This document shows positions 1 to 64,000 of a stretch of DNA of 64,000 bases, piece by piece (position 1 is the stretch's first letter; the number at the start of each line of letters is the position of its first letter). Source of the DNA: an uncultured Candidatus Saccharibacteria bacterium (GTDB lineage Bacteria > Patescibacteriota > Minisyncoccia > Phycocordibacterales > Phycocordibacteraceae). The stretch is taken from contig CAYOCH010000001.1 of the NCBI GenBank assembly GCA_964402535.1, forward strand, positions 8,286 through 72,285, in the 5' to 3' direction. Made by a program: the position numbers and the translations under genes. The notes beneath the pieces were generated by a model. That model made no database searches. It was given only the letters and a program-made list of their open reading frames with translations, and was not told where the DNA came from.

Positions 1-738
1 GAGGAGCATGTGATACAGCGAGACTGCGATAAGCCGCGGGATCACGATGTCGAGCACCTCAGCGGGCGACGGCTCGACGACATATGAGGCTGGCGCAGCG
101 AGCACGGCCTCGTGGCTCCACTTGCCCTTCGCAGGGATGATGCCCTCGACGATGTCGCGCACGGCCCCGACCGAAAGCGGCAGGAGCCGGCGCACGGTCG
201 GCGTCTGCTCGAACGTCGACTTGAAGTTGCTGTAGACGGTGACGACCTTGTCGTAATCTCCGCCAGTGAAGCCGGCGGCGAGCTCGCGCGTGAGCTCGTC
301 CATCGATGAGAGCGGCACGTCGTCGCCCTTGTTCTCATAAGCCTTCGCAATGCGATAGCCGCGGCGGTTGAAGTATTCCTCTCCCTTCTTGCCGAAGGCG
401 TAAACGACCACCTCCTCCCTCTTGCGGCCCTCGAGCGCCTCGACAGCGCGCTTCAACACGCCGCTGTTCAAGGCGCCCGCGAGCCCCTTGTCGCTCGTGA
501 TCACGACGAGCGCGAGCGCGCGGCCCTCGCGGTGCACCGCGAGCGGGTGGTTGCGCACGTGCTCGGTGCCGGCGAGGCGCGTGAGGACAGAGAGCGCCGC
601 GCGCGCATACGGGCGGCCGGCGAGCGCGGATTGCTGCGTCTTGCGCATCTTCACCGCTGAGACGGCCTCCATCGCCGCCGTCACCTTGTGGGTGCGGTGC
701 GTCGCGCCGATCTTCGCCTTGATATCCTTGAGCGCCAT
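1..738 (-). CDS. atpG: F0F1 ATP synthase gamma subunit (N-terminal part; gene continues past window start)
   Basis: Reverse strand from 738 translates MALKDIKAKIGATHRTHKVTAAMEAVSAVKMRK..., typical AtpG N-terminus; last gene of the atpBEFHAG order; no stop before window edge. Confidence 0.85.
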   Translation of the reverse strand, partial: MALKDIKAKIGATHRTHKVTAAMEAVSAVKMRKTQQSALAGRPYARAALSVLTRLAGTEHVRNHPLAVHREGRALALVVITSDKGLAGALNSGVLKRAVEALEGRKREEVVVYAFGKKGEEYFNRRGYRIAKAYENKGDDVPLSSMDELTRELAAGFTGGDYDKVVTVYSNFKSTFEQTPTVRRLLPLSVGAVRDIVEGIIPAKGKWSHEAVLAAPASYVVEPSPAEVLDIVIPRLIAVSLYHMLL

Positions 739-762
739 ACCGAAGTTAGGACATCCGATGTC

Positions 763-2337
<1,575 letters not shown>

Positions 2338-2338
2338 G

Positions 2339-2710
2339 TTAGTTCGTTACGTTCTGGTAAATGGTGAGGAGCGCGCGCTTTGCCGAGCGGTCGAAGAGCT
2401 GCCCCTTAGCACGGGCGCGCCAGCCGCGGACGAGTGAGTGATTCACTGTCGCGTGCCGGGCAACGATGCCTGCCGCTGCTGCATCGCGGAGCGCCTGCGC
2501 CTCCTCGGCGTGGCTCGCGACCTCGACAACCGGCCGGAGCGCATGGCGGCGCGCAGCGACCTTCTTGAGCTCGCGCGCGATCGCAGGGAGCATCTTGAGC
2601 CGTCCAGCGCTCTTCAAATGCATGATGAGCTTGGTGACCGCCGCGTCAGAGACTGCCTTGTCCTCGAGCTCTGCGGTCGCCTCGAGCAAGCGGGTGTAGT
2701 CGTCAACCAT
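2339..2710 (-). CDS. atpH: F0F1 ATP synthase delta (OSCP) subunit
   Basis: Start trimmed to [20 protein letters not shown]; ATGGTTGA overlap with atpF stop; position between atpF and atpA. Confidence 0.75.
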
Positions 2711-3152
2711 GGTGTTCTCGGAGCACCTTCTCTGCGGCGAGCACCGCAAGCCGCGCGACTTCTCGCTCGCTGTCGCGCTTCGCTCTCGCCTGCGACTCCT
2801 CCGCGCGCGCCTGCGCATCTGCGGCGATCGCAACGACTCGCGCCTCCGCCTCTTTGAGGAGGAGCGCCTTCTCTTCAGTCGCGGCCTCGTGCGCGCGAGC
2901 GACGATCGCCGCCGCCTCGCTCTCGCTCGCTTCGACGCGCTTCGCTGCCTCCGCGTCGGCGCCTGCGAGCTTCTCCTCCGCCTTTGCAGCGTCCTCGACG
3001 CCCTTCGCGACGATCGCGCGGCGCTTATCGAGCGTCGCCATGACCGGCCGGTACAAGAAGTACGTGAGCGCCGCGAGCACGATAGCGAAGTTCACCGCCT
3101 GCGCGATGAGCAAGCGCCAATCGATCCCGAATGCGGAGAAGAGTTCTGACAT
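2703..3152 (-). CDS. atpF: F0F1 ATP synthase b subunit
   Basis: N-terminal TM helix followed by long Ala/Glu/Arg-rich coiled coil; operon position. Confidence 0.8.
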   Translation of the reverse strand: MSELFSAFGIDWRLLIAQAVNFAIVLAALTYFLYRPVMATLDKRRAIVAKGVEDAAKAEEKLAGADAEAAKRVEASESEAAAIVARAHEAATEEKALLLKEAEARVVAIAADAQARAEESQARAKRDSEREVARLAVLAAEKVLREHHG

Positions 3153-3163
3153 GCGCCCGCGGG

Positions 3164-3391
3164 TTAGACGAACTTGATGATGAACGCGACAACGAGCGTG
3201 AGGATGCCGAGCGCCTCGGTGAACACGATCGCGAGGATCATGTTGGAGACGATCTTGCCGGATGCCTCCGGATTGCGGCCGATCGCGTCCATCGCGCCGC
3301 TGCCGATCAAGCCGATGCCGATGCCTGGGCCGATGACGCCGAGGCCGGCGGCGATCGCCATGCCGATCAAACGTGCTGAATCAATGTCCAT
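3164..3391 (-). CDS. atpE: F0F1 ATP synthase c subunit (proteolipid)
   Basis: 75 aa, two TM helices, GxGxGxG motif and conserved carboxylate (FTEALGI). Confidence 0.9.
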   Translation of the reverse strand: MDIDSARLIGMAIAAGLGVIGPGIGIGLIGSGAMDAIGRNPEASGKIVSNMILAIVFTEALGILTLVVAFIIKFV

Positions 3392-3400
3392 GTGAATGTC

Positions 3401-3431
3401 GAAAAATAATAAAAGGCCCGGGTCACGGGGC
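3401..3431 (-). terminator. Intrinsic terminator-like hairpin (GGCCCG...CGGGCC) plus U-run between atpB and atpE
   Basis: Minus strand reads GGCCCCGUGACCCGGGCC then UUUUAUUAUUUUU immediately after the atpB stop. Confidence 0.5.
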
Positions 3432-3445
3432 CATGCCGCGCGAGG

Positions 3446-4201
3446 CTAGTGTGCCTCGTGTGGATCCACGATCGCGAGCTTGATGAAGAACAAGGTCAAC
3501 ATCGCGAACACGAGCGCCTGGATCAGCCCGATGAACATCTCGAATCCCATCAGCGGCGCCGGGAGAACGTACGGTAAAAAGTAACCAGCGACAAGCACCA
3601 TCACTTCACCCGCAAAAATATTCCCGAAAAGACGGAATGAGAACGAGACGAGCCGGCCGAGGTTGCTGATGAGCTCGATGAGCCCGACCGCGAACCCGAC
3701 CGGCGACTTCAGGTTAACATACTTACCCGCATATTTGAAAAATCCGAGGAGCGCGATGCCGGTGACCTCGATCGTGAAGAAGGCGATGATCGCGAGCGCG
3801 AGGGTGAAGTTGAGGTCGGTCGTGGGCGCACGCAGCACGGGGAGGAACTCGGAGGCGTGCACGAGCCCGATCGAACCGATGCCCGGGAAGAACTCGATCT
3901 CGTTGATGAAGGCGATGAAGATGAAGATCGTCGCCACAAGCGGAAAGAAGCGCCGCGCGAGCTGCTCGCTCTCCAAGACCTCGGCCATATAGGCGATCGC
4001 GCCCTCGAAGGCCCACTCGACGCCCGCCTGGAGCTTACCGGGCACGACCACGAGCGAGCGGCGGAAGAGGTAGGCCCCGCCGATGAGGAGCGCCATCACG
4101 AGCCACGCCATGATGAGCGAATTGGTGATGGGGAAACCGAAAACGGAGCCCAATTGCTCCGCCGAGAGGACGACACTGATGCCCGAATGCATTATACCCA
4201 T
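3446..4201 (-). CDS. atpB: F0F1 ATP synthase a subunit
   Basis: 251 aa polytopic membrane protein with conserved Arg-containing helix (LVSFSFRLFGNIFAGE). Confidence 0.85.
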   Translation of the reverse strand: MGIMHSGISVVLSAEQLGSVFGFPITNSLIMAWLVMALLIGGAYLFRRSLVVVPGKLQAGVEWAFEGAIAYMAEVLESEQLARRFFPLVATIFIFIAFINEIEFFPGIGSIGLVHASEFLPVLRAPTTDLNFTLALAIIAFFTIEVTGIALLGFFKYAGKYVNLKSPVGFAVGLIELISNLGRLVSFSFRLFGNIFAGEVMVLVAGYFLPYVLPAPLMGFEMFIGLIQALVFAMLTLFFIKLAIVDPHEAH

Positions 4202-4272
4202 GCTACCCGACGAGGGCTGGAATTGGAAGTCGAGGTATGTATACTTAAGGGCATTACGAAATAATTGAATCT

Positions 4273-4530
4273 ATGGCACGTCAAATTAACCCCGCTCTTA
4301 TCAAGCCGCTCGCGCTCGACGCCATGCTCGAGGCCGTCGTCGGCAAGGGTCCGATGCCCCGCTCGGAGGTCGTGAAGAAGCTCTGGGAGTACATCAAGAA
4401 GAACGACCTTCAGAATCCCGCCAACAAGCGCAACATCCTCGCGGATGACAAGCTTAAGCCGGTCTTCGGCGGCAAGAGCGAGGTCACGATGTTCGAGATG
4501 ACGAAGCTCGTCTCGGCGCACATGAAGTAG
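4273..4530 (+). CDS. SWIB/MDM2 domain protein
   Basis: 85 aa; KPLALDAMLEAVVGKGPMPRSEVVKKLWEYIKKNDLQNP is a typical SWIB domain. Confidence 0.7.
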   Translation: MARQINPALIKPLALDAMLEAVVGKGPMPRSEVVKKLWEYIKKNDLQNPANKRNILADDKLKPVFGGKSEVTMFEMTKLVSAHMK

Positions 4531-4550
4531 GGCTACTGCCCCTCTTAAGC

Positions 4551-4578
4551 AAAACCCGCCTCACGGCGGGTTTTGCTT
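4551..4578. terminator. Bidirectional intrinsic terminator (AAAACCCGCC-TCAC-GGCGGGTTTT)
   Basis: Perfect 10-bp stem carrying A4/T4 on both sides, between convergent SWIB gene and mscL. Confidence 0.7.
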
Positions 4579-4976
4579 TATCCGACCGGCTGGCTGCAGA
4601 ACTTGCAACGCGTGGCGCCGCGCGGGATCTCGCTCAGGCACTCCTTGCAGATCATCGTGGCGCTGCCCGAGTCGCCGCGGCGGGCGCGGTTGATAAGCAC
4701 GTTCATCGGCTTCACGACGAAGAAGAAGACGGCCGCCGCGACGAGCATGAACGAGACGACGGCGTTAATCAAGTGGCCGTACATGAAGCGGCTCCCATTC
4801 AGCGTGAAGAAGAGCCCGCCGAAGTCAGGCACCTTCACGAGTGCGGCGATCAAGGGCGTGAGGAGGTCAGCGACGAGCGCCGTCACGAGCGAGCTGAATG
4901 CTGCGCCGACCACGACGCCGACCGCCAGGTCGACGACGTTGCCGCGGAGCAAGAATTGTTTGAAATCTTTGAACAT
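4578..4976 (-). CDS. mscL: Large-conductance mechanosensitive channel
   Basis: 132 aa; MFKDFKQFLLRGNVVDLAVGVVVGAAF is the canonical MscL N-terminus. Confidence 0.9.
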   Translation of the reverse strand: MFKDFKQFLLRGNVVDLAVGVVVGAAFSSLVTALVADLLTPLIAALVKVPDFGGLFFTLNGSRFMYGHLINAVVSFMLVAAAVFFFVVKPMNVLINRARRGDSGSATMICKECLSEIPRGATRCKFCSQPVG

Positions 4977-4978
4977 AC

Positions 4979-5052
4979 TGGTCGGGCCGCCGGGAATTGA
5001 ACCCGGTCTACACGCACCCGAAGCGTGCGTACTACCGGCATACTCCGGCCCG
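4979..5052 (-). tRNA. tRNA-Pro(CGG), CCA encoded
   Basis: Cloverleaf: acceptor CGGGCCG/CGGCCCG, anticodon loop UUCGGGU, T-loop TTCAATT. Confidence 0.75.
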
Positions 5053-5053
5053 G

Positions 5054-5127
5054 TGCGCTCTGCAGGGATCGAACCTGCGACCTTACGCGTGTGAAGCGTA
5101 CGCTCTAACCAACTGAGCTAAGAGCGC
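5054..5127 (-). tRNA. tRNA-Val(CAC)
   Basis: Acceptor GCGCTCT/AGAGCGC, D-arm GCTCAGTTGGTTAGAGC, anticodon loop TTCACAC, T-loop TTCGATC. Confidence 0.8.
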
Positions 5128-5156
5128 GCTCCTGCACGATAACAGATTTATCTTTG

Positions 5157-5227
5157 TCGGGCTACCGGGAATTGAACCCGGTCTACATCCACCCCATGGA
5201 TGCGTACTACCGGTATACTATAGCCCG
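5157..5227 (-). tRNA. tRNA-Pro(GGG)
   Basis: Acceptor CGGGCTA/TAGCCCG, anticodon stem CATCC/GGATG with loop ATGGGGT. Confidence 0.7.
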
Positions 5228-5272
5228 CGACGAGGTTGAGAATAACACATGTCGTGATAAAATCGCTCGCAC

Positions 5273-5345
5273 GGGCCATTAGCTCAGTTGGTAGAGCGCG
5301 TCATTCGCATTGACGAGGTCAGGAGTTCGACTCTCCTATGGTCCA
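5273..5345 (+). tRNA. tRNA-Ala(CGC)
   Basis: GGGCCAT..ATGGTCC acceptor with G3:U70, anticodon loop TTCGCAT. Confidence 0.8.
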
Positions 5346-5378
5346 CAAAGGGTTTGGTATACTTATCCATCATGAAAA

Positions 5379-5677
5379 TGCCTGGAGAAGGGATCCGACA
5401 GTATCTGAATCAGCAGGAGTCAAATGAAGGCGCCGAGGCGCGTTTAAAGACCGAAATATCAGAGTATGTTGCCGGCATTGACGCGAACGCCACAGTCGAA
5501 TTCGAGACGTACAAGTGGTCTCGCGAGGCCGAGGAGGGCGATGGGCTCAAGATGACCTTCAAGTACAACGGCCGCGAAGAGGTGTACCGCGACCAGGAGC
5601 TGAACGATGCGTCGTTTGATGCCGCAAAGGATGTGTTCGACCGGTTCTATCGCGCCGCCAAGAACTCCATCGCGTAG
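5379..5677 (+). CDS. Hypothetical small acidic protein
   Basis: About 100 aa ORF between two tRNA-Ala genes; start trimmed to downstream ATG outside the tRNA; no recognisable domain. Confidence 0.4.
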
Positions 5678-5714
5678 CGATTTCGGAAAAAATACGGTAC
5701 AAATAGCGAGTAAG

Positions 5715-5785
5715 GGGCCTATAGTTCAGCGGTAGAACGCGTCCATGGCATGGACGAGGTCGGGGTCCGACTCCCCGTAGGTCCA
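5715..5785 (+). tRNA. tRNA-Ala(GGC)
   Basis: Acceptor GGGCCTA/TAGGTCC with G3:U70, anticodon loop ATGGCAT. Confidence 0.75.
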
Positions 5786-6718
5786 CTAAATTCCCAGATT
5801 CCCAAGGGCGTTCCTCACCTCAGCGATCGGGAGGGCGAAGCCGATATTCTGCGCGCCCTGCACCATCGCCACGTTCACGCCGACCGCCTCGCCCGAGAGG
5901 TCGACCAAGGGGCCACCCGAGTTCCCTGGGTTGATCGAGGCGTCGGTCTGGATCACGTTCTTCAAGGTCTCGGTGCCGCCGCTATCGTTTGCGGCGGTAA
6001 TCGTGCGGTTTAAGCCCGAGATCACGCCCACAGACACCGAATTATTGTATTCGCCGAGCGCGTTGCCGATCGCAAAGACAGACTGTGCGAGCTGGAGCGA
6101 AGAGGAGCTGCCGAGCGGGATCGTCGGGTAGCCGCTCCCTGCGACCTTCACCACCGCCAAGTCCTCTGTCGGCGAACGCCACACGACCGTGCCGTCCTTC
6201 TGCTTGCCGTTTGAGAGCAGCACCGTGTAGGTCGCGTTCGCGTCCGGCACGACGTGCTTGTTGGTGACGGTATAGCCGCTCGAGCGGACGAAGAATCCTG
6301 TCCCGGCCGAGACCTGCTGCGTCGTCGTGCCCACCTGCTGATAGACCGGCACCTGTACGCCGAAGTCTTGGAAGAACGGGTCGTTGCCGAACGGGTTCTC
6401 ATAGGTCACCTGCAATTTAGGCACGACCTGGCTCTCGACGATCGAGACGACCGCAGGCGACGCGGCTGCGACCGCGTCCTGCAACGTCTGCGTCTGCGAC
6501 TTCTGCGCCACCTGCTGCCGGCGCGTCAGCTCCGAGAGGTTGGCGTTCGTGCTCGCGGCCGTCGAGCTCGCCGAGGTGGCGACCTGTAATATCTCACCCT
6601 GAAGTGCATTGATCGTGCGCGACAGCTTCGCGATCTGGCTGTTCTCGTAGACGAGCCCGCCCACGACGATAATCATCGCCAGGAGCCCCACGAGCCAGAG
6701 CGTGTCTATCTTCTTCAT
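5786..6718 (-). CDS. Trypsin-like serine protease, HtrA/DegP family (no PDZ domain evident)
   Basis: Catalytic His (TNKHVV), Asp (TEDLAVVKV), Ser (GNSGGPL); N-terminal TM anchor; start trimmed to MKKIDTLW. Confidence 0.8.
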   Translation of the reverse strand: MKKIDTLWLVGLLAMIIVVGGLVYENSQIAKLSRTINALQGEILQVATSASSTAASTNANLSELTRRQQVAQKSQTQTLQDAVAAASPAVVSIVESQVVPKLQVTYENPFGNDPFFQDFGVQVPVYQQVGTTTQQVSAGTGFFVRSSGYTVTNKHVVPDANATYTVLLSNGKQKDGTVVWRSPTEDLAVVKVAGSGYPTIPLGSSSSLQLAQSVFAIGNALGEYNNSVSVGVISGLNRTITAANDSGGTETLKNVIQTDASINPGNSGGPLVDLSGEAVGVNVAMVQGAQNIGFALPIAEVRNALGNLGI

Positions 6719-6783
6719 GCCCTTAATGATACTACGCCCGCACATTACGCTTGTATTTCGAGTCCTATGCACCCCCGAAACGG

Positions 6784-7113
6784 CTAGGCATCCAATATCT
6801 TTACTGAGCGCTTAATAGCGACAAATCCATAGGCCCATAGGAGCGGCAACCACAGCGGCATGAGGCCGAACAATGAGCGCCTCGTAAACGTCTCGACTCC
6901 TGTGCTGATGAAGAGCGTCTCCGATACCGTCATAATTCCGAATCCAAATACGAGGACGAGCATGTCATTTACTTCCCTCTTCGTATACATGGCCGCAGCG
7001 ATTATCGCGACATACAAGAGCGTGAGCGCGTAATCATCCGACACAAGAGGAATTAACGCGATCATCGCGAGTACTGGCAGCGCATTGAGCACGATACTAA
7101 GAGATTTTGTCAT
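6784..7113 (-). CDS. Hypothetical small membrane protein
   Basis: 109 aa, 3-4 predicted TM helices; start trimmed to MTKSL so as not to overlap the tRNA. Confidence 0.45.
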   Translation of the reverse strand: MTKSLSIVLNALPVLAMIALIPLVSDDYALTLLYVAIIAAAMYTKREVNDMLVLVFGFGIMTVSETLFISTGVETFTRRSLFGLMPLWLPLLWAYGFVAIKRSVKILDA

Positions 7114-7131
7114 GCATTCTGCTATAACCGG

Positions 7132-7204
7132 TGGACCATAGCGGATTCGAACCGCTGACCCCCTCATTGCAAATGAGGTGCTCTACCAACTGAGCTAATG
7201 GCCC
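7132..7204 (-). tRNA. tRNA-Ala(TGC)
   Basis: GGGCCAT acceptor with G3:U70, anticodon loop TTTGCAA, T-loop TTCGAAT. Confidence 0.8.
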
Positions 7205-7235
7205 GATATTGCTAGTTTATCACGAGATGTCGCAA

Positions 7236-7270
7236 TAAAAAAAACGCGCGGAGGGCAATCTCGCGCGCGG
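7236..7270 (-). terminator. Intrinsic terminator (CGCGCGCGAG hairpin plus U8)
   Basis: Minus strand: GC-rich hairpin followed by UUUUUUUU; lies about 210 nt downstream of the ddl stop and upstream of tRNA-Ala. Confidence 0.6.
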
Positions 7271-7480
7271 CACGTCTGTGGTCGCAGCTGACTCTATGTC
7301 AGTAGGTTCGCGTTCGCCACGCTACTTCACGACTCGGGTCCACTCCTGTTCCTAGATCTCGCGGTTCAGGAATGTCAGTTGGTCACTGCCGACCGAACTC
7401 GTTCGTCACAAGGGCGCACCGGTTGATCAGTCCGGCTCACACCGTGGGTATGTTTCCCGCCACTGCTGACCATGAGCATC

Positions 7481-8452
7481 TTACGCGACTGCTTGTCCAC
7501 GAGCAAGACCAACGAGATGCGATAAGAAATCTGAAAACTTCACACCCACCGCGGCGAGCGCCTTGGGCATCAAGGATTCGGTCGTGAGGCCCGGGAGTGT
7601 GTTGGTCTCGAGATAATAGATGCCCTTCTGCGTTACGATAAAGTCGCTCCGCGAGTAGTGGCGCACGCCGAGCGCGCGATGCATCACCTTGGCGAGCCGC
7701 TGCAGCTCCTCGCTCGCGACGCGCGAGAAGTGCCCGGGGCAGATCTCGCGGCTCCCGCCTGAATATTTCGCATCGTACGAGAAGAAGTCGTCTCTTGGAG
7801 GGATGATCTCGATCGGCGGGAGCGAGTAGAGCGGCTCGCCGCGGAGGTTCTCGACGACGCCGACCGTCGCCTCCCTCCCCTTCACGAGCTCCTCGATCAG
7901 CACGCCGCGTGCGCCCTCGTCGAAGAGTTGCTCGGTCGCAGCAAAGACCGGCGCATAGCCGCCGAGGATCGAGACGCCTACCGAGGAGCCCCAACCGACC
8001 GGCTTCACCACCACCGGCTGATGGAAGGAGCGTATCGCCTCGGCGACGCCCTCTGCCGCATCTTCTGCCCGCTCGATATAGCGGAACTCAGGCGTGAGTA
8101 CGCCCGCCTCGAGCGCACGCGCCTTGGCCATCACCTTGTGCATCGCGAGATACGACGCGAAGGAGTCAGCGCCCGCATACGGCACGCCGTAGCGCTCCAA
8201 GAGCTTCTGCACCTCGCCGTCTTCGCCATACTCGCCATGGAGCCCGACGAGAGCGACGTCGACCTGCCGCAGTACGCGCTCTGGCTCGACGACACGACCC
8301 CGATAGTGCCACTGCCCATCTCGGTCGATAAAGATGTCCCGCGCGTGGTAACGCTCCTCGGGCAGGTTCGCGATGATCGCCGCGCCGGTCTTAAGCGAGA
8401 CCTCGTGCTCCCGGCTGGGACCGCCGCGCAATACGCCGACTATCGTCTGCAT
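7481..8452 (-). CDS. ddl: D-alanine--D-alanine ligase
   Basis: 323 aa ATP-grasp; conserved Ddl blocks (GxxGEDG, KPxxxGSSxG, ExNTxPG). Confidence 0.9.
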   Translation of the reverse strand: MQTIVGVLRGGPSREHEVSLKTGAAIIANLPEERYHARDIFIDRDGQWHYRGRVVEPERVLRQVDVALVGLHGEYGEDGEVQKLLERYGVPYAGADSFASYLAMHKVMAKARALEAGVLTPEFRYIERAEDAAEGVAEAIRSFHQPVVVKPVGWGSSVGVSILGGYAPVFAATEQLFDEGARGVLIEELVKGREATVGVVENLRGEPLYSLPPIEIIPPRDDFFSYDAKYSGGSREICPGHFSRVASEELQRLAKVMHRALGVRHYSRSDFIVTQKGIYYLETNTLPGLTTESLMPKALAAVGVKFSDFLSHLVGLARGQAVA

Positions 8453-8459
8453 CCCCGAA

Positions 8460-9707
8460 TTATATCAGGCTGCGAGAGCGCGCTGCGCGGTGCTTCGCAA
8501 GAGAAAACCGGTGCGCCTCGGCGTTCGCAAGCACCGCATCTGCCTCGCTGATACCCGCCGCGCGGGCACCGATCACTTCGCGCGGTCGGTGCCGCTCGTC
8601 TTTGACGAGCGCAACCACCGGTATCTTCACGCCAGCGTCCGCGAGAGCTGCCTCTGCTGCCTTCTTTTGTGTCTTACCGCCGTCGACGACGATCGCCTGA
8701 GGGAACGGCCACTCCGGATGATTGAAGCGCCGTGACAGGATCTCTTTCAGCGATCCGACATCGTCGTTCTTCTTGATGCCACGGATACGGAACGTGCGGT
8801 ACTCGCTCTTCACCGGAGCGCCATCTGACACGACCGTCATCACGCCGATCGCATTCGTCCCCGCCAAGTGCGCCGTATCATAGGCTTCTATCCTGTATCC
8901 AAATCTGTCCGCGGTCGCGTACATATTTGGATGCAGGTTTTCGTCCTTGATGAGCGAGACGTCCTGGATATGATCGAGCGCGAAGAGCTCTCGGCGCGCC
9001 TCTGCCGCGTCCTCGAACCGCTCATCCTTGGCCGCCTCGCGCATCTCGCGCGTTAGCGCGACGCGCAGCTCCTTGCCGCGACCGCTCAAAAACAGCTTCA
9101 CCTTGAGGATCGTGCGGCGATAATGCTTTGCATCAATCTCTCGCGGGTACTGGCCAATCTGCGTATTAAACTCGATTTTGGCGCGGTGATGCTTGCTCGT
9201 GTGGCCGACCGGCTTCGGGGTATCGAAAAACGGGAAGATGCGGCGGATGAGCCGCAGCCCCTCGCGCAGCTGCGCGCCCGAAGGGAACGGTCCGTAGATC
9301 GACTCAAACCGGCTCCCGGCGGCGATCTTCTTTACAAAATCTATGTCCTTGCCGCGCACGGCGAGCACGCGCGCGATCGGCTCCTTGGTGATGATCGCGT
9401 AGAGAAAGCTTTTATCATCCTTGCCCTCGACGTTGGCCTTGGGCTTGTACTTCTTGATGAGCGCGGCCTCGCGCACCAAGGCCTCGAGCACGGTCGGGCA
9501 CGTCTCGTGCGCGACGCGGTCAGCGCGCGTCACCATGTCGACTATGCGCGGCCCGCGTGTCGCGATCAGGTCGTCGTCGAAATAGCTCCGCACGCGGTCG
9601 CGCAGGCTCGTCGCCTTGCCGACATAGAGCACCGCCCTCCCCTTCTTAAAGAGGTACACGCCCGGCACGTCCGGGAGGTCAGACTGTTTTAGGTCGCTTC
9701 TTTGCAT
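8460..9707 (-). CDS. uvrC: Excinuclease ABC subunit C, short form (GIY-YIG plus UvrBC-interaction plus endonuclease domain; C-terminal (HhH)2 apparently absent)
   Basis: N-terminal GIY-YIG (VPGVYLFKKGRAVLYVGKA), UVR motif, C-terminal EAYDTAHLAGT...IVVDGGK block homologous to the UvrC nuclease domain; only 415 aa. Confidence 0.8.
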   Translation of the reverse strand: MQRSDLKQSDLPDVPGVYLFKKGRAVLYVGKATSLRDRVRSYFDDDLIATRGPRIVDMVTRADRVAHETCPTVLEALVREAALIKKYKPKANVEGKDDKSFLYAIITKEPIARVLAVRGKDIDFVKKIAAGSRFESIYGPFPSGAQLREGLRLIRRIFPFFDTPKPVGHTSKHHRAKIEFNTQIGQYPREIDAKHYRRTILKVKLFLSGRGKELRVALTREMREAAKDERFEDAAEARRELFALDHIQDVSLIKDENLHPNMYATADRFGYRIEAYDTAHLAGTNAIGVMTVVSDGAPVKSEYRTFRIRGIKKNDDVGSLKEILSRRFNHPEWPFPQAIVVDGGKTQKKAAEAALADAGVKIPVVALVKDERHRPREVIGARAAGISEADAVLANAEAHRFSLAKHRAARSRSLI

Positions 9708-12366
9708 GATGCAGCGCTTTGGCGAGGTACTCGCCCGTGTGCGAACCCTTGGTGTCGGCGACCTCCTCTGGCGTCCCCTTCGCGACGACCTTGCCGCCGC
9801 CGACGCCGCCCTCGGGCCCGAAGTCGATAAGATAATCCGCGCTCTTGATCACGTCCAGGTTGTGCTCGATCACGACGACTGTGTTGCCGCGCGCGACGAG
9901 CTCTTGCAGGATCTCGATCAGCTTCTTCACGTCCTCGTAGTGAAGGCCGACCGTCGGCTCATCGAGGAGATAAATAGTCTTTAGCGCCATCGGGCGGTAG
10001 AGCTCCGAGGCGATCTTCACGCGCTGCGCCTCGCCGCCCGAGAGGGTGGTCGCGCTCTGGCCGAGCGTGAGGTACTCGAGCCCGGTCGCGTTCAAGCTCG
10101 CGAGCCGGTCTGCGATCGCCGGGATGTCGGCGAAGAACGCCTCCGCCTCCTCGATCGTCATCTGGAGCACCTCGTGGATGTTCTTGCCGCGATACGTCAC
10201 CTCGAGGGTCTCCTTCATGAATCGCTTGCCCTCGCAGATGTCGCAGGTCACGTAGACCGTCGGCAAGAAGTGCATCTCGACCGCGATCGAGCCGTTGCCC
10301 TGACAGGCCTCGCAGCGGCCACCTGCGACGTTGAAGGAGAAGCGACCCGGCTTCCATCCCCTTGCGCGCGCCTCGGGCGTGGCGGCGAAGAGGTCGCGGA
10401 TATGCGTGAACGCGCCGGTGTAGGTCGCCGGGTTAGAACGCGGCGTGCGGCCGATCGGCGACTGGTCGATCAAGACTGCGCGGCCGACGTACTCGGTGCC
10501 GGTCATCGAGGCGACATGCTCGAGCCCAGCACCAGAACGAGTTCGGTGCTGGGTAAACTTGGCCACAATATTCTTGTGCAGAATGTCGTAGAGGAAGGTC
10601 GACTTACCCGAGCCAGAGACGCCGGTGATGCACACGAGCTTGCCCAAAGGCACGTCGATATTCTGGTTCACGAGGTTGTGCAGCGTCGCGCCGCGCACCT
10701 TGATCGCGCCGCGCTCGCTTGTGCGGCGCGACTCGGGGATCGGGATCACTGTCTCGCCGCGCAGATACGCGAGCGTCTTCGATTCCGTCTCGTTCTTCTT
10801 CGCCATGAGCAATTCGTCGAGCCAGCCGTGCGCGACGACCTTGCCGCCGTGGATGCCGGCGCCCGGGCCGATGTCGACGATATAGTCGCCCGCATAGATC
10901 GTGTCCTCGTCGTGTTCGACGACGACGATCGTGTTGCCGAGCTCCTTCAGGGTGAGGAGCGTTGTGATGAGACGGTCGTTGTCGCGCTGGTGGAGACCGA
11001 TCGTCGGCTCGTCGAGCACGTAGAGCGCGCCCGTGAGCCCGCTGCCCAGCTGTGAAGCCAAACGTATCCGCTGTGCTTCGCCCCCAGAAAGAGTCGCGGC
11101 CGACCGATCAAGCGTGAGATAGTCGAGGCCGACGTTCAGCATGAAGGTGAGGCGGCTCTCGATCTCCTTCAAGATCGGCGCCGCGATGTCGAACTTCATC
11201 TCCGAGAGCTCAAGTGAGTCGACAAACTTCTTGGCGTCGCCGATCGACATCGAGGTGAAGTCGACGATGTTCTTGCCGAGCCCTTTCTCTTTGCTGCTCT
11301 TCAGGTACACCCGCAGCGCCTCCGGGCGCAGACGCTTGCCCTCGCAGACGGGGCACGGCGCTTCAGAGAAGAGCGACTCGGTGCCGAGCCCGTGACAGGC
11401 CGGACACGCACCGTAGGGCGAGTTGAAGGAGAAGAGCCGCGGCTCCACCTCGGGGAACGAAGCGCCGTCCTCGGGGCAGATGAACTTGGACGAGAGCGTC
11501 TCGACCGTGCCGTCGGCGTGACCGATCTTCACCAAGCCGTCCGCCTCCTTGAGCGCGAGCTCGAGCGCCTCGGAGAGGCGCTCGCGGGCTGCCTGCGTCG
11601 AGCGCGCGAACTCTGATACGTAGATCGAGTCGACGACCGCGTCGATCGAGTGCCGCTTGTTGCGGTCGAGCTCGATCTTCTCGCGCAGCGACTGCAGCTT
11701 GCCGTCGACGACGACGCGCTCGTAGCCCTTGCCGAGGAGGTCGTAGAGGAGCTGATAGTATTCGCCCTTGCGGCCGACAACGACCGGCGCATAAATCGTG
11801 ACCGCGCTCTTGTCGACCGCGACGCCCATGATCCTTCCGGCGTCAGGGCCTCCGGCCGTGCTAGTTCCTTTGCGCTTCGCCTCGACGCGCGCGAACACCA
11901 TCTTGATCATCTCTTCTTTGGAGAGGCGCACGATCGGCACGTCGTGATGGATGCAGTAGGGCTGGCCAGCACGCGCATAGAGGACACGCAGGTAGTCGTA
12001 AATCTCCGTCACGGTCGCGACCGTCGAGCGCGGATTATTGGAGCGGCTCTTCTGGTCTATCGATATTGCGGGCGAGAGGCCAGAAATTTCATCGACATCC
12101 GGCTTGGCCATCTGATTCAAAAACTGCCGCGCATACGCGGACAAGCTTTCTACGTATCGCCTTTGGCCTTCTGCGAAAATAGTGTCGAACGCGAGCGAGG
12201 ACTTCCCGCTCCCCGAGAGGCCGGTGATCACCGTCATCGCCCCGCGCGGCATCTGCACGTCGATGTTCTTCAAGTTATGCGTCCGGGCGCCTTTGACGTG
12301 CAGCCAGTCAGACCCATGGCGGTGCCCATGGGCTTCATGTGCTTGCTTACTGCTCTTTTTAGTCAT
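9679..12366 (-). CDS. uvrA: Excinuclease ABC subunit A
   Basis: 895 aa with two ABC ATPase modules and zinc-finger CxxC pairs; conserved throughout. Confidence 0.95.
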
Positions 12367-12680
12367 GGATATGGGAACTCCTGCCCGTGGCGGGACAGGT
12401 ACGGCTTGACTATACCATAACGAGTACTACAATTGAATTGAGCTTAGGCTCGGTTTTATTAGCTTAGTCCGGCCAATATGGCAGTACTCTTGCTAGAAAA
12501 ATTGAGCCCTGTTCTTCCAGCTGCATTTTGACTATCTGCATCGAATCCCTGAACAAGGTTCTTCCGATCCAGATCTAATTCCCGAGTCAATGACAACTTG
12601 CAGTTAGAATTAAGTTACGTCTTGTCATGACGTGACCGAAGTAAGAATCTCGGGTGTTCTTGCAGGACAGTGGGCTCAAT

Positions 12681-12712
12681 GCGAACCGCCTACCGGCGGT
12701 TCGGCGTTTTTA
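12681..12712 (+). terminator. Intrinsic terminator-like hairpin (CGAACCGCC-TACC-GGCGGTTCG) plus T5, plus-strand polarity
   Basis: Perfect 9-bp stem followed by GCGTTTTTA on the plus strand, yet no annotated plus-strand gene upstream. Confidence 0.5.
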
Positions 12713-13513
12713 TCATATTTGCATCGAGTCTTGAACTTCGTAAGTCTCTGCGGTCAGTATCAGCTCTATAGAACGCGCCCAAAGAAGATATATGTTACTT
12801 AGTGCAGCATTATGATCAAGAGGTGTTGGGAAGAGTGTGTGTATTTGCTGAACTAATCCGGTTCTATTTTCTGCCGAAATCGCGTAATCAATCGAGCCGC
12901 TTGGATTGGGGTCATTCGTTGGATGCTCAATGATATATTTAATAATCTGCAGTATCTTCGACAGATCGTCTTGAAGCGTTTTATCATCCGCCGCGAATGA
13001 AGCCATCTGGGTCTGGAAAACACGAACGGCTTGGACGTCCTGATTTTGAATAGCAGAGGAATACGAACTTCGCATTTGGTTCACATCTTGAAGTTCCTTA
13101 GTTATGTCTGCCCACAGCAGTGTCGCCGTCGCGCTGATTGCTTTATCGCTGTCATTGAGATAGGGCTGCAAACTACTGCTAGCGTTCTGCAAATGTGTCG
13201 CCGATTCATTTAACGCAGTCAGTATCACGACGTCTGACTGCGATTCTCCGAATGTTGCTTGCGCCTCGGAATAGGTTTTAGTTTTCCCATATAGCTCTGA
13301 AAGGGCAACAAGAAAAGAGTATATATAGTCGCTTGAATGCTGAGAATATTTACTATCATCCGTATTTGATGCGACGGAAGCATTAGTGGTATTTGCAGCT
13401 ACACTGTCGCCTGTGATAGGAGGGCTAGCGACGGAATGAATTCCCCATGCGATAGCTACAATCAATACGAGAACGACAACCGGGAAGAGTGTCGACTGTT
13501 CTGACGGCTTCAT
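12713..13513 (-). CDS. Hypothetical secreted/membrane-anchored Ser/Thr/Asn-rich protein (low-GC island)
   Basis: 266 aa, N-terminal TM helix; about 45% GC versus about 65% in flanking genes; no recognisable domain. Confidence 0.5.
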   Translation of the reverse strand: MKPSEQSTLFPVVVLVLIVAIAWGIHSVASPPITGDSVAANTTNASVASNTDDSKYSQHSSDYIYSFLVALSELYGKTKTYSEAQATFGESQSDVVILTALNESATHLQNASSSLQPYLNDSDKAISATATLLWADITKELQDVNQMRSSYSSAIQNQDVQAVRVFQTQMASFAADDKTLQDDLSKILQIIKYIIEHPTNDPNPSGSIDYAISAENRTGLVQQIHTLFPTPLDHNAALSNIYLLWARSIELILTAETYEVQDSMQI

Positions 13514-13544
13514 TAATACATAGTTTTCACCTAGTGCGCTACTG

Positions 13545-15587
<2,043 letters not shown>

Positions 15588-15592
15588 ATACG

Positions 15593-16843
15593 TTAGGCGT
15601 AGTAGGAACGGACAAAGTCTGCCCGATATTGTTCAAATCGTCCATCGATGATCGCCTGCCGCGCGCCAGCGACGAGGTCGAGGATGAAGCCGACGTTGTG
15701 CATCGAGGCGATAGCTGCGCCGAGCATCTCGCCCGAGCGCAGGAGGTGCGCGACATAGGCGCGAGAGAACTGCTCGGTGCCTGTTACAGCGAGCTCTGGG
15801 TCGAGCGGGCCGAAGTCTGTCCTATATTTTTCGTTCGTGAGACGGATGACGCCTTGTTTCGTATAGATCGAGCCGTGCCGGCCGAGCCGCGTCGCTGCGA
15901 CGCAGTCGAAGAGGTCCATGCCGTTCGCGATGCCCTCGAGGATATCGCCCGGCTCACCGATCCCGAGGAAGTGCCGCGGCAGCTCCTCGGGCAGTTCCCC
16001 CACGGCTGCCGAGAGCGCGCTCCGCATATCCTCCTTGCTGAAGGAGCCGCCGATGCCGATGCCGTCGAAGCCGAGTGAGGCGATCTCGCGAGCCGACTCG
16101 GCGCGCAGATCTTCGTGACGGCCGCCCTGCACGATGCCGAAGATCGCCTGCTTCTTGCTCGCGTCGATATTCTGCCGGTGCGCCGTAAGCGACCGCGCCG
16201 CCCAGCGATGTGTGCGTTCCATCGCCTCCTTCTGGTATTCATACGGCTCAGTCGGCGACGTGCATTCGTCGAAGGCGAAGAAGATGTCCGCGCCGAGTGC
16301 GTGCTGGATCTCGATCGTGCGCTCTGGCGTGAAGCGATGCAGCGAGCCGTCCAGGTGCGAGGTGAAGGAGACGCCCTCGTCGTCGATCACCGCGAGCTGG
16401 CCGTGCTGGCTCGCGACGCTCTCGTCGAAGTGCGCGAGCCCATGTCGGGACGTCGTACGTCCTACATCAGATGTAGGACGTACGACGTCCTCCACATTCG
16501 AGATCTTCGAGATCTTACGGCCGAAGGCCGCCCCGAGCGAGAAGACCTGAAAGCCGCCCGAGTCAGTGATCGTCGGCCCGCTCCAACCCATGAACGTGCC
16601 GAGCCCGCCAGCCTCTTGGACGATCTTCTCTCCCGGCTGCAGGTAGAGGTGATAGGTGTTCGCGAGGACGACCTCGGCGCCGAGCGCCTCGAGGGTCGAG
16701 GGCAGGATGCCTTTCACGTTCGCCTTCGTTCCCACCGGCGTGAAGGCGGGCGTGCGGATCGCCCCGTGAGGCGTCGTGAGGATGCCAACACGCGCGCGGC
16801 TCTTCAGCTCGCGTGATTCAATTGAGAATGAGATCGCGCTCAT
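15593..16843 (-). CDS. tgt: Queuine tRNA-ribosyltransferase (tRNA-guanine transglycosylase) with about 43-aa insertion
   Basis: TDSGGFQVFSLG, FDECT and Zn-site CxCxxC-like blocks conserved; 416 aa versus about 375 typical; extra segment after FSLG contains a perfect palindrome. Confidence 0.85.
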   Translation of the reverse strand: MSAISFSIESRELKSRARVGILTTPHGAIRTPAFTPVGTKANVKGILPSTLEALGAEVVLANTYHLYLQPGEKIVQEAGGLGTFMGWSGPTITDSGGFQVFSLGAAFGRKISKISNVEDVVRPTSDVGRTTSRHGLAHFDESVASQHGQLAVIDDEGVSFTSHLDGSLHRFTPERTIEIQHALGADIFFAFDECTSPTEPYEYQKEAMERTHRWAARSLTAHRQNIDASKKQAIFGIVQGGRHEDLRAESAREIASLGFDGIGIGGSFSKEDMRSALSAAVGELPEELPRHFLGIGEPGDILEGIANGMDLFDCVAATRLGRHGSIYTKQGVIRLTNEKYRTDFGPLDPELAVTGTEQFSRAYVAHLLRSGEMLGAAIASMHNVGFILDLVAGARQAIIDGRFEQYRADFVRSYYA

Positions 16844-16863
16844 TCCCTCACCCTAACAGATTT

Positions 16864-17391
16864 TCAGTGAGTCGGCTTCGTGACCTTCACGAGCTCAACC
16901 TCGAAGACGAGGTCGGAGTTCGCTGGGATCACATTGCCAACCGCCTGGCTGCCGTAGGCGAGCGCCGCGGGGATGAGGAGCTTGCGCTTGCCGCCCTCCT
17001 TCATGCCGACAAGGCCCTGATCCCACCCCTTGATCACCTGGCCGGCGCCGAGCGTGAAGGTGAAGCCCTGTGTGCCGCGGTTCGCTGATGCGTCGAAGAC
17101 GGTCCCGTTCGTGAGCGAACCGACGTACTGCACCGTGACGCTATCGCCCACTGCGGCAACCGTGCCGGTACCGACGGTCTCGTCCTGTATGAGGAGCTCT
17201 TTGAAGGGTTCGCTAGGCATGGTTGAAGTGGTTGAAGCGGTTTGTGATTGTCCGGGAGTAATGTTCGCCTGATTCTGCTCCTCTTGCGCTGGCGCGGAAG
17301 AGCCGAACGGCGAGAGATTCGGGAGGATAAAAAAGAGCACGACGACGGCGAGTGCAAGCGCTGTGGCGATACCGGTTTTCGTTGGTGTCAT
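16864..17391 (-). CDS. FKBP-type peptidyl-prolyl cis-trans isomerase, membrane-anchored
   Basis: C-terminal FKBP domain (VTVQYVGSLTNGTVFDAS...GAGQVIKGWDQGLVGMKEGGKRKLLIPAALAYG). Confidence 0.85.
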   Translation of the reverse strand: MTPTKTGIATALALAVVVLFFILPNLSPFGSSAPAQEEQNQANITPGQSQTASTTSTMPSEPFKELLIQDETVGTGTVAAVGDSVTVQYVGSLTNGTVFDASANRGTQGFTFTLGAGQVIKGWDQGLVGMKEGGKRKLLIPAALAYGSQAVGNVIPANSDLVFEVELVKVTKPTH

Positions 17392-17416
17392 ATGGTTAGG
17401 CTATGTCGTGAGTATA

Positions 17417-17725
17417 CTACGGCGCGCGGAACGCCTTGAACCGCTTCACCTCCTCGTCGACAGCGGCCTTGGCGAGCGCCTCGTGATCCGGCACCTCCAT
17501 GTCGAGGAACGCCTGGAGCGCAGCAGAGTCTCCTGCCTCGGCGAGTTTGCCGAACGCCTCACGCTTGTCCTCGGCGAGCTTGCCGACCACGGCCAGGGTC
17601 GCAGCCTTGAGCGCCACTTCGCCGAACTGGGCGATGAGTGGTTTTTGTTCTTCGGGCGTGAGTTCAGAGAGGCCGAGATCGGCGGCGATGAGCGCGGTGA
17701 GTTGGTCGTCTGGCATGGGTGTCAT
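17417..17725 (-). CDS. Hypothetical protein
   Basis: 103 aa after trimming to MTPMPDD; helical and acidic; no domain recognised. Confidence 0.4.
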   Translation of the reverse strand: MTPMPDDQLTALIAADLGLSELTPEEQKPLIAQFGEVALKAATLAVVGKLAEDKREAFGKLAEAGDSAALQAFLDMEVPDHEALAKAAVDEEVKRFKAFRAP

Positions 17726-17735
17726 CTTAGCATGG

Positions 17736-20090
17736 TTAGCGGATAAGCCGCGCGAAGTCGTCGAGCTCGGGCGGCTTCGCAAATGCGGAGAAGAAGCTCG
17801 TGATGCCCGTGTTCTTGATCGGCGCACCAGAGATGAGTCGGCCGTCGACGACCCCCCACGCGACTCGATATTTGCCGGAGTCGTCCGCCGCGTAGATCAC
17901 CTCGTTCGGATGCGTCGTGAGATATTTCGTCATCACCTCAAGGCGCGCTTCGGCTGTACCGCCGAACGCGAAGACCTTGGTCCCTGCCGAATCGATATAG
18001 AGATGCGTCTCTTTGACCGGCACGTCAAGACCGTAGTTGTTGCGGACGACATCGGCCGCCTGCTCATAGGAGCCCGAGTGGATCAGGTTGCCTGAGCCGT
18101 CCCTGATCGCGTTGCCAGAGCCGTCATGCACGACCGGCGCCTCTGGTGCGAGAGCAGGCGCCGGGGTCGGCACGTTCGCGGCGTTGACTGCCGCCTCGTG
18201 CGCCTCTTGTGCTGCCGTGAGATCGTTGGTCTCGACTGACGGTGGCGGCTGCGCCTCGATATGCGCATCCTCTGGTACGGGCGCGCTCGGAACCGGCGCT
18301 TCGATATGCGGCGCGCCTGACAGCTTCATCCCCTCTGCTGCGTTCACGATGTCGCCGTGCGCCGCGTCAGAGAAATGCAGCGCGCCGTCTGCACCGATCG
18401 AGAGATGCGCACTCTTGTCGATCACGACGCTCCCGCCCTCGCCGAAGAACTTGTGATCCATCGCGAGCCGATGAATCACGCCGTTGATCTTCTCTGGATG
18501 CGCTTTAGCATCAAATAGCCTCTCAATATCACTGTTTGCTTGCATCCCCGCTGGCGGCTGATCAGGCAGCTGCTTGATCAAGTCCTTCAGCATACCCTCG
18601 TAGCCGTGTGACGAAGCGCCGACTGACACGACCGGCGCTTCTGCGATCGGTGCTGGTGCAGCCACCGCAGGAGCCGCCTCAGCTGCCGGAGCCGCGGTTG
18701 CTGCTGCCTGCGGCACCTCCGGCGGTGCTGGCGGCGGCGTCGCATCGGGCACTGACGATGCGTGTGGTGCTAGCGTTGGCGCTTCGCTTGTCTGTGATGC
18801 CATGGGTGCAGCCGCATGGTGACCCAACTTGTCACCAAGCCATTCGCGGACATGCGCCGCCCAGTCCGACTGGCTCACTTCTCTGATCAACTCGCTCATC
18901 GCAAGCGTCATGCCTGCTGAAAAGAGTATCGCCTTTACCATCGCCTTCTCTTTCGCATGCGTTCCGCCCTTTTCGAGCTCGCTCTTCTCAAACTTCAGAA
19001 ACGCTGTCGAAAGTCCGGCGACGCGCTGCGCTGCGACGCCGGTGAGACATGCAAACGCTGCCGGGAGTGACGCGCCGGAGGCGATACCAGCGCCGACACC
19101 GAGCGTGAGTCCGACTGCGATCTTTGTCTTCCATCCCATCTTGTTGTATTTCTCCCCAAGCCGACGAAATCCGCTTTCGACCTTACCCATCTTGGCAAGA
19201 CCAGCATCGAGTTCTTGTGAGCGCACCGCAAGCATCTCTCCAGGAGTCGCGGGTTCCTTCTCCTGCTTCGTCTCCTTCTCTGCATCTGCCTTCGCCGTCG
19301 CCTCGGCAACAAGCCGCTGCAATTCTTCTTGTGCCTCCTTGCGCGTCATCTCCTCGCTCTTCCGCCAGACTGCCGGCCCTTCCGCATTCGCCTTATCAAT
19401 ATCGAATGTCGGCGTTTGCCCCGCCGACTCCTGTGTTGGCAGAGTTGCTGGTTCCGATTTCGCCGGCGCTTGCCGCGCGTCGAGGCGCGCTTGCCCCTGC
19501 GCTATCGCGCGATTGAGCGCACTGCTCTTCGGGTCGTTGATCGATTCACCTTTTTTGAGAGCCTCAGTATTGTCTGCCGTTCTTTCTGCAACCTGCTGCT
19601 GTGCCTCTTGCTGCAAGCTCGCCTTGAGCGCCTCTACATCCGCGCCCGTTTCCAATCCGGCATCAAGGTCGATATCGACATGCTGTTCTTGTCCTGCCGG
19701 CGATAGCGCATCTATGTTCTGAAGGGTGTCCGAAATGACCTGTTCTCGCTCCTCTGGCGTAAATCTGGTCTGCTCTTTTTCTGCCGCAGCTGCCTCCGCG
19801 TAGACGCGCTCGCGGCGTACTGAGTTCAGATCTTCGACCTGCCTCGTCATCGCGTTTTCAATCCTGTCTTTGCTCTTGGCTGCTTTGGCCTTCGGATACG
19901 CTCGGGCGAGCTTAGCGACACGATCGAACATCTCGTTCGCACCCTTCCATGCCTTGCCCTCGAATTCACCGGGATCCTCGCCCGCAAGCTTCAGGCGCTT
20001 CCCCATCGCTGAATACCCCTTCTTTGCTTCTTCAAAAGAGGCCTTCGGATCGAACGGTTTCGCGCTGTCGTCGGGGGGATATTCAGCCAT
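17736..20090 (-). CDS. Large hypothetical membrane protein (coiled-coil N-terminus, 2 TM, Pro/Ala-rich linker, C-terminal globular domain)
   Basis: 784 aa; 5 nt downstream of the ATPase gene on the same strand (operon). Confidence 0.55.
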   Translation of the reverse strand: MAEYPPDDSAKPFDPKASFEEAKKGYSAMGKRLKLAGEDPGEFEGKAWKGANEMFDRVAKLARAYPKAKAAKSKDRIENAMTRQVEDLNSVRRERVYAEAAAAEKEQTRFTPEEREQVISDTLQNIDALSPAGQEQHVDIDLDAGLETGADVEALKASLQQEAQQQVAERTADNTEALKKGESINDPKSSALNRAIAQGQARLDARQAPAKSEPATLPTQESAGQTPTFDIDKANAEGPAVWRKSEEMTRKEAQEELQRLVAEATAKADAEKETKQEKEPATPGEMLAVRSQELDAGLAKMGKVESGFRRLGEKYNKMGWKTKIAVGLTLGVGAGIASGASLPAAFACLTGVAAQRVAGLSTAFLKFEKSELEKGGTHAKEKAMVKAILFSAGMTLAMSELIREVSQSDWAAHVREWLGDKLGHHAAAPMASQTSEAPTLAPHASSVPDATPPPAPPEVPQAAATAAPAAEAAPAVAAPAPIAEAPVVSVGASSHGYEGMLKDLIKQLPDQPPAGMQANSDIERLFDAKAHPEKINGVIHRLAMDHKFFGEGGSVVIDKSAHLSIGADGALHFSDAAHGDIVNAAEGMKLSGAPHIEAPVPSAPVPEDAHIEAQPPPSVETNDLTAAQEAHEAAVNAANVPTPAPALAPEAPVVHDGSGNAIRDGSGNLIHSGSYEQAADVVRNNYGLDVPVKETHLYIDSAGTKVFAFGGTAEARLEVMTKYLTTHPNEVIYAADDSGKYRVAWGVVDGRLISGAPIKNTGITSFFSAFAKPPELDDFARLIR

Positions 20091-20094
20091 AGCC

Positions 20095-22899
20095 TTATCG
20101 CGAGAGGTAGCGCTCCCGAATCATGTTCTCTACCGTAGCACGGTCGCGGCCGTAGGTGAGGGAGGAGAGCTGGATAAGGTCGTTCACCTGCTCGTGATTC
20201 AGTGCCGGCAGATCGGGCGTGCGCAGGTCGAAGGGCTGCTGCGGTACGCCCTGCGAGAGGATCTTCATGTATGCATTGCGGTTCTCGATATTCACGAAGT
20301 CGAGGGCGACGAAGACGGGCGCGAACTGCTTGGCGAAGAACTCGGCATCCTCCTCCCCGACGCGGAAGACCGCCATGTTCCCCACGTTGCCGAAGACTGC
20401 GTCGCGCGTCTTCTCCTCGATCTGGCTCAAGAATTGGTGCGCGACCGTCAAGGAGAGCTTGTACTTGCGCGCCTCCGAAAGGATGCCCGGGATCGAGTCG
20501 GTCGTCACGTTCTGGAACTCGTCGATATACAGATAGAACGGCGGATACGCCGCGCGCGGATTGTCAGCGCGCGAGAGCGCGGCCATGAAGAGCTTGCCGA
20601 CGATGATGAGGCCGAGGAGGTTCGCGTTCTTCTCGCCCAAGCGCCCCTTCGAGAGGTTGATGAGCAGGATCTTCTTGGTATCCATCACCTCGCGGAATTT
20701 GAAAGAGGACTCCTGCTGCCCCACGATCGGGCGGATGAAGTCGTTCGCCGTGAAGTCGTCGAACTTGTTCGTGATATAGGGCACGATATTCTCCAAGGCC
20801 GCGTCACCGCCGGCCTTCGTCGCGATGTCTGTCCAGAACTGGTTCACGATCGGGTTGAGGCTCTTCGCGAGCTTCATGCGGCGGTACTCGCTGTTCGAGA
20901 GCACGCGCGCTATGTCGAGGATCGTCGAGCCGCTCGAAGGATCCTCCATCACGAGCTGCGTCGCATTACGGAAGTATTGCTCGAACGCGGGACCCATCGA
21001 CTCGGGCACGTCGCCATAGAGCCGCTTGAAGATCATCAGGAGCTCGTTGACGATGAACGTCTTCTGCTCCGGCCGCGAAAGATCGTATTCGAGGAAGTTG
21101 AGCGAGAAGGGGCGCGAGAGATCTGCCGGATCGAAGTAGATCACGTCCTTGTAGCGCTCGGGCGGGATCGCCGCGAGGATGTCGAGGATATCGGTGCCAT
21201 GCGGGTCGATAAAGCAGCAGCCCTCGCCCGCATTGATGTCCTGAATGATCATCGACTTCATCAGCCCGGTTTTGCCCGTGCCCGTCTGGCCGATCACATA
21301 GAGGTGCCGCAGGCGATCCTCGCTCGTGAGATAGATCGGCGTTTCTTGTCCGCGGTAGGAGTTGATGCCGAGAAGCGCGCCTGATTGAGGGAGGTTCATG
21401 GGTGCCGCGGCGTGCGTAAATCGCGCCTGCTTCAGGTGCGGCGAGCTCGCGATACCCGCTGGCGGGAAGTGATAGAGCGTCGTGAGCTCGCGCAGCGATA
21501 AGGGAAGCGCCTCTGCCGCAGGGACGCGGAATGAGAAGTCCTCGAACAACGCTTGCGCGCTTCGGCCTTCGATGCGTTTGAAGTCGAGCCGGTTCCCTTG
21601 CGTGTTACCGAACTGGTTGAATCCGGCCTCGAGCTCGCTCAAGACCTGCCCGGCCTTGCGCTCATCGGCAGAGGACGCGACAAGCCGGATCGTCGCGCCG
21701 ACGATCGGCGTCGCGATCTTCTTCTCGACCTCTTGGATGTAACTCTTGTTCGCTTCGGCTTGGCGCGTCTCGGCCTCCTTCGCCTTCTCGACATCCTTGG
21801 GCTTGCTCGAAAAGAGCCGCTTGCTGAAGTCGCGTGCAAGCTCGCCAAACGCCGTCTCGGGCGTGGTGAAGGCGGCTTGGCGCTTCTCCCCTTTTCGCAG
21901 CGCCTGGAGGATCTTGCTGTAGTGGCGCACGTGCCGATCGCCGCGCGGCTCGATGATGAGCTGTATCGCGGCACCCTCGCCCTTGTGCTCGATCTTGGCG
22001 AACGCGTTCGTGATCGCGTTAATCGGGTCGTAGTCGAACTCCGGGTACTCCTTCAAGGGGAGCGCTGGATTCTCGGCCAAGGTCGCGACCGACGCGAGCG
22101 AGGCACCCTTGGGAGCGAAGATGTTGTAGTCCAAGGGCTGCGGGACCAGGTGTGCGTCCGGGAAGATCGCGAGGAGCTGCTTCTCGAAGAGCGCTGCCTT
22201 GCCGTTCGGCACTGCCGCATAGAACTGGAGCTCGGGCGAGTTCGCCGGCACAGCGAGCTCGAGCGCGAAGTAGGGCGGCTCGTCGCCCTGTGCATCGCCG
22301 ACCGAGAGCAACCCGGCATAGAACTGCTCCATGCCGGAGATGAGCTCCTTCAAGGTCTTCTGTCGCGCGCCCTGCTCTTGCACCTTCGGCGCGGGTAGCG
22401 CGATCTCGTAGAGCGTCATCTTGAGCGCGCGGAATCGGGGCGCCTTCTCGTCGGCCCCGGGCACCACGAGGCCGGCGGCGATGTAGCGCACCAGGTAGCG
22501 GTGGAAGTCGTCTGCGACCTCGGGGTCGCCCATCTTCTCGACGATCGCGAGCGCATTCTTGATCCCATGCTCCTGCATCGCCTGTTGCAGGCTCGCGATC
22601 ACGCGCTCGTCGTCGCCAAGGGCGAGATCAGAGAGGATAGCCTCGGCCTCGCTCTTCTTGGTCTTCTCGCTGATGCGATACTCGCGGGCGAGCACCTTAT
22701 CGGGCGCGTCGGCATGCTCCTTGACCTGCTCCGAGATGATGCGCACGTGCTCGAACGCGCTTGGCGACTTGCCCCTGCCCGCCAGCTCCGCCTCTTTCTT
22801 GGCCACTTGCTCGCGCAGGTAGGCCAATTCCGCTTCAGGCGTGGACAACGTCGGTGCCGATTCCATGTGATATCTAGTATACTGCACGCGAATGCTCAA
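20095..22899 (-). CDS. FtsK/HerA/TraD-VirD4-like P-loop ATPase (type IV secretion/conjugation coupling-protein-like)
   Basis: 934 aa; Walker A VIGQTGTGKTGLMK, Walker B YLYIDEFQNV, downstream TVAHQ motif; N-terminal about 450 aa lacks TM helices. Confidence 0.6.
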   Translation of the reverse strand: MSIRVQYTRYHMESAPTLSTPEAELAYLREQVAKKEAELAGRGKSPSAFEHVRIISEQVKEHADAPDKVLAREYRISEKTKKSEAEAILSDLALGDDERVIASLQQAMQEHGIKNALAIVEKMGDPEVADDFHRYLVRYIAAGLVVPGADEKAPRFRALKMTLYEIALPAPKVQEQGARQKTLKELISGMEQFYAGLLSVGDAQGDEPPYFALELAVPANSPELQFYAAVPNGKAALFEKQLLAIFPDAHLVPQPLDYNIFAPKGASLASVATLAENPALPLKEYPEFDYDPINAITNAFAKIEHKGEGAAIQLIIEPRGDRHVRHYSKILQALRKGEKRQAAFTTPETAFGELARDFSKRLFSSKPKDVEKAKEAETRQAEANKSYIQEVEKKIATPIVGATIRLVASSADERKAGQVLSELEAGFNQFGNTQGNRLDFKRIEGRSAQALFEDFSFRVPAAEALPLSLRELTTLYHFPPAGIASSPHLKQARFTHAAAPMNLPQSGALLGINSYRGQETPIYLTSEDRLRHLYVIGQTGTGKTGLMKSMIIQDINAGEGCCFIDPHGTDILDILAAIPPERYKDVIYFDPADLSRPFSLNFLEYDLSRPEQKTFIVNELLMIFKRLYGDVPESMGPAFEQYFRNATQLVMEDPSSGSTILDIARVLSNSEYRRMKLAKSLNPIVNQFWTDIATKAGGDAALENIVPYITNKFDDFTANDFIRPIVGQQESSFKFREVMDTKKILLINLSKGRLGEKNANLLGLIIVGKLFMAALSRADNPRAAYPPFYLYIDEFQNVTTDSIPGILSEARKYKLSLTVAHQFLSQIEEKTRDAVFGNVGNMAVFRVGEEDAEFFAKQFAPVFVALDFVNIENRNAYMKILSQGVPQQPFDLRTPDLPALNHEQVNDLIQLSSLTYGRDRATVENMIRERYLSR

Positions 22900-22936
22900 C
22901 TTCCTCTCCGCCTGTATAAATCTTGATCCGATCGAG

Positions 22937-23509
22937 ATGGTGAAGACCGGCAGCTACGTCGGCATCGCCGTGCTGGTCTTCGCCGAGAGCGGACTCCTCT
23001 TCGGCATCTTCCTCCCCGGCGACTCGCTCCTCTTTGCGGCCGGGCTCCTCGCGGCGGGCGGCGTGCTCTCGATCCAACCGCTCATCATCTTCGTCGTCAT
23101 CGCTGCGATCATCGGCGACTCGGTGGGCTATTGGTTCGGCGCAAACGTCGGCGTCAGCTTCTTCAAGCGCAAGGACTCCTTCTTCTTCAAGCAGGAATAC
23201 TTGAAGCGCACTGAGCGCTTCTACGAGACCTACGGCGGGCGTGCCGTCGTGCTCGCCCGCTTCATCCCGATTGTGCGTACGATCGCCCCGATCCTCGCCG
23301 GCGTCGGCTCGATGACCTATCGCCAATTCATCACCTACAACATCATCGGCGGCACGCTCTGGGGCGCCGGCATGCTCGCGCTCGGCTTCTCTCTCGGCTC
23401 CGTCCTCCCGAACGCCGAGTCCTATGTCCTCCCGCTCTCGCTCGTGATCATCGTCCTCTCATTCCTCCCTATCCTCCTCAACCTCCTACGCGGCAAAAAG
23501 GCAGTCTAG
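22937..23509 (+). CDS. DedA/VTT-domain family membrane protein
   Basis: YVGIAVLVFAESGLLFGIFLPGDSLL and FIPIVRTIAPILAGVG motifs typical of DedA; start trimmed to MVKTGS. Confidence 0.8.
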   Translation: MVKTGSYVGIAVLVFAESGLLFGIFLPGDSLLFAAGLLAAGGVLSIQPLIIFVVIAAIIGDSVGYWFGANVGVSFFKRKDSFFFKQEYLKRTERFYETYGGRAVVLARFIPIVRTIAPILAGVGSMTYRQFITYNIIGGTLWGAGMLALGFSLGSVLPNAESYVLPLSLVIIVLSFLPILLNLLRGKKAV

Positions 23510-23715
23510 TAGCCGATGCTATTGAGCGTTGTCGTGTAGCTCGAGAGGAACTGCGGGATCGCGAAAGCGAGGCCGATGAGAGGCAGGATGATAAGCGCGG
23601 CGGTGACGACGCCCGTCCAGAAGAGATACTTGCGCGCAGACTCTGCCGCGGCGGCGGCCTTCTCGGCATTCGCGTTTATCTCGTCGAGCAATGCTTTGAG
23701 TTCGGGGTCGATCAT
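23506..23715 (-). CDS. Hypothetical small membrane protein
   Basis: 69 aa with one C-terminal TM helix; overlaps DedA stop by 4 nt. Confidence 0.35.
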   Translation of the reverse strand: MIDPELKALLDEINANAEKAAAAAESARKYLFWTGVVTAALIILPLIGLAFAIPQFLSSYTTTLNSIGY

Positions 23716-23736
23716 GCCGACAGTATACGGTGCGTC

Positions 23737-24078
23737 TTAAAGCGGTTTACTCCAGAAATGGAAAACCCAGTTGATCACCATCAGCACGAGCGCGAAGAAG
23801 AAAGCCGGCCAGAAGCCCGCGACGACGAAGCCCGGCACGATATAGGCGGTGACCATCACGAGGAGCGCGTTGATCACGAGCGAGAAGAGGCCGAGCGTGA
23901 TGATGTTGATGGGAAGCGTGAGGATCGAGATGACCGGCTTGACGAAGAGATTCAAGGCGCCGAGCACGACAGCTGCGATTGCAGCGCCCGGATACGTCAC
24001 GGAGATGCCCTGCACGATATAGGCTGCGACCAATATCGCGAGCGTCGCAGTGATCCAGTGGACGAGCAACTTCACCAT
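23737..24078 (-). CDS. DUF360/YvlD-like (phage holin family 4-2) membrane protein
   Basis: 113 aa, 4 TM; pattern GALNLFVKPVISILTLPINIITLGLFSLVINALL matches the YvlD family. Confidence 0.65.
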   Translation of the reverse strand: MVKLLVHWITATLAILVAAYIVQGISVTYPGAAIAAVVLGALNLFVKPVISILTLPINIITLGLFSLVINALLVMVTAYIVPGFVVAGFWPAFFFALVLMVINWVFHFWSKPL

Positions 24079-24085
24079 ACTCGGA

Positions 24086-24835
24086 TCATATCAAAGATAC
24101 GACGATATAGACCATGAACGCGCCGAGGAGCGTCATGAGGGTGGTGAGAGCCCGCGGGTGACGGTGATGGCTCTCGGGGATCAGGTCGCTCGCCGACAGG
24201 TAGAGGAAGGTCCCGACGAAGAGGCCGAGCGCGAGCCCGATGTATTGCGGACCGATCGTAAAGAAGAGCGTGGCGGTGGCGCCGAGCAATGGCGCTGCTG
24301 CGTCGACAAGGAGCCAGCGGAAGGCGCGGCGCCAGGTGCCCCCGTTCTTCAGCACGAGATTCACCGTGTTGATGCCGTCAGAGAAGTCGTGGGTCAGCAC
24401 GGCAGCCGTCACGACGACGCCGACCGCCGCCGAGGCCTGAAAGCCGATGCCGATCGCCAAGCCATCGAGAAAGCTGTGTGCCGAGAGAGTAAACGCGCCG
24501 AAGCTGCCTCGTGCAGTGTGCGCCTGGTGCTCGTCATCTTCATCATGCGTGTGCAAGAGGATCAGCCGGTCGAGCACCAGATAGCCGAAGAAGCCTGCGG
24601 CGATCGCGAGCGCCACCGTCTCGGCGCTGTAATAGGCGGTACCGAGCGCCAATGCTTCGGGCAGAATGTCAAAAAGCGCGACGCCCGCGACTGCGCCAGC
24701 CGAGAAGCCGAGGATCAGATGCAGCTTGTCGCGGAACTTCAAAGCGAAGCTACCGCCGATAAAAGTCGCCGTGAACGCCGCGAGTGCGAACAGGATGGTC
24801 ATGCCGTCATGATACACCATCCCCGTTAGAACCAC
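24086..24835 (-). CDS. ZIP family metal (zinc) transporter
   Basis: 8 TM helices; His-rich loop HTHDEDDEHQAH; conserved HDFSDG block of ZupT-like transporters. Confidence 0.8.
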   Translation of the reverse strand: MVLTGMVYHDGMTILFALAAFTATFIGGSFALKFRDKLHLILGFSAGAVAGVALFDILPEALALGTAYYSAETVALAIAAGFFGYLVLDRLILLHTHDEDDEHQAHTARGSFGAFTLSAHSFLDGLAIGIGFQASAAVGVVVTAAVLTHDFSDGINTVNLVLKNGGTWRRAFRWLLVDAAAPLLGATATLFFTIGPQYIGLALGLFVGTFLYLSASDLIPESHHRHPRALTTLMTLLGAFMVYIVVSLI

Positions 24836-24882
24836 CCGAGAGCGGTGAGGATGAAGAGCTGCGAAATGGGTACCGGATGCTC

Positions 24883-25590
24883 CTATTTGACCACCTGGTC
24901 GAGCGCCGCCTTAAAGTTCGCGTAGGGGTACGCGCCGAGGATCAGCTGCTTGCCGATCACGAAGGCCGGGGTCGCGTTCACGCCCGCCTTCTGCCCTTCT
25001 GCCTTGTCGGAGGCGATTGCAGCGTCGTACGCCGCTTTGTTCGCGGCGACAGCTGCGGTGACCTTCGCCGCATCGATGCCCGCGACCGACTCCGTCGTCT
25101 TCTTGATCCAAGCGAGATAGTCGGCATCGTTCAGGGTGTTCTCGGTCGGCTGTGTCGCGTAGATCGCAGTGCGCCAGTCCATGTACTTGTCCGGATAGAG
25201 CTGCCACACCGCGCGGCCATACTCTGCGCCGACCAAAGAATCAGGACCAAGGAAGGCGAAGTCCATCACGACGATCTTGACCTTGCCGGTGGCGACATAG
25301 TCCGTAATGATCTGCGGCAGCGTATTCACCTCGAACTGCTTGCAGAAGGGGCACTGATAATCGCTCCAGAACGCGATCGTGAGGGGCGCATCGGCTTTGC
25401 CGATGTAGGGGTCGCCGGCCGTCTTCAGGTCCTTGACTTCTGCCTGCGCCGCAGGCGGCTCGTCGCCCTGCTGCCCTGCCCCAGCCTGCCCGGCAGGGCG
25501 AGAGCCGTTCCAGAGCACGGCGCCCGCGATCAGGATGCCGGCCACGATGACGGCGACGGGTAAGAATTTGCTAGTGTCGGTGGTTTCCAT
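24883..25590 (-). CDS. DsbA-like thioredoxin-fold thiol:disulfide oxidoreductase, membrane-anchored
   Basis: CPFC active site in WSDYQCPFCKQF; start trimmed to METTDTSKF. Confidence 0.8.
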   Translation of the reverse strand: METTDTSKFLPVAVIVAGILIAGAVLWNGSRPAGQAGAGQQGDEPPAAQAEVKDLKTAGDPYIGKADAPLTIAFWSDYQCPFCKQFEVNTLPQIITDYVATGKVKIVVMDFAFLGPDSLVGAEYGRAVWQLYPDKYMDWRTAIYATQPTENTLNDADYLAWIKKTTESVAGIDAAKVTAAVAANKAAYDAAIASDKAEGQKAGVNATPAFVIGKQLILGAYPYANFKAALDQVVK

Positions 25591-25642
25591 ATGCGGGAGA
25601 TGATAGCATGCGCATAGACTGCGCAACCTGGGAGATATCGTT

Positions 25643-26116
25643 ATGAAAATCGCTACACTCGGCATCATCCTGAACGATAAGGGCGAGGTCCTCCTTGGCT
25701 TGAAAAAGAAGGGAGAGATCGGCACGGGCAAGCTCTCGGGCCCTGGCGGCAAGCTCGACCCGGGCGAGACACTCGAGAGCTGCTTGCTCCGTGAGACGCG
25801 CGAGGAGCTCGAGATCGAGCTTGATCCACGATCGCTCGAGCTCGCCGCACGGATCGACTTCTACGCCGACAACGCGTGCGACTTCTGCGTCTGGGTGTAT
25901 CGCGCAGAGATCTTGTCGGGAGAGCTTCATGAGACCGATGATATGGTACCGGGTTGGTTCCCGCTCACAGACGAAACATTCAAGCGGACCTACGAGGCTG
26001 ATCGGCACTGGCTGCCCAGAGCAGTCAATGGCGAGAAGTTTCGCGTCGACGTGTTCTATAAGGATCGCGCCAATACCTTTGACCGCATCGGCGAGTTCCA
26101 TCCGCTCACCATTTGA
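25643..26116 (+). CDS. NUDIX hydrolase (MutT-like)
   Basis: NUDIX box GPGGKLDPGETLESCLLRETREELEIE. Confidence 0.85.
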   Translation: MKIATLGIILNDKGEVLLGLKKKGEIGTGKLSGPGGKLDPGETLESCLLRETREELEIELDPRSLELAARIDFYADNACDFCVWVYRAEILSGELHETDDMVPGWFPLTDETFKRTYEADRHWLPRAVNGEKFRVDVFYKDRANTFDRIGEFHPLTI

Positions 26117-26118
26117 AA

Positions 26119-26148
26119 CGGCCGCCCCTCGGGGCGGCCGCTTTGTTT
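26119..26148 (+). terminator. Intrinsic terminator (CGGCCGCCCC-TC-GGGGCGGCCG plus CTTTGTTT)
   Basis: Perfect 10-bp GC stem plus T-rich tail immediately after the NUDIX stop. Confidence 0.75.
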
Positions 26149-27253
26149 ACTGGTACTGGATGTAAATTGGTGACGGATCGAGGTTAAGCACCTCGGTTGT
26201 CGTGAGGAGGCCGGTCGATGGCGGTTTGACGTCGTTCTTATAGAAGAGCTTCACGCCGGTGAACTGCACGGGCTCGTCAGCGATCACGCGCGCGTAGGTG
26301 TTCTTCTTCTTCGCCTGCGAGCCCCAGCCGTCCATGTCCATCACGATCTGCACCTCGGGGAGCGGAGTGATGTCCCGGTAGTTCGTAACCATCTCCTCAG
26401 TGAACCGGTGCACCACGAGGACCTTTGGCGGCAGCTTATTGTCGCGCACGAGCTGCGCCAGATAACGTGCCGCAAAATTGATATCCGCTGCGTCGAAGGT
26501 GCCGATCATGCGCCCGGGCGCCTCGCCGTACTTCATCGAGAACTCCGGATCGATCGCGAGATGCACATCCGGCAGCTTGAGATACTTCTCGAGCAATGGA
26601 AGCTCGTCCGCGAGCGTGCTCTTCCCCACCTGCACGTCAATGAAGAGGAGCCCGTTTATCTTCCGCGCCATCTCGAGCGCATGATCGATCTGGTCGTCCG
26701 GCATGCGGAGGATGTACTTGCCCTCTCTGCCGGCGGTCGCCTGCGCGACGACCGCGATGTACTGGATCGCGGGGATGGTCGGCGTCGTCGGATCAGCCTT
26801 CGCCCACTGCTCCGTCGAGCTCGCGAGCATCGAGATGACCTGCTCCTCGGGATATTCGCCCAAGATGCCCATGCCTTTCGAATAGAAGTTCCCGTAATAG
26901 GCGACGATGCGCTTGAAGGGCAGGATCGCCCCCACCTCCGGGTACGCAGTCGAGACCGGCCACGGGTGGCCGGGCATATACACGGTTGAGGAAGCGGTCG
27001 AGATCGGCAGCGTGGGTGGCGTTGAACTCGCGGTAGTCGAGGTCGCCGTCGAGGTAGCGATGGTGATATGCGCGAGCGCAAGCATCCGCGCGTTATAGTC
27101 AGCCTTGTCGAGAGTCGGGAGCGGGATGAATCTTTCCGGTGAATTCGCCGCCTCGCTCAAATACTCGCTCGCGACGAATCCCGAGAACCCGAGGAGATAC
27201 ACGAGGCCGAGTATGACGACGACAATCAACGTCACGCGGACCTTCGTGTTCAT
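26147..27253 (-). CDS. Hypothetical secreted protein (N-terminal TM anchor, Thr/Ser-rich linker, globular domain)
   Basis: Start trimmed to MNTKVRV; no confident domain assignment. Confidence 0.45.
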   Translation of the reverse strand: MNTKVRVTLIVVVILGLVYLLGFSGFVASEYLSEAANSPERFIPLPTLDKADYNARMLALAHITIATSTATSTTASSTPPTLPISTASSTVYMPGHPWPVSTAYPEVGAILPFKRIVAYYGNFYSKGMGILGEYPEEQVISMLASSTEQWAKADPTTPTIPAIQYIAVVAQATAGREGKYILRMPDDQIDHALEMARKINGLLFIDVQVGKSTLADELPLLEKYLKLPDVHLAIDPEFSMKYGEAPGRMIGTFDAADINFAARYLAQLVRDNKLPPKVLVVHRFTEEMVTNYRDITPLPEVQIVMDMDGWGSQAKKKNTYARVIADEPVQFTGVKLFYKNDVKPPSTGLLTTTEVLNLDPSPIYIQYQ

Positions 27254-27289
27254 GATGCCCCTATAGTAGCCCATGCGGCCGCCCTGCCG

Positions 27290-28471
27290 CTAGTCGCCCG
27301 AGTCGCGCTCACTGCTGCCCCCGTCCTTCTGGCCGTTCGAGTCAGTCTTCGACTTGTGCTTCGACTGATCAGACTGTCTGTCGTGAGAGTCCGTCTGCTC
27401 GGTACTCAACTGGAGCCCTTGCTGCAGCGATGTGTCGGCCGCCTTCGCCGCGCTCTCAGAGTCGAGGAGCGACGAGAACGCCTTCTGCGCGTCGCCCGAA
27501 TGTTGCTCGGACTGCGCGTTCTTGAGAGCGTCCATCGCCTGCTGCAGCGACTCGACCGAGCTGCCGACGATCTCGCGCTGCACCGAGGAGCTCGCGGGCG
27601 TCGTCGTCGAGAAGTCGCGGATCGTGTTCGAGGCGTTCGCAATGATCTGCTGCACCGCCTGCACGCGCGCGTCGAACTGCTGCTGCGCATCAGTGTCGCC
27701 GTAACCGCGCGAGCGTACGGGCGCGCCCTCACGCAGCGGCGGCGTTGTCGAGCCGCTCGTGCTCGCGAGCGGCGCCGCAGCGCTCCAGTACACCTGTGCG
27801 GCGTTCTCACGCGCCGCGTGCGCGGCCTCAGCGCTCGCGCCGACCGCGTCCTGGAGCGACGCGACGTCAGAGGCGAGCGAGCTCGTGGCCGCGCCGCCGA
27901 TCACCGAGAGGATCTGCGCATGCGCGTTCACCCCCGCCTCGAAGTCGACGGCAGCGTTCACGAGCGCGACCGTGGGAGTCGTGGATGCCGCCTTCTGCAC
28001 TATCGTATTAAAAGTCTCTGCACTTTTCTGAAAATTGGTCTGGAGCGTCTGCACGTCGGCGATCGTGAGGCGCCCCTGCGCCGCCAGTGTTTCTGCTTCT
28101 TGGAGACGCCGCAGCGCGACCTGCGCCTCCCAGCGCGCCTGTGGTACCGCGCCGAAGGTCATCGCGCTCGTCGCCGGCTCCATGACGTAGAGCTTGACCG
28201 GGTAGAGCAGGTCGCCCGGCAAGGCGCCCTCTGAGGCATACGCCGCCGAGCCGCCCGTGAGCACCACGAGCAAGAGCGCGGCGATCGCGTACCTTGAAGA
28301 GAAGCGCGAGACGTAGACCCGCCACGGCGAGACGATGAGCGGCGGGTGCGCCTCCATGTGCGCAGAGAGGCGCGCGAATACCGCCGCCTTCTCCGCCGGA
28401 GAGAGCCGGATCTTCTTCAATCCCGCTATGCCTTTCTGTAGGGTTTCGTCAGTCATGTTTGGCTTCATCAT
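27290..28471 (-). CDS. Putative anti-sigma factor (membrane-spanning, immediately downstream of the ECF sigma gene, 23-nt overlap)
   Basis: Single central TM helix, cytoplasmic N-terminal domain, long Ala/Gln-rich extracytoplasmic part; gene order sigma then anti-sigma. Confidence 0.5.
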   Translation of the reverse strand: MMKPNMTDETLQKGIAGLKKIRLSPAEKAAVFARLSAHMEAHPPLIVSPWRVYVSRFSSRYAIAALLLVVLTGGSAAYASEGALPGDLLYPVKLYVMEPATSAMTFGAVPQARWEAQVALRRLQEAETLAAQGRLTIADVQTLQTNFQKSAETFNTIVQKAASTTPTVALVNAAVDFEAGVNAHAQILSVIGGAATSSLASDVASLQDAVGASAEAAHAARENAAQVYWSAAAPLASTSGSTTPPLREGAPVRSRGYGDTDAQQQFDARVQAVQQIIANASNTIRDFSTTTPASSSVQREIVGSSVESLQQAMDALKNAQSEQHSGDAQKAFSSLLDSESAAKAADTSLQQGLQLSTEQTDSHDRQSDQSKHKSKTDSNGQKDGGSSERDSGD

Positions 28472-28988
28472 AGCCTGCCACCTTGCGCAGCTGCTTCAGT
28501 CCGCGATGGAGCCGGACCGAGACCACGTTCACCGTGACGCCGAGGATCTGGGCGATCTCTTTGGGACGCAGGTCCTCGACGTAGCGCAGGTACACGGCTT
28601 GTTGATATGTCGCATCAAGGTCACGAATCTTACCGAGCAGTGCCCGCGCCTCGTGCGACATCTCGATCTGCGCCTTGCCGTCCTCGCTCTCCATAAACAC
28701 CTCGATGTCCGTCTCGGCCGCCTCGGCGAGGGCGTCGAGCGAGACCGCCTTCTTGCGGCGGTACCAGTCGATGATCCGGTTACGCGCGATCGTGAAGAGG
28801 AACGCCCTGCCCCGGTGCACCTCGACCCTCCCGGCGGCCACCACTTCCCAGAAGCTTAAGAACGACTCTTGCATGATGTCGAGCGCCACCTCCTTGTCGG
28901 AGGTTCGGAGAAGGCAAAAGCGATAGATCGAATCCGCTTCGTCGACATACATCTTTGCGAATTGTTTCTTCAAATCATCCGGGGCCAT
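28449..28988 (-). CDS. RNA polymerase sigma-70 factor, ECF subfamily
   Basis: Region 2 (FLFTIARNRIIDWYRRKK) and region 4 HTH (YLRYVEDLRPKEIAQILGVTVNVVSVRLHRG). Confidence 0.85.
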   Translation of the reverse strand: MAPDDLKKQFAKMYVDEADSIYRFCLLRTSDKEVALDIMQESFLSFWEVVAAGRVEVHRGRAFLFTIARNRIIDWYRRKKAVSLDALAEAAETDIEVFMESEDGKAQIEMSHEARALLGKIRDLDATYQQAVYLRYVEDLRPKEIAQILGVTVNVVSVRLHRGLKQLRKVAGYDEAKHD

Positions 28989-29139
28989 ACATGAAGACGT
29001 GCGGGAATGCCCTTTCTTACGCGTGCGGCTGTAAGAATGGGTCATTCATGACGTCTAGGGGTGTGTGAGCACTTCAGAAATATATCCGAACGGTACCAGA
29101 AACGATACCACCGATTCATTAGCAATTAATTAGCAGCAC

Positions 29140-30135
29140 ATGACATATATCAGGAAATGGTTCGGGCTCTTCCTGGCTCTGTCGCTTTCGATGACGCCCG
29201 CATTCGCGTCCGCGGCACCGGGACACGGCGACGGGAACGGCAGGGCCGAGGGAGATTCCGAACAACACGCAGCACGTAGCGCGCTCACGCTCTCGATGCC
29301 GGCGATCCGCACGACGCCGGCGCAGGATCCGGTAGAGTGGCGCGGCGGCACCGATAACGGCCTCGGCAACGCCGGCCGCAACATGGGTCTCGGCACGGAG
29401 AAGCATGCGGACGCCGAGGACGGTAACGGCACGACCACGATCGTCAGCGAACATCACGGCGACACTGCCGACAAAGACGACGATGAGTGCGCCGAGGCGA
29501 CTGTCTCGAGCGACGACGATGACTGCACGGCGACCACGACGCCGCCTGCAGCCGCCGCGCCAGTGGTGAGCTCGATCACAGCCGCTCCGGCGACCTCCAC
29601 CGCGACGATCGCATGGATCACCGACACTCCCGCGACGAGCGTCATCTACTGGGGCACGGCGAACCCGCTCGACCCGAACGCTTCGACAACGCTCTCGATG
29701 AGCGATCCTGCCCTGCTCACAGGCCACTCGCTCAGTCTGACGGGTCTCACCGCGAGCACGACGTATGAGTTCATCGTCCGTTCCGCAAATAGCGTCGGGA
29801 CGACGACGTCGAACCCGTTCACCTTCACGACGCATCCGGTCGTCGCGCCGCTCTCGCTCTCGAGCGTAATGCCGACCTCGACGACGCCCGGCGCGGTGAC
29901 ACTCTCGTGGACGACGAACGCCCCGGCGACGGGTACGGTCTTCTTCGGCACGACGACGCCGCTCGACCTCCTGGCCACGACAACGCCCAGGGTCTCGACG
30001 ACGACCTTGAGCACGGCTCACTCGCTCACGATCACGGGCCTCACGGCGAGCACGACGTACCACTTCGTCGCGCAGTCGACGGACGCCTCGAACAACACGG
30101 CCACTTCGAGCGACATCCCGTTCCTCGTTCCTTAA
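29140..30135 (+). CDS. Secreted protein with two fibronectin-III-like repeats
   Basis: Signal peptide; two about 95-aa repeats (ATSTATIAWITD...TGLTASTTYEF and PGAVTLSWTT...TGLTASTTYHF). Confidence 0.55.
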   Translation: MTYIRKWFGLFLALSLSMTPAFASAAPGHGDGNGRAEGDSEQHAARSALTLSMPAIRTTPAQDPVEWRGGTDNGLGNAGRNMGLGTEKHADAEDGNGTTTIVSEHHGDTADKDDDECAEATVSSDDDDCTATTTPPAAAAPVVSSITAAPATSTATIAWITDTPATSVIYWGTANPLDPNASTTLSMSDPALLTGHSLSLTGLTASTTYEFIVRSANSVGTTTSNPFTFTTHPVVAPLSLSSVMPTSTTPGAVTLSWTTNAPATGTVFFGTTTPLDLLATTTPRVSTTTLSTAHSLTITGLTASTTYHFVAQSTDASNNTATSSDIPFLVP

Positions 30136-30189
30136 CGCTGGATAGGTAGGATGTGCAGGCAGCCGACCCCCAGCGGGCCGGCTGTCGTT

Positions 30190-30507
30190 TTAGGCATGAG
30201 CGGATTTCGTGCGCTTAGCAAGGATGCCCCGCACAGAAGGGCTCACCGCCTTGTCCGTGCGATGGATGCAGCCGATCCAGCAGCACGGGCGGCGCTTGCT
30301 CTCGTTCAGCTCCGAGCGCACTCGCGCGACATGTTCTTTTCTCGTCTTGTCCTGCTTGACGGAGATCGCCCAGCAGATCCACTCGTTACGCGCCAAGGGC
30401 GTGAGGCTCTCCCATGCGGCACGCGCCTTCGGGTCGGCGGCGAGCGCGGTGCGCAAGTCTTGCGGCAAATCGTGCACGACCCCGCCGGCAATCAGTGTGC
30501 TGCTCAT
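30190..30507 (-). CDS. YdeI/OmdA-domain protein
   Basis: 105 aa; HVARVRSELNESKRRPCCWIGCIHR resembles the OmdA (PF13376) C-terminal motif. Confidence 0.55.
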   Translation of the reverse strand: MSSTLIAGGVVHDLPQDLRTALAADPKARAAWESLTPLARNEWICWAISVKQDKTRKEHVARVRSELNESKRRPCCWIGCIHRTDKAVSPSVRGILAKRTKSAHA

Positions 30508-30590
30508 GCACGTATTTTACGAAAGCGCGGCGCATGTGTCACTTTTCATCATTAACGTTAGCGTCACGGCGCCAGTGCTACGCTCCGCCC

Positions 30591-30974
30591 ATGATCAAAG
30601 ACGCACCATCATTCAGCAGCTATTCGGTGAGCGACGTGAACGAAGCAAAGCATTTTTACGGCGATATCGTCGGCGTACCGTGCGCGGAGCGGCCCGAAGG
30701 CCTGGAATTGAAGCTCAACGGCGGCCGCGTATTCCTGTATCCGAAGAGCGACCATGCGCCCGCGACGTTTACGGTGCTCAATTTCAAAGTGGCGGATATC
30801 GACGCCGAAGTCGACGAGCTCGCCGAGCGCAGCGTGCATCTCGAGCGCTACCCCGGCATGCACCCTGACGGCAAGGGCATCTGCTGGAACGACGGCCGCA
30901 CCCCGGGCCCGCGCGCAATCGGCTGGTTCAAGGATCCTGCCGGCAACATCCTCGCCGTGATCCAGGAGAAATGA
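30591..30974 (+). CDS. VOC (glyoxalase/bleomycin-resistance) family protein
   Basis: 127 aa; beta-alpha-beta-beta-beta pattern with conserved His/Glu positions; start trimmed to MIKDAPS. Confidence 0.65.
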   Translation: MIKDAPSFSSYSVSDVNEAKHFYGDIVGVPCAERPEGLELKLNGGRVFLYPKSDHAPATFTVLNFKVADIDAEVDELAERSVHLERYPGMHPDGKGICWNDGRTPGPRAIGWFKDPAGNILAVIQEK

Positions 30975-31023
30975 GTGCGCTTCGTCGTGCGAGCGCCTGC
31001 TGAGGCAGGTATATACTAGTGGC

Positions 31024-31395
31024 ATGCAAACCGACAAGAAAAAGCTTTTCGTGAATACGCTCGCATGGGGAGTGGCGCTGTGGTTCTTCGGCTACGCGCT
31101 CGGGTTCGTCTTCTTTGCGCTCGTGCCGCCCAGTGAGATCGGCTGGTACGTGACGCCCTTCGGCGTCGCGCTGACGCTCTGGGTCCTCTATACGAAGATC
31201 GCGCGGCATGACTTCACCTGCTACGTCGCGCTCGGCGTCATATGGGCGCTCATCGCGATCCTCCTCGACTACCTCTTCATCGTGAAGCTCTTGGGTGGAG
31301 CGGGCTACTACAAGCCGGACGTGTACCTCTATTACGCTCTCACCCTCGCGCTCCCGATCATCGTCGGCTGGCACAAGCTCCACCGCGCGAAATAG
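31024..31395 (+). CDS. Hypothetical membrane protein (4 TM)
   Basis: 123 aa hydrophobic; no domain recognised. Confidence 0.45.
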   Translation: MQTDKKKLFVNTLAWGVALWFFGYALGFVFFALVPPSEIGWYVTPFGVALTLWVLYTKIARHDFTCYVALGVIWALIAILLDYLFIVKLLGGAGYYKPDVYLYYALTLALPIIVGWHKLHRAK

Positions 31396-31400
31396 TATTT

Positions 31401-31423
31401 TGAGCAAGGACAGTCCTTGCTCA
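31401..31423. terminator. Hairpin TGAGCAAGGA-CAG-TCCTTGCTCA between convergent genes
   Basis: Perfect 10-bp stem; T-run on the upstream side (TAGTATTTT). Confidence 0.5.
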
Positions 31424-31428
31424 CGGCA

Positions 31429-31839
31429 TTATGCAATTCGTTGCAGCTCCCCATTCAATACGATCGGATCGAAGCCGCGGATCTCGTCGTGGAGGATCCC
31501 TTCGGGAATGTCGTTATAGAGGAATATCTTCTTGCCGATGCGGAAGGCGTCGTACATCTCGAGGAATGTCGCCCCGCCGATATATTTCTTGGCGCCATCC
31601 TTATCGAAGTTTAGGACGAGGACAGCATCGTTATCCTGTATCACCTGTGTACTGTGCGCAATCATGCCGCCCTTCCATTTGGCATGGACGTCAGTACCTA
31701 ATGCCCGATGCCGCTCTTCGGCTGCTGGATCGTCGAAGCAATTGGGCAGCGTCACCATATGACCCAGCTTCTGCAGTTCAGCCTCGATAGGCGGTATCCG
31801 ATCGTAGAATCTCTTGCTGCAAATCACAAATATCTTCAT
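31429..31839 (-). CDS. Nucleoside 2-deoxyribosyltransferase-like protein
   Basis: MKIFVICSKRFYDRIPP...VLVLNFDKDG...GGATFLEMYDAFRIGKKIFLYNDIP resembles the NDT/DUF4406 fold; about 52% GC. Confidence 0.4.
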   Translation of the reverse strand: MKIFVICSKRFYDRIPPIEAELQKLGHMVTLPNCFDDPAAEERHRALGTDVHAKWKGGMIAHSTQVIQDNDAVLVLNFDKDGAKKYIGGATFLEMYDAFRIGKKIFLYNDIPEGILHDEIRGFDPIVLNGELQRIA

Positions 31840-31850
31840 TTGTGGCAATG

Positions 31851-32441
31851 CTACTTCCTCCTCCGTTCTTCGAGCCATGCGGGAATAGGGCCGAAAGTTA
31901 GAGGCACTGTGCATATCTCCGTTCGTGTGACATCAAACGTCAACATATAGAGCTTATCGGCACTATCGAAGATCGCCTTCTCCCAGTCGAATCCGAGCTG
32001 TGCTGAAACCCTACGGACCGTATCCTCATCCTTCCCTTCCACTTCAGTTATCGGGTCGAGCCACGGCCATGTATCGAGCATTATTTCTGTCGTTCCGAGC
32101 TTCCACAGCTCGCGCTTTGTTTCTTGTTCAGCTTTTATCGAGAGGCCGATAGCAAGCATAAATGCTTTCGTCTTGTCATAGTCATCAACGACGAGCTCAA
32201 TCTCCTTCATCCCTTCTATAGTCTCGCTATTGCGCTGCTTGAATGTCAGCGTGATAGCGTCACCCTCATCGCGCAAGCGTATCCAGGCTGCCTTCTTGTC
32301 GAGGCGCAGATCCTCGTAGTCGAAGATCGTGCGTCGGATGAGCCGCTCGGGCGTCACAAGTGTCGCACCCGCTGCTTCAAGCTTCCGGCGCACATCAGCG
32401 TGAGCCGGACCGATAAACGTCGCTTCGATTTCTGTATTCAT
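31851..32441 (-). CDS. CYTH-domain protein (CyaB-like triphosphate tunnel metalloenzyme)
   Basis: N-terminal EIEATFIG resembles the EIExKF motif of CYTH; 196 aa; start trimmed to MNTEIEA. Confidence 0.55.
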   Translation of the reverse strand: MNTEIEATFIGPAHADVRRKLEAAGATLVTPERLIRRTIFDYEDLRLDKKAAWIRLRDEGDAITLTFKQRNSETIEGMKEIELVVDDYDKTKAFMLAIGLSIKAEQETKRELWKLGTTEIMLDTWPWLDPITEVEGKDEDTVRRVSAQLGFDWEKAIFDSADKLYMLTFDVTRTEICTVPLTFGPIPAWLEERRRK

Positions 32442-32536
32442 ATGCTGGGGGACTTGGAATCGGACCAAGATTGAGAGCTTCAAAGGCTCCTGTCCTACCA
32501 TTAGACGATCCCCCAATGAGCGCACTCTATCACTTT

Positions 32537-33337
32537 TTAGCTGCCGCACACGGCAGCGAGAGACGAGAGGTCGGACGCCGTCGGCTTCAGGTTGCCGCTC
32601 TCGTTCTGCGCATACATGATCGCCTTCGGGTCGCCGTTGTGGCCGAGGCCGATCGCATGGCCGAACTCGTGGGCCAGGACGCGCACGAGCTGCGTGCTGC
32701 CGATGAACTCGAAGATATCGATCCGCTCGCCTGCGGCATCGCGCACGAACTCGCCCTCCTCGAACGGGCGACCGGCCAGCTGATTGTACTGCTCTACGAG
32801 TGCGTTCAACGCGGCCACGCTCGCGTTAAAGGTCGCGACGCCGGCGTTGATCGAGTCCGCGAGCGCGTTCAGCGCGTCGCGCTCTCCGTTCAAGGTCTTG
32901 AGCTCCTCGGGCGTCGCGCCGCCGCGCGCGTTCACCTCGGCCACCGCCTGGTTATAGGCGTCCTGCTGCGCGACGAACTGCTCGTGCAGGGCGTCGAGAG
33001 AGGCGCGGGCTGCGTCAGCGTCGGCCTGCTTCTGCGCGATCTGCGCGCCGAGCTTGGCGTTCGCCTCGCGCTCGTCGTAGATGAGGTTCACCTTCAGGGC
33101 CGCGTTCGGGTCATAGGTGAGGAGCGGCTTCCCTCCGGCCTTGTTCCAGATCGCAGCGGCCGTCTCGAGGTCGCTCACGAGCTCTGCGCGCGTGATACCG
33201 AAGCGCGAATCGACCTGCCCCACCGCATACGGGATCGGCCGCGTGCACGGGATGTGCTGCTGATAGTAATAATAGAGACCCGCCGCCGTCGCAAGCGCGA
33301 CGATAAAGACGACGATCCAATTGAGTGCGTCTCTCAT
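32537..33337 (-). CDS. Zinc metalloprotease, metzincin-like (HEFGHAIGLGH)
   Basis: HExxHxxGxxH motif plus downstream Met-turn (AIMYAQ); N-terminal TM anchor; coiled-coil middle. Confidence 0.7.
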   Translation of the reverse strand: MRDALNWIVVFIVALATAAGLYYYYQQHIPCTRPIPYAVGQVDSRFGITRAELVSDLETAAAIWNKAGGKPLLTYDPNAALKVNLIYDEREANAKLGAQIAQKQADADAARASLDALHEQFVAQQDAYNQAVAEVNARGGATPEELKTLNGERDALNALADSINAGVATFNASVAALNALVEQYNQLAGRPFEEGEFVRDAAGERIDIFEFIGSTQLVRVLAHEFGHAIGLGHNGDPKAIMYAQNESGNLKPTASDLSSLAAVCGS

Positions 33338-34398
33338 TCGGCAGAGCCGAGCTCGAGGACAGCGAGCTCGAGAGGGAGCGCCGGGATCGGCGCGAAGCGG
33401 ATCCGATCAGCTGCGGTGAGGAATGCGAGCATCGTGTCGTGCGTGATGCCCTTCTCTCTTGCATACGCCTCGAGCGATGCGAACTCGTCTGCACCGTACT
33501 CTTGTGCGAGCTCGCTCCGGAGCTCGGGTGCATAGCGCACGAGGAGCGTGGCCCGCAGCGTCTCGAGTATGAGCTCGAGGAAGAGCCGCATGTCGACCCC
33601 GGCCTTGGCCGCCTTCTCGATCGCCTCGAGCGCCTTGCCGCGTTCGCCTGCCGCGAGCGCGCCGATGAGCGCGTTAACTTGCTCTCTCTTAGGCGCTCCC
33701 GTATGAGCCTCGACCCACACTCTAGAAATCTCTCCTGGCCTTTCTTCTTTTGCGGCTACCGTCTCCTTTATCCATTTCTCACCCGCAATGACCTTCTGCA
33801 ATGTTGATAACGCATCGCGATAAGAACCGTCACCAATCATGGCTATCAAATCCGCTGCGTCAGGCGCCAACTTGTATCCCTCCATCTTCGCTACGCGCGT
33901 TACTACTTGTGCGAGCACCGCGCGGGTCGGCTTCTTAAACTCGAAGACCTGGCAGCGCGACTGCACGGTCTCGGGCACCTTCTCTAATTCTGTCGTCGCG
34001 AGGATAAAGACTGCGTGAGGGGGCGGCTCTTCAAGCGTCTTCAAGAACGCGTTCCACGCGCTCTTCGAGAGCATGTGCACCTCGTCGAGGATGTAGACCT
34101 TATAGGGCGAGGCGAACGGCAGCGTATAGACGCCCTCGGAGAGTGCGCGGATGTCCTCGACGCTGTTGTTCGAAGCCGCGTCGACCTCGTAGAGGTCGCG
34201 CTCGTCGCAGCCGATTGCGCTCGCAAGGATGCGCGCGACCGAGGTCTTGCCGAGCCCGCGCGTGCCAGCAAAGAGGTATGCGTGGCCGAACTTCTTCGCC
34301 TTGACCGCCTCCTCGAGGGGCTTCGTCACCTGCTCTTGGCCGACCACTTCGGCGAACGCCTGCGGCCGATAGATCCGATAGAGCGACTGGTGCGCCAT
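33334..34398 (-). CDS. dnaX: DNA polymerase III subunit gamma/tau, short form
   Basis: AAA+ clamp-loader motifs (GTRGLGKTS, DEVHML, SRC); 354 aa. Confidence 0.9.
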   Translation of the reverse strand: MAHQSLYRIYRPQAFAEVVGQEQVTKPLEEAVKAKKFGHAYLFAGTRGLGKTSVARILASAIGCDERDLYEVDAASNNSVEDIRALSEGVYTLPFASPYKVYILDEVHMLSKSAWNAFLKTLEEPPPHAVFILATTELEKVPETVQSRCQVFEFKKPTRAVLAQVVTRVAKMEGYKLAPDAADLIAMIGDGSYRDALSTLQKVIAGEKWIKETVAAKEERPGEISRVWVEAHTGAPKREQVNALIGALAAGERGKALEAIEKAAKAGVDMRLFLELILETLRATLLVRYAPELRSELAQEYGADEFASLEAYAREKGITHDTMLAFLTAADRIRFAPIPALPLELAVLELGSAE

Positions 34399-34415
34399 AG
34401 TCGCTAGAGTATATC

Positions 34416-34472
34416 AAAAAGAAAAAGCCCCGGGACAGCTCCACTCGATGAGGTCGATGGAGCGCCCGGGGC
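34416..34472 (-). terminator. Intrinsic terminator (GCCCCGGG...CCCGGGGC long hairpin plus UUUUUCUUUUUG) 17 nt upstream of the dnaX start
   Basis: Minus strand: 45-nt GC-rich hairpin followed by U5CU5. Confidence 0.65.
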
Positions 34473-34567
34473 CAAGGGAGATTACAAGTGAAGAAGACTT
34501 ACCACTACTGCTCCCTCCCACGAGGGAGCAGGCTAAGGATCAGGAAAGCGATAACCTTCACCAAAGC
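34473..34567 (-). ncRNA. Candidate small structured RNA (about 150 nt including terminator) upstream of dnaX
   Basis: Bracketed by a consensus promoter and the intrinsic terminator; contains perfect hairpin GCUCCCUC-GUGG-GAGGGAGC enclosed by a GUGAAG/CUUCAC helix; no ORF. Confidence 0.45.
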
Positions 34568-34573
34568 CTCACT

Positions 34574-34602
34574 ATTCTAGCGCACCCCTATAATCTTGTC
34601 AA
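34574..34602 (-). promoter_or_regulatory. Sigma-70-type promoter TTGACA-17 bp-TAGAAT (minus strand)
   Basis: Plus-strand TGTCAA at 34597-34602 and ATTCTA at 34574-34579 give a perfect -35 and near-consensus -10 with 17-bp spacer. Confidence 0.65.
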
Positions 34603-34630
34603 ACCCCCAAAATATGCCGGAATTACTGGC

Positions 34631-35641
34631 TTATGCGTGACCAGACGCTGTCACCACCTGCTCGAGCTCGGCGGCGGAATTGGCGGCCATGAGCTTGGCG
34701 CGGAGGTCGGCGGCGCCGTCAAAGCCGGTGACGAATGCCTTGATGTGCTTCTTGAGTATCGAAAAGTTCTTCGGCGGCGCGAGCTTCTCAAATCCGTGCG
34801 CGAGTTCGACGAGCGCCATCAGCTTCTCTTGCAGTCCATGTTCGGGTTTCGTAAATCCATCATGCATGATGGATTTACGAAACCCATCATTGCCGCGCTC
34901 CGCAAATACCCACGGATTGCCAAACATGCCGCGGCCGATCATGACGCCGTCACAACCGGTCTCTGCGGCGAGCCGCTCCCCTTCTGCGATGCTCTGCACA
35001 TCGCCATTCCCTATGAGGAGCACATCGGGCGCGATCCGGTCGCGGAGCTCTTTAGCCTTCTTCATCCGCTCCCAATCGGCGGGGACGAGCGAGAGCTCCT
35101 TGCGCGTGCGCAGGTGGAGCGTGAGCGCCGCCGGTCGTGCCGAGAGGATCGGCGTGAGCCACTCTAGAAGCGTCTCTTTGTTATAGCCGATGCGCGTCTT
35201 CACCGAGACCGGCAGCCCTGCAGACTTCGCCGCCTCGATGAGTTCGACCGCTAAGGTCGGCGACTTGATGAGCGCTGCGCCGGCACCCTGCTTCTCGATG
35301 CTCCTATCCGGGCAGCCCATGTTGAGGTCGACGCCGTCGAAGCCAAGCTCGGCCACGACCTTGGCGCCATACGCGATCATCTCGGGTTTCGCCGAGAAGA
35401 TCTGTGCGACGATCGGATGCTCAGCGCTCGTGAACCGCAGATCGCGCATAAGCGGATTCTCTGCGTCCGGCATCTTAGCGATCTCGCGGGTGTGAAGGAG
35501 CCCGTCGGCCGAGACGAACTCGGTCCACGTGACGTCCGGCTTGCCATGCTTCGCAACGAGCGCGCGGAAGGCAGCGTCGGTGACATCCGCCATCGGCGCC
35601 ATCGCGAAGAACGGTCGCGAGAGCTTATTCCAGAATGACAT
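34631..35641 (-). CDS. dus: tRNA-dihydrouridine synthase
   Basis: TIM-barrel Dus motifs (APMADVTD, NMGCP, VKTRIG, conserved catalytic Cys); 336 aa. Confidence 0.85.
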   Translation of the reverse strand: MSFWNKLSRPFFAMAPMADVTDAAFRALVAKHGKPDVTWTEFVSADGLLHTREIAKMPDAENPLMRDLRFTSAEHPIVAQIFSAKPEMIAYGAKVVAELGFDGVDLNMGCPDRSIEKQGAGAALIKSPTLAVELIEAAKSAGLPVSVKTRIGYNKETLLEWLTPILSARPAALTLHLRTRKELSLVPADWERMKKAKELRDRIAPDVLLIGNGDVQSIAEGERLAAETGCDGVMIGRGMFGNPWVFAERGNDGFRKSIMHDGFTKPEHGLQEKLMALVELAHGFEKLAPPKNFSILKKHIKAFVTGFDGAADLRAKLMAANSAAELEQVVTASGHA

Positions 35642-35667
35642 GCAGACACCCTAGCAGACTTCGCCGC

Positions 35668-36534
35668 TTACCGCTTTGTGCCGTCCGACTTTCGCTTCAC
35701 GTAGACTTTACCGTCGAAGCGCAGGTCGACGTAGACGAGCGAGCCGTCGCCAAGGTTCATGCTGCCCTTGCCCGAGGTGAGCGCGGTAAACGCCGCTTGC
35801 TCGTGACCGAGCACATAGGTCACGCGGGTACCACTCGCGAGATAGTCGTCGATCTCGTCGCCGCGGAGCGCGACCCTGGTCACCTCCGTGCCGAAGGTCG
35901 CGAGCTGCCGCGCGAAGTCGAACGTGCTCGGCAGCTCGTCTGCGCGCGCGATAGTCGCTCGGAGAGGTTCAAGCACATCGCCAATCAGGGGCGCGTAGAC
36001 CGCGAACGGGTTGATCGTCTCGGTCGTCGTCGCAGCAGGTGCGAAGACGAATCCGTTCGCGTCAAAAACATAGCAGTTCTCGACTCCCGATGGCTTGGAG
36101 CTTGCCCCGTTGGAAATCAGATTTTCAACGGGGCACCAGCGTGCGACCGCGACGCGGTCGTTCACCTTGATCGAGAGGCCCGTGAGCCCGTTGTGGAATA
36201 TCGAAATGGAGGCGATCTCCGGATGCGCCGCCATGATGTTCGCGCGGATCTGCCCGTCCGGATAGAAGAACATCGAGTCGCGCGGCACGAGCCCCAGATA
36301 GCTGCCCTGCATCGCCGAGGTCGCAACGTCTGAGAGCGACTGGTCAGCGCCGTAGATCGTGACCTCGCTGATGCGCACGGCGCTCTGGTTCAAGCCGTAG
36401 AGCAGCCCCGCGAGCGCGAGGATTGCGAGAACGACAAACGTGATCAAGACGCGGCGTCGGCGCTGTCGGCGGCGTTCTGCAAGCCGCGCGCTACCGTGCG
36501 GTACCGAGGACAGTCTTGCCGACATACGGCACAA
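35668..36534 (-). CDS. FtsQ/DivIB-like POTRA-domain protein
   Basis: Arg-rich cytoplasmic N-terminus, single TM, then VRISEVTIYGADQSLSDVATSA POTRA-like segment. Confidence 0.45.
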   Translation of the reverse strand: MCRMSARLSSVPHGSARLAERRRQRRRRVLITFVVLAILALAGLLYGLNQSAVRISEVTIYGADQSLSDVATSAMQGSYLGLVPRDSMFFYPDGQIRANIMAAHPEIASISIFHNGLTGLSIKVNDRVAVARWCPVENLISNGASSKPSGVENCYVFDANGFVFAPAATTTETINPFAVYAPLIGDVLEPLRATIARADELPSTFDFARQLATFGTEVTRVALRGDEIDDYLASGTRVTYVLGHEQAAFTALTSGKGSMNLGDGSLVYVDLRFDGKVYVKRKSDGTKR

Positions 36535-37759
36535 GCACCTCGGGCACCTTGATCGTGCCGTCGGCTTGCTGGTAGTTCTCGATGATAGAGACGAGGATGC
36601 GCGGCGTCGGGATCGCGGTCGAGTTCAAGGAGTGCGCGAAGCGCATATTCCCCTCTGCATCGCGGTAGCGGATATTGAGGCGCCGCGTCTGGAAGTCGTG
36701 GAAGTAGGAGGCCGAGCTGATTTCGCGGTACTTCTGCTCTGCCGGGACCCAGAGCTCGACATCATATTTCTTCACCTGACCGAGGCCGAGGTCGCCGCCG
36801 CAGTTCGCGACCGTGTGATACGGGATATTCAAAAGCTCGATGAACTCCTCGGTGTTGCGGTTGATCTGCTCGTGCATGCGCACGGTCTCGTCGTGCTCGG
36901 CCTTGCAGAGCACGACCTGCTCCCATTTGAAGAACTCGTGCACGCGGATGAGGCCCCGGACGTCCTTGCCGTGCGCGCCCGCCTCACGACGGAAGCAGGG
37001 TGAGAACGCGAGGAACCGGATCGGGAACTGCGCCTCCTCGACCGTCTCGTTCATGTAGTAGCCCATCGTCGCGACCTCGCCGGTGCCGGCCAGATAGTCG
37101 CCGTCTTGCGTCTTGTAGAGATCTTCTTCGCCCTGCGGGAGATAGCCCGTGCCCATGAACGGTTCGCGCCGCACGAGACTCGGCACGCTCATGAGCGTCA
37201 TGCCCTTGCCGCCGAAATGCTTCAACGCGAGCTGCCACACCGCGTTCGCGAGGAGCACACCGTCATTCTTCAAGAAGTAGCCGCGGAATCCGGCGACCTT
37301 CGCACCGCGCTCGAAGTCCGCCATATCGTTCGCGACCATGAGCTCGACATGGTCCTTAGGCGTGAACGAAAACTCGGTGGGCGTACCCCACTTCTTCACC
37401 TCGAGATTATCAGCGTCGCTCTCGCCGTCCGGCACCGACATGTCAGGGACGTTCGGCACCGTGAGCATCAGCTGCTGCCACTCGTTCATGACGCCCTTCA
37501 GCCGCTCCTCTGCCTCAGTCATGCCGTTCTTGAGCTCGCGCATTTGCGCGAGGAGCTTCTCGCGATCCTCGCCCTTGGCGATCTGGATCTCGTTGCTGCG
37601 GCGGTTCTGCTCTGCGCGCTTGGTGTCGAGCTCGAGGCGGATCGCCTTGCGCTCGTCGTCGACCTTGATAAGACGGTCGATGTCGACCTCGATATGCTTC
37701 TTAGCGGCGCCTGCTTTGATAATGTCCGCATTCTCGCGGATAAAGTGAATATCGAGCAT
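36491..37759 (-). CDS. serS: Seryl-tRNA synthetase
   Basis: 422 aa; N-terminal coiled-coil arm plus class II motifs 1-3. Confidence 0.95.
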   Translation of the reverse strand: MLDIHFIRENADIIKAGAAKKHIEVDIDRLIKVDDERKAIRLELDTKRAEQNRRSNEIQIAKGEDREKLLAQMRELKNGMTEAEERLKGVMNEWQQLMLTVPNVPDMSVPDGESDADNLEVKKWGTPTEFSFTPKDHVELMVANDMADFERGAKVAGFRGYFLKNDGVLLANAVWQLALKHFGGKGMTLMSVPSLVRREPFMGTGYLPQGEEDLYKTQDGDYLAGTGEVATMGYYMNETVEEAQFPIRFLAFSPCFRREAGAHGKDVRGLIRVHEFFKWEQVVLCKAEHDETVRMHEQINRNTEEFIELLNIPYHTVANCGGDLGLGQVKKYDVELWVPAEQKYREISSASYFHDFQTRRLNIRYRDAEGNMRFAHSLNSTAIPTPRILVSIIENYQQADGTIKVPEVLVPYVGKTVLGTAR

Positions 37760-38636
37760 GATTTATCAGTATACTGCACCCATGGAGATACGCGAGCTTG
37801 CGAAGGAGGAGTGGCCTGCACAACTACGGGAGATCCCGCAACCGCCGAAGCGCCTCTGGGCGCGGGGCGTGCTACCGCCGAGAGAGAACAAACTCCTCGC
37901 GGTCGTCGGCAGTCGTGCGATGACCCGATACGGCCAAGAGGCGTGCGAGCGGCTCATCATGGGGCTCGCAGGCTACCCCGTCACGATCGTCTCCGGCCTC
38001 GCGCTCGGGGTCGACACCTGCGCCCACAAGGCGGCGCTCGCTGCCGGCCTCCACACGCTCGCCGTGCCGGGCTCGGGTCTCGACGATTCGATCCTCTACC
38101 CAAGGAGCAACCGTCCGTTCGCAAAGCAGCTCCTCGCAAAAGGCGGCGGGATGATCTCTGAGTATGAGCCCGTGACGCCCTCGCACGTGCGCTACTTCCC
38201 CGAGCGCAACCGCATCATGGTCGGCCTCTCCGACGCGGTGCTCGTAGTCGAGGCCGGTGAGAAGTCGGGCACGCTTATCACCGCGCGTCTCGCATCGGAC
38301 TATAACCGTGACCTCTTGTGCATCCCGCATCGGATCGGCGACCCGCACGCGTTCGGCCCGCACCTCTTCATCCGTCTCGGCGCGGCGCTCGTCACCGATG
38401 CGCTTCACATTCTTGAGGTGCTCCACATCCCGCCCCGTGAAGCGAGCTCGACCGCAACGCCGCGCGACTTAACTGACGCCGAATCGGTTGTCTGGGATAT
38501 GATCGCCGAGCCTAAGACGCGCGACGAGATCCTGCGTGGTGCTGCGGGCGGCGCGGGCGAGATCATGACCGCGCTCATCGCGCTCGAGCTGCGCGGCCTC
38601 GCGCGCGAAGAGTTCGGCGCGTGGCATCGCGTTTGA
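37758..38636 (+). CDS. dprA: DNA-processing protein DprA (Smf)
   Basis: Rossmann-like DprA core (LLAVVGSRAMTRYG...IVSGLALGVDTCAH...GGGMISEY). Confidence 0.85.
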   Translation: MIYQYTAPMEIRELAKEEWPAQLREIPQPPKRLWARGVLPPRENKLLAVVGSRAMTRYGQEACERLIMGLAGYPVTIVSGLALGVDTCAHKAALAAGLHTLAVPGSGLDDSILYPRSNRPFAKQLLAKGGGMISEYEPVTPSHVRYFPERNRIMVGLSDAVLVVEAGEKSGTLITARLASDYNRDLLCIPHRIGDPHAFGPHLFIRLGAALVTDALHILEVLHIPPREASSTATPRDLTDAESVVWDMIAEPKTRDEILRGAAGGAGEIMTALIALELRGLAREEFGAWHRV

Positions 38637-39430
38637 ATATTTACATATATAAACATTTAAACGTGACAATCTACTCTTGGAACATGCTCTACCGGAACGC
38701 TGAGCAGGATCGCGCGTTCGACTTCATTTCTCACGCCACCTTCGACATATTCTGCCTGCAGGAGGTGCCGATTGAGTTTTTGCAGAGACTCGAGACGCTG
38801 CCCTACCACGTTGCGCACCGGAGCGAGCGTCTCCTGCTCGGAGAGAAGATCCACAACTATGTCGTCATTCTCTCGAAGCATCCGATCATCGCGACCGGCG
38901 AAGTCCCGCTGCCCGAGTACAAGCACCTCTTGCCGTGGCGCACCCGCCTCTTCGTGACTCTCATGCCCGACCGCATGTTCACCTGGGTGACGAACCGCAA
39001 GAACGTCTACGCGGACATCGAGACGCCACAGGGCTCGATGCGCGTCTTCAACCTGCATCTCATCCTCGCGCGGCCGGCCTGGCGCCTGCACGAGTTCGAG
39101 CTCTCGATGGCTGAGCGCGACCCCTCTCGCCCCACGATCGTCTGCGGCGACTTCAACGTCCTCGAGTCGCCGCACATCACGCCGCTCAACTGGCTCCTCG
39201 GCGGCCCGCTCAGAGATGCCTTCCGCTACCGGCGCGAGCGCACCGTGATGGAGACGCATTTCGTCGAGCACGAACTCGTCAATGCGATTCGCGGCAGGGT
39301 CACGCATCCGTTCTCTCGGTCGCAGCTCGACCACATCCTCGTCTCCTCTTCATTATCGGTGACAGATGCGAGCGTTCTTGCAGAGCGTTACGGTTCTGAC
39401 CACGCTCCGGTGCGTGCAGAAATCGCATAG
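38621..39430 (+). CDS. Endonuclease/exonuclease/phosphatase (EEP) family protein
   Basis: FDIFCLQEV, VCGDFN and SDHAPV catalytic motifs; true start may be GTG at about 38663 (VTIYSWN). Confidence 0.7.
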   Translation: MASRLNIYIYKHLNVTIYSWNMLYRNAEQDRAFDFISHATFDIFCLQEVPIEFLQRLETLPYHVAHRSERLLLGEKIHNYVVILSKHPIIATGEVPLPEYKHLLPWRTRLFVTLMPDRMFTWVTNRKNVYADIETPQGSMRVFNLHLILARPAWRLHEFELSMAERDPSRPTIVCGDFNVLESPHITPLNWLLGGPLRDAFRYRRERTVMETHFVEHELVNAIRGRVTHPFSRSQLDHILVSSSLSVTDASVLAERYGSDHAPVRAEIA

Positions 39431-39452
39431 CGACGCTTGACCATATATAGGT

Positions 39453-41864
39453 GTGCGCGTTATGAGTGAGGGGGTGAGCTCCAAACTACTCATCGTCGAA
39501 TCACCGACCAAGGCGCGCACGATCGGTCACTACCTGGGCAAGGACTACACGGTCCTCGCTTCAGTCGGCCACGTGCGCGATTTGCCCAAGACGAACAAGG
39601 ACGCCGTCGACATCGAGGGCGGCTTCGTGCCGCGCTACGTGATCCCCGCCGAGAAGCGTGAGGTGATCGAGAAGATCGAGCGCGCCGCCAAGAAGGCCGA
39701 CGAGATCTATCTCGCGACCGACCCCGACCGCGAGGGCGAGGCGATCGCGTGGCATATCAAGGAGGTCGCCGGACTGAAGCAGCCTAAGCGCGTCGCCTTT
39801 CACGAGATCACGAAGGAGGCGATCGAGGAGGCGCTCAAGGAGCCGCGCGCGATCGACGAGCACCTGCGCCAGGCGCAGGAAGCCCGCCGCGTGCTCGACC
39901 GCATCGTGGGCTACGACCTCTCCGGCCTCATCTGGAAGAAGGTGCGCTACGGCCTCTCTGCCGGACGCGTGCAGTCACCTGCGCTCCGGATCCTCGCGGA
40001 GCGCGAACGCGAGATCACTTCGTTCATCCCGGTCACGTACTTCGTGCTCTCTGCGCTCTTCACCTCGAAGAAGGGTGAGATCGCCACGACCTGCACCGAG
40101 CAGCCCGCGACGCGCGAGGAGGCCGAGCGGATCGTGCGCGAGGGCAAGAGCGCGTCGTGGCAGGTCGCCGACGTGAGCGAGAAGGCCGAGGAGCGCAACC
40201 CGCGTCCACCCTTCACCACCTCGACGCTGCAGCAGGCAGCCTCGACGCGGCTCGGCTTCGCACCTTCGCGCACGATGCGCGCCGCGCAGAAGCTCTACGA
40301 GGCGGGTCACATCACCTACATGCGTACCGACTCGGTGAACCTCGCGAAGGAGGCGGTCGCCAAGCTCGCCGGCGTCGTCGAGAAACAATTCGGCAAGGAG
40401 TACCTGCAGGTGCGCGCCTACAAGACGACGAGCAAGAACGCCCAGGAGGCGCACGAGGCGATCCGCCCCACCGACCCTTCAAACACGCACGCAGGCGCGA
40501 CGCCTGACGAGACGCATCTCTATGAGCTTATCCGCACGCGCACGCTCGCCTCGCAGATGGCGGCCGCCAAAGTGATGCGCACGTCGATTTCAATACAAGC
40601 AGATAAAATGATTCCGCTCTTCGTCGCGAACGGCTCGCGGGTCATCTTCCCGGGCTGGCTCGCGCTTGACGTGAAGGCGCGCGGCGAGGACGTCGAGCTG
40701 CCGCACGTCGCGAAGGGCGATGCCGTGTCGCTCCTCTCGCTTACCAGTGAAGAGAAGCAGACCGAGCCGCCGAACCGCTACACCGAGGCCGGCCTCATCA
40801 AGGAGCTCGAGAAGCGCGGCATCGGCCGCCCCTCGACCTACGCCTCGATCATGAAGACGATCCAGGATCGCGGCTATGTAGAGAAACTCGGCAGGGCGCT
40901 TAAGCCGACCGCGACCGGCATGGTCGTCTCCGGCTGGCTCGAGGAGCACTTCCCCGAGTATGTGAGCGACACGTTCACCGCCGAGATGGAGGATGAGCTC
41001 GACGAGATCGCCCGCGGAGAGCGCGGCTACACCGAGACGCTCTCGGCCTTTTATGGACCGTTCGAAAAGGCGGTGCACGCCAAGGACAAGCTGCCCAAAG
41101 CGACCTCGCTCGGCAACGTAGACGCCAAGTTCCCCTGCCCGATCTGCGGCGGCCCGATGGAGTTGAAGCTCGGCCGCGGCGGCGTCTTCATGTCCTGCAA
41201 GCGCTACCCGGACTGCGTCGGCGCCCGCACCGAGGACGGCGCTGAGCTCAAAGGTGACGAGCCGATCGGCAGCCACCCCGAGACCGGCGCACCTATATAT
41301 GTGAGGAGCGGCCGCTACGGGCCGTATGTCGAGATGCCCGAGCCCGAACCAAGGTCAGACCTTAAGAATTCGGATCCAAGGTCTGACCTTAGTTCGGGTA
41401 CGAAGAAACGCGGTAAAGGGCGACCGAAGGTCGCTGCCAAGCGCGCGAGCATCCCTGCCGGCACTAAGCCCGAGGACGTGACGCTCGCCGACGCCGTGCG
41501 CTACCTCTCGCTCCCGCGCGAGCTCGGGACGCATCCCTCGACCGGCAAGCCGGTCATCGCCTCCACCGGCCGATTCGGCCCCTACGTCGGGAGCAACGGC
41601 GAGTTCCGCTCACTGAAGAAGCAGGACCCCTACACCGTGACGCTCGACGAGGCGCTCGCGCTCCTTGCGCAGCCCAAGCGGCCGCCCAAGGGCGTCGAGA
41701 TCGTGCGCGAGATCGGCGCGCACCCAAAGTCTGGAAAGCAGCTCGTCCTCTACAAGTCGAAGCAAGGTCTCTTCCTCAAGAAGGGCTTGCGCCGCATCTA
41801 CCTGCCTTCGAATACGAGCGCCGACGCGCTCACGCCCGCAGAAGCGGCCACGTATCTCGCATAA
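39453..41864 (+). CDS. topA: DNA topoisomerase I
   Basis: TOPRIM (LLIVESPTKARTI), catalytic Tyr region, C-terminal Zn-ribbon (CPICGGPMELK...CKRYPDC) and basic tail. Confidence 0.95.
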   Translation: MRVMSEGVSSKLLIVESPTKARTIGHYLGKDYTVLASVGHVRDLPKTNKDAVDIEGGFVPRYVIPAEKREVIEKIERAAKKADEIYLATDPDREGEAIAWHIKEVAGLKQPKRVAFHEITKEAIEEALKEPRAIDEHLRQAQEARRVLDRIVGYDLSGLIWKKVRYGLSAGRVQSPALRILAEREREITSFIPVTYFVLSALFTSKKGEIATTCTEQPATREEAERIVREGKSASWQVADVSEKAEERNPRPPFTTSTLQQAASTRLGFAPSRTMRAAQKLYEAGHITYMRTDSVNLAKEAVAKLAGVVEKQFGKEYLQVRAYKTTSKNAQEAHEAIRPTDPSNTHAGATPDETHLYELIRTRTLASQMAAAKVMRTSISIQADKMIPLFVANGSRVIFPGWLALDVKARGEDVELPHVAKGDAVSLLSLTSEEKQTEPPNRYTEAGLIKELEKRGIGRPSTYASIMKTIQDRGYVEKLGRALKPTATGMVVSGWLEEHFPEYVSDTFTAEMEDELDEIARGERGYTETLSAFYGPFEKAVHAKDKLPKATSLGNVDAKFPCPICGGPMELKLGRGGVFMSCKRYPDCVGARTEDGAELKGDEPIGSHPETGAPIYVRSGRYGPYVEMPEPEPRSDLKNSDPRSDLSSGTKKRGKGRPKVAAKRASIPAGTKPEDVTLADAVRYLSLPRELGTHPSTGKPVIASTGRFGPYVGSNGEFRSLKKQDPYTVTLDEALALLAQPKRPPKGVEIVREIGAHPKSGKQLVLYKSKQGLFLKKGLRRIYLPSNTSADALTPAEAATYLA

Positions 41865-41899
41865 GACAAAAATAAATGTGCGGGTGTATAGTACCCGCA

Positions 41900-43492
41900 A
41901 TGACGACCGTCAAGGAGATCATCGCCGCGATGGCGGCGCCGTCGCCAGAGGACGTCGCCTTCGTCGAGAAGGCGTACGACTACGCCAAGAAGGCGCATGA
42001 GGGCCAGACCCGCTACTCGGGCGATCCGTATTTCATTCACCCGGCCGCCACCGCCAAGATTCTCGCCGAGTACGGCATGGACGCGACGACGATCGCCGCC
42101 GGCCTCCTGCACGACGCCGTCGAGGACGGCCGCGTCTCGCGGGAGGAGATCGAGAAAGAGTTCGGCAAGGAGCTGATGTTCATCGTCGACGGCGTGACCA
42201 AGCTCGGCACGCACAAGTACCGCGGCGCCGAGCGCCACGCAGAGTCGCTCCGGCGGCTCCTGGTCGCGACCGCGAGCGACATCCGCGTCCTGATCGTGAA
42301 GCTCGCCGACCGCAAGCACAACATGCAGACGCTCGAGTTCGTGCCCGAGCACAAGCGCCGGCGCATCGCGCTCGAGACGCTCGAGATCTATGCGCCGATC
42401 GCCGACCGGCTCGGTATGGGCAAGATGAAGAACAACCTCGAGGATCTCGCCTTCCCCTATGTCGACCCCGATGCCGCCAAGCACGCCGCCGAGGTGCGCA
42501 AGCTCGAGACGCAGGAGACCGAGGACGGTCTTGCCGCCGTGCAGAAGGAGCTCAAGAAAGAGCTCGGCAAGAAAGGGACGACCTTCCGCACTGAGATCCG
42601 GATGAAAGGCCTGTGGAGCCTGCACCAGAAGCTCTCGCGCAAGAACGATGACATCAGCCTGATCCACGACATCGCGGCGCTTCGCATCATCGTCCCCTCG
42701 ATCGAAGACTGCTACACGACGCTCGGGATCGTGCATGCGCTCTACAAGCCGCTGCCGGGCGAGTTTAAGGACTATATCGCCTTCCCGAAGCCGAACGGCT
42801 ACCAGTCGCTCCACACCACCGTCGTGACGCCGGTCGCCGGCATCGTCGAGATCCAGATCCGCACCGAGGAGATGCACAAGGTCGCGCAGTTCGGCATCGC
42901 CTCGCACATGACCTACAAGCAGCTCGGCAAGGGCGTCGAGAAGCTCGGCAAGGAGGTGCAGAAAAGCCGCTTCTCTGCGATCTCGTTCTCGTGGATCCGC
43001 TCGCTCATCCCCTCGCTCATGCGGGTGTCGAAGAGCGACGCTGGCGCGCACGGCGTCGCCAAGGTGCCGCCCTGGCTCGCCGAGCTCGCCGAGGCGCACA
43101 CCGACGTCGCTGGCTCGAAGGAGTTCGTCGAAGGGCTCAAGGAGGACTTCTTCTCGCACCGCGTGTTCGTCTTCACGCCGCAGGGCGACGTGATCGACCT
43201 GCCCTCACAATCGACGCCGATCGATTTCGCCTATGCGATCCACAGCGACCTCGGCGACCATCTGCAGGGCGCGAAGGTCAACGGCAAGCTCGTCTCCTTT
43301 GATACGCAGCTCGGCAACGGCGAGGTCGTCGAGATCATCCGCCGCGACTCAGCGCACCCCTCGCCCAAGTGGCTCGATATCGCGCGCACCTCGCTTGCGC
43401 GCCGGCATATCCGCGCGGCACTCGGCCTGTCAGACGTGAACCCGCGCCCTGGACGCCGTCAGCGCCGATTCTGGAAGAAGCACAGCGCTTAG
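41900..43492 (+). CDS. Bifunctional (p)ppGpp synthetase/hydrolase, RelA/SpoT family
   Basis: HD domain (HPAATAKILAE...HDAVED), synthetase domain (RMKGLWSLHQK...YQSLHTTV), TGS domain. Confidence 0.9.
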   Translation: MTTVKEIIAAMAAPSPEDVAFVEKAYDYAKKAHEGQTRYSGDPYFIHPAATAKILAEYGMDATTIAAGLLHDAVEDGRVSREEIEKEFGKELMFIVDGVTKLGTHKYRGAERHAESLRRLLVATASDIRVLIVKLADRKHNMQTLEFVPEHKRRRIALETLEIYAPIADRLGMGKMKNNLEDLAFPYVDPDAAKHAAEVRKLETQETEDGLAAVQKELKKELGKKGTTFRTEIRMKGLWSLHQKLSRKNDDISLIHDIAALRIIVPSIEDCYTTLGIVHALYKPLPGEFKDYIAFPKPNGYQSLHTTVVTPVAGIVEIQIRTEEMHKVAQFGIASHMTYKQLGKGVEKLGKEVQKSRFSAISFSWIRSLIPSLMRVSKSDAGAHGVAKVPPWLAELAEAHTDVAGSKEFVEGLKEDFFSHRVFVFTPQGDVIDLPSQSTPIDFAYAIHSDLGDHLQGAKVNGKLVSFDTQLGNGEVVEIIRRDSAHPSPKWLDIARTSLARRHIRAALGLSDVNPRPGRRQRRFWKKHSA

Positions 43493-44448
43493 ACTGAAAA
43501 ATTGGAGACTGAGTAGAGCTCGTCGTCTTCAGACGGCTCCTCGGGCGCGGCCGCCGGGACTGGATCTGGGAGCGCAGCGTTCTCCCGCGCGGCAGCCTCC
43601 TCAGCCTTCTGCTGCGCGGCGAGTGCGTCGGCCAAGACCTGCAGATCCTCTGGAGAGAAGAAGTCGATCATGAGCCGACCGCCTTCTGCGTTCGTCTCGA
43701 TGATGACGCGCGTGCCGAGCGACTCGGTGAGCGCCTTCTCGAGCTCGAGCATCTCTGGCGTCTTGCGGTGGTGCTTGTGGACGCGCTCCTGTGCGATCGA
43801 GCGCGCGATGCGCTCGGCCTGCCGCACTGGCAGCTTCTTCAAGATGATCTCCTTGAAAAGCGTCTCGCGCTCCTCAGGCTTGTCATTGAGCGCCATCAGC
43901 GGGCGCGCATGCCCCTCGGTGATCTCCTTGTTCACGATCGCCATCTGAATGTGATCAGGCAGCGAGAGGAGACGGACAGAATTCGAGACGTACTCGCGGC
44001 TCTTACCGATCTTGGCCGCGGTCTCGGCGTGCGAGATGCCGAACTCGTCGATGAGCTTCTGCAGCGCCTTGGCGCGATCGATCGCGTTCAAGTCTTCGCG
44101 CTGGAGGTTCTCGATGATCGCGAGCTCGAGCTTGGTGAGATTGCTCTCGCCGTGGCGGATCACGACCGGGAGCTGCTTCAGCCCCGCGAGTTTCGACGCG
44201 CGCAAGCGTCGCTCGCCGGCGATAAGCTCGTAGACGCTCTCGAGACCGCCGTCCGGCTTCTCTACTTCGGTGCGGCTCACGACCAAGGGCTGCAGCACGC
44301 CGTATTGGCGGATGCTCTCGGCGAGCGAGGTCAGCCCCGCCTCGCTGAACTCCTTGCGCGGCTGGTACGGATTCGGGACGATACGGTCGGTATCGATCCA
44401 GAAGACCGAGTCGTACTTGGTCGGGATATAGCCCGCATCATCCTTCAT
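43489..44448 (-). CDS. parB: Chromosome partitioning protein ParB/Spo0J
   Basis: ParB box (LQPLVV...YELIAGERRLRASKLAG) and HTH. Confidence 0.85.
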   Translation of the reverse strand: MKDDAGYIPTKYDSVFWIDTDRIVPNPYQPRKEFSEAGLTSLAESIRQYGVLQPLVVSRTEVEKPDGGLESVYELIAGERRLRASKLAGLKQLPVVIRHGESNLTKLELAIIENLQREDLNAIDRAKALQKLIDEFGISHAETAAKIGKSREYVSNSVRLLSLPDHIQMAIVNKEITEGHARPLMALNDKPEERETLFKEIILKKLPVRQAERIARSIAQERVHKHHRKTPEMLELEKALTESLGTRVIIETNAEGGRLMIDFFSPEDLQVLADALAAQQKAEEAAARENAALPDPVPAAAPEEPSEDDELYSVSNFSV

Positions 44449-44503
44449 ACACTCATTTTAACACAATGAAATCCGCGACCGAAAATGCTAGTGTTAGCGC
44501 ATT

Positions 44504-44585
44504 GCCGGGATGGCGGAATTGGTAGACGCAACGGATTCAAAACCCGTCGACGCAAGTCATGAGAGTTCGATTCTCTCTCCCGGCA
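44504..44585 (+). tRNA. tRNA-Leu(CAA)
   Basis: Type II tRNA: 3-bp D-stem, anticodon loop TTCAAAA, long variable arm, T-loop TTCGATT. Confidence 0.7.
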
Positions 44586-45245
44586 CTAAAGTTTCCCGAC
44601 GAGATCGAGGCCTGGTTCGAGTGTGTCGTCACCCTCCTCCCACGAGGCCGGACAGACCTGCCCCTTGTGCGTCTCGACGAACTGCGCGGCCTTGAGCTTG
44701 CGCAGGGTCTCGGCGCCCTTGCGGCCGATCGAGTTGTCGTTCACCTCCATGGCGCGCAGGATGCCTGCCGGGTCGATGATGAACGTACCGCGCAGCGCAA
44801 GTCCCTCATCAGCCGTGAGCTGCGGGCCCTCGTCCTCGATCAGGACGCCGAAGGCTGATGCGATCTTGCCAGAAGGATCGGCGCCCATCGGGTACTCGAT
44901 CGCGCGGATGCCCTCGGAGGCGTCCTTCCACGCCTTGTGCGTGAAGACCGTGTCGGTCGACATCGAAATCACCTCGGCGTTGGCCGCCTGGAACTTGGGG
45001 TAGAGCTTCGCCAATTCCTCGAGCTCGGTCGGGCAGACGAACGTGAAGTCCGCCGGATAGAACGCGAGCACGACCCACTTGCCGCGCAGGGCTGAAAGCG
45101 ACATCGTCTTGATCTCGCCGCCATGGAATGCCTCGAACTCTGCATCGGGCGCCGACTGCCCCACCTTGACCTGCGCGGTGTAGTCGACGACCGGATCGTG
45201 GAACTCGCCGCAGTGCTCGCAGTAGTTGCTTTTAGTATCTTTCAT
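44586..45245 (-). CDS. Peroxiredoxin (AhpC/TSA family)
   Basis: Peroxidatic Cys in FTFVCPTE; start trimmed to MKDTKSNY; N-terminal CxxC extension. Confidence 0.85.
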   Translation of the reverse strand: MKDTKSNYCEHCGEFHDPVVDYTAQVKVGQSAPDAEFEAFHGGEIKTMSLSALRGKWVVLAFYPADFTFVCPTELEELAKLYPKFQAANAEVISMSTDTVFTHKAWKDASEGIRAIEYPMGADPSGKIASAFGVLIEDEGPQLTADEGLALRGTFIIDPAGILRAMEVNDNSIGRKGAETLRKLKAAQFVETHKGQVCPASWEEGDDTLEPGLDLVGKL

Positions 45246-45288
45246 GGGCGTGTTGATTACGTGGAGGCACATGATACCATCGCGCGTG

Positions 45289-46182
45289 ATGACAATACAA
45301 TTACTCGCCATCGCCGGCCCGACCGCCTCGGGCAAATCCTCTCGCGCCGTCGAAGAGGCGCTCACGCGCAACGGCGAGATCATCTCGGTCGACTCGCGTC
45401 AGGTCTACCGCGGGCTCGACATCGGCACCGAGAAGGTTACGGCATCTGAGATGCGCGGTGTGCCGCACCACCTGCTGGATATACGCGAGCCGGAGGAGAC
45501 ATATTCCGCTGGCGAGTTCGTCGCGGATGCGACAACGGCCATTAACGATATCGTCGCTCGCGGCAAGCTGCCGATCCTTGTGGGCGGCTCGCACTTCTAC
45601 TTCGACGCGCTCCTTCAGGGGCTGCCCGACAGCGCCGACCCTGACCCGACGCTCCGCGCAGAGCTCGAGCGGCTCTCTGACGAGGAACTCTGTGCTCGCG
45701 TGCGCGCTGCCGATCCGCGTCGCGCTGCCGAGCTCGACCCCAAGAACCGCCGCCGCTTGATCCGTGCACTCGAGATCATCACCGCCCGCGGCTCCGTCCC
45801 GGAGCGGCGTTCGTTATCTTGTACGACCGTTGAAGATAACGAACACCGGCGACCATTTCAAGCCGAGTGGATCGAGATAAATCCGGATCGGGATGAGCTG
45901 CGGGCGCGGATCGACGCTCGGCTCAAGAGCGCGTTCGAGCGCGGCCTGATCGATGAGGTGCGGCGGGTCCGCGAACGTGTGGGCGACGCGCGGATCAACG
46001 AGCTCGGGCTCGAGTATCGCGTCGTGGGAGAGTTCTTGCGCGACGAGCGCAGTGAGGCATCACTCCTCCCTGCTCTCTCCGCCAAGCTCTGGCAATATGC
46101 CCGCCGGCAGAAGGCCTGGCTGCGCAAGCTCCGCGACGAGAACGTTATTGCGGGAGCGCCGTCGCACCCGGACAGAAGCTGA
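45289..46182 (+). CDS. miaA: tRNA dimethylallyltransferase
   Basis: P-loop IAGPTASGKS, DSRQVYRGLDIGT, and typical MiaA remainder. Confidence 0.85.
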   Translation: MTIQLLAIAGPTASGKSSRAVEEALTRNGEIISVDSRQVYRGLDIGTEKVTASEMRGVPHHLLDIREPEETYSAGEFVADATTAINDIVARGKLPILVGGSHFYFDALLQGLPDSADPDPTLRAELERLSDEELCARVRAADPRRAAELDPKNRRRLIRALEIITARGSVPERRSLSCTTVEDNEHRRPFQAEWIEINPDRDELRARIDARLKSAFERGLIDEVRRVRERVGDARINELGLEYRVVGEFLRDERSEASLLPALSAKLWQYARRQKAWLRKLRDENVIAGAPSHPDRS

Positions 46183-46750
46183 AGCCGAGATTCTTGCCTG
46201 CGAATTGCTGATTCACGGGCAGCGTCACTCCCAGGTAGTAATTCAAGCCGCACATCTGCGCTTGCGAGAGCCCGAGCGTTACCTCAAGGAACTGCTCAGC
46301 ATCGAGCCGCGACTGGCCGATCGGTTCTGACGTGAGGTTGATCGTGAAGACCTGTGTCGCTACATCGTAGTACGCATTGAAATCGGCCGCCGTCCCCGCT
46401 TGGCATTTCGACTGATCCGTGAGGCAGGTACCGAGATTCCCTGCAAGGAGATAATTCCCGCTGTTGGCCTTGTCAGCGAGTGTGACGCCGTTACGTATGA
46501 AATTGCTCGTCGTCACTACCGTCCCGTCTCGCAGCGTGATGCTCATCATCTTCGCCTCCGGCGTACTGGTGCCCGAGGAAGCGCCGGTCGTGTAGGGCGT
46601 CACCGAACCGCTCGTCGGCAAGGTCGTCGTCGTGGTCGGCTGCGTATTGTTGGTGGTCGATGATTTCGGCGCGAACAAGAGATACCACGCAGCGGCTACT
46701 ACAACCGCTCCGACAATGACGATGACTACGCCGGTAAGAACCTTTTTCAT
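46145..46750 (-). CDS. Hypothetical secreted protein
   Basis: Start trimmed to MKKVLTG; TM anchor, poly-Thr linker, then globular domain. Confidence 0.4.
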   Translation of the reverse strand: MKKVLTGVVIVIVGAVVVAAAWYLLFAPKSSTTNNTQPTTTTTLPTSGSVTPYTTGASSGTSTPEAKMMSITLRDGTVVTTSNFIRNGVTLADKANSGNYLLAGNLGTCLTDQSKCQAGTAADFNAYYDVATQVFTINLTSEPIGQSRLDAEQFLEVTLGLSQAQMCGLNYYLGVTLPVNQQFAGKNLGFSFCPGATALPQ

Positions 46751-46751
46751 A

Positions 46752-47753
46752 TTAGCCGCCATTATTGATACATCCGGTCTGAACCGCATTATTCACATCC
46801 GCCTGCCAGGGGCTGAAATTGCCCGTCGCCTTTAACAGGCACGCTGCTGCTGAAGCACTGCAATTGAGATTCGCGGCCGCATCTATGCACCTTTGCGGTA
46901 TCGAACTGCCGGGAATCGGGTTGCCGCCCTTGAAACCGGCAGCGCAATTCAAGCTAGTGCCGTCCGGCAATCCTGCCGCCGCGGTGCACGCCTTATTGTC
47001 GTAACATGATCCATTCCTTTGAAGAAGCACCTGGAACGCGCCGACGGCGCTCGATCCACTGCCCCATTTGTAGTTGATGAGATTCTTCCCGCAGCTGCTC
47101 TCTGGGCGAGCGATGCACGCGAACGTGTTCGCCTCCACATTTGAGAGTGAATAGCCTCCGGCGGCTGCAGCCGCCTGTACTGCAGCAGGATCACAGGCGC
47201 TTCCGGCAGGAGCGCCCGGTAAGACACTATTCAACGTTCCGGCATTTATGCCCGCCGTGTTCTGTTCGACAGACTGACTGAGGCTGCCTTTAAGCGGGAT
47301 GCACCCTGTCTCTTGGATATTGCCCGAGGTGATGAGTGAGGACCACGTACCACCCACGGCACCCGGGTTATACAAGACCGCCATGATCGCGTCGACGATC
47401 ATCCAACCGGCGAGCGCGATGACGATGCCGGCGATCGTGTTCCAGAGCACCGACTTCGCATGTTCCCTGCCGCCCGCGTTCACCGGGTTTAGCACGAACA
47501 AGAAGCCGGCATAGGCGATCATGATCGGCGCGACGAACACGATCGCGATGGTGATAGAGAAGGCGATGATGTTGTTCGCCACCATGATGAGCATTCCCCA
47601 CCCCGCGGCGCAGGTCTCTGAGCCCAGGATGCCGCTCACCTGCTGTGGCGGGATGATCGGACCGAAGAACGGTATAGCCGCGTGCGCAGTGTACGGGATA
47701 GTGAACGAGCCGATGACGAACAGCAGCGCGATAATCGCGACATGAGAACGCAT
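46752..47753 (-). CDS. Two-TM pilin-like domain fused to Cys-rich extracellular domain
   Basis: N-terminal part shares the TM1-(GGREHAKS)-LW-TM2 architecture of the 58.9-61.5 kb paralog array; C-terminal about 200 aa has 12 Cys. Confidence 0.5.
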   Translation of the reverse strand: MRSHVAIIALLFVIGSFTIPYTAHAAIPFFGPIIPPQQVSGILGSETCAAGWGMLIMVANNIIAFSITIAIVFVAPIMIAYAGFLFVLNPVNAGGREHAKSVLWNTIAGIVIALAGWMIVDAIMAVLYNPGAVGGTWSSLITSGNIQETGCIPLKGSLSQSVEQNTAGINAGTLNSVLPGAPAGSACDPAAVQAAAAAGGYSLSNVEANTFACIARPESSCGKNLINYKWGSGSSAVGAFQVLLQRNGSCYDNKACTAAAGLPDGTSLNCAAGFKGGNPIPGSSIPQRCIDAAANLNCSASAAACLLKATGNFSPWQADVNNAVQTGCINNGG

Positions 47754-47831
47754 AGCCCTATCATACCTCCCTGCCGCCTCCCCGAAGCGGCTTTCCCCAC
47801 TGCGGCTCATCTGCTATGGTTTGTGCAGTTC

Positions 47832-47902
47832 GGGCCTATAGTTTAATGGTAGAACGTCGGTCTCCAAAACCGTCGGTCGAGGTTCGATTCCTCGTGGGCC
47901 CG
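47832..47902 (+). tRNA. tRNA-Trp(CCA)
   Basis: Acceptor GGGCCTA/TGGGCCC, anticodon loop CTCCAAA, T-loop TTCGATT. Confidence 0.75.
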
Positions 47903-47904
47903 CA

Positions 47905-47934
47905 TAAAAAAGAGTCAACCACAAGGGTTGACTC
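47905..47934 (-). terminator. Hairpin GAGTCAACC-ACAAG-GGTTGACTC followed by U6 on the minus strand
   Basis: Perfect 9-bp stem; A6 on the plus strand precedes it, so polarity is minus. Confidence 0.55.
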
Positions 47935-48195
47935 AGGACACGGGCGGCTAGAGAAGAAAGAAAGCAGAAAGAAGAGGAAGACGCCGTGTGGGGGGGTGGG
48001 ACAAGCATAGGCGAGTCCCGAAGGTACAGAGAGGAGAAGAGCGGTGGAAGAAGGATGAAAGAAGTGAAGGTGAATGGGTTTGGGTGAGGAGGAGAGAAAT
48101 TAGTAGCAAAAACGGCTACGCAATCTCTCGCTCCCTGCCAAACCGTCGACACCATTTCAAACTCCTTCCACCTATATATACGGCCGCCGAGGCCG

Positions 48196-48233
48196 AAAAG
48201 TTTCAAAGCAACAGCCCCGCATTTGCGGGGCTG
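48196..48233 (-). terminator. Intrinsic terminator after rpmG (CAGCCCCGC-AAAU-GCGGGGCUG plus U-rich tail)
   Basis: 9-bp GC stem followed by UUGCUUUGAAACUUUU on the minus strand. Confidence 0.65.
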
Positions 48234-48237
48234 TGGC

Positions 48238-48393
48238 TCATTTCTTGGTCTCCTTGAAGAGGACGCGCTTCTTAAGCACAGGGTCGAACTTCATGAGCTC
48301 GATCTTGCGCTCCGTGGACTTCTTATTCTTGCGCGTCCAAATGACGTGCGCCGACTTGGTCGACTTGAGCTTGAGCAGACGGTCTTGAGACAT
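48238..48393 (-). CDS. rpmG: 50S ribosomal protein L33
   Basis: 51 aa: MSQDRLLKLKSTKSAHVIWTRKNKKSTERKIELMKFDPVLKKRVLFKETKK; not in ORF track (below 60 aa). Confidence 0.8.
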   Translation of the reverse strand: MSQDRLLKLKSTKSAHVIWTRKNKKSTERKIELMKFDPVLKKRVLFKETKK

Positions 48394-48420
48394 GCGAGAA
48401 ATCTAACAGAATAGGCGCGT

Positions 48421-51093
48421 TTAGGCAACTGCCGCTGCCTTCTTAGCGCGTGACGTACCCTTCTTCACCTCAAACGCCGGCTTGTCGCCCTTGATCGAGA
48501 CCGTGACCGTGCCGCCCTCCATGACGCCATGGTCGACCATCATGCCCGCAAGCGGCGTGAGGATCTCGTCCTGTACCGTGCGGCGCAAGGGGCGAGCGCC
48601 GTACTGCGGGTTGTAGCCGCGCTCGGCGAGCCAGCTCCGCACCTCCGGCGAGATGACGAGCGTGATGCGCTTCGCGGCGAGGCGCTTCATCACCTCCTCG
48701 ACCTGGTTGTCGACGATCCGGCCGAGCGCCTCCCTGGCGAGCACGTCGAAGATGATGATGTCGTCAAGACGATTCAAGAACTCGGGGCGGAAGTGCTCCT
48801 TAAGCGCATCCAGCACCTTCTCTTTGGTCTCTTCGTAGCGGGTCGCGTCGGTGGCGTCCGCCTTGCCGAAGCCGATATGCGCGAGCCGGTCGATATACTC
48901 GCCGCCGATATTGCTCGTGAGCACGATGATCGTGTTCTTAAAGTTGACCTTGCGGCCTTTAGAGTCGGTTAGGTGACCGGAGTCGAGCACCTGCAAGAGG
49001 ATGTTGAATACCTCGGGATGCGCCTTCTCGATCTCGTCGAAGAGGACGACGGCGTACGGGCGGTGGCGGATGCGCTCGGTCAAGGTCCCCGACTCTTCGT
49101 AGCCGACATACCCTGGCGGAGCACCGATCAGCTTGGCGACCGAGTGCTTCTCCATGAATTCGCTCATGTCGACGCGGACGAGCGCGTCCGGATCGTTGAA
49201 CATGAACTCGGCGAGGCGGCGTGAGAGCTCCGTCTTGCCGACACCGGTCGGACCGAGGAAGAGGAATGAGCCGATCGGCCGGTTGGGGTCGCTGATCCCG
49301 ACGCGCGAGCGCTTCACGGCGTCCGCAACCTTCTTCACCGCCGCGTCCTGGCCGATGATGCTCATCTTCAAGGACTCCTCCATGCGCGAGAGCTTGGCGG
49401 CCTCCTCTTCGAGCATGCGCGCGACCGGGATGCCGGTCCAGCGCGACACGACCGCGGCGATATCCTGCTCCGTCACCTCCTCGTTCAAGACGCGGCGCGA
49501 CTTCTGCAGCGTCTTCAAGCGCTTCAGCTTGGTCTCGAGATCCTTCTGGATCTGCGGGATCCGGCCGTAGCGGATCTCGGCGACCGTGCCGAGGTCGGCA
49601 GCGATCTCGGCATTATCTGCCTGCACCTTCAAGGTCTCGAGCTCAGCCTTGGCGGCGCGGATGCCCGTGAGCACCTCCTTCTCGTTCTTCCACTTGAGCT
49701 CGAGCTCGCTGGTCTTCTCTTTCAAATCGGCCATCTCCTTGTCGATATCCTTGATGCGCTCCTTGATCTGCTTCGCATCTTCGCTCTCGAGGTCCTTGGC
49801 GAGCGCCTGCTTCTCGATCTCGAGCCGGCGGATCTTGCGGTCCGTCTCTTCGAGCAAGGGCGGCTTGTTCTCAAGCGCGATGCGCAGCCCAGAGGCGGCC
49901 TCGTCGATCAGGTCGATCGCCTTGTCCGGCAAGAAGCGGTCGGAGATGTAGCGCGACGAGAGCTCGACGGCCGCGACAATCGCGCCGTCAGTGATCCGAA
50001 CGCCGTGGAAGAGCTCGTACTTATCGCGTAGACCACGCAAGACGGCGATGCCGTCCTCGACCGAGGGCTCCTGCACGAACACCGGCTGGAAGCGGCGCGT
50101 GAGCGCAGCATCCTTCTCGATATATTTCTGGTATTCCTTCAAAGTCGTAGCGCCGATAATACGGATCTCGCCGCGCGAGAGCGCAGGTTTCAGCATGTTT
50201 GAGGCGTCCAAGGAGCCCTCTGCTCCGCCGGCACCCACGAGCGTGTGAAGCTCGTCGACGAAGATGATCGCCTTACCCTCTGCGCGCTCGACCTCCTTCA
50301 TCACGTTCTTCATGCGCTCCTCGAACTCGCCGCGGTACTTGGTGCCCGCGATCATGAGCCCGAGATCGAGCGAGAGGAGCTCCTTGCCCTTAAGCGATTC
50401 GGGCACATCGCCCTGCGCCATGCGCGCCGCGAGCCCCTCGGCGATCGCCGTCTTGCCGACGCCCGCCTCGCCGATCAAGACCGGGTTGTTCTTGGTGCGG
50501 CGCGCGAGGATCTGGATCACGCGATTGATCTCGGTATCGCGACCGATCACCGGGTCGAGCTTGTTCTCTGCTGCAAGCTTGGTGAGATTGCGGGAGTACT
50601 TGGCGAGCGCGCGGAAGCGCTTGGGCTCTGCACCCTGGCCATCCTTAGAGCTCTTGAGCTCCTTCAAGATCGCGAGCGCCGCGTCGCGACCGATCGAGAA
50701 GCGCGCGAGGAGATCTGCCGCCGGCCCCGGGTGCTCGATTACCGCCAAGAAGAGATGTTCCGTGCCGACGAACGTGTCGTTCATCCGCGCAGCAATCTTG
50801 CCGGACGCTTCGAGCGCCTGTGCGAGGTCAGGGGTGAGATAGATCTGATACGAAGGCGAGAGGACGGAGGCCGTCTCTGGCGCCTCGAGATGCTCGAGCA
50901 CAGCGTCCGCGAGCATGATCGTGTCGACCTCCATCCGGTCGAGTATCGAAAACACGAGCGACTCCTCCTGCAGCACGAGTGCGGCAAGCAGGTGGAGCGG
51001 CGAGACGTGGTTCTGGCCGCGCTCGATCGCGAGCTCGTGCGCGCGCCGCACGGCTTCCTTGGCTTTGGTGGTGAAATTATTGAATGGAGGCAT
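48421..51093 (-). CDS. clpB: ATP-dependent chaperone ClpB
   Basis: 890 aa; Clp N domain, two AAA+ modules ([15 protein letters not shown]; [15 protein letters not shown]), middle coiled coil. Confidence 0.95.
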
Positions 51094-51121
51094 AGCGGTG
51101 CGGAATAGCTAGTAAAGAGAA

Positions 51122-51889
51122 CTACTTCGCGGCCGTCGTCGTTGCAGCAGTCGTCGTCGCGGTGAGGAGCGCCGTGATCGTGTTCGCACTGAGGAGGAGG
51201 CCAGCCGTACCTCCTGCCGCGATGCCGATCAGATCACCCGAGAGGTCGACTGCTGCGCTGCCGGCGCCGATGTCGGGAAGCGTCGTGTAGATGCCCTTCG
51301 ACCCGACGCGAGCGACGATGCCGGTCGAAGCGGCACCGTCTGCACCGATCGCGAGCACGGTCTGACCGAGCTTCAGGTTGGCAGCACTGATGAGATCGGG
51401 CGAGGCCATCTTGGGGAGCGCTGCAGAGTCGGCAAACCCGTAGATCGCGATACCCTTCCCTTCATGCGAGAGCGAGGCAGGGACGAACGCGCCGTTCGTG
51501 AACTCGACCAGCACCTCCTTGGTGAGCGCGTCCTGCGCCGCAGTCGCGACCGCACGCGACTTAGGCAGATAGGTGCCGATGGCGAGGGCGGGCGTCGAAG
51601 TGCCGGTATCTGCCGCGTAGATTGCGATCGCACGCGTAGCGTCAGCGCCGATCGCCGCGGTGACCAGGTCCTGGTTCGACGGCGCGGGCGCCTGCTGGGT
51701 CACGGCGGGAGCGGCCGCTGCGACCGTCTCAATCGTGCGTTCGACGACGCGATTCACCGTCTGCGTGACGAATGCGGGTGCGCGGTCGAGGAGCGATACG
51801 GTCAAGATGCCGGTCGCGACCGACGTCACGAAGTTCACGAGGATCGTGAGGAGAATCAGCTGCGATTTCGTCAGTTCCTCTATGTTCAT
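51122..51889 (-). CDS. Hypothetical membrane-anchored Ala/Thr-rich protein
   Basis: 255 aa; N-terminal TM; no domain recognised. Confidence 0.4.
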   Translation of the reverse strand: MNIEELTKSQLILLTILVNFVTSVATGILTVSLLDRAPAFVTQTVNRVVERTIETVAAAAPAVTQQAPAPSNQDLVTAAIGADATRAIAIYAADTGTSTPALAIGTYLPKSRAVATAAQDALTKEVLVEFTNGAFVPASLSHEGKGIAIYGFADSAALPKMASPDLISAANLKLGQTVLAIGADGAASTGIVARVGSKGIYTTLPDIGAGSAAVDLSGDLIGIAAGGTAGLLLSANTITALLTATTTAATTTAAK

Positions 51890-51901
51890 ATCGGTATAAT
51901 G

Positions 51902-53026
51902 CTACCCGCGACTACTGCTGTCAATGAACGCGACCGACGCGGCGAGCGCACTCGCGAACCGCCCGAGATCCCGCTCTGAAACGCGCGGACCCCACGAGAT
52001 CCGAAGCGTCGATTTCGAGCGTTCTGCGTCTCCGGTGAGGGCAAAGATCGCGCGCGAACCCTCTTGCGAATCCGTCTCACAGGCGCTCCGCGTCGAGATA
52101 GCGAATCCGGCTTCATCGAGGAGCGCCACCAGGTAGTCTGTATCGCGACCGGGTAACGAAACATTAAGGACGTTCGGCGCCTGCGCTTTGCCCTCGTTGA
52201 TATATACGTTCGAAACATCGCGCATGATTCGTCCGACGAGCTCCGAGCGCGCCGCCGCTGCGACAGCGCGAAACGTCTCGCGATTGTTCGCGGCAGTGTG
52301 CAGTGCCGTCGCAAATCGCGCTGCAAGCTCGGGCGACTCGCTGCCAGAGCGCAAGCCGCGCTCTTGGCCGCCGCCTGCATATATAGGCACGAGCGGGATC
52401 GTGCGGTGCGCGATCACGGCGCCGATCCCGCGCGCGTCGCCGACCTTCGAGCCATCGAAGACGAGCAGGTCGGCGGCAAAATGAGCGCGGGTGACCTTCT
52501 CCGTCAAGGGCGCCTGTGAGGCGTCGACGTGCAGCAGTACCTTCCCTATCGCCTGTTTCACCTCGCGCGTATTCCAGATCACACCCGTCTCGCCGCAGAC
52601 GGCGTCCATCGAGACGAGAACCGTCTCGGGGCGGATCATCTTCTTGAGTGCGGCGACATCAATGCGCGCATCCTTGATCGGCAACGGCTCCACTGCGACG
52701 CCCTCTGCCGCAAGCAGTTTCGCGTTCTCGACGATCGAGGCATGCGCGCTCGGCAGATAGAGCACGTGCAGGTTGTTGCGGCCGGGCGCATCAGCGTCTG
52801 CACTCTGCCGCAACGCTCGCACATGCCCGAGCATCGCGAGCGCGTTGCCCTCGGTCGCGCCGCTCGTGAAGAGGACGTCGTCGCTCTGCACCTCGGCGAG
52901 CCGCGCGATCGCCGTCCGCGCCTCTTCGAGCACACGCTTCGCCTCCCGCCCCTCCGTATGCGGCGAGGACGGGTTCCCGGTCGCGCCGGCAGCGGCGTCG
53001 AGATAGACCCTGGAGCGCGAGAACAT
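51902..53026 (-). CDS. Cysteine desulfurase-family class V aminotransferase
   Basis: PLP-lysine region and conserved Cys loop near the C-terminus (STRSACETD). Confidence 0.8.
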   Translation of the reverse strand: MFSRSRVYLDAAAGATGNPSSPHTEGREAKRVLEEARTAIARLAEVQSDDVLFTSGATEGNALAMLGHVRALRQSADADAPGRNNLHVLYLPSAHASIVENAKLLAAEGVAVEPLPIKDARIDVAALKKMIRPETVLVSMDAVCGETGVIWNTREVKQAIGKVLLHVDASQAPLTEKVTRAHFAADLLVFDGSKVGDARGIGAVIAHRTIPLVPIYAGGGQERGLRSGSESPELAARFATALHTAANNRETFRAVAAAARSELVGRIMRDVSNVYINEGKAQAPNVLNVSLPGRDTDYLVALLDEAGFAISTRSACETDSQEGSRAIFALTGDAERSKSTLRISWGPRVSERDLGRFASALAASVAFIDSSSRG

Positions 53027-53083
53027 AGCAGTATTCTACACGACATTGCAGATACGCCATTTTTGTGATGAAATGGGGACATT

Positions 53084-54553
53084 ATGGCGCGGGAACAGCG
53101 ACCGCCCGTCATCGCGGTGATGGGTCACATAGACCACGGCAAGTCCTCTCTCTTGGACTATATCCGCAAGGCCAACGTCGTCGCCGGCGAGGCGGGCGGC
53201 ATCACGCAGCACGTCGCCGCCTACATCGCTGAGCACGCGGAGCGCAAGGTCACCTTTCTTGATACACCGGGCCACGAGGCGTTCAAGTCGCTCCGCACGC
53301 GCGGCGCGGCCGCAGCGGACATCGCGATCCTCGTCGTCGCGGCAGACGAGGGTGTGATGCCGCAGACCTTGGACGCGCTCGCCGCCATCACGGAGGCCAA
53401 GATCCCCTACGTCATCGCGATCACCAAGATCGACAAGAACAACGCCGACATCGGCCACACCAAGAACTCGCTCATCGAGAACGGCATCTATATCGAGGGC
53501 ATGGGCGGCGACATCGCCTATGCGCCGATCTCGTCGAAGACAGGCGAAGGCGTACCCGAGCTCCTCGATCTCGTGCTCCTCGCCTCTGACCTTGCAGAAC
53601 TCACGGCCGACCCCGCAGCGAGCGCGACCGGCTTCGTCCTCGAGTCGACGCAGGACCCTAAGCGCGGCGCCTCTGCGACGCTCATCATCAAGGACGGCAC
53701 GCTCACCAAAGACGGATTCGTCGTCGCAGGCGACGCATACGCGCCGATCCGCTTCATAGAAGACTTCCGCGGTGCTCGCATCGAGAGCGCCGGCCCCTCT
53801 GCGCCGGTGCGCATCTCGAGCTTCTCTAAGCTGCCGGTCGCCGGCTCTCTCTTCTCTATCGCCGCAACGAAGAAAGAGGCAGAGTCGCTCACCGCCGAGG
53901 CTGCTAAAGCGCAGGCGGCGACCGTCGAGCGCAGCGCACTCGCCGAGGGCCTCGCAGAACTTCCGCTCGTGGTGAAGGCAGACGTCGCAGGCTCGGTCGA
54001 CGCGATAGCGCACGAGCTCAAGAAGGTCACCCACGAGCGCGCGATCGTACGCGTCATCGCCTCGGGCGTGGGCAGCGTCTCTGAGGGCGACGTCAAGACG
54101 GCGTATGCCGCGAGCGGCGCGATCATCGCCTTCAACGTCGGCACTGATCCGATCGCGAGCGAGATCGCGCTCCGCGATGATGTCGGCATCTATACGTTCT
54201 CGATCATCTATGAGCTCTCAGAGAAAGTGCGTGAGCTCCTCGCTGCGAGCGTGCCGAAGGTCGAGACCGAAAAGGAGATCGGCCGCGCACTCGTGCTCAA
54301 GCCCTTCTCTTCGACCGCAAAGAAGCAGGTGCTCGGCGTGCGCTATGTATCGGGTGCGCTCTCAGTCGGCGACCGCGTCAAGCTCATCCGCAAGGGTGAA
54401 GAGATCGGGCGCGGCAGCATCGCGAACTTGCAGCAGGCTCGCGCGGACGTGAAGGTGGTCAAGGCCGAGGGCGACTTCGGCACTGAGATCGAGTGCCGCG
54501 CGGCAGCAGCCTACGGCGACGAGATCATCGCCTTCGAGGTGACGCAGGCATGA
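53084..54553 (+). CDS. infB: Translation initiation factor IF-2 (short form lacking the N-terminal region)
   Basis: G domain ([30 protein letters not shown]) then IF-2 domains II-IV; 489 aa. Confidence 0.9.
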
Positions 54554-54855
54554 GCAAGCAGACCGACCGCGCCGCAGAGATCGTCGCGCACGAGGCGGCA
54601 GAATTTATCGCCCGCGAGGCAGGCACCGAGTCGCTCATCACCGTGATTCGTGCGCAAAGCGTCGCACACGGCGACCGGATGCTCGTGTTCGTGAGCGTCT
54701 TCCCGGCTGACAAGACGCACGCCGCGCTCGCCTTTCTCGACCGGCAGCGTGAAGCATTTTCTGATTATCTGAAAGAGCACATCCGTATGCGCTTACCTCG
54801 CGTCGAGTTCTTGCTCGAGAACGGCGAACATTCAGGAGGCCCGGGCGGGAATTGA
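54550..54855 (+). CDS. rbfA: Ribosome-binding factor A
   Basis: ATGA overlap with infB stop; KH-like fold sequence ITVIRAQSVAHGDRMLVFVSV; canonical infB-rbfA order. Confidence 0.75.
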   Translation: MSKQTDRAAEIVAHEAAEFIAREAGTESLITVIRAQSVAHGDRMLVFVSVFPADKTHAALAFLDRQREAFSDYLKEHIRMRLPRVEFLLENGEHSGGPGGN

Positions 54856-54908
54856 ACCCGCGCATCGCGGTTTTGCAGACCGCTGTGTTACCACTTCACC
54901 ACCGGGCC
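54837..54908 (-). tRNA. tRNA-Cys(GCA)
   Basis: Acceptor GGCCCGG, anticodon loop CTGCAAA, T-loop TTCAATT, U73 discriminator. Confidence 0.75.
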
Positions 54909-54950
54909 ATGTGTACGAGAATAACAGAGAAGATAGTATCATCCAAAGAC

Positions 54951-55039
54951 GCCGAGGTGATGGAATGGTAGACATAGGGGACTTAAAATCCCCAGAGGAC
55001 ATAAACACCCTCATGAGAGTTCGAGTCTCTCCCTCGGCA
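54951..55039 (+). tRNA. tRNA-Leu(TAA) with unusually long variable arm
   Basis: Acceptor GCCGAGG/CCTCGGC, anticodon loop CTTAAAA, variable region about 21 nt, T-loop TTCGAGT. Confidence 0.65.
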
Positions 55040-55040
55040 C

Positions 55041-55850
55041 ATGACGACGCGGACGAAACGCATAGGGGTCTTCGATTCCGGCTTCGGCGGGCTGCACGTC
55101 CTGCGCTCGATCGTCCGCGAGCTGCCCGACTATGAATACGTCTACTTAGGCGACACCGCCCGCGCACCCTACGGCGACCGGCCGCAGGAGACGATATATG
55201 CGTATACCAAACAGGCGGTAGACTTTCTCTTCTCGCACGGGTGCGGCCTCGTGGTGATCGCCTGCAATACGGCCTCGGCCGACGCGCTGCGCAAGATTCA
55301 AGACGAGTACGGTGCAAAGAAGAAGGTGCTCGGCGTCCTGATCCCTGCAGCTGAAGAGGCGGTCGAGATGACCGCGAACCGCCGCGTCGGCGTGATCGCA
55401 ACGCACAGCACAGTCGAGTCGGGCAAGTTCGTCCGCGAACTCGCCAAGCTCGACGAAGGCGTCGCGGTCTATCAGCAAGCGTGCCCGCTCTTGGTGCCGC
55501 TCGTCGAGGCCGGCGAGCACGACACGCCCGAGATGACGACGATCCTCGAACGCTACCTCGAGCCGCTCAAATCGAGAGACATAGACACGCTCATCCTCGG
55601 CTGCACGCACTACGGGATCCTCGAAGAGAAGATCCGTGCGGCTATCGGGCCCCAGGTCGCGATCGTCTCTGAGGCGCAGGTCGTGCCCAAGAAGCTCGCT
55701 GACTATCTCTCTCACCACAGAGAGATCGAAGAGACGCTCAGCACGACACCCGCCGTGCATTTCTATTCGACTGACCGCACTGACAAGTTCCAGACGCTCG
55801 GCAGCAAGCTCTTCGGCCGACCGATCGAGGTCGAACAGGCTGACCTATAA
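55041..55850 (+). CDS. murI: Glutamate racemase
   Basis: VFDSGFGGL, two catalytic Cys (IACNTAS and GCTHYG). Confidence 0.85.
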   Translation: MTTRTKRIGVFDSGFGGLHVLRSIVRELPDYEYVYLGDTARAPYGDRPQETIYAYTKQAVDFLFSHGCGLVVIACNTASADALRKIQDEYGAKKKVLGVLIPAAEEAVEMTANRRVGVIATHSTVESGKFVRELAKLDEGVAVYQQACPLLVPLVEAGEHDTPEMTTILERYLEPLKSRDIDTLILGCTHYGILEEKIRAAIGPQVAIVSEAQVVPKKLADYLSHHREIEETLSTTPAVHFYSTDRTDKFQTLGSKLFGRPIEVEQADL

Positions 55851-55863
55851 ATCGAACGATTTG

Positions 55864-55936
55864 TGCTCCCACCAGGGCTCGAACCTGGGACCCACTGCTT
55901 AAGAGGCAGTTGCTCTACCAACTGAGCTATAGGAGC
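55864..55936 (-). tRNA. tRNA-Lys(CTT)
   Basis: Acceptor GCTCCTA/TGGGAGC, anticodon loop CTCTTAA, T-loop TTCGAGC. Confidence 0.75.
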
Positions 55937-56028
55937 TGTATAGCGACAGTATACTAGTCGCCTGGTTGTTTCAACTGTGACCTGTGCATAAATGGTAGAC
56001 GTACTCGGTCTTAGGCTATGCTTTCTGA

Positions 56029-56670
56029 ATGGGAAGACATGCAAACCACTTCGACCTGTCATGGACTCACGATCTCGCGTATGTTGTGGGACTCTTAACA
56101 AGCGACGGCAATCTGTCTCCCGATGGTAGACACATTAATCTTACCTCTCGCGACAAGGAACTTGTTGAATATGCTCGCACGATTCTGGGTCTTACAAACA
56201 AGATCGGCAAGAAGGGTCGAGGGGGTTCGTTAACCAAAGACTATTATGTGCTGCAGTTCGGCAGCATACAATTCTATTCCTTTTTGCTTAAGATTGGGCT
56301 GACACCTGCGAAGTCAAAGACGCTAGGGCCGCTTGCGATCCCTCAACATTATTTCTGCGATTTCGTTCGCGGCTGCATCGACGGAGATGGAAACATCAGT
56401 GAGGCCTTGCACCCTGAGAGTTCGCTTATCCAGCTCCGTTTGCGCATTTCATCGGCAAGCCCCGCGTTCTTACGATGGTTGTTGACTCAACTGCGGCGGC
56501 AGTGCGAGGTGCCTGGGGGCTGGATCTATTTAGACAAGAAGAAATCTGTGAGTATGTTATGTTTTGGCAAGAGAGATTCAATCGATATATTACGAAGGGC
56601 GTACGAATATAAATCAGCGTATTTTCTGAGACGAAAATATGCGATTGCTAGGAAATATCTGGGCGAGTAG
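56029..56670 (+). CDS. LAGLIDADG family homing endonuclease (two-motif, single-chain type), free-standing
   Basis: Motif 1 YVVGLLTSDGNL and motif 2 FVRGCIDGDGNI about 100 aa apart; about 47% GC versus about 65% genome. Confidence 0.7.
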   Translation: MGRHANHFDLSWTHDLAYVVGLLTSDGNLSPDGRHINLTSRDKELVEYARTILGLTNKIGKKGRGGSLTKDYYVLQFGSIQFYSFLLKIGLTPAKSKTLGPLAIPQHYFCDFVRGCIDGDGNISEALHPESSLIQLRLRISSASPAFLRWLLTQLRRQCEVPGGWIYLDKKKSVSMLCFGKRDSIDILRRAYEYKSAYFLRRKYAIARKYLGE

Positions 56671-56742
56671 CCGAATTGGTACAGGCGCATGGCTTAGGAC
56701 CATGTCTCGCAAGAGGTGAGGGTTCGAGTCCCTCCTCGCCCA
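56661..56742 (+). tRNA. tRNA-Leu(TAG)
   Basis: Type II tRNA: acceptor GGGCGAG/CTCGCCC, anticodon loop CTTAGGA, long variable arm, T-loop TTCGAGT. Confidence 0.75.
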
Positions 56743-56749
56743 CTTGAGC

Positions 56750-56777
56750 TTGACAAACACGTGTTTTCGTGTATTAT
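56750..56777 (+). promoter_or_regulatory. Sigma-70-type promoter TTGACA-16 bp-TATTAT for the SPFH/NfeD operon
   Basis: Consensus -35, 16-bp spacer containing ACACGTGT palindrome, good -10; strong GAAGGAG SD 9 nt before ATG at 56836. Confidence 0.6.
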
Positions 56778-56835
56778 AGATAGCTAGATAGCGGGCTCTT
56801 TCCGCTACCCATCAACTCACAGAAGGAGAAGTCCA

Positions 56836-58008
56836 ATGTTAGACACCGTGCTTTCGTGGATGATCATCGTGCTTTTTGGCATGATGGCCGTCTGTATCCC
56901 CTTCTTCCTGCAGCAACTCGGCGAAGCCAGCATTCTCTTCACTACCGTGAAAGAAGGTACGGCTAAGGCGATTGTTCGCGGAAAATCCTTCGAACGATTC
57001 ATCATGTCATTCGAGGGCCGTCACCTGAATGACCCCGGGAAACCCTGGTTCGACGCTCGCCTGACGAAATGGGAGGTGGTTTACCACGGCGATATTCGGG
57101 GAGAGCTTGGGAAGGATGCGCATTACGACAATCGCTGGTGGCCGACTCGCTCACTCGGTCTGTATTGGATCGGATGGCCGTGGTCACATAGCGTCTATGT
57201 CTACGCGTTCGAATGGAATGAAACGGCGACGGATCGCGAAGGCAAACAGGTCATACGTCCTCGTGCAGAAGCTACCGACTACGTCGTTATCGGCGACTTC
57301 ACGTATGCAATCAAGACCGATGCCGCTGAAACAGCGGATCGCCTGCCGACCGACGAGCTCACGCTAGTCACGGTAGCGATTCAGAACCCGTATCGCGCCC
57401 TGTTCAACGGCGAAGACTGGATGCGCCGTACCACGTCTGCAATCAACCGACTGATCCGTGATATTGTCGGAAGGAAGACATTCGCTGAACTCATATCTTC
57501 TGATCTCGGGTCATTTTCTGGAGATATAGCTCGTCTGAGCAGAGAATTGCCCGGGGATGATCCGCAATCTAAACAAGGCGGACTCGAGGGGCGTTACGGC
57601 GTAGAAATACGCACAGCGGATCTGCAGACTGTCACCCTCACGGGGAAAGCTCAGGAGCGGAACGAGGAAGCGGCCGCGAAACAATACGTCGCCACTCAGG
57701 ATGCCTTAGCAGCAAGTATCAAAGGGAAAGCAGAAGCGGACGTCGCTCGGATGAAAGGTGAACAAGAAGCTGTGGTTATCGCACTGAAAGGTGCGAGAGA
57801 AGCCGAGGCGCTTGATAAACGCCTCGAAGTCATTAAGCGCCATGGCAAAGTCGCGGTTCAACTTGCCGGCTACGATGCATTGCAGGAGTCGGCAAAAGGT
57901 GCCGGCAGCACGATCATCTGGGCTAACGACCCACTTGGTCCGCTTGCCAGCCTGTTCCCGCACGGTCACCGCCAGCAAACTCAACAGAAAGGAGCCAAAC
58001 AAGCATGA
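56836..58008 (+). CDS. SPFH/band-7 (stomatin/flotillin/HflK-like) domain protein
   Basis: N-terminal TM, SPFH core, C-terminal Ala/Glu/Lys-rich coiled coil typical of flotillin-like proteins. Confidence 0.75.
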   Translation: MLDTVLSWMIIVLFGMMAVCIPFFLQQLGEASILFTTVKEGTAKAIVRGKSFERFIMSFEGRHLNDPGKPWFDARLTKWEVVYHGDIRGELGKDAHYDNRWWPTRSLGLYWIGWPWSHSVYVYAFEWNETATDREGKQVIRPRAEATDYVVIGDFTYAIKTDAAETADRLPTDELTLVTVAIQNPYRALFNGEDWMRRTTSAINRLIRDIVGRKTFAELISSDLGSFSGDIARLSRELPGDDPQSKQGGLEGRYGVEIRTADLQTVTLTGKAQERNEEAAAKQYVATQDALAASIKGKAEADVARMKGEQEAVVIALKGAREAEALDKRLEVIKRHGKVAVQLAGYDALQESAKGAGSTIIWANDPLGPLASLFPHGHRQQTQQKGAKQA

Positions 58009-58838
58009 CTACTGAAGATGTATGGATCAAGATAGGCTTCATATTCGCTCTTGCGGTCTGCTGTGCTGGAATGCTCGTCGTGACGATGTTCCTACGTAGC
58101 GGCGGGGCACACGCCGGCAAGATGGCACGCAAGCAAGCCAATGAAGATGCGATGCGCGACCAGAAACCGCGTACTGAGCCTGAGCCAACGACAAGGCAGA
58201 AAAAGAGGTACGAGTGGTTCAAATGGATCACTTCGTACTTCCCGATTCTCGCCCTCGCAGTCGCTACAACATTCCTCGCGTACTACTGGCTGACGGCTGA
58301 TTCGCCATCAATTAACGCAGTATGGACGGCAGTCAGGAGAAATGGTCTCTGGATAATTCTCGGGCTCTCTGTCTTATGGCTCACGCCTATTTTTCTTCCA
58401 GCAGAAGAGGACGAGAAGAGCGAAAAGCGCCGAAAGGAACGCGCTAGCGAGGCACGAAACATCGCGTACGGACTCGCAGCTGCAATGTTCATCGTCCTGC
58501 CGATCGTGAACTTCTTCTGGGGTGAGACGTCAGCGGCGGCGAAGTCGGAGGCGCAATTGCCCTCGGCGAAGCTGCCCTTGGCGAGCGAGCCGCAGTCTAA
58601 GTGGCCGAAGCTGGCCATCCCTGCCGGAGGGGAGTCCGAGAGGATCCCCCTCCCCGTCGGCGGCATGCACGTGTCGGTCGCCGGCTGGAACATCAAGGTG
58701 CACAACGTCTTCAGCAATGGGACGGAATGCATCTCCGGTGCGGCTGGGTGCGGAGACGGGGACATCGTCTCTGTCTATGTGACCTCCGACTCAAGAGAGC
58801 CGATGGTAGTCGCATACGCATACGAACCCAAGAAGTGA
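58005..58838 (+). CDS. NfeD-like membrane protein (partner of SPFH protein)
   Basis: ATGA start/stop overlap with the SPFH gene; multi-TM N-terminus and C-terminal beta-rich domain (GGMHVSVAGWNIKVHNV...DIVSVYVT), as in NfeD OB-fold. Confidence 0.5.
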   Translation: MTTEDVWIKIGFIFALAVCCAGMLVVTMFLRSGGAHAGKMARKQANEDAMRDQKPRTEPEPTTRQKKRYEWFKWITSYFPILALAVATTFLAYYWLTADSPSINAVWTAVRRNGLWIILGLSVLWLTPIFLPAEEDEKSEKRRKERASEARNIAYGLAAAMFIVLPIVNFFWGETSAAAKSEAQLPSAKLPLASEPQSKWPKLAIPAGGESERIPLPVGGMHVSVAGWNIKVHNVFSNGTECISGAAGCGDGDIVSVYVTSDSREPMVVAYAYEPKK

Positions 58839-58853
58839 GTTAGCAGCACCTTG

Positions 58854-58896
58854 CAAAAAAAGGCCGCACGGATATTCCGGCGGCCTTTTTTCTTTT
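58854..58896. terminator. Bidirectional intrinsic terminator (A7-GGCCGCACGG-ATATT-CCGGCGGCC-T6CT4)
   Basis: GC hairpin with A-run upstream and T-run downstream between convergent NfeD-like gene and first pilin-like gene. Confidence 0.8.
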
Positions 58897-58904
58897 GCCT
58901 ACCC

Positions 58905-59189
58905 TTATGGCACCTGCGCAGACGTCGTTTGCTGATTGATCTTGTCGAGGTTGAAGGTGCCGAGCGCGATGTTGATGATCCCGTATGCGCCGAAGATGAT
59001 CACGAGACCGACGAGCCCCCACATGATCGCGCTCCTGCCCTCTTTGCGCTTCGTCTCGTCGCCCGCGTGTGCGATGAACTCGAACACGCCCCAGATGAAG
59101 ACGACGAACGCGCTCGCTGCGAGGAGCAGGATGACCGGATTGACGATCTGCGCGACGACCTTATCGAGAAAGTCGTTGAGCGCGGCCAT
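58905..59189 (-). CDS. Two-TM pilin-like small protein, paralog 1
   Basis: 94 aa; TM1-AGDETKRKEGRS-IMWGLVGLVIIFGAYGIINI; family motif G[DN][EP]xxKxxEG...LWGL[VI]G. Confidence 0.65.
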   Translation of the reverse strand: MAALNDFLDKVVAQIVNPVILLLAASAFVVFIWGVFEFIAHAGDETKRKEGRSAIMWGLVGLVIIFGAYGIINIALGTFNLDKINQQTTSAQVP

Positions 59190-59192
59190 CTG

Positions 59193-59570
59193 TTACTGGC
59201 CGACCTGGACGCCCGCCTTCGGCGTGCCGCCCGTGACGCCGGAGTTGTTGCCGAAGGTCACCGTGCCCGTGAGGATGTTGACCAGGCCCCAGATCGAGAC
59301 CATGACGAAGAAGCCGATCAAGCCCCAGAGCATGAGCCCCTTGCCCTTCTCCTTCACGTCTTCGTTGCCGGCGCCGATGATGAACGTCTCGAACACGCCG
59401 TAGAGGAAGACGATGAACGCGATCGCGAAGAGCACCGGCACGATGATGTTGTTGATCGTGTTGATGATGAACGTGCCGACGTCAGAGACGTTATTGATTG
59501 CGGCCATGGAGACCAAGGGCAGTGCGAGTGCTGCGACCGTTCCGGTAGTAAGGGCGAGGGCTTTTTTCAT
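59193..59570 (-). CDS. Two-TM pilin-like small protein, paralog 2 (with signal peptide)
   Basis: 125 aa; GAGNEDVKEKGKGLMLWGLIGFFVMVSIWGLVNIL. Confidence 0.65.
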   Translation of the reverse strand: MKKALALTTGTVAALALPLVSMAAINNVSDVGTFIINTINNIIVPVLFAIAFIVFLYGVFETFIIGAGNEDVKEKGKGLMLWGLIGFFVMVSIWGLVNILTGTVTFGNNSGVTGGTPKAGVQVGQ

Positions 59571-59651
59571 AGGTTAGATAAATGAGTAACGGATTAATTG
59601 TAGCGCCCGAGAGGGGCGGGTCAATACGGCTGGTGGATGCGTGTGGATAGC

Positions 59652-60218
59652 CTAAATGCCAGAACCGGTGCTCACGGAACACTGCGCAACGTCAGACACG
59701 ACGCTACCGTCAGGACAATACACATTGTTTGTGACAGGTGCACTCGCACTGGTTTGAGATGCCCCAGTAGGCAACGTCGCACTGGTTTGTGTAGGTGGCG
59801 GAGGCGGGATCGAGGCGCCAGAACCGGTCTGCGACGCGGATTTGCCGATCGTCGGGAAGTCCGGCGCGTTGCCGCCAGGCCGCAGACCGAGCGTGGACAT
59901 GAAGAGGTTCACGAGCCCCCAGAGTGAGAGGATGACCACGAAGCCGATCACGCCCCAGAGCGTGAACTGACGTCCTGTCGAGCGGCTCGTTTCGTCATCT
60001 GCTCCCTTGATGAAGTAATTGTAGACACCCCAGATAAAGACGATGAAGGCGATCGCCATCACTACTGGCACCAAGACGAAGTTGATGAAGTAGATGATCT
60101 GGTCGGTGTAGGGCTTCTTGATCGCGTCGATGTTGATGCCTTGCTGCGCTGCTGCGGCAAACGGCAGAGCGAACGCTGCTGCAAGCGATGAGAGGCGGAG
60201 GAGTCTTTTCATGGTCAA
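59652..60218 (-). CDS. Two-TM pilin-like small protein, paralog 3 (Pro/Thr/Ser-rich C-terminal tail)
   Basis: 188 aa; KGADDETSRSTGRQFTLWGVIGFVVILSLWGLVNLF; tail IPPPPPTQTSATLPTGASQTSAS. Confidence 0.65.
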   Translation of the reverse strand: MTMKRLLRLSSLAAAFALPFAAAAQQGINIDAIKKPYTDQIIYFINFVLVPVVMAIAFIVFIWGVYNYFIKGADDETSRSTGRQFTLWGVIGFVVILSLWGLVNLFMSTLGLRPGGNAPDFPTIGKSASQTGSGASIPPPPPTQTSATLPTGASQTSASAPVTNNVYCPDGSVVSDVAQCSVSTGSGI

Positions 60219-60225
60219 GATCAGA

Positions 60226-60693
60226 TTAGTAGTTCGGCGGCTGGATGTACGGCTGCGTCTGCCCTGTCCCCGTGGTCGGAGGTGGCGGTGGCGGCGTGCT
60301 CTGTCCGCTGCTGCCCGAAGGATTACCGGTACCGTAGACCGGAGCGACTGCCGGACCGAAGGGCGAGATCGAGGTCGGCGTCGGCGGCGCGTAGTAACCC
60401 GCGAGACCGAAGGTGTTCGCCACGACGTTCACGAGCCCCCAGATCGAGACCATGACTGCAAAGGCCACGAGCCCCCAGAGGATCAGGTGATGACCCTCCT
60501 TGACCTTTTCCGGATCACCGTAGGAGAAGATGTATGAGCGCGCGATCCCGTAGAGGAAGACGATGAACGCGACCGCGAAGAGGACAGGGACCAAGACCGA
60601 GTTTATGATATACAGGATATTCTGTGCCACGAGACAGATCGTATTCGCACAATAGTTCCCCACCGTAACGCCGAGGCCGAATGAGATATTCAT
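60226..60693 (-). CDS. Two-TM pilin-like small protein, paralog 4 (poly-Pro tail)
   Basis: 155 aa; YGDPEKVKEGHHLILWGLVAFAVMVSIWGLVNVV; tail STPPPPPPTTGTGQTQPYIQPPNY. Confidence 0.65.
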   Translation of the reverse strand: MNISFGLGVTVGNYCANTICLVAQNILYIINSVLVPVLFAVAFIVFLYGIARSYIFSYGDPEKVKEGHHLILWGLVAFAVMVSIWGLVNVVANTFGLAGYYAPPTPTSISPFGPAVAPVYGTGNPSGSSGQSTPPPPPPTTGTGQTQPYIQPPNY

Positions 60694-60714
60694 ATGAATG
60701 CAGTATATAGCCGA

Positions 60715-61029
60715 CTATGCCTGGGGGGCGATGCCGAGCGTGGATAACATGATGTTCACGAATCCCCAGACGGAGAAGAGGACGATGAGCCCGATGATGC
60801 CCCAGAACATGAACTTGCGCCCCTCCTCTCGCTTGGTCTCGTCTCCGCCGTGGATGAACAGATAGTCGACGGCGCCCCAGACGAACGCCGCGAACGCGAG
60901 CGCGAAGATGACCGGGATGACGACAAGGTTGAAGAGGCCGATAATGCCGCTCGAGCCGCTCCCGACATATTGTGCGAAGGTCATGCTAGCCGCCGAGCGC
61001 CTGGACGGTCGCCTGGATCGCCATCGCAA
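60715..61029 (-). CDS. Two-TM pilin-like small protein, paralog 5
   Basis: 104 aa; HGGDETKREEGRKFMFWGIIGLIVLFSVWGFVNIM. Confidence 0.65.
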   Translation of the reverse strand: MRWRSRRPSRRSAASMTFAQYVGSGSSGIIGLFNLVVIPVIFALAFAAFVWGAVDYLFIHGGDETKREEGRKFMFWGIIGLIVLFSVWGFVNIMLSTLGIAPQA

Positions 61030-61480
61030 TCGCCTGCGCGCCGAGGAGGACGAGCGCGCCGATGACTGTCCACAGGAGCATCGTGCGCGCCTCCGTGATC
61101 TTGCCTGGCTCGCCCTGCGCGGTCACGAACTTGAAGCCGACATAGACGACCATCAGGATCACGACGATCGTGCCGATGCGGATGATGAACTTGAGGATCT
61201 CGCCCAAGAACCCTTCGAGACTGTCGCCGCTCGTCAAGGGGTTCGTGAGAGTGACGCTCGAACCCTGTCCGGTCACCCTGTCACCCGAGTTCGTCACCGG
61301 AGCGGTCACGGAGGAGTCCCCCGAATTGACGACCGCCGCACAGACTTCTCCACCCGCATCGACGCACTGATTCGGATTCAATGTCCCTGGCGTGCAGTTC
61401 GTCGGGCACGTGAGCGCACGAGCGCTTGGTGCGACGACAAAGAGGGAGAGGACGAATGCGGCGACGATGAGAGTACGCAT
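60986..61480 (-). CDS. Two-TM pilin-like small protein, paralog 6 (Cys-containing N-terminal extension after signal peptide)
   Basis: 164 aa; QGEPGKITEARTMLLWTVIGALVLLGAQAIAMAI; N-terminal CPTNCTPGTLNPNQC...EVC. Confidence 0.55.
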   Translation of the reverse strand: MRTLIVAAFVLSLFVVAPSARALTCPTNCTPGTLNPNQCVDAGGEVCAAVVNSGDSSVTAPVTNSGDRVTGQGSSVTLTNPLTSGDSLEGFLGEILKFIIRIGTIVVILMVVYVGFKFVTAQGEPGKITEARTMLLWTVIGALVLLGAQAIAMAIQATVQALGG

Positions 61481-61481
61481 G

Positions 61482-62777
61482 TTATGGCTGTAAGAGTGCG
61501 GTGAGCGACCGCTCGGCTCCCGCGAGCGCGGCTTGCAGGTTCAAGCGGCCGCTGATCACATTCCCAATCATAGCCGAGAAGACAGCGTCGGTGTCTGCAG
61601 GCGCTGGGGATAGCCAGCCCTTCGCATAGAGCGCTTCAGAATAGGCGACGGCTGCCGTCGCGTCTGCGGGCGCCTGCGAGAGCTGCGAGAGAGAGGCCGG
61701 CGCAAGGCCGGTATTCGCGGCCGCAGTGGCCTGCGCCGCAGAGTTCGTGAGGTTGGCGGCCGCCTGGTAGGCGCCTGCAGAGTTCCTGGCTCCGCGCGGG
61801 AACATGAATGCATAGACAAGCCCGTATGTGCTCTTCCCATTCGCGGTCGCCGGCTGCGGCACCGGTACCATGTCCATATCGAGGTTCGGGTTGGCCGCGC
61901 GGATAAAGCGCGCCTCAGAGGCGTAGCCGAGGTAGAGCGCAAGGTCGCCCGAGAGGAACGCCTGCTGCGAGTCCGGCAGGGACGCATTCCACGTGTACGA
62001 GACCTTCGATGGATCAGTGAACTGGGTATAGAAGCCGACAACGGCCTGCCCTGCCTGCCCATCTGCCGAGCCGAGATTCGCGACCGGCACGCCCGCGGCC
62101 GAGTAGCCGGCCACCCCGACGCCGGTCTGGATAAAGAGCGTCGAGAGGATGCCGCGCGCGTCGTGCACATTGTCGTAGGTACCGAGCGCGATCAGCCCGC
62201 GCGAGACCTGGCGCGAGGCGGTGAGCTTGGCCGTGCGCGGCACGAGCCCCACCAAGGCCTCCCAGGTCGCGGGTGGCTGCGCGATCCCGCTCGACGAGAG
62301 GATTGCGCGGTTGGTGAAGAGTGCGATCGGGTCGATCAAGAACGGCACGCCGTAGTAGCCCTGGTTGCCAGGCGCGGCGAAGATATTCCCCCCTTCGACG
62401 AACGCGCTCTGAAAGGTGCGCGCCGAGAGGGTCGCAAGCGGGATCGGCGTGAGGAATTTGGCGAGCGGCTTCAAGAGCTCCTGCGAGGCGAGAATCGCGT
62501 CTGGCGCTGCGCCGGTCGCGATCGCCGAGGCGAGGTCAGAGGCGAGCGTCGCAGGGTCCTTCTGCACATAGGTGACCGCCTTCATCGTCTGATCAGTCTG
62601 CTGCGCAGCGTTCAGGGTCGCGGTCATCGCCGTGCCGGGGAGCGTGCCCCAGATAAGGACGGTGCCGACGGCGTTCGTCGAGCCCTTGTTAGAGTAGGTC
62701 GCAAAGGTGAAGAGGCCGATCACCGCAGCGAAGGCGAATACGCCGAAGAGGATGGTCTGGAAGAGGGATAATTTCAT
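61482..62777 (-). CDS. Membrane-anchored extracellular solute-binding-like protein
   Basis: 431 aa; N-terminal TM then periplasmic-binding-protein-like alpha/beta sequence; 2 nt upstream of the pilin array on the same strand. Confidence 0.45.
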   Translation of the reverse strand: MKLSLFQTILFGVFAFAAVIGLFTFATYSNKGSTNAVGTVLIWGTLPGTAMTATLNAAQQTDQTMKAVTYVQKDPATLASDLASAIATGAAPDAILASQELLKPLAKFLTPIPLATLSARTFQSAFVEGGNIFAAPGNQGYYGVPFLIDPIALFTNRAILSSSGIAQPPATWEALVGLVPRTAKLTASRQVSRGLIALGTYDNVHDARGILSTLFIQTGVGVAGYSAAGVPVANLGSADGQAGQAVVGFYTQFTDPSKVSYTWNASLPDSQQAFLSGDLALYLGYASEARFIRAANPNLDMDMVPVPQPATANGKSTYGLVYAFMFPRGARNSAGAYQAAANLTNSAAQATAAANTGLAPASLSQLSQAPADATAAVAYSEALYAKGWLSPAPADTDAVFSAMIGNVISGRLNLQAALAGAERSLTALLQP

Positions 62778-63362
62778 TTAGGGTGCTGTGAAGATAATAC
62801 CGTAGTGATGCGGCCCGGCGCGGAACGACTTCTGCTTGTGGAAGCCGCCATTGATGAAAAAGGCCTCGGCGTCGCGCTCGGTCACCACCTTCTCAGGCGT
62901 GGGGCCCATGCCGCCGTAGCTCCCTGCCCAATCAACCACCATGAGCTTGCCGCCCTGCTTCAAGACGCGCTTGATCTCGTTCAAGAGCCCGTAGCGGTTC
63001 TCGACTTGGAAGAAGGTGTTCGCGAGCAGCACCGCGTCGAGCGAGGCGTCGCGCAGGTGCGAGCCGCCCGGCTTCTCGATGTCGCCCCAGATCGCGTCGA
63101 TCGTGTTCACGTGGTGCGCGTGGGTGTTGTGCTTCAAGTGCTTCAAGACGTCCTCTTGAATATCGACCGCATAGACACGCCCGTCACGCCCGACCACCGC
63201 TGCTGCTGCGCGAGAATAATGACCCGAGCCGGCGCCGAAGTCGCCGACCCGCATCCCCTCGCGCAGCCCGATCTGGAGCACGTTCTCGTGCGGAGAACTG
63301 AAATGCGCGCTCATGTCATAAAAATACCACGTGTCATCCGCTACCGAACGCGCAATCAACAC
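62778..63362 (-). CDS. Class I SAM-dependent methyltransferase
   Basis: Motif I VGDFGAGSGHYS, motif II DAVLLANTF; true start may be MSAHFSS at about 63314. Confidence 0.7.
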   Translation of the reverse strand: MLIARSVADDTWYFYDMSAHFSSPHENVLQIGLREGMRVGDFGAGSGHYSRAAAAVVGRDGRVYAVDIQEDVLKHLKHNTHAHHVNTIDAIWGDIEKPGGSHLRDASLDAVLLANTFFQVENRYGLLNEIKRVLKQGGKLMVVDWAGSYGGMGPTPEKVVTERDAEAFFINGGFHKQKSFRAGPHHYGIIFTAP

Positions 63363-63426
63363 TCGTTATCCGTATCTTCTCGATAGTCGACAATCCACTA
63401 ATTATAACGGCCGTTAGAATTAGTGG

Positions 63427-63942
63427 TTAATCCTCGATCGGTAGACCGAAATGCTGACGGAGCGGTTTGTCGTATTCAATCTTCTCAACGATCGCATACA
63501 ACACATCCTTCCCGACCCGCAGCTCAGATTTCAACAACGTAACGAACTCCTCGCAATCATACGGGAATGCCCACACGCTGGCCTGTAACTTTACGAATCC
63601 AACGTCACGCATTAGGTCGCGCAGACGAAATCGGACGGACTTGCGTCTCTCGGGGATATCAAAAATGACGAGCCGCCATCTCTTGTCCCATTTCCGCTTC
63701 TTTATCAATTGCGCTTTCTCCTTCTCGAACAGGAGCGCCGTGCGACCCTTGTCCGTGATGCGCAGAAACGTCTTGCCGTCTTCCTTAACCCATTCCGCTA
63801 ACCCTTTATAAACAAGCTTGCCTGCAGCAGTCTTCGCGTAATAGCGGAAACGGTTCAGGTCCTTCGGCTTCCCGAGCAGTTGAATCGCATTTCCAGCAAG
63901 CGCTCCGACCGTCACGATCGTGGCGAGGCCGAGCGTTATCAA
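63427..63942 (-). CDS. Hypothetical protein with Cas2-like/PaaX-like C-terminal segment
   Basis: 171 aa; WRLVIFDIPERRKSVRFRLRDLMRDVGFVKLQASVWAFPYD resembles the Cas2 core; about 50% GC; no CRISPR array nearby. Confidence 0.35.
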   Translation of the reverse strand: MITLGLATIVTVGALAGNAIQLLGKPKDLNRFRYYAKTAAGKLVYKGLAEWVKEDGKTFLRITDKGRTALLFEKEKAQLIKKRKWDKRWRLVIFDIPERRKSVRFRLRDLMRDVGFVKLQASVWAFPYDCEEFVTLLKSELRVGKDVLYAIVEKIEYDKPLRQHFGLPIED

Positions 63943-64000
63943 GAGTGCTCGTTGAATATCGCCGCGTCGCCGAGCAGATCTCGCTTCTTGTTCCAGCTTA

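Follow-up and report, generated by a model that had tools for sequence, protein, structure and literature searches.

The hairpin at the atpA-atpG junction is most probably a REP doublet (REPIN-like) of a REP-RAYT type of system in Patescibacteria, which now supplies the end of atpA, and it is best read as such a REP/REPIN-like element rather than as a dedicated regulator of the atp genes. Its sequence is identical to that of a dispersed repeat, this repeat habitually forms inverted doublets, copies of it bracket a Y1 transposase gene, and the corresponding junctions of most relatives are without it. Due to the NTAG foot, the many genic copies, and the absence of a RAYT gene from the window (the whole 64-kb stretch of DNA that was analyzed), the element was placed with the REP-RAYT kind and not treated as a proven member.

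On the plus strand, positions 747 to 765 read TAGGACATCCGATGTCCTA, i.e., TAGGACATC-C-GATGTCCTA, and positions 774 to 788 read GGACATCGGATGTCC, i.e., GGACATC-G-GATGTCC. A preliminary description of this DNA had reported two palindromes with mutually complementary cores, and the 15-mers GGACATCCGATGTCC (749 to 763) and GGACATCGGATGTCC (774 to 788) are indeed exact reverse complements. When up to 2 mismatches were allowed, the 15-mer core had 2 matches in the 64-kb window (0.15 expected), which were these two sites only. Folding of the minus-strand RNA of positions 720 to 810, which had been suggested as a check, gave a minimum free energy of -43.2 kcal/mol and a stem of 16 pairs (15 Watson-Crick pairs and one G-U pair) with a loop of 10 nt instead of the 9 nt described before. 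None of 200 shuffles folded as stably (mean, -25.8 kcal/mol; z = -5.17). The stem spans the final atpA codons and the TAG stop codon, and it ends 10 nt upstream of the atpG ATG; the gene assignments and the geometry, including the position of the stop codon inside the first palindrome, had thus been described correctly. The last 10 codons of atpA (795 to 766) and the stop codon (765 to 763) all fall within the element, and the 5' arm of the stem is formed by the codons T-S-D-V-Q of this C-terminal tail, which most relatives are without.

The stop-proximal unit is an exact match to the 19-mer core known from at least 120 metagenome loci. The second unit, read in frame as V-G-T-S-D-V-Q of atpA, has 3 mismatches to the 19-mer, and the same modified unit occurs in the related locus L019. 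The linker differs by one substitution from that of L019, and a related TGCGCA-containing linker is present in the doublet of L165. Two inverted REPs separated by a short spacer (10 nt) form one long hairpin with fully complementary arms, as in a REPIN, and the perfect 15- to 16-bp helix is a by-product, because the two units are inverted copies of one repeat. Chance or an assembly artifact was rejected as an explanation, since the same sequence is present in many independent assemblies. At the gathering threshold, Rfam matched only tRNAs in the window. The absence of an SD motif before atpG is not special: an SD-like motif precedes only 5 of the 41 long open reading frames (ORFs) of the window, so its absence is uninformative and was rejected as a sign of special regulation. 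At 7 to 12 nt before many ORF starts (e.g., 22866, 34398, 37759, and 22892), there is a TATACT/TATAAT-like box, pointing to mRNAs that are leaderless or have very short leaders. The coordinates of the features are listed in Table 1.

Table 1. Features of the atpA-atpG junction (positions within the window)
Feature	Position	Strand	Description
atpG (F1 gamma subunit), 5' part	1..738	-	ATG at 738-736; protein starts MALKDIKAKIG
Whole doublet with outer flanks, 53 nt	743..795	-	AATG...ACTT on the mRNA strand; regarded as an inserted REPIN-like element, judging from the AAnn-core-nnTT flank consensus and the absence of the segment from most relatives
REP unit 1 (stop-proximal)	747..765	-	TAGGACATCGGATGTCCTA on the mRNA strand, beginning with the atpA stop codon; 3' arm of the long hairpin
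atpA (F1 alpha subunit, 524 aa)	763..2337	-	Walker A motif GDRGTGKT
10-nt linker (loop) between the cores	764..773	-	AAAUGCGCUA on the mRNA
REP unit 2 (degenerate feet)	772..791	-	TAGgGACATCCGATGTCCAA on the mRNA strand; core 788-774; 5' arm of the long hairpin

An AtpA scan of species-representative genomes yielded 80 Patescibacteria/Paceibacteria metagenome-assembled genomes (66 to 87% identity; several of them named Kaiserbacteria), and the atpA stop and the atpG start were located in all 80. Nearly all of these AtpA proteins matched residues 1 to 513/515 only and ended at about residue 513 to 519; therefore, the last 10 codons of the window atpA represent an extension. The typical gap between the two genes was 2 to 20 nt and contained no stem longer than 8 bp, and at least 74 of the 80 relatives were without a stem of 9 bp or more, which does not support the role implied earlier, that of an atp-specific hairpin that sets subunit stoichiometry. 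Alignment of the related junctions, also proposed earlier, revealed the pair in only two of the relatives, L019 (contig JAHFML010000002.1) and L012, and a single unit in L008. In L019, both stems are identical to those of the window, the loop carries one substitution, and the AtpA tail reads GGTSDVQMH*. L012 has two 19- to 21-bp units 25 nt apart with swapped center bases, while the slightly degenerate unit of L008 supplies the atpA stop. The stop-proximal unit appears orthologous in the alignment of the window, L019, L012, and L008. A neighbor-joining tree of AtpA, which as a single-gene tree is weak, grouped the window with L008, beside L007 and L019, and L012 with L018.

Some relatives carry an extra gene between atpA and atpG, with a gap of ~530 to 550 nt in L033, L043, L044, L060, and L068 and of 1.0 to 1.4 kb in L042 and L065. 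The intervening ORF of L044 and L033 (~180 aa) looks like an NTP pyrophosphatase.

These junctions bear on the question of whether the hairpin was selected as a dedicated intercistronic RNA element that sets the alpha:gamma (3:1) ratio, either by blocking independent atpG initiation, by stalling atpA termination, or by protecting the upstream mRNA. We consider this unlikely; its best-supported version is the exaptation of an inserted REP. A very stable stem 10 nt from the atpG ATG would fit such a role, as would the persistence of the stop-proximal unit in four related genomes and the fact that L005, L017, and L030 carry other, unrelated palindromes between atpA and atpG. Furthermore, ribosome stalling has been reported for E. 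coli REPs that lie no more than 15 nt from a stop codon (Liang, Rudd and Deutscher 2015, as cited in PMC12306157). Between the window and L019, none of the 30 stem positions differs, and a single change is found in the about 44 nt of the doublet, although the two sequences share only 75.6% identity over 4.5 kb. However, no compensatory change was observed, so this conservation cannot tell structural from sequence constraint, and the sequence could be what is conserved. A hairpin that is conserved at the junction and displays covariation among relatives, as expected of an atp-operon regulatory element, was not found in these genomes. In addition, nucleotide-level conservation was equally observed for copies in other, unrelated genes, e.g., at the tgt site shared by L101, L133, and L150.

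The distribution of the repeat also argues against a dedicated atp hairpin. The repeat has the core GGACATC-S-GATGTCC, usually in the form TAGGACATCSGATGTCCTA with AAnn/nnTT feet (the unit is also written GGACATCSGATGTCC), and sister families exist. A metagenome scan with TAGGACATCSGATGTCCTA returned at least 120 stretches with at least 143 exact copies, so that the same sequence is found at 140 or more other places, some of them inside ORFs. The preliminary description had suggested a genome-wide search for the sequence and had named a multicopy REP-like repeat without bias to this junction as the result that would speak against it. Such a repeat is what we found: the loci are unrelated, and none of the 120 metagenome loci listed is an atpA-atpG junction, i.e., the repeat showed no preference for atp junctions among these loci. 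Viral contigs gave 0 matches to TAGGACATCSGATGTCCTA, and a phage origin thus received no support. Elsewhere, a doublet of the core lies inside the atpG ORF of L018 (in-frame reading, VRTSDVHRNGGHPMST), the variant GGACACGgCGTGTCC lies inside atpG of L015, and L071 has an intergenic core copy between A- and T-runs. Some contigs (L085, L195, and L207) have 3 to 4 copies within 15 kb or less; in the 64 kb of the window, a single doublet of the exact family is present.

The contexts of 140 nonredundant copies among the matches listed were classified by a simple ORF criterion. Thirty-five copies (25%) were inside ORFs of at least 150 aa, always in one of two open frames, (V)RTSDVL or (N)VGH(P/R)MSY. 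A further 18 (13%) supplied the stop codon of an ORF of at least 100 aa, as in atpA, and 87 (about 62%) were intergenic or unclassified. The third frame of the repeat starts with TAG, which accounts for the termination of atpA by the element and for the recurrence of "TSDV" in genes such as atpA and tgt. The same protein site can be read in different frames, as seen in L114 (position 167) and L125 (position 9003), where ARTSDVL and VGHRMSY, respectively, precede LDLCAGSG. A common tgt site carries the repeat in L101 (9365), L133 (1364), and L150 (2580), at the position of the zinc-binding loop in tgt homologs. REPs have been defined as palindromic stem-loop units of about 14 to 40 nt with a common consensus, present in multiple copies per genome and extragenic (PMC12306157). 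The unit described here is a perfect palindrome of 19 nt, or of 27 to 29 nt with its feet, and it has a common consensus (at least 143 exact 19-mer copies, with AAnn/nnTT flanks). Its location departs from this definition, according to which REPs seldom overlap with coding sequence, as about 38% of the copies lie in or abut ORFs and the element of the window gives atpA 10 codons and a stop.

In most of the 140 copies, flank positions 3 and 4 outside the 19-mer are A to the left and T to the right. Flank pairs 1 and 2 are variable, with 3 to 4 pair types, yet they are Watson-Crick pairs in 128 and 122 of the 140 copies, respectively; G-T combinations are almost absent, and complementarity reaches background only around position 9. 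Therefore, the unit is a palindrome of about 27 to 29 bp under a hairpin or symmetry constraint. Units carry a further symmetric extension that is locus specific. At L081 to L200 (e.g., L081 at 1010, L109 at 1709, and L130 at 1291) and at L204/L207, the unique flanks are Watson-Crick symmetric for up to 8 to 15 bp, and where copies of one genome differ, the changes compensate each other (CCCAAAGT..ACTTTGGG versus CCCCAAGT..ACTTGGGG). Symmetric, compensated unique flanks of this kind are not explained by a fixed cut-and-paste element. The base before the TAG foot was C in 40%, T in 38%, and G in 20% of the 140 copies, giving an NTAG foot. TAG itself belongs to the conserved core and was included in the search pattern; relatives that were found without the search pattern have TAG, TCG, GTG, or TTG feet. 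Twenty-seven nonredundant doublets had their units within 60 nt, and the center bases were complementary, i.e., the units were inverted, in 21 of them (one-sided binomial P of about 0.003, an approximate value because some doublets are homologous).

Perfect 19-bp palindromes with a sequence strongly conserved across genomes, commonly arranged as short-spaced pairs, could also be imagined as operators, and the two palindromes at the junction, with centers 25 bp apart, would then be a site pair for a dimeric DNA-binding regulator. This is very improbable: a quarter of the copies are in frame inside ORFs and many are at gene 3' ends, the variable flanks stay Watson-Crick complementary although a duplex operator does not need this, copies bracket a transposase gene in inverted orientation, and no regulator gene recurs beside the copies. 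A role of the hairpin within the atp operon as an intrinsic transcription terminator or attenuator can practically be dismissed despite its strength and the many copies elsewhere with A-/T-run flanks resembling bidirectional terminators (e.g., L071, L093, and L109), since no T-run follows the stem, a terminator scan called no terminator at the atpA-atpG junction, and atpG, 10 nt downstream, needs read-through.

The REP/REPIN-like reading is further based on a transposase gene. At nine loci, two copies of the repeat 687 to 727 bp apart surround an ORF of ~215 aa (MEIYHVLNRG...HAFCLMPNHYHLL...YIHLNP), and this ORF is present in 18 of the 120 listed F1 repeat loci. It matched Pfam Y1_Tnp (PF01797) with 39 bits (gathering cutoff, 23), and its sole NCBIfam match was REP_Tyr_transpos (NF047646; E value, 9e-12), with 45 bits below the curated cutoff of 80. 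Its HxH motif (HYH) and the region of the tyrosine (YIHLN) hardly vary, in keeping with a Y1/HUH fold. The closest structure to the AlphaFold model (pLDDT, 91) was 4er8, the E. coli RAYT-REP complex (E value, 1.3e-4 over 180 columns), followed by a small margin by the TnpA proteins of ISDra2 and IS608 (about 130 columns); when the transposase was compared to the PDB by sequence, only ISDra2 matched, and marginally. The family comprises at least 3,295 members at an E value of 1e-10 or lower, which are named "transposase [Patescibacteria group bacterium]" or are Ca. Kaiserbacteria proteins. No homolog was detected by tblastn and profile search in the 64-kb window or in the atp loci.

As an independent test, contigs were fetched via three homologous proteins (two named Ca. 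Kaiserbacteria) without use of the repeat. All three genes were flanked on both sides by palindromes of the repeat family with opposite center bases: CCCAAAGTCGGACATC[c/g]GATGTCCGACTTTGGG for P0039, AAAGTTGGACATC[g/c]GATGTCCAACTTT for P0054, with a third copy nearby, and TTTAGGACACG[c/g]CGTGTCCTAAA for P0099. Flanking REPs in inverted orientation, which characterize RAYT genes, are thus found at the nine loci identified by the repeat and the three identified by the protein, with opposite center bases at 9 of the 12. P0039 and P0054 are 77% identical and have a common neighborhood (gap, rpiB, rpe, and transketolase), which points to vertical inheritance rather than insertion sequence behavior.

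We propose that an ancestor shared with L019 and L008 at the least, and probably also with L012, already carried one unit at its atpA 3' end. The second unit would have been added beside the first in inverted orientation, so that atpA now takes its last 10 codons and its stop from the pair. By analogy with TnpA(REP) of E. coli, the transposase could bind the repeat as a single-stranded DNA hairpin and cut and join adjacent to it, spreading and maintaining the copies. In the mRNA, the 5' arm lies in the last atpA codons, so the stem has to be opened by any ribosome that completes atpA; if it folded again, it would be 10 nt away from the atpG ATG. Ribosomes finishing atpA would in this way expose the region just upstream of the atpG start, which may otherwise be occluded, and the hairpin may couple or damp atpG translation. 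Since REPs near stop codons are reported to hold up ribosomes in E. coli, it is plausible that the hairpin influences atpG translation or the alpha:gamma ratio, and perhaps also the termination of atpA. That the unit has persisted in four related genomes would agree with co-option, and the low divergence of the doublet (compared to about 24% in the surrounding sequence) could also reflect a host function at this place.

A wider reading joins these observations, and we put it forward tentatively, rating it as possible but somewhat short of even odds. Patescibacteria would possess a REP-RAYT system of their own, whose symmetric palindromes colonize housekeeping genes in frame (as RTSDVL or VGH(P/R)MSY modules), donate stop codons, including that of atpA, and stay identical at orthologous sites while the genes diverge. 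The symmetry of the flanks would arise by a mechanism not known for REPs, and the atpA-atpG doublet would possibly have been co-opted to tune translation of the gamma subunit. Candidates for the origin of flank symmetry are insertion into hairpin centers, inverted target duplication, and palindrome growth by template switching.

Other palindromes are present in the window. The likeness of the core to a palindrome in tgt, which the preliminary description had pointed out, is real and proved a good lead: positions 16448 to 16490 form a perfect 21+1+21 palindrome in frame (codons 118 to 132; EDVVRPTSDVGRTTS), built of two inverted GGACGTnnnACGTCC units around TACATCaGATGTA. It falls in a ~45-aa insertion relative to the TGT of Z. 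mobilis, and three units of its type are found next to a RAYT-bearing Kaiserbacteria locus (L204/L205). In topA (41343 to 41398), two inverted AAGGTCnGACCTT palindromes are contained in 21-nt complementary arms, in frame (PEPRSDLKNSDPRSDLSSG), a design of paired self-palindromes shared with atpA. A perfect 21+21 palindrome without spacer is in frame in the dus (tRNA-dihydrouridine synthase) ORF (34844 to 34885; GFRKSIMHDGFTKP) and begins exactly at the end of the alignment to solved Dus TIM barrels; L147 has an F1 repeat in another loop of a Dus homolog. Imperfect palindromes with 21- to 22-nt arms lie inside long ORFs at 8892 to 8937 and 45805 to 45848, and a perfect intergenic palindrome (TGAGCAAGGACaGTCCTTGCTCA) is located at 31401 to 31423. 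Upstream of the atp genes, positions 4547 to 4578 form a palindrome resembling a bidirectional terminator (AAGCAAAACCCGCCtcacGGCGGGTTTTGCTT), with near-identical palindromes in L009 (3638), L015 (3750), L022 (2234), and L024 (3753). Six tRNA genes (Pro, Val, Pro, Ala, Ala, and Ala) of the 13 in the window are clustered at 4979 to 5786 and 7130 to 7204, just upstream of the atp region.

Annotation of the hairpin as a conserved regulatory element of the atp operon is not advisable, and the C-terminal tail of the window atpA is repeat derived; little changes otherwise. More generally, Patescibacteria, which are ultra-small, genome streamlined, and host dependent, appear to keep a REP-RAYT-like system with units in or beside essential genes. 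This is relevant to annotation, with regard to spurious C-terminal extensions, insertions, and stop codons, and to the assembly and alignment of metagenome-assembled genomes. The system also bears on the question of whether REPIN-RAYT systems are domesticated or beneficial, and the flanks, being symmetric and specific to each locus, provide a starting point for studying how such palindromes arise.

The kind of system is known, while the family, its perfect symmetry, the in-frame genic copies, and the symmetric unique flanks appear to be undescribed. Literature searches with the sequence, and with REP, RAYT, or REPIN combined with CPR names, returned nothing relevant, and Patescibacteria are not mentioned in the RAYT/REP surveys PMC5581495 and PMC12306157. 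Like the intercistronic hairpins of atp and other operons and the REPs near stop codons, the element is a stable hairpin that starts at a stop codon between cistrons of unequal stoichiometry; unlike the atp hairpins, it is not conserved at the atpA-atpG junction among relatives. Rickettsia palindromic elements (RPEs) are about 100 to 150 bp long, and we know of no transposase associated with them. According to Ogata et al. 2000, they are reportedly inserted in frame in protein-coding genes. The palindromes described here are likewise tolerated in frame in housekeeping genes, where they add short peptides (RTSDVL, VGH(P/R)MSY, and the 10 residues of atpA), but their units are only 19 to 29 bp long and are linked to a RAYT-like gene (RPEs receive mention in PMC1779305). 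With IS200/IS605 and palindrome-associated MITEs, the system shares the transposase fold and, by analogy, probably the recognition of hairpins as single-stranded DNA. It differs from IS200/IS605 in that the same palindrome is found on both sides instead of distinct left and right ends, tnpB is absent, the gene has a conserved chromosomal position, and solitary repeats far outnumber those linked to the gene.

The REPIN-RAYT systems of Pseudomonas (PMC3116915, PMC3337134, and PMC5581495) are closer. Inverted REP doublets form a long hairpin in both cases, copies persist at orthologous sites, and the transposase, to judge from the gap-RAYT synteny, may likewise be single copy and vertically inherited. 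In contrast to Pseudomonas REPINs, the doublets here are much shorter (about 40 to 85 nt), each half is itself palindromic, and many units are singlets. In the REP/BIME-RAYT system of E. coli, RAYT-type REPs have a conserved GTAG tetranucleotide 5' of the hairpin foot, and TnpA(REP) depends on the foot tetranucleotide both to bind and to cleave (PMC3479197). Compared to E. coli REPs, which are imperfect hairpins with GTAG, the units here are perfect, self-symmetric palindromes of 19 to 29 bp with an NTAG foot, and about 25% of the copies are in frame inside ORFs; the putative transposase, at ~215 aa, is about 12% identical to 4er8, stays below the NCBIfam cutoff, and has Patescibacteria as hosts. 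The likeness to the E. coli system (PMC3479197; 4er8) extends to the short palindrome, probably with an (N)TAG foot 5' of the hairpin, to inverted pairing, to copies at gene ends, some of them at stop codons, and to a Y1/HUH gene that is bracketed by the units and whose model has 4er8 as its best structural match.

Follow-up and report, generated by a model that had tools for sequence, protein, structure and literature searches.

The 64-kb stretch of DNA analyzed here (the window) carries on its minus strand a tgt gene (positions 15593 to 16843) for a tRNA-guanine transglycosylase of 416 amino acids (Pfam TGT, E = 9e-127), whose homologues in Kaiserbacteria/Paceibacterota are 76 to 80% identical. 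Within this gene lies a perfect 43-bp palindrome (16448 to 16490). Its arms, GGACGTCGTACGTCCTACATC (16448 to 16468) and GATGTAGGACGTACGACGTCC (16470 to 16490), are separated by a single A (16469) and, on direct reading, were complementary at 21 of 21 positions (21+1+21). A preliminary description of the sequence had reported this palindrome, together with the hexamers GACGTC (16449 to 16454 and 16484 to 16489) and CGTACG (16454 to 16459 and 16479 to 16484) in its arms, and both observations were confirmed. The region is in frame within the tgt open reading frame (ORF) and encodes the peptide previously given for it (...RKISKISNVEDVVRPTSDVGRTTSRHG...); on the coding strand, the center of the palindrome is the third base of a Ser codon (TCT).

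Shuffles, Markov simulations, and fold z-scores agreed with the initial view that the palindrome is not expected by chance. With up to three mismatches allowed, no arm matches were found in 100 dinucleotide shuffles, and the hairpin scores 21, whereas the window simulated 20 times under a second-order Markov model gave no score above 16. The fold z-score of the hairpin was -6.4 (RNA) or -7.5 (DNA). The exact palindrome sequence occurs once within the window, where 12 hairpins, imperfect ones included, were counted versus about 1 expected. We rejected a restriction-site meaning of GACGTC and CGTACG because the module also exists as alleles in which these sites are absent (GGACATCGGAAGTCC, GGACATATCATGTCC, and GGGTTTCGTAAACCC).

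The perfect core is real, but the element to which it belongs is wider (about 16439 to 16500), as judged from the consensus of 75 distinct, center-aligned copies, xATGTn-M-nACATCnGATGTn-M'-nACATxxx. All 75 copies share one architecture, with conservation ending about 30 nt on either side of the center and a total size of roughly 55 to 61 bp. On the plus strand, the window element reads CCCATGTCG / GGACGTcgtACGTCC / TACATC a GATGTA / GGACGTacgACGTCC / TCCACATTCG; that is, it is a REP doublet (REPIN-like) made up of two inverted REP hairpins (GTAG-GACGT-acg-ACGTCC) that meet tail to tail, with one central base between them. The right REP body (GGACGT-acg-ACGTCC, plus strand, 16476 to 16490) has a 6-bp stem, a 3-nt loop, and a GTAG tag at 16473 to 16476. 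The left body (16448 to 16462, minus strand) is its inverted copy, read as GGACGT-cgt-ACGTCC on the plus strand, with the tag appearing as CTAC at 16462 to 16465. The two GTAG tails form a central mini-hairpin, TACATC-a-GATGTA (16463 to 16475), which encodes T-S-D-V. The motif ACATCnGATGT occurs three times in the window versus 0.03 expected and is invariant across 58 distinct doublets of the family. Within the tag, the G, T, and final G do not vary among these copies and the third base may be A, G, T, or C, making the tag GTNG rather than strictly GTAG. As single-stranded DNA or RNA, the element can fold either into one long hairpin or into a clover, in which the ATGT/ACAT outer pairs added by folding close off three 6-bp mini-hairpins.

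The element lies in a part of Tgt that is itself unusually long. Alignment with orthologues delimited the extra segment as residues 106 to 153: the window Tgt aligns to the Zymomonas mobilis TGT everywhere else, and these residues face only Zymomonas residues 113 to 116, so the earlier figure of about 43 extra amino acids is correct. The length (approximately 43 to 44 amino acids relative to E. coli or Zymomonas Tgt) thus stands, but the segment is common to all close homologues (401 to 435 amino acids) and is a clade-wide feature separate from the palindromic insertion. In most species the segment measures 57 to 58 amino acids, versus 65 to 70 in most element carriers, with a net gain due to the element of about 8 to 11 amino acids. 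Modeling had been suggested to see whether the insert sits in a surface loop; in the AlphaFold model, residues 96 to 150 have low confidence (pLDDT of <50). Judging from this model, the element adds residues to an already expanded, clade-specific Tgt segment that is predicted to be poorly ordered.

The tandem 9-mer noted beside the palindrome (TCGAGATCT, two copies at 16498 to 16506 and 16507 to 16515) is present as stated and reads K-I-S-K-I-S on the coding strand, but it is less remarkable and does not belong to the conserved element. The 9-mer occurs 3 times in the window versus 1.7 expected, and the pair is one of five perfect two-copy period-9 tandems there. It represents 9 additional nt relative to the tgt gene of locus L002, the corresponding residues in orthologues are K(T)ISKF(T)K, and its position is not conserved across element copies. 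It looks like an ordinary microduplication adjoining the element, outside the conserved family sequence. We also rejected the 9-mer as a target-site duplication, because both copies lie on one side, the flanks are unconserved in the 75 copies, four other period-9 tandems exist in the window, and, moreover, IS200-type chemistry leaves no target-site duplication.

In addition to this one copy of the exact tgt type, the window contains three clear relatives (749 to 788, 34844 to 34885, and 41343 to 41398). At the first site, two REP singlets (GGACATCcGATGTCC and GGACATCgGATGTCC) lie astride the atpA stop codon; the second atpA-end unit, TAGGACATCGGATGTCCTAAC, matches the hairpin that flanks the Y1 transposase gene of locus L142. 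At the second, a perfect 21+0+21 palindrome is in frame in dus (34631 to 35641, minus strand; peptide GFRKSIMHDGFTKP). Nearly the same sequence is found in uvrB of another species (L031, 12561 to 12601), and a variant occupies tgt site 2 of L004. The third is a type-B doublet, AAGGTCaGACCTT ... AAGGTCtGACCTT, with a 14-nt spacer, in frame in topA (peptide PRSDLKNSDPRSDL) and located in the linker from the Zn ribbon to the C-terminal repeats; the same architecture was seen in L002, L018, L029, and L031. The tgt, dus, and topA ORFs all stay open through their elements.

The pattern GTCCNACATCNGATGTNGGAC matched at least 120 metagenome contigs, revealing a dispersed family. The viral contigs searched with it gave 0 matches and hence no sign of a phage origin, which we discarded as a candidate. 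Host ORFs fell into at least 34 unrelated clusters, mostly of housekeeping genes, including those for transketolase, GluRS, DnaE, Pol III delta', TsaD, ScpB, Fmt, UvrB, RecJ, PheT, a Mur ligase, TatD, ArgRS, and Tgt. All but one of the 58 distinct doublets were situated within ORFs of at least 150 amino acids, and 57 of the 58 were read in the same frame (..DVVRPTSDVGRTTS.., PTSDVG). The encoded peptide is hydrophilic and rich in Pro, Gly, Ser, Thr, and Asp (..D-V-V-R-P-T-S-D-V-G-R-T-T-S..). A perfect consensus element runs into a stop when read in either of the remaining frames, and in this one as well unless the left outer arm differs from ATGTAG. Singlets of the family also occur outside genes, for example, at the 3' end of atpA and around Y1 genes. 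Single contigs elsewhere carry two to seven copies (L029, L169, and L179), and the window element, at tgt site 1, matches the tgt site-2 element of L011, the GluRS copies of L096 and L106, and others.

A near-identical element, one symmetric double change apart, is present at the same tgt codons in Kaiserbacteria P0078. The exact P0078 protein was found in 49 blocks of the indexed collection, and its 28 contigs came from NCBI, JGI, ENA, and Logan. Every member of the P0078 cluster that spans the site has the element; we saw no presence/absence polymorphism in this strain cluster, and thus no direct sign of current mobility, and only one single-nucleotide polymorphism (SNP) inside the element. 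A recurrent insertion site of its own exists in uvrB. In a rough tree, the carriers are dispersed, and the element is missing from most orthologues. Net gains were 24 to 36 nt (tgt) and 27 to 60 nt (uvrB), from which no fixed unit length or target motif emerged, and the gain in tgt is smaller than the element. Comparison of filled and empty tgt and uvrB sites gave no clean empty site from which to read exact junctions, the loops being too variable, and no direct repeats flank the doublets in the consensus of 75 copies.

The symmetry of the elements lies at the level of DNA. Across the 58 copies, the 21 core pairs are 98.4% Watson-Crick, with double-sided changes in 10 of the 21 pairs (165 cells) and no one-sided or wobble (G.U-type) changes. 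The loops of the mini-hairpins are mirrored too, and 97% of the mini-hairpin pairs are paired across the family, which supports the alternative clover fold. The arms of family members are 17 to 27 nt long, and 37 of the 58 distinct doublets are perfect over 21 nt. Selection on RNA structure is not favored as an explanation, given the absence of wobble pairs and the mirroring of loop bases.

One of the host clusters consists of an IS200-like Y1 protein of roughly 220 amino acids (PF01797, above the Pfam Y1_Tnp cutoff) with a visible HUH motif, NHFHL. A tblastn search located Y1 homologues in 16 hairpin-bearing loci, 14 in the pattern-selected contigs (0.81 Mb) versus 2 in the tgt-anchored ones (1.33 Mb). 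Most of the 17 Y1 matches have the hairpin type of their own locus upstream of the gene (7 to 72 nt), just past its stop codon, or inside it (nt 138 to 196). Several Y1 genes have hairpins at both ends (L151, L134, L142, L156, L029, and L125). In L125 (Kaiserbacteria RIFCSPLOWO2_02_FULL_55_12), the sequence flanking the Y1 gene, CCATGTAGGACGTcgtACGTCCTACATGG, corresponds exactly to one half of the window element, and a full doublet lies in a housekeeping gene 4 kb away. The right REP unit of the window element, ATGTAGGACGTcgtACGTCCTACAT, flanks the Y1 gene in both L125 and L195, and the extended form of the central hairpin, TGTCCAACATCnGATGTTGGACA, flanks Y1 genes in L151, L134, L168, L115, and L129, whereas in L162 it occurs only inside the gene. 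In relation to the topA doublet, a GAAGTCnGACTTC hairpin lies a short distance upstream of the Y1 gene of L034 and also within it. The only NCBIfam match of the Y1 proteins was to the REP-associated tyrosine transposase family NF047646 (E = 1e-11 to 2e-5), with scores of 24 to 45 bits versus a cutoff of 80, so we regard them as relatives of RAYTs rather than certified RAYTs. Solved structures, compared by sequence, gave no match to the Y1 proteins, and about 1,400 homologues of the transposase are mostly labeled "hypothetical."

These features were compared with those of three known systems. REPINs fold into hairpins or clovers, undergo compensatory changes, and are linked to RAYTs (Bertels and Rainey 2011, PMC3116915); likewise, the inverted pair described here can form a long hairpin or a clover and varies symmetrically between copies, in a dispersed, multicopy family with subfamilies. 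REPs are short stem-loops (about 20 to 40 bp) with a GTAG or CGTC tag; each arm in the window carries a GTAG tag, and the 6-bp stem and 3-nt loop fall within published ranges. In the terms of PMC3733652, the window element, with GTAG innermost, is a "TT" dimer. That study (Di Nocera et al. 2013) also described intragenic REP dimers that encode 20 to 30 amino acids in uvrA, uvrB, dnaE, and aminoacyl-tRNA synthetase (aaRS) genes; reported intragenic REPs in Rickettsia conorii, Thauera, Xanthomonas, and Opitutus terrae, the last with REP dimers having 1- to 2-bp spacers; and equated some intragenic Rickettsia palindromic elements (RPEs; RPE-4/6) with CGTC-type REPs. At the level of the family, a Y1/HUH gene is bracketed by the same hairpins, as in REP/REPIN-RAYT systems, although we found no Y1 gene within the 64-kb window itself. 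There are differences as well. Classical REPs are mainly extragenic, while the doublets found here are almost all intragenic and in one frame. The present element is extremely compact, with its tails forming the central hairpin around one unpaired base, and its tag is the looser GTNG. Many of the Y1 genes, whose products score below the NCBIfam cutoff, have an internal hairpin copy in their own coding sequence, unlike RAYT genes.

Among IS200/IS605 elements, the likeness lies in a Y1 HUH transposase (PF01797) with subterminal hairpins at both gene ends and in the existence of small, palindromic, nonautonomous relatives (the miniature derivatives termed PATEs). The single-stranded chemistry expected of this group, without target-site duplication, fits the missing flanking repeats. 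In contrast, we saw no tnpB or accessory gene beside the Y1 genes, and the nonautonomous copies are symmetric doublets of one hairpin, not LE+RE pairs. The upstream and downstream hairpins of L125 have the same loop orientation and are apparently direct, as in IS200; this layout seems closer to IS200-type LE/RE ends than to the inverted REPs found in classical REPtrons.

The preliminary description had proposed either an in-frame palindromic insertion analogous to RPEs or a foldback artifact of assembly or amplification. The former reading is supported and can be sharpened to a tail-to-tail, GTAG-type REP dimer of a dispersed, Y1-linked family. As in RPEs, palindromic repeats lie in frame in conserved genes for unrelated proteins, are patchy among relatives, leave the ORFs open, and would be translated as extra loop peptides, as read here from the ORFs. 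Classical RPE-1 elements are about 100 to 150 bp long and encode about 35 to 50 amino acids, and no transposase is known to be associated with them. The present element is shorter (55 to 61 bp, about 14 to 20 amino acids), has a GTAG tag, is Y1 associated, and belongs to another phylum. We therefore treat RPEs as an analogue and not as the parent family, from which length, phylum, and tag set the element apart as described for RPE-1 and RPE-4/6.

Taken with the family-wide evidence, these comparisons make it quite probable that a miniature, nonautonomous REP-type element has the palindrome as its core and belongs to a translated, Y1-moved family of Kaiserbacteria-like Patescibacteria. What the data establish is the family itself, its architecture, its symmetry as DNA, the bias toward one frame, the range of host genes, the patchy occurrence, and the physical link to Y1 genes. 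The doublets are probably copied or moved by the roughly 220-amino-acid Y1/HUH transposase of the IS200/IS605-RAYT superfamily, the gene of which is itself bracketed by this hairpin in single copies; mobilization by this enzyme would pass through a single-stranded hairpin intermediate. Insertions would land in genes because these genomes are almost without intergenic space, and they would persist in permissive surface loops, in the sole frame that is stop-free and hydrophilic. The tgt element would then be translated as part of Tgt, adding about 8 to 11 residues, and the inserted peptide would be neutral.

An alternative, which we consider unlikely, is that the element is a selected functional module, with a PTSDVG-type peptide recruited in many proteins or with a hairpin role in mRNA or DNA, such as stability, pausing, protein binding, or signaling for uptake or recombination. 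The extreme frame bias (PTSDVG in 57 of 58), the repeated occupation of the same loops, and the very stable hairpin (-46 kcal/mol as RNA) are in keeping with such a module, as is the identity of the element at 40 of 42 nt between the window and L002, compared with 72.5% for the whole gene. However, recent insertion predicts high conservation equally, and survivorship alone accounts for the frame bias because the perfect consensus element has stops in its other frames. In addition, the host proteins are functionally unrelated, most of their orthologues have no element, the Tgt segment is modeled as disordered, and the lack of G.U tolerance counts against selection for RNA pairing. At gathering thresholds, Rfam detected only tRNAs in the window; around the element it matched no family and gave only subthreshold, miRNA-like matches, as expected by chance for any long hairpin.

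Still less probable is a local de novo origin by template switching (a quasipalindrome or templated insertion) in a tolerant loop, without any mobile family or transposase. A single template-switching step would yield arms that are exact Watson-Crick mirrors without wobble intermediates, as seen here; the palindromes are nested, and different, still-perfect palindromes occupy one loop across species. Furthermore, in three species the conserved motif TPAFVPVGTKAGV of tgt forms a perfect palindrome with 15- to 17-nt arms, in which the wobble bases covary, and this hints at a general palindrome-favoring bias. Nevertheless, unrelated genes and genomes share the same arm sequences of 19 to 21 nt, which excludes local invention as their source, and both copies in L169 carry one identical asymmetric mismatch, indicating that the whole duplex was copied. 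The conserved outer arms and GTNG tag mark a sequence family, and its hairpins bracket Y1 transposase genes. Template switching may, however, act as a secondary process that keeps the arms symmetric.

The artifact reading, in which the assembler or multiple displacement amplification (MDA) introduced a foldback or chimeric join, has in its favor that the arm length of 21 is a common minimum k-mer size, that only one NCBI contig is recorded with exactly the window protein, and that foldback contigs exist among the data (one of them, L001, being a giant inverted duplicate), but it is effectively refuted by the kept frame and intact tgt ORF, by the P0078 element at the same codons in 28 contigs from four sources and all spanning members, by identical or near-identical doublets that many independent assemblies, from different assemblers, show within other genes, and by arm lengths that vary from 17 to 27 nt.

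Beyond the reading of the palindrome as a Y1-moved REP dimer, we tentatively suggest, as a possibility that is on the whole rather less likely than not to hold in full, that Kaiserbacteria-like Patescibacteria host a REPIN/Y1 system living in coding sequence instead of intergenic DNA. The doublets may be shaped for one stop-free, loop-friendly frame, and the same permissive loops may be colonized again and again in dozens of essential proteins (Tgt, UvrA/B, DnaE, aaRSs, TopA, and Dus, among others). Exact mirror copies may arise through a hairpin-templated copying or repair step, and the in-frame copy within the transposase gene may perhaps be regulatory. If true, no smaller translated mobile elements would be known, and bacteria of the candidate phyla radiation (CPR) would have in them a lineage-wide source of variation in protein loops.

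The kind of element, an intragenic REP dimer, is already known, but its occurrence in Patescibacteria has apparently not been reported: our literature search turned up neither an account of these elements in CPR/Patescibacteria nor any text match for the peptide PTSDVG. An alarming perfect 43-bp palindrome in an essential enzyme gene thus represents real biology and not a misassembly, which matters for the quality control and annotation of CPR genomes, and it points to a large, apparently undescribed REP/Y1-transposase family of Patescibacteria situated nearly entirely inside housekeeping genes. The elements are possible markers for strain typing, and the recurrent insertions in loops that they cause confuse alignments and phylogenies of CPR marker proteins. 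They are, besides, a small natural model for work on hairpin-directed, single-strand transposition and on the tolerance of proteins for inserted peptides.

The palindrome in tgt consists of two inverted, GTAG-tagged REP hairpins arranged tail to tail, i.e., a REPIN-like doublet, and is a member of a family linked with an IS200/RAYT-like Y1 transposase. Direct reading placed the left arm (GGACGTCGTACGTCCTACATC) at 16448-16468, a single central A at 16469, and the right arm, the exact reverse complement of the left, at 16470-16490. A repeat finder and an independent script agreed on 21-nt arms with 100% complementarity and a 1-nt loop, and the hexamers GACGTC and CGTACG were read where the preliminary description had put them. 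The palindrome is also in frame, as claimed there: the ORF at 15593..16843 on the minus strand (416 aa; TGT family, Pfam E = 9e-127) contains both the palindrome region, reading ...FGRKISKISNVEDVVRPTSDVGRTTSRHGLAHFDE..., and the adjoining tandem 9-mer. The expectation that such a palindrome lies far beyond chance was upheld. The arm, with up to 3 mismatches allowed, had no match in shuffles of the window; hairpin scores did not exceed 16 in 20 second-order Markov simulations versus 21 for the tgt palindrome; and its predicted fold was 6 to 7 standard deviations more stable than those of shuffles, both as RNA and as DNA. Based on the family consensus, the element extends over approximately 16439-16500 (CCCATGTCG...ACATTCG), with slight degeneracy in the outer arms.

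The approximately 43 extra amino acids previously reported for this Tgt are real, with residues 106-153 occupying the place of four residues in the solved Zymomonas TGT in our alignment. The palindrome is located within this segment, as proposed; the segment itself, however, is not the insertion, being present in every close homologue (76-80% identity, 401-435 aa) from Kaiserbacteria/Paceibacterota/Minisyncoccota MAGs. Sequence comparisons indicate that the palindrome is distinct from the large insert, and that the element sits within a clade-wide, hypervariable, acidic loop of Tgt. In 80 species-representative genomes, the stretch from GGFQVFSL to FTSH measured 57-58 aa in most close relatives versus 65-70 aa in most relatives with a palindrome there at the DNA level (68 aa in the window), giving a net gain of approximately 8-11 aa for the element. 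In an AlphaFold model (from 26 sequences), residues 96-150 lacked regular structure and had a pLDDT of <50, which is compatible with a flexible surface segment without being proof of one. The Tgt of this clade lacks the CxCxxC zinc-binding cysteines of the solved enzyme (DSECHCAVCQKW in Zymomonas versus DPELAVTGTEQF in the window). The region concerned (window approximately 15770-15800, Tgt residues approximately 348-358, versus residues 316-325 of the Z. mobilis TGT in the alignment) coincides exactly with a second position in tgt (site 2) that carries REP doublets elsewhere, e.g., PLSECMGFVNPTSDVGFTKPHTSEF in L004 (L numbers denote the compared loci, either tgt-anchored or selected by the family core pattern).

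The tandem 9-mer (TCGAGATCT, twice) is present at 16498-16515 but is a less telling feature than the palindrome, the window containing five perfect two-copy tandems of period 9. Its coding-strand form is AAGATCTCG AAGATCTCG (K-I-S-K-I-S), directly upstream of the left outer arm of the element, where orthologues have K(T)ISKF(T)K and the window has 9 nt more than L002. No conservation was found at this position across 75 aligned element copies. We consider it an ordinary slippage duplication within the indel-tolerant loop that also houses the element; a link to the insertion event is possible.

The core pattern GTCCNACATCNGATGTNGGAC was matched in at least 120 metagenome contigs, largely from groundwater and sediment samples, and in none of the viral contigs. 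A consensus of 75 distinct copies among the matches listed, aligned on their centers, yielded the shared architecture xATGTn-M-nACATC-n-GATGTn-M'-nACATxxx, where M is a 15-nt hairpin (commonest form, GGACGT-CGT-ACGTCC), with no conservation outside approximately ±30 nt of the center. Every allele of M (GGACATCGGAAGTCC, GGACATATCATGTCC, GGACCTCGTAGGTCC, GGACTTCGTAAGTCC, and GGGTTTCGTAAACCC) was exactly mirrored in M'. Host ORFs formed at least 34 unrelated clusters, with Pfam assignments to transketolase/ribulose-phosphate epimerase, GluRS, SAM methyltransferase, Pol III delta', DnaE, TsaD, ScpB, Fmt, ZIP transporter, UvrB, RecJ, PheT, Mur ligase, TatD, ArgRS, TraG-like ATPase, an epimerase, and Tgt. 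Of the 58 distinct doublets among the matches listed, 57 lay within ORFs ≥150 aa long and 57 shared a single reading frame (..D[VI]x[RS]PTSDVG[RLH]xxS..); 37 were perfect over 21 nt and 17 had one mismatch. In a perfect consensus element, a stop codon closes each of the two other frames, and the PTSDVG frame is closed as well if the left outer arm reads ATGTAG, from which genic copies always deviate; survivorship thus explains the frame bias. In L139 (470-5038), one essential gene, that of DnaE, hosts two kinds of in-frame selfish insertion: an intein containing a LAGLIDADG domain and a REP doublet (peptide IGCPTSDVGHPM).

The symmetry of the elements belongs to the DNA level. Across the 21 pairs of the long hairpin in 58 copies, 98.4% of cells were Watson-Crick; changes on both sides occurred at 10 of the 21 pairs (165 cells), and one-sided or wobble changes in 0 cells. 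Shuffle and slid controls came nowhere near this pairing. An alternative clover fold of three 6-bp hairpins was 96.6% paired. Mismatches fell nearly all at the pair of columns 24/36, where the third base of the GTNG tag varies; in the reading frame, these are the wobble bases of a Pro codon and a Val codon. Furthermore, the loop bases of the two mini-hairpins are exact mirrors, and no RNA fold demands such mirroring. We read these patterns as subfamilies propagating as whole mirror-image units and decaying first at the least-constrained position. In L169, the asymmetric base at columns 24/36 is identical in two copies that lie at different positions of one contig, implying copying of the complete duplex. 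A selected RNA or peptide function of the element is disfavored: no result requires it, the host genes are unrelated, most orthologues lack the element, and wobble pairs are absent.

Palindromes recur at the same two tgt sites in relatives, with sequences that differ and arms that are still perfect. The L002 element (GACGTAGTACGTCCTACATCaGATGTAGGACGTACTACGTC) is one symmetric double change away from that of the window, L004 carries GGACATCGGAAGTCCCACATCt... at site 1 (the site of the window element) and GGGTTTCGTAAACCCAACATCt... at site 2, and further tgt palindromes were found in L005, L011, L027, and L029. A recurrent site in uvrB, just past VRPVS-E, is likewise filled by differing palindromic elements in L004, L005, L011, L029, L031, and L046; the window uvrB (13545..15587) has no element at the aligned position, after ...VRAVS-E. 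Carriers were interspersed with noncarriers in a rough neighbor-joining tree that is too star-like to decide their history. The different alleles at one loop may have arisen through repeated insertion at permissive sites, the targeting of preexisting REPs, or turnover of an ancient insertion.

The window contains twelve strong hairpins, compared with approximately one expected, several of them within conserved genes, and three occurrences of ACATCnGATGT versus 0.03 expected. A perfect palindrome (21+0+21; GGGTTTCGTAAATCCATCATG followed by CATGATGGATTTACGAAACCC) at 34844-34885 lies in frame in the Dus-family gene dus (34631..35641, minus strand) and encodes GFRKSIMHDGFTKP. Essentially the same sequence occurs in uvrB of L031, i.e., in a different gene of a different genome, and a variant occurs at tgt site 2 of L004; the dus copy is read in a different frame from both. 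In topA (39453..41864, plus strand), a type-B doublet at 41343-41398 (AAGGTCaGACCTT, 14 nt including GAATTC, and AAGGTCtGACCTT; 21-nt arms with one mismatch) encodes PRSDLKNSDPRSDL in the topoisomerase I linker that joins the Zn ribbon to the C-terminal repeats. This architecture was found again at tgt site 2 of L002 and L018, in uvrA of L029, and in a gene of L031. Two palindromic 15-nt REP singlets (GGACATCcGATGTCC and GGACATCgGATGTCC) at 749-788 lie on either side of the stop codon of atpA (763..2337, minus strand); one encodes the final AtpA residues, and the other matches a hairpin beside the Y1 gene of L142. Imperfect hairpins also lie inside uvrC (8892-8937), the ORF at 35668..36534 (36103-36135), and miaA (45805-45848), with arms of 16-22 nt and 1-3 mismatches; they may be decayed elements of this or other REP types. 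The window also carries tRNA gene clusters, with seven genes at 4982-5785 (both strands) and more in 54837-56742.

One non-housekeeping host cluster consisted of a protein of approximately 218 aa with the IS200-like Pfam domain Y1_Tnp and a recognizable HUH motif. With this protein as the tblastn query, homologues were detected in 16 hairpin-bearing loci, 14 in pattern-selected contigs (0.81 Mb, among the matches listed) versus 2 in tgt-anchored loci (1.33 Mb); the latter two, L029 and L034, are palindrome rich or have a hairpin adjoining the gene. The 64-kb window had no tblastn match to it. Hairpins accompany most Y1 genes, lying 7-72 nt before the start codon, immediately after the stop codon, or within the gene at nt 138-196, and the hairpin type covaries with the Y1 locus: TGTCCAACATCnGATGTTGGACA in L151, L134, L168, L115, L129, and L162 (inside the gene only in L162), GGACATCgGATGTCC in L142 (the type at the atpA end of the window), TGTCCGACATCgGATGTCGGACA in L156, GAAGTCnGACTTC upstream of and inside the L034 gene (the type-B module of the topA element), GGATGTCcGACATCC in L029, and CCATGTAGGACGTcgtACGTCCTACATGG upstream and ATGTAGGACGTcgtACGTCCTACAT downstream, plus an internal copy, in L125. 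The L125 hairpin is exactly one half of the tgt element of the window, and this genome (Candidatus Kaiserbacteria RIFCSPLOWO2_02_FULL_55_12) contains a full doublet 4 kb from the Y1 gene, within a housekeeping gene. The sole NCBIfam match of the Y1 proteins was "REP-associated tyrosine transposase," with a score under the cutoff; of the approximately 1,400 homologues found, most are Kaiserbacteria and Parcubacteria entries labeled hypothetical or "putative transposase." In many Y1 genes, the in-frame copy of the flanking hairpin (nt 138-196) lies between the first beta-strand and the HUH motif (L151, 919-941; L134, 5080-5102; L162, 7324-7348; L125, approximately 3793-3827; and L034), with peptides such as VQHPMLD and SRTTNVGRTTSYIRE; this copy may have arisen by self-insertion at a permissive loop, or it may be regulatory.

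The proposal of an in-frame palindromic insertion is thus borne out in the form of a dispersed REP-type family linked to a Y1 transposase. Judging from physical association and analogy, the doublets would be mobilized by the Y1 enzyme. IS200-type enzymes cut and rejoin one strand and make no target duplications, which fits the lack of flanking direct repeats at the doublets. Intragenic persistence would be best explained by very little intergenic space together with selection, which would leave insertions only in tolerant loops and in a stop-free, hydrophilic frame. A purely local origin by template switching, which may help maintain the symmetry, cannot explain identical arms in unrelated genes, the existence of a sequence family, or the transposase association. 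The foldback artefact raised in the preliminary description is effectively excluded, as the version in P0078 (a Kaiserbacteria Tgt with a near-identical element at the same site; protein indexed in 49 blocks) has the same sequence in 28 contigs drawn from four sources and is carried by all cluster members that span the site, copies matching that of the window occur in many other assemblies, and arm lengths in the family range from 17 to 27 nt. L001 (ENA ERZ27293368 k141_507250), a giant inverted self-duplication with tgt-uvrB-uvrA-uvrC-ddl mirrored on both sides, is clearly a foldback artefact of the assembler that has nothing to do with the small palindromes, and it was left out of the analyses.

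Intragenic REPs have been documented by Di Nocera et al. (PMC3733652), who reported that more than half of them are dimers encoding 20-30 aa, that dimers in Opitutus terrae have 1-2-bp spacers, and that the Rickettsia palindromic elements RPE-4/6 are CGTC REPs. The window element, a "TT dimer" in that nomenclature, fits closely, down to the kinds of host genes. Bertels and Rainey (PMC3116915) proposed two alternative REPIN folds, a stable long hairpin and a "clover" recognized by the transposase, and noted compensatory changes; the window family could form the same two folds. We found no description of such elements in Patescibacteria/CPR in the literature. What appears to be new is this lineage, the near-exclusively intragenic doublets in a single frame, the extreme compactness of the element, and a largely unannotated Y1 family that carries its own hairpin in frame. 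The chance that genome-scale work would warrant treating the element as a distinct variant is moderate.

Within the Kaiserbacteria strain cluster, one of three variable Tgt residues (P0241 and P0243 versus P0078) lies within the element; this difference (SDVGRTT versus SDVRRTT) is one-sided and breaks the perfect palindrome, so uncompensated mutations do arise in populations. Perfect palindromes with 15-17-nt arms encode the conserved Tgt motif TPAFVPVGTKAGVKG, within the 5' part of the gene, in three species (L019, 10091-10128; L020, 10091-10128; L026, 1947-1986), compared with only 7-nt arms in the window. Their wobble bases vary by species yet remain complementary, which may reflect chance aided by a "sense-antisense" peptide or a palindrome-favoring mutational bias.

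Follow-up and report, generated by a model that had tools for sequence, protein, structure and literature searches.

The 64,000-nucleotide window, by which we mean the whole stretch of DNA analyzed, contains on its minus strand a locus that is best explained as an operon of three genes: an ATPase with a motor of the TrwB/VirD4 type (coding sequence 20095 to 22866, 923 amino acids and a stop codon), a fast-evolving, 784-amino acid envelope protein with an ATG start that we refer to as the partner (17736 to 20090), and a 102-amino acid DUF5663 protein recognized by tblastn and Pfam (17417 to 17725). We put at about even the chances that this operon is an exapted, Patescibacteria-specific and chromosomally fixed derivative of a monoderm-type T4SS coupling protein (T4CP), accompanied by two accessory proteins. 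A preliminary description of the locus had recognized the two larger ORFs, both of which exist on the minus strand, and had presented them as a two-gene operon; their co-orientation stands, but the third gene had been missed. The ATPase ORF extends upstream to a TTG at 22899 and encodes 934 amino acids, the length originally given, if counted from there, but the ATG at 22866 is the likelier start because the 923-amino acid product matches database protein P0001 exactly (100% identity, equal length) and homologs align from residue 1-2, so that the ATPase is most likely 923 amino acids long. Between the ATPase stop codon and the partner ATG there are 4 nt (20091 to 20094), one fewer than the five first reported, and 10 nt separate the partner stop codon from the start of the DUF5663 gene, which runs in the same direction. 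The GC3 of the ATPase frame is 0.85, as is usual for genuine genes of the window, and that of the partner frame is 0.66. A promoter and terminator scan found no promoter-like sites, and terminator-like sites were no more frequent than in shuffled sequences.

What kind of motor does the ATPase possess? The HMM searches that had been proposed as a check, together with PDB profile and Foldseek comparisons, agree with the original assignment to the TraD/VirD4/TrwB type. The motor occupies residues ~495-923 (20098 to 21384). The Pfam scan gives TraG-D_C at 28.2 bits (cut-off 22), the NCBIfam matches are TraD and the VirD4-like CD1115, the top matches of the PDB profile search are TrwB (4e-7, with its motifs aligned) and DotL (9e-7), and in Foldseek the motor matches TrwB with a TMt of 0.63-0.66 over ~420 columns. 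PF10412 (TrwB_AAD_bind) remains below threshold in the window's ATPase (15.8 vs 20.5 bits); it is precomputed in many relatives at 45-54% identity, and PF02534 (T4SS-DNA_transf) is also carried by relatives. The three motifs named in the preliminary description were all located. Walker A, GQTGTGKT, is at residues 526-533 (21268 to 21291), within VIGQTGTGKTGLMK, which spans residues 524-537, and in it G526, G529, G531 and K532 never vary, whether across a diverse set of 31 sequences or across 123 sequences. Walker B, YIDEFQN, is at residues 780-786 (20509 to 20529) with D782 and E783 invariant, and TVAHQ is at residues 807-811. Following Walker B, the invariant E798, R800, K801 and Q811 align with the GRK...Q motif of TrwB, and between Walker A and Walker B falls an insert, residues ~600-730, that is all-helical in the AF2 model.

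Marginal PHROG P-loop matches over ~35-40 residues, to a terminase large subunit (4e-4) and to FtsK/SpoIIIE-like proteins (2e-3), could hint at FtsK/SpoIIIE in a housekeeping role or at a packaging ATPase akin to a terminase. We give that identity hardly any credence: there is no FtsK_SpoIIIE or terminase match in Pfam or NCBIfam, T4CPs are the best sequence and structure matches, and the architecture differs, with no 4-TM N-terminus, gamma (KOPS) domain or nuclease domain. Because Pfam/NCBIfam, the PDB profile search and Foldseek point to a T4CP, FtsK/SpoIIIE and terminase are effectively refuted; for a terminase large subunit there are also no phage genes nearby, and the relatives found in viral contigs are motor-only. 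Two further identities were rejected. A HerA-NurA system would require a HAS-barrel or a nearby partner nuclease, neither of which is present, and DUF87 is matched exactly at the cut-off and over 52 residues only. For a defense system, the PADLOC mad8 match covers the motor only.

The 450 residues at the N-terminus had been called unannotatable, but they resolve into two parts. Residues 10-126 (22489 to 22839) are a helical module, all-helical in the AF2 model, that represents a fused former neighbor gene: an HMM of the ~141-amino acid protein encoded directly upstream of short-type ATPases matches this region with an E value of 2e-8, and across 81 loci the module lies within the ATPase ORF in ~41 and is a separate upstream ORF in ~23. 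Residues ~145-470 (21457 to 22434) are the Pfam domain DUF8128, listed as PF26449 in the precomputed annotation of ATPase homologs; a literature search on the name found no paper. The AF2 model of residues 140-492 (pLDDT 88.5, pTM 0.87) has a fold like that of the VirB4 N-terminal domain, and its sole significant Foldseek matches in the PDB come from chains of TrwK/VirB4 (E 4e-5 to 2e-3, probability 1.0), although the likeness is modest (TMq 0.40-0.43, rmsd 8.5-10 Å, target ranges not displayed). The modeled DUF8128 domain would resemble, to this modest degree, the N-terminal part of VirB4/TrwK alone.

Could the ATPase then be a divergent VirB4, the assembly or energizing ATPase of a T4SS, instead of a coupling protein? 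Its size of ~800-900 amino acids and its VirB4-like N-terminal domain would fit, short forms of the family resemble VirB3-VirB4 fusions (TM, N-terminal domain and motor), and the top Foldseek match of the full model is TrwK/VirB4 (E 3e-12, ~900 columns), with DUF8128 on its own matching only VirB4 chains. We consider a VirB4 identity improbable, however. There is no AAA_10 or CagE_TrbE_VirB Pfam match, the motor is a closer structural fit to TrwB (TMt 0.65) than to VirB4 (TM ~0.3), and no VirB3/6/8 genes are found among the neighbors. In hhalign, the CPR profile aligns with the coupling-slot protein of a Bacillus plasmid at a probability of 100 (E 9e-52, 653 columns comprising DUF8128 and motor), compared with a probability of 3.7 for the VirB4 of the same plasmid, which itself scores AAA_10 at 3e-116. 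Conjugation clusters that contain the homolog have a separate VirB4 as well, and a separate canonical VirB4 has been reported for Patescibacteria generally (PMC12102498). In evolutionary terms, the DUF8128-motor ATPase could be an intermediate that stands between the ATPases VirB4 and VirD4.

The Kyte-Doolittle hydropathy of the window's ATPase peaks at 1.57, and since no 19-residue window reaches 1.6, no TM helix is predicted. The earlier statement that the ATPase lacks TM helices therefore holds for this copy, but not for the family: a single N-terminal TM helix is found in 30 of 33 short-type orthologs and in none of the 42 fused long-type proteins, to which the window's ATPase belongs. Loss of the TM anchor appears to coincide with fusion of the N-terminal module.

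Relatives of the ATPase occur in more than 600 species-level loci, of which the best 80 are all from Patescibacteria, and the window's copy is 78-83% identical to more than 100 proteins of Kaiserbacteria/Paceibacteria. The window itself comes from a Ca. Kaiserbacteria (Patescibacteria). Names such as 'Saccharibacteria', 'Bdellovibrionales' and 'Gammaproteobacteria' on some TPA_asm MAG loci were taken as unreliable; loci bearing such labels show Kaiserbacteria-type synteny. In the same loci across Kaiserbacteria, identity is 78-83% for the ATPase, 82-86% for UvrB, 73-77% for TGT and 55-67% for FKBP, and, as judged from sequence, the ATPase family evidently experiences purifying selection equal in strength to that acting on UvrB. 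Its neighborhoods are housekeeping ones, with FKBP, TGT and UvrB in one clade and the end of the ribosomal operon (SecY, Adk) and Ndk in another. In Patescibacteria the ATPase gene thus appears to be a core, chromosomal gene that is inherited vertically. Distant homologs carried by plasmids and by Bacillus phages (SPO1 gp27.4, phage G gp156) and a match to phrog_5156 (5e-68) might suggest that the locus is left over from a prophage or from a conjugative or mobile element that had integrated. Such an origin is very improbable, in that synteny is kept among related genomes, no integrase, relaxase or VirB4 is present, the ATPase retains its 78-83% identity between species and has a host-typical GC3, and 2.9 million viral contigs yielded only 16 relatives, all restricted to the motor domain and 24-41% identical.

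The partner evolves quite differently. Compared with the protein in the syntenic locus L003 it is 30% identical (E 1e-47), whereas the ATPases of the same two loci are 81% identical. Its residues 1-310 are rich in A, E, K, R and Q, and residues 315-402 (18885 to 19121) comprise a juxtamembrane motif, YNKMGWKTKI, a TM hairpin rich in Gly/Ala and one more hydrophobic helix, the third. The central hydrophobic segments (residues 324-360 and 383-402) and the Ala/Pro-rich spacer that follows at residues 410-500 (18591 to 18863; 29.7% Ala, 16.5% Pro) bear out that part of the layout first described. Beyond the spacer is a presumed extracytoplasmic region (17739 to 18590) with a mid domain containing the conserved 'SSHGYEGMLK' and, at the C-terminus, a domain carrying hG..h....Y.D..G...hhGG...R. 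The large ATPase-adjoining proteins of loci L003, L032, L053, L055, L068, L082 and L083 share with the partner the Y[NKQ]x[LMW]..K[IVL] motif and the G/A-rich hairpin, and the mid and C-terminal domain motifs recur in L003, L005, L006, L009, L010 and L077. Partner homologs were found through synteny. The partner has no match in Pfam, NCBIfam, PADLOC or PHROG, a PDB profile search gave insignificant helical matches only, and a search of a 5.8-billion-protein database returned itself and one weak match, the low-complexity Ala/Pro words having probably saturated the word filter.

The third gene product, a small and helical protein, matches Pfam DUF5663 just short of the cut-off (E 8e-5, 23.5 bits vs 23.7) over 79 of the 84 profile positions, and by tblastn it has clear orthologs in L003 (69% identity, positions 15426-15758) and L010 (63%). 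In 16 of the 81 loci, a DUF5663-like ORF shares the strand of the ATPase and lies no more than 3.2 kb away from it, and in 13 a large protein with central TM segments was detected by HMM, downstream of the ATPase in Kaiser-type loci and upstream in Moran-type loci. Co-occurrence of ATPase and partner, which had been proposed as a check, is therefore only partial: the tight spacing and co-orientation with a large membrane protein hold, and the linkage recurs in other lineages, but three close relatives (L001, L002 and L007) lack the partner, as do most of the 81 loci, and it is also missing within 8 kb on either side of all the Nomurabacteria-type long, TM-less ATPases. Being absent from close relatives and most loci, it cannot be a universal anchor.

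These gaps bear on a different form of exaptation, independent of any T4SS, in which the ATPase would be a housekeeping cytoplasmic or membrane-associated translocase of DNA (or protein) that might act in the handling of the chromosome, in repair or in uptake, and the partner an unrelated surface protein that shares its transcript. The housekeeping-level conservation and neighborhoods (UvrB/UvrA/TGT in one case, ribosomal operon/Ndk in the other) would suit it, as would the absence of any T4SS core gene across the 81 ATPase loci, the dispensability of the partner in L001, L002 and L007, and a likeness, albeit weaker, to HerA DNA translocases; the low GC3 of the partner and its hypervariability would likewise be in keeping with a surface protein that is unrelated and had entered a permissive site. 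But the large TM protein and DUF5663 recur beside the ATPase in two gene orders and in distant lineages, which makes a chance insertion hard to credit. The short-type orthologs, moreover, carry a predicted membrane anchor, and no nuclease, NurA-like or ComEC-type partner adjoins the ATPase. We regard this housekeeping translocase as unlikely, while noting that exaptation has been explicitly left open for the VirD4-like homologs of Patescibacteria (PMC12102498). ATPase, partner and DUF5663 protein may form a complex.

Does the T4CP derivative that we favor still serve a secretion system? In the window itself there is no relaxase or T4SS (VirB4) gene: a Pfam scan of ~38 ORFs found no VirB4-, VirB6- or VirB8-type family, as the preliminary description had stated, and two plasmid VirB4s used as tblastn queries had no match in the 64 kb. 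A relaxase or VirB4 adjoins the ATPase in none of the 81 CPR loci. Two T4SS_pilin (PF18895) genes are present in the window, 37 kb from the ATPase; these 'pilins' are VirB2-like T4SS pilins, and a search for type IV (class III signal) pilin motifs in the window was negative. A pilin homolog lies near the ATPase in 1 of 81 loci, and the functional tie to a pilin-like array once suggested is not upheld, nor is a role in DNA uptake, for which we found no specific evidence. The two results that the preliminary description had said would count against it have therefore come apart: linkage to pilin genes is lacking, yet the ATPase is neither FtsK/SpoIIIE nor a terminase.

In the mechanism that we propose, the ATPase would assemble into a hexamer on the cytoplasmic side of the membrane and work there, driven by ATP, as a translocase or substrate receptor. 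The fused long type would have lost the ancestral N-terminal TM anchor and, by analogy with TraJ/TraI of pIP501, might use the partner's N-terminal half, helical and cytoplasmic, as its docking site at the membrane. The TM hairpin of the partner, its Ala/Pro stalk and its variable outer domains would link the motor to the cell surface; the N-terminal module and DUF5663 could be adaptor or regulatory subunits. In the most speculative step, the motor would serve the chromosomal, relaxase-less T4SS of Patescibacteria, whose clusters have no recognizable coupling protein. In S. epibionticum the T4SS is essential and has no recognizable coupling and relaxase proteins (PMC10633639), and 5,713 VirD4-like T4CP homologs have been counted in 2,918 Patescibacteria genomes, only 148 of them near virB4 (PMC12102498). 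Against a coupling role, the T4CP homolog of S. epibionticum, whether of the DUF8128 type or another, is non-essential although the T4SS is essential (PMC12102498). It is also conceivable, if decidedly unlikely, that N-terminal module, DUF8128-T4CP motor, hypervariable envelope protein and DUF5663 constitute a self-contained, Patescibacteria-specific, envelope-spanning machine that involves no canonical T4SS. If so, transport at the interface of epibiont and host would be driven or gated, or energy transduced, by a hexameric motor that derives from a coupling protein and acts through a bitopic partner of its own. Conjugation would then have given rise to a translocation system that is both new and minimal.

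Patescibacteria rely on the cells of their hosts, and the species in which the T4SS is essential, with no recognized coupling protein or relaxase, is the only genetically tractable one (PMC10633639). Counts of orphan VirD4-like genes in the phylum run into thousands, but the genes have not been dissected further (PMC12102498), and the locus described here details one such lineage. It adds the combination of a VirB4-like N-terminal domain with a T4CP motor, conservation like that of a core housekeeping gene, a gene fusion that would coincide with loss of the membrane anchor, and a recurrent accessory set consisting of a large hypervariable envelope protein and DUF5663. The three proteins are concrete candidates for how CPR cells energize or gate transport to their hosts.

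How does the locus compare with known systems? With VirB4/TrwK the ATPase has its two-domain layout in common, DUF8128 being structurally nearest to the VirB4 N-terminal domain, but its motor is not of the AAA_10 type and its homolog coexists with a true VirB4 in conjugative relatives. With the HerA/FtsK superfamily, including mad8 of MADS (PADLOC 6e-13, motor only), it shares the ASCE P-loop core; HerA ranks below the T4CPs in the Foldseek and PDB searches, the likeness being far weaker than to T4CPs, and unlike HerA and mad8 the ATPase has neither a HAS-barrel nor NurA or defense partner genes. Transducers of the VirB10/TonB type have a cytoplasmic N-terminus, a membrane anchor, a Pro-rich spacer and a C-terminal globular domain. 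By layout alone, the partner may be likened to these envelope-spanning energy transducers, though its presumed cytoplasmic part is far longer and the organism of the window is a monoderm. VirB10 contacts the TM domain of the T4CP (PMC7434980).

The closest parallels are with the coupling proteins themselves. TrwB (R388), VirD4, TraD and DotL share with the ATPase the P-loop motor, Walker A and B, the GRK...Q motif and a helical insert between Walker A and B, but in place of their 2-TM N-terminal domain a ~330-amino acid DUF8128 and a ~130-amino acid helical module precede the motor, and, unlike TrwB and VirD4, the Patescibacteria ATPase is chromosomal, very slowly evolving and unlinked to relaxase or T4SS genes. 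Outside the CPR, its nearest relatives are encoded in conjugation clusters of Bacillus and actinomycetes, where they take the place of the coupling protein next to relaxases. The 'DUF87 domain-containing' ATPases of Bacillus, Shouchella and Embleya plasmids, which lie beside Replic_Relax relaxases (gene order DUF87-relaxase-TcpC-TcpE-VirB4 in Bacillus and Shouchella, and PrgI-VirB4-homolog-relaxase-NlpC/P60 in Embleya), consist of DUF8128 and motor as in the window's ATPase. The Bacillus proteins are TM-less too, and the Embleya homolog has an N-terminal TM helix like the short-type CPR orthologs. They are 25-29% identical to the CPR ATPase, have no N-terminal module, large partner or DUF5663, and, unlike the CPR ATPase, sit in complete conjugation clusters with relaxase, TcpC/TcpE and VirB4. 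TM-less T4CPs with membrane anchors are a recognized subclass (PMC7434980, PMC13037476), in which TraJ (pIP501)/TraI, a TM-less coupling ATPase beside a proposed membrane-protein anchor (PMC7434980, PMC13037476), is reminiscent of the window's TM-less ATPase and its adjacent membrane protein. The anchors of that subclass are small (PMC7434980), whereas the candidate anchor in the window has 784 amino acids and would combine an extended helical region in the cytoplasm with an Ala/Pro stalk and with outer domains.

What kind of machine is encoded by the minus-strand ATPase gene and its downstream neighbors? The ATPase ORF (20095-22899) specifies 934 aa if started at TTG; the ATG at 22866, giving 923 aa, is the likelier start because a sequence-identical database protein has exactly 923 aa and homologues align from residue 1-2. 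The 784-aa partner ORF (17736-20090, minus strand) follows after 4 nt rather than the five of the preliminary description, which had correctly called both ORFs and the ATPase motifs: Walker A (residues 524-537), Walker B (780-786) and TVAHQ (807-811). A third gene, missed at that stage, begins 10 nt past the partner stop (17417-17725, minus strand) and encodes a 102-aa DUF5663-like helical protein that scores 23.5 bits against Pfam DUF5663, just under the cut-off of 23.7, and is 69% identical to the syntenic product in L003, one of 81 relatives' loci scanned. The GC3 of the ATPase is 0.85, typical of the window, versus 0.66 for the partner. The ATPase start (22866, minus strand) and that of the divergent DedA/VTT gene (22892, plus strand) are separated by 25 bp (22867-22891), and L001 and L003 preserve a gap of ~23 nt. 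With so short a gap, either the two promoters must be embedded in the flanking coding sequences or the mRNAs lack leaders; no sigma-70-like site was found.

The N-terminal 450 aa of the ATPase, formerly considered unannotatable, comprise two modules. Residues 10-126 match the HMM of a ~141-aa helical protein (E 2e-8), whose gene lies directly upstream, on the same strand, in loci with a short-type (~760-880-aa) ATPase. Of the 81 loci, ~41 have this N-module fused into the ATPase ORF and ~23 encode it separately upstream; a fusion/fission of this kind is a classical sign that two gene products function together. Residues ~145-470 constitute Pfam DUF8128 (PF26449, precomputed on homologues). The AlphaFold2 model of residues 140-492 is confident (pLDDT 88.5, pTM 0.87), and in the PDB it significantly resembles only nine chains, all TrwK/VirB4 (E 4e-5 to 2e-3, probability ~1, TMq 0.40-0.43), lower matches being noise. 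Because the query has no P-loop, we infer that the part matched is the N-terminal part of VirB4. Residues ~495-923 form a TrwB/VirD4-type motor, and the HMM search bears out the earlier family assignment: in Pfam, TraG-D_C is above and DUF87 at its cut-off, and in NCBIfam the TraD, TrbC and CD1115 VirD4-like families match, all far under equivalog cut-offs. Relatives bear PF10412 and PF02534. The top two in the PDB-sequence profile search are TrwB (4e-7) and DotL (9e-7), the alignment covering Walker A, Walker B and the GRK...Q segment. Superposition of the full-length model (pLDDT 84.3) and TrwB spans ~420 columns with a TMt of 0.63-0.66, and the model's helices 600-730, between Walker A and B, resemble the all-alpha domain of type IV coupling proteins (T4CPs). 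The ATPase is presumably active, as the catalytic residues are invariant (K532, D782, E783, E798, R800, K801 and Q811 in both alignments).

Is the ATPase a coupling protein or a VirB4? The top Foldseek matches of the full model are full-length VirB4 proteins (E 3e-12, ~900 columns), superimposed poorly (TM ~0.3, rmsd ~16 Å). The CPR profile aligns with an 886-aa 'DUF87' protein without TM helices from a B. subtilis plasmid at hhalign probability 100 (E 9e-52), over 653 columns across DUF8128 and motor, versus a probability of 3.7 with the VirB4 of the same plasmid, which itself scores Pfam AAA_10 at 3e-116. The homologue is the first gene of an ICEBs1/Tn916-like operon on the B. subtilis and Shouchella plasmids, where a Replic_Relax relaxase, TcpC, TcpE and VirB4 come after it. 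An Embleya plasmid has PrgI, an ATP-binding protein that is VirB4-like by position, the homologue, a relaxase and NlpC/P60, in that order. The family thus fills the coupling-protein slot alongside VirB4; it is a T4CP lineage with a VirB4-like N-terminal domain.

The best homologues (78-83% identity, more than 100 among the matches listed) carry the names Candidatus Kaiserbacteria, Paceibacterota, Minisyncoccia or Patescibacteria. An exhaustive HMMER search across 1.84 billion cluster representatives (50% identity) found 5,195 clusters at E <= 1e-30. Scanning one genome from each GTDB species yielded more than 600 loci, of which the best 80 all come from Patescibacteria (Kaiser-, Taylor-, Nomura-, Zambryski-, Adler-, Niyogi-, Vogel-, Azam-, Moran-, Falkow- and Komeilibacteria). 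Bacillus phages (SPO1 gp27.4, phage G gp156; phrog_5156, function unknown) also have distant homologues, as do haloarchaeal, Sulfolobus and Streptomyces plasmids, and a search of 2.9 million viral contigs gave only 16 motor-only relatives. Oversized members of 1,100-2,000 aa exist (database proteins P0178, P0182, P0194 and others); the 1,164-aa L038 member has an N-terminal extension, and representatives of 1,400-2,000 aa have C-terminal extensions past the motor.

In the Kaiserbacteria-type order, the ATPase follows Zip, a holin-like 4TM protein and the divergent DedA/VTT gene, and precedes a variable segment, FKBP, TGT and UvrB. In the Nomura/Taylor-type order, with neighbors identified by eye from cluster sequences, it follows the last genes of the ribosomal-protein operon (S5, L15, SecY, Adk), with Ndk, a beta-CASP RNase and IF3/L35/L20 coming next. 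ATPase identity is 81% with L003, 74% with L005 and 70% with L010, compared with 82-86% for UvrB, 73-77% for TGT and 55-67% for FKBP. The ATPase gene is thus a vertically inherited core gene. A mobile-element origin was rejected, the identity being near that of UvrB and no relaxase or VirB4 homologue being found within the window or any of the 81 loci. Just after UvrB lies a 266-aa ORF (12713-13513, minus strand) with an N-terminal TM helix, no family match and a GC3 of 0.43 versus ~0.85 elsewhere, in a GC dip (0.50 across 12001-14000); L003 has a 260-aa weak-DUF5666 protein there. The product is probably one more envelope protein that evolves fast or was acquired. At 26147-29045 (minus strand), an ECF-type sigma factor (28449-29045), a 393-aa DUF5667 protein and a 375-aa family-less TM protein form a possible sigma/anti-sigma envelope module of CPR-specific DUFs.

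As described previously, the window ATPase lacks predicted TM helices (maximum 19-residue hydropathy 1.57). Short-type ATPases have a single N-terminal TM helix directly preceding DUF8128 in 30 of 33 cases, versus none within the first 220 residues of the 42 long-type, fused proteins; the TM-less form is thus a derived state coinciding with N-module fusion. Among plasmid homologues, Embleya has an N-terminal TM helix and Bacillus does not.

The partner has an A/E/K/R/Q-rich N-terminal region of 310 residues, hydrophobic segments at 324-360 and 383-402, and a spacer (410-500) of 30% Ala and 16.5% Pro. Database searches with it gave essentially no matches. Its syntenic counterpart in L003 (877 aa) shares 30% identity with it over 568 residues (E 1e-47), homologues were found in L005 and L010 (tblastn) and L006 (HMM), and proteins of L009 and L077 have its architecture and its C-terminal and mid-domain motifs. 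It is absent from L001, L002 and L007, where FKBP directly follows the ATPase; in L001, a 34-aa ORF (12777-12881) takes the partner's place, so that partner and DUF5663 seem to have disappeared there together. By its sequence, the partner looks like a hypervariable, dispensable, clade-specific insertion, as would suit a T4SS-independent housekeeping translocase with which an unrelated surface protein is merely co-transcribed. That alternative we consider the less likely one, and the same set recurs in two gene orders in distant lineages, which argues for functional coupling of ATPase, large mid-TM protein and DUF5663. The Moran-type order (L053, L055, L068, L082, L083) is large mid-TM protein (730-1022 aa), DUF5663, 141-aa N-module and ATPase; the Kaiser/Adler-type order is fused ATPase, large mid-TM protein and DUF5663 (window, L003, L005, L006, L009, L010, L032, L077; L044 and L074 by position). 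A juxtamembrane motif (EKYNKMGWKTKI, EQYNALPITKKV, KKYNELPPKVRI, EKYQKWPWQKKL ...) and, after it, a Gly/Ala-rich TM hairpin are common to the large proteins of both orders. Of 81 loci, 16 have a DUF5663-like ORF on the same strand within 3.2 kb of the ATPase (downstream in Kaiser-type, upstream in Moran-type), and 13 have an HMM-detectable large partner nearby. Co-occurrence of ATPase and membrane protein holds across two gene orders and fails in most loci, so that the partner is either encoded elsewhere or not needed universally. The L074 protein (584 aa, 10330-12084), downstream of a short-type ATPase, has about four tandem ~36-aa repeats (…EEWSEKDEMFERYDGRGQKNQEEEKQ…) replacing the Ala/Pro spacer, a further sign of rapid remodeling of the linker.

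The suggested tie to the pilin-like array finds no support: the two adjacent T4SS_pilin genes (PF18895, VirB2-like; 59652-60218 and 60226-60693, minus strand), with Pro/Ser/Thr-rich tails, lie 37 kb away, and a pilin homologue is near the ATPase in one of 81 loci (L040). Patescibacteria T4SSs are known for the peculiarity of such pilin arrays (PMC12857230, PMC12102498), and this region may belong to the margin of the Patescibacteria T4SS cluster or be an outlier from it; no VirB4 accompanies it in the window. Nearby ORFs at 56836-58008 (weak Band_7), 58005-58838 and 61482-62777 have no confident family. A 213-aa ORF (56029-56670, plus strand; GC3 0.53, with GC 0.52 across 56001-58000) contains …LAYVVGLLTSDGNL…, which by eye looks like a LAGLIDADG homing-endonuclease motif.

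What the data show is the homology, architecture, conservation, fusion and neighborhood; a hexameric, ATP-driven T4CP-type motor at the membrane may be proposed from them. The reading of the locus as a module with a T4CP-derived membrane motor we place, as a whole, at about an even chance; actual coupling to a T4SS, within it, is more doubtful. S. epibionticum has a chromosomal T4SS without a recognizable coupling protein (PMC10633639), and its T4CP homologue is reported as non-essential (PMC12102498), which, should that homologue be a member of the DUF8128-ATPase family, speaks against an obligatory T4SS role. The class already has annotations (DUF8128; 'TraM recognition / T4SS DNA-binding domain' names), and counts of orphan T4CP homologues in CPR exist: 5,713 VirD4-like homologues across 2,918 Patescibacteria genomes, only 148 near virB4, with exaptation, according to the authors, a possibility that 'cannot be ruled out' (PMC12102498). 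The orphan ATPase matches these counts, provided that its family is among those counted. We found no published description of DUF8128's VirB4-like fold, the N-module fusion and the TM loss that goes with it, the accessory set of large protein and DUF5663 that recurs, or the extreme difference in rate between genes of the operon. Some T4CPs have small helical partners, e.g., CagZ-Cagβ, and 8dol is among the structural matches of the ATPase model; N-module and DUF5663 would be adaptor or regulatory subunits. The ancestral anchor would be the motor's own TM helix, and the fused type could plausibly dock at the membrane via accessory proteins, the obvious candidate in this genome being the partner's long cytoplasmic helical region. 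A precedent is TraJ of pIP501, which lacks TM helices and has TraI as its proposed membrane anchor (PMC7434980, PMC13037476).

What the first reader, a model, noticed from the sequence alone, without database searches (positions are those of the whole stretch)
34400..34605. Stand-alone promoter to structured RNA to terminator unit immediately upstream of dnaX: candidate small ncRNA in the ffs position
On the minus strand there is a near-consensus sigma-70 promoter, TTGACA-17-TAGAAT. It is followed by about 95 nt with no ORF that contains a perfect GCUCCCUC-GUGG-GAGGGAGC hairpin enclosed by a GUGAAG/CUUCAC helix. Next comes a strong intrinsic terminator (45-nt GC hairpin plus U5CU5) that ends only 17 nt before the dnaX ATG. 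dnaX itself then appears to start from a TATACT box inside or after the terminator as a leaderless or near-leaderless mRNA. In many bacteria the SRP RNA gene (ffs) occupies exactly this position upstream of dnaX. I could not recognise the SRP domain-IV internal loops here, so this may instead be a different sRNA or a regulatory leader.
Basis: partly seen in the sequence, partly recalled or inferred. Interest (0 to 1): 0.6.

Follow-up and report, generated by a model that had tools for sequence, protein, structure and literature searches.

The report
Orphan small RNA gene before dnaX
Between the dus and dnaX genes of an uncultured Patescibacteria (Paceibacteria/Kaiserbacteria-like) genome sits a promoter, structured RNA and terminator that looks like a real, roughly 150-nt small RNA gene; it is not the SRP RNA, matches no known RNA family and is found in no sampled relative.

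Summary
The promoter TTGACA-17-TAGAAT matches 11 of 12 positions; the window holds 2 such sites against 0.075 expected. A roughly 100-nt rod-like fold follows, capped by a perfect 10-bp hairpin. Then comes the strongest terminator-like site in the window (-32.7 kcal/mol, U5CU5), which ends 17 nt before the dnaX ATG.

The ffs/SRP RNA reading is not supported. Rfam gives no SRP, 6S or other hit even at E<=10. No domain-IV motif is present. The RNA has no sequence or structure homolog in 160 dnaX loci from other genomes and metagenomes. In most relatives dus abuts dnaX with a 7-30 nt gap.

dnaX has its own extended -10 promoter (TGATATACT) 9 nt before the ATG. 113 of 121 distinct relatives show the same leaderless layout, and it is common across this genome, so it is ordinary for the clade.

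The best reading is a species-restricted, independently transcribed small RNA that shares its terminator with the dus operon. It probably acts in trans, but that step is inferred. No covariation or expression data are available. A few relatives carry analogous but non-homologous units at the same site.

The parts
34574..34602 (-). Sigma-70-type promoter of the small RNA: -35 TTGACA (34602-34597), 17-nt spacer, -10 TAGAAT (34579-34574). It begins 29 nt after the dus stop codon.
   Evidence: 11/12 match, 2 such sites observed in the window against 0.075 expected.
34474..34569 (-). 5' rod-like domain of the predicted RNA, with the transcription start inferred at about 34567-34569. It consists of nested helices, a 15-nt CU-rich internal loop (UUUCCUGAUCCUUAGC) and a CU-rich 3' linker (UUGUAAUCUCCCUU).
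   Evidence: MFE -36.7 kcal/mol for the domain, z = -2.9.
34508..34531 (-). Apical perfect 10-bp hairpin CUGCUCCCUC-GUGG-GAGGGAGCAG.
   Evidence: -20.3 kcal/mol.
34505..34561 (-). 18-codon GUG ORF (MKVIAFLILSLLPRGREQ*) inside the RNA. It is probably not translated. Its GAGG lies at or before the inferred 5' end, and both GAGG and the GUG are base-paired in the fold.
   Evidence: Read; pairing. No counterpart in the analogous units of relatives.
34416..34473 (-). Intrinsic terminator: 47-nt GC-rich hairpin (34473-34427) plus U5CU5 (34426-34416). It also serves as the only terminator available to the upstream serS-orf-dus transcript.
   Evidence: -32.7 kcal/mol, the strongest such site in the window. 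No other hairpin plus T-run lies between the dus stop (34631) and this site.
34408..34416 (-). dnaX promoter with an extended -10, TGATATACT. It sits 9 nt upstream of the ATG, which gives a leaderless or <=3-nt-leader mRNA.
   Evidence:: 113 of 121 relatives have a TATACT/TATAAT box ending 6-11 nt before the ATG, 53 of them with the TG extension.
33334..34398 (-). dnaX, a short gamma/tau clamp-loader subunit of 354 aa.
34631..35641 (-). dus (tRNA dihydrouridine synthase), the upstream neighbour. Its transcript has no terminator of its own before the RNA unit.

Best explanation
This is a stand-alone, species-restricted small non-coding RNA gene of about 150 nt.

A near-consensus sigma-70 promoter 29 nt after the dus stop codon starts transcription at about 34567-34569. 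The RNA folds into a roughly 100-nt rod capped by a perfect 10-bp hairpin. It ends at a very strong, apparently constitutive intrinsic terminator at about 34418. Read-through transcripts of the serS-orf-dus operon end at the same terminator. This is the layout of a 3'-UTR-embedded sRNA with its own promoter (DapZ/MicL type).

dnaX is not part of this transcript. It is transcribed from its own extended -10 promoter, which sits between the U-tract and the ATG, as a leaderless mRNA. That arrangement is the norm for dnaX in this clade and is common in this genome.

What is shown: the promoter, fold and terminator signals; the absence of any known-family signature; the absence of homologs; and the separate dnaX promoter.

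What is inferred: that the RNA accumulates, and that it acts in trans. The most likely route is base pairing through its two CU-rich single-stranded stretches (UUUCCUGAUCCUUAGC and AAUCUCCCUU) with purine-rich, SD-like mRNA segments.
For: - Promoter: 11/12 match, 2 sites observed against 0.075 expected in the window. The other 11/12 site drives a real gene, so this promoter consensus looks functional in the genome.
- Fold: z = -3.95.
- Terminator: -32.7 kcal/mol plus U5CU5, the top terminator-like site in the window.
- Constitutive termination: forcing the only plausible antiterminator pairing costs about 27 kcal/mol (-44.9 against -71.5).
- Not a leaderless mRNA: no ATG lies 6-11 nt after the -10 box, whereas that pattern is what many genes here show.
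- Separate dnaX promoter: dnaX keeps its own -10 box in 113 of 121 relatives, including those with analogous upstream RNA units.
- Inserted unit: the dus-dnaX spacer is 7-30 nt in many relatives and 232 nt here.
- Recurrence: analogous promoter, ORF-less RNA and terminator units occur at the same site in L011, L083 and L116, and in more distant Paceibacteria.
- No known family.
Against: - There is no expression evidence. The only other occurrences are identical contigs from DNA metagenomes.
- There is no homolog, so no covariation or conservation test is possible.
- Target prediction inside the window is no better than for shuffled seeds, and there is no special complementarity to the dnaX 5' end.
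- The CU-rich 'seed' idea is inference only.
- Part of the linker (CUCC) is paired with the 5' GAGG in the MFE fold.
- A short ORF is present inside the RNA.
Confidence: 0.5

Rival explanations
1. The unit has no dedicated RNA function. The spacer is simply the 3' UTR and terminator of the dus operon. The promoter is a young or neutral transcription start (a 'proto-sRNA' or pervasive transcription), or it matters only through local effects on the adjacent dnaX promoter.
For: - The RNA is confined to one species-level lineage with no homolog in 160 dnaX loci from other genomes and metagenomes.
- The dus-dnaX spacer is a variable insertion hot spot filled with unrelated small genes and units in different relatives.
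- No targets were found.
- dus has no other terminator.
Against: An 11/12 consensus promoter is very unlikely by chance in a 232-nt spacer of a 62% GC genome. A roughly 100-nt rod with a perfect 10-bp hairpin lies between promoter and terminator and folds better than shuffles. Many relatives do without any dus terminator (7-nt gap), so a terminator alone does not explain the insertion.
Confidence: 0.25
2. The unit is a cis-regulatory leader or attenuator of dnaX. Transcription from the upstream promoter is conditionally terminated or read through into dnaX.
For: - The terminator lies 17 nt before dnaX.
- The apical hairpin and the inner terminator stem share arm sequences (GCUCCNUC...GA(N)GGAGC), so alternative pairings are formally possible.
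- An 18-codon ORF spans the first hairpin, which recalls leader-peptide attenuators.
Against: - The best antiterminator is about 27 kcal/mol worse than the terminated fold.
- dnaX has its own conserved extended -10 promoter downstream of the terminator and no SD sequence, so a read-through mRNA would have an internal, SD-less AUG.
- The leader is absent from nearly all relatives.
- There is no riboswitch or leader hit in Rfam.
Confidence: 0.08
3. The unit is an mRNA for a very small hydrophobic protein (18 aa, MKVIAFLILSLLPRGREQ), possibly a type I toxin-like peptide whose ribosome-binding site is locked by 5'-3' pairing.
For: - A GUG ORF at 34561-34505 has GAGG 5 nt upstream.
- Both GAGG and the GUG are sequestered, by the CUCC of the 3' linker and by the CUUCAC strand respectively. 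This resembles locked toxin mRNAs.
- The peptide core is hydrophobic.
Against: - The ORF length is what chance gives: the probability of 18 stop-free codons is about 0.4 (own calculation).
- The GAGG sits at or before the inferred transcription start.
- There is no antisense promoter on the + strand.
- The analogous units show no equivalent ORF.
- The hydrophobic run is only about 10 residues.
Confidence: 0.08
4. The unit is a remnant of a decayed accessory gene, such as the small proteins found between dus and dnaX in relatives. Its promoter and terminator survive.
For: About 19 relatives share a related insert in the dus-dnaX spacer, and in several of them it is a small protein gene with its own terminator.
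Against: - There is no sequence similarity between the window spacer and any of those spacers (blastn clusters).
- Their terminators (GGCCGACTGG...CCAGTCGGCC) differ from this one.
Confidence: 0.06
5. The unit is a highly divergent SRP RNA (ffs) kept in the classical position upstream of dnaX.
For: - The positional analogy with the ffs-dnaX arrangement of Firmicutes and Actinobacteria (established knowledge, not tested here).
- A rod-like hairpin shape.
- No canonical SRP RNA in the 64-kb window.
Against: - No SRP-clan hit even at E<=10.
- The apex is a perfect 10-bp stem with a GUGG loop. There is no GNAR tetraloop, and neither the symmetric nor the asymmetric internal loop is present.
- No CAGG-N3-GNAR-N3-AGCAG motif occurs in the window or in 163 loci.
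- The RNA is not conserved in relatives, most of which have dus abutting dnaX.
Confidence: 0.03

Closest known systems
Type I 3'-UTR-embedded sRNAs with their own promoter (for example DapZ and MicL of enterobacteria)
   Same: - The promoter lies at or just after the end of the upstream coding sequence. Here it starts 29 nt after the dus stop. In the analogous unit L116 the -10 box overlaps the dus stop.
- The RNA shares the Rho-independent terminator with the upstream mRNA.
- The transcript is short, structured and ORF-poor.
   Different: There is no sequence or family relationship. Dependence on Hfq is unknown, and there is no conserved seed. The organism is a Patescibacterium in which many mRNAs are leaderless, so the usual 5'-UTR/RBS targets are fewer.
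Bacterial SRP RNA (4.5S/ffs; Rfam RF00169, RF01854)
   Same: It lies immediately upstream of dnaX, where ffs sits in many Firmicutes and Actinobacteria. It has a rod-like hairpin of similar length.
   Different: It lacks every defining domain-IV feature and any covariance-model score. It is not conserved even among close relatives.
C/U-rich-motif base-pairing sRNAs of Gram-positive bacteria (for example RsaE/RoxS and the 3' domain of RNAIII)
   Same: It has unpaired CU-rich stretches that could pair with purine-rich SD regions. It is a stand-alone promoter and terminator unit.
   Different: There is no homology. The motifs here are UCC/CUCCC rather than the conserved CCCC loops. No target evidence was found.
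Analogous dus-dnaX spacer units in relatives (L011/L116 pair, L083)
   Same: - They occupy the same site.
- They follow the same order: TTGACA-type promoter, RNA of about 50-100 nt, then a GGCCYYGG...CCRRGGCC terminator with a U4-5CU4-5 tract, then a TGnTATACT dnaX promoter.
   Different: They are not alignable to the window RNA by nhmmer, blastn or covariance model. Only L011 and L116 are detectably homologous to each other.

Membership tests
Bacterial SRP RNA (Rfam clan CL00003: RF00169 small, RF01854 large) | Covariance-model score at or above the gathering threshold | tested here: not met
   No SRP hit in the window at gathering, and none even at E<=10 in 34300-34720 on both strands.
Bacterial SRP RNA (Rfam clan CL00003: RF00169 small, RF01854 large) | Domain IV: a GNAR tetraloop on a short stem, flanked by the conserved symmetric (AGG/AGCA) and asymmetric internal loops that bind the Ffh M domain | tested here: not met
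   The apex is a perfect 10-bp stem with a GUGG loop. The pattern CAGG-N3-GNAR-N3-AGCAG has zero matches in the window and 163 loci. No match to a looser pattern falls in this spacer.
Bacterial SRP RNA (Rfam clan CL00003: RF00169 small, RF01854 large) | Universal conservation in related genomes (essential RNA) | tested here: not met
   No nhmmer, blastn or covariance-model homolog in 160 dnaX loci from other genomes and metagenomes. dus abuts dnaX in many relatives. Only dnaX neighbourhoods were searched, not whole genomes.
Bacterial SRP RNA (Rfam clan CL00003: RF00169 small, RF01854 large) | Binding to Ffh / function in co-translational targeting | not testable with these tools
   Needs biochemistry.
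6S RNA (RF00013 and related models) | Covariance-model match; a closed rod of about 180 nt with a central open-promoter-like bubble | tested here: not met
   No hit at E<=10. The fold is a 100-nt rod plus a separate terminator, with no central bubble bounded by long closing stems.
Independent Rho-independent-terminated bacterial sRNA gene (generic kind) | Own promoter | tested here: met
   TTGACA-17-TAGAAT, 11/12, 2 observed against 0.075 expected per window. This is a sequence prediction only.
Independent Rho-independent-terminated bacterial sRNA gene (generic kind) | Intrinsic terminator defining a short transcript | tested here: met
   47-nt hairpin at -32.7 kcal/mol plus U5CU5, the strongest such site in the window.
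Independent Rho-independent-terminated bacterial sRNA gene (generic kind) | No translated ORF | tested here: inconclusive
   Only ORFs of 18, 23 and 35 codons exist, without good signals or conservation. Translation cannot be excluded in silico.
Independent Rho-independent-terminated bacterial sRNA gene (generic kind) | Detectable discrete transcript | not testable with these tools
   The only other occurrences are DNA metagenome contigs from a copper-mine tailings dam.
Independent Rho-independent-terminated bacterial sRNA gene (generic kind) | Structure supported by covariation | tested here: inconclusive
   No non-identical homolog exists in the data searched, so no covariation can be counted.
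Transcription attenuator / riboswitch leader of dnaX | Mutually exclusive terminator and antiterminator of comparable stability | tested here: not met
   The enforced antiterminator fold is -44.9 kcal/mol against an MFE of -71.5.
Transcription attenuator / riboswitch leader of dnaX | The regulated gene depends on the leader's promoter | tested here: not met
   A conserved extended -10 promoter lies between the terminator and the ATG.
Type I toxin-antitoxin locus | Small hydrophobic toxin ORF plus an overlapping or adjacent antisense RNA with its own promoter | tested here: not met
   An 18-aa partly hydrophobic ORF exists, but there is no promoter-like site on the opposite strand in 33000-36000 and no PADLOC or Pfam-testable protein.

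The most novel reading that the evidence does not exclude
The window RNA is one instance of a recurrent class in Paceibacteria that is conserved in position but not in sequence. In this class a strongly promoted, structured RNA ends at a terminator whose U-tract abuts the leaderless dnaX promoter. Under this reading, selection acts on one of two things. One is the act of transcription and termination next to the extended -10 promoter, for example insulation from read-through of the dus operon or local RNA polymerase delivery. The other is a fast-evolving riboregulator.
Probability: 0.08. Interest if true: 0.6.

Novelty: new member of a known kind. Interest (0 to 1): 0.3.

Why it matters
Regulatory RNAs of Patescibacteria/CPR bacteria appear to be little studied; two literature searches here found nothing specific. 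These organisms have tiny genomes, and some Parcubacteria lack the anti-SD sequence (PMC9297842). In this clade many mRNAs appear leaderless. A bona fide sRNA gene here would be a rare handle on how such cells regulate genes.

The comparative result has practical value. It shows that gene-order analogies such as 'ffs sits before dnaX' do not transfer to this clade. It also shows that the dus-dnaX spacer is a variable site where unrelated small genes and RNA units come and go.

As a single-species orphan without expression or covariation support, the finding remains a modest candidate and not a discovery.

Tried and rejected
1. Rfam at gathering thresholds on the whole window gave only 13 tRNAs.
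2. Rfam at E<=10 on 34300-34720 gave only a terminator-like 14.7-bit match to a Betaproteobacteria toxic sRNA (gathering score 50) and noise.
3. Rfam on 20 relatives' loci at gathering, and on 10 plus 4 loci at E-value thresholds, found no RNA family upstream of dnaX in any of them.
4. blastn and nhmmer of the RNA against 163 fetched loci matched only the identical same-species contigs L081 and L082.
5. A single-sequence covariance model of the 5' domain found no homolog in about 830 kb.
6. Searches for closer relatives found none. The best dnaX homolog among 5.8 billion proteins is 80% identical.
7. A search for repeated or mobile copies found a single copy in the window, nothing in phage records and nothing in viral contigs.
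8. An SRP domain-IV regex gave no hit.
9. The forced antiterminator fold was energetically implausible.
10. Target prediction against 64 start regions in the window, and against the dnaX 5' end, was no better than for shuffled sequence.
11. Similarity to the second orphan RNA in the window was below the shuffled expectation.
12. Literature searches for SRP RNA, leaderless mRNA or ncRNA in CPR found nothing specific, apart from the reduced anti-SD frequency in Parcubacteria.
13. The source runs turned out to be DNA metagenomes, so they give no expression evidence.

Full report
**Context**

The window is about 62% GC. Its dnaX product is a short 354-aa gamma/tau protein. The nearest relatives are 75-80% identical proteins annotated as Patescibacteria, Paceibacterota or Kaiserbacteria. 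Gene order on the minus strand is:
- serS (36491-37759)
- an unknown ORF (35668-36534)
- dus (34631-35641)
- a 232-nt spacer
- dnaX (33334-34398)
- an M10 peptidase-like ORF
- a CYTH-domain ORF
- tRNA (32445-32515)

The only other copies of this exact locus are two identical contigs from copper-mine tailings DNA metagenomes.

**Observation check**

Read on the minus strand, the spacer contains the following.
- Promoter: TTGACA (34602-34597), 17 nt, TAGAAT (34579-34574). It is the only promoter-like site in 3 kb. It is one of two sites at >=11/12 in the whole window, against 0.075 expected. The other such site precedes an SD-led protein gene, so this consensus appears meaningful in the organism.
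- 5' domain: the next roughly 100 nt fold into a rod.
- Terminator: a 47-nt hairpin (34473-34427, -32.7 kcal/mol) followed by U5CU5 (34426-34416). It is the strongest terminator-like site in the window and ends 17 nt before the dnaX ATG.
- Overall fold: the whole stretch folds better than all 200 shuffles, z = -3.95.

Short sense ORFs exist, of 18, 23 and 35 codons. The 18-codon GUG ORF (MKVIAFLILSLLPRGREQ) has a GAGG 5 nt upstream. That GAGG lies at or before the inferred transcription start, and both it and the GUG are paired in the fold.

**Is it SRP RNA?**

No, on four grounds.
- Rfam 15 gives no SRP, 6S or other meaningful hit in the region even at E<=10, and none in the window at gathering thresholds.
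- The apex has none of the domain-IV features: no GNAR tetraloop and neither the symmetric nor the asymmetric loop. A pattern for the universally conserved CAGG-N3-GNAR-N3-AGCAG core is absent from the window and from all 163 fetched loci.
- An essential RNA should be conserved. I fetched 80 species-representative genomes and 80 metagenome contigs encoding dnaX relatives, plus L081-L083. Only the two identical same-species contigs, L081 and L082, match the RNA by blastn or nhmmer. A covariance model of the 5' domain found nothing in the other 161 loci or elsewhere in the window.
- dus lies upstream of dnaX on the same strand in 139 of 163 loci. In many of these the gap is only 7-30 nt, and in several the -10 box overlaps the dus stop codon. 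The 'ffs position' analogy therefore does not hold for this clade.

**dnaX promoter**

Between the U-tract and the ATG lies TGATATACT, an extended -10 element, 9 nt from the ATG.
- Among 121 distinct dnaX upstream regions, 113 carry TATACT or TATAAT ending 6-11 nt before the start codon.
- 53 of those have the TG extension.
- Only 4 have an SD-like motif.
- Within the window, many other genes, including dus and serS, show the same TAnnnT-6-9-ATG signature.

Leaderless initiation is therefore ordinary here. This fits the report that many Parcubacteria lack the anti-SD sequence (PMC9297842).

**Leader or separate gene?**

Three points argue for a separate gene.
- The only plausible antiterminator, the 3' arm of the apical hairpin pairing with the similar 5' arm of the inner terminator stem, yields -44.9 kcal/mol against -71.5 for the terminated fold. 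The terminator therefore looks constitutive.
- dnaX keeps its own promoter downstream of the terminator, both here and in the relatives with analogous units.
- A read-through transcript would carry an internal, SD-less AUG.

dus has no terminator of its own, so the dus operon and the small RNA share one. This is the architecture of 3'-UTR-embedded sRNAs with their own promoter, such as DapZ and MicL (established knowledge; resemblance only).

**Comparative picture**

The dus-dnaX spacer is a variable site.
- About 19 relatives share a related insert, which in several is a small protein gene with its own terminator.
- Others carry a minus-strand membrane-like ORF.
- 13 of 70 distinct spacers >=100 nt contain at least one promoter, ORF-less RNA and terminator unit by simple criteria.
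- Among close relatives these are L011, L083 and L116. All three follow the same order of parts and have similar GGCCYYGG...CCRRGGCC terminators with U4-5CU4-5 tracts.
- More distant Paceibacteria (L058, L063, L065, L069 and others) hold up to four such units in tandem.
- None is recognised by Rfam.
- Only L011 and L116 are homologous to each other. The window RNA is alignable to none.

**Function**

Nothing computed here pins it down.
- Predicted pairing of the two CU-rich single-stranded segments with 64 start regions in the window is no better than for shuffled seeds.
- There is no special complementarity to the dnaX 5' end.
- The unit is single-copy and absent from phage and viral collections.

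I therefore commit to the following reading. This is a genuine, independently transcribed, species-restricted small RNA of about 150 nt that probably acts in trans by base pairing. Confidence is about 0.5 for the gene being real and non-coding. The trans-acting mechanism is inference.

The rivals, with confidences:
- a functionless or very young transcription unit that doubles as the dus terminator (about 0.25)
- a dnaX leader (about 0.08)
- a tiny-peptide mRNA (about 0.08)
- a remnant of a decayed accessory gene (about 0.06)
- a divergent SRP RNA (about 0.03)

**Novelty and score**

It belongs to a known kind, a bacterial sRNA gene with its own promoter and a Rho-independent terminator embedded in a 3' UTR. 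It belongs to no known family. It would be one of very few RNA-regulator candidates in CPR bacteria. It is, however, a single-lineage orphan with no covariation or expression support, and the striking leaderless dnaX feature is the clade norm. Interest is 0.3.

Noticed in passing
window 12406-12716 (+): A second orphan promoter, structured RNA and terminator unit. The promoter is TTGACT-16-TACAAT. The transcript of about 280 nt lies in a low-GC island between uvrA (9679-12366, -) and an unknown ORF (12713-13513, -), next to uvrB. MFE is -100.3 kcal/mol, z = -5.3, with a long 5'/3' closing helix and a terminator GCGAACCGCC-UACC-GGCGGUUCGC plus U5. It has no Rfam match and no similarity to the dnaX-upstream RNA.
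   Followed up: partly
window-wide; for example 7481-8452(-), 15593-16843(-), 22892-23509(+), 34631-35641(-), 36491-37759(-), 43489-44448(-), 51902-53026(-), 60226-60693(-): Many genes have a TAnnnT -10 box ending 6-9 nt before the first ATG and no SD sequence. This suggests widespread leaderless mRNAs in the genome. A minority, such as 56836 and 58005, have clear AGGAG SD sequences.
   Followed up: partly
L001, L007, L085, L110 and others, just upstream of dnaX: In relatives with a 7-nt dus-dnaX gap, the dnaX -10 hexamer TATAAT contains the dus stop codon (…GTATAATCATCCTATGG…). One hexamer serves as both promoter element and stop codon.
   Followed up: no
L058 1924-3000, L063/L065 2343-3000, L069 2128-3000: In more distant Paceibacteria the dus-dnaX spacer holds arrays of two to four consecutive TTGACA-type promoter, structured RNA and terminator units. 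Each RNA is about 150-300 nt, and none is recognised by Rfam.
   Followed up: partly
L011 2858-2977 and L116 1357-1477: Two relatives share a homologous three-hairpin small RNA unit immediately upstream of the dnaX promoter (blastn link at E<1e-4). Fold z-scores are -5.3 and -3.6. With more members this could seed a family.
   Followed up: partly
window 34508-34531 and 34438-34463 (-): The apical hairpin and the inner terminator stem use nearly the same arms (GCUCCNUC … GA(N1-2)GGAGC). This could reflect an internal duplication or a twin binding site. The longer pattern occurs only once in the window, against 0.04 expected.
   Followed up: partly
window 56029-58838 (+): A low-GC region (about 52%) contains a LAGLIDADG-like ORF (56029-56670) that runs into a tRNA (56661-56742). 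It is followed by a consensus promoter and SD-led genes, one with a weak SPFH/Band-7 match. This is possibly an island integrated at the tRNA.
   Followed up: no
window 32445-32515 (-) and relatives: A tRNA gene follows dnaX, sometimes with intervening genes. This was seen in 16 of the first 20 related loci scanned and in L083, L087 and L116, so a dus-dnaX-…-tRNA neighbourhood is conserved.
   Followed up: no
window 34856-34873 (-): Both independent Logan contigs of this species break at the same perfect palindrome TCCATCATGCATGATGGA inside dus. This is probably an assembly artefact at an inverted repeat.
   Followed up: no
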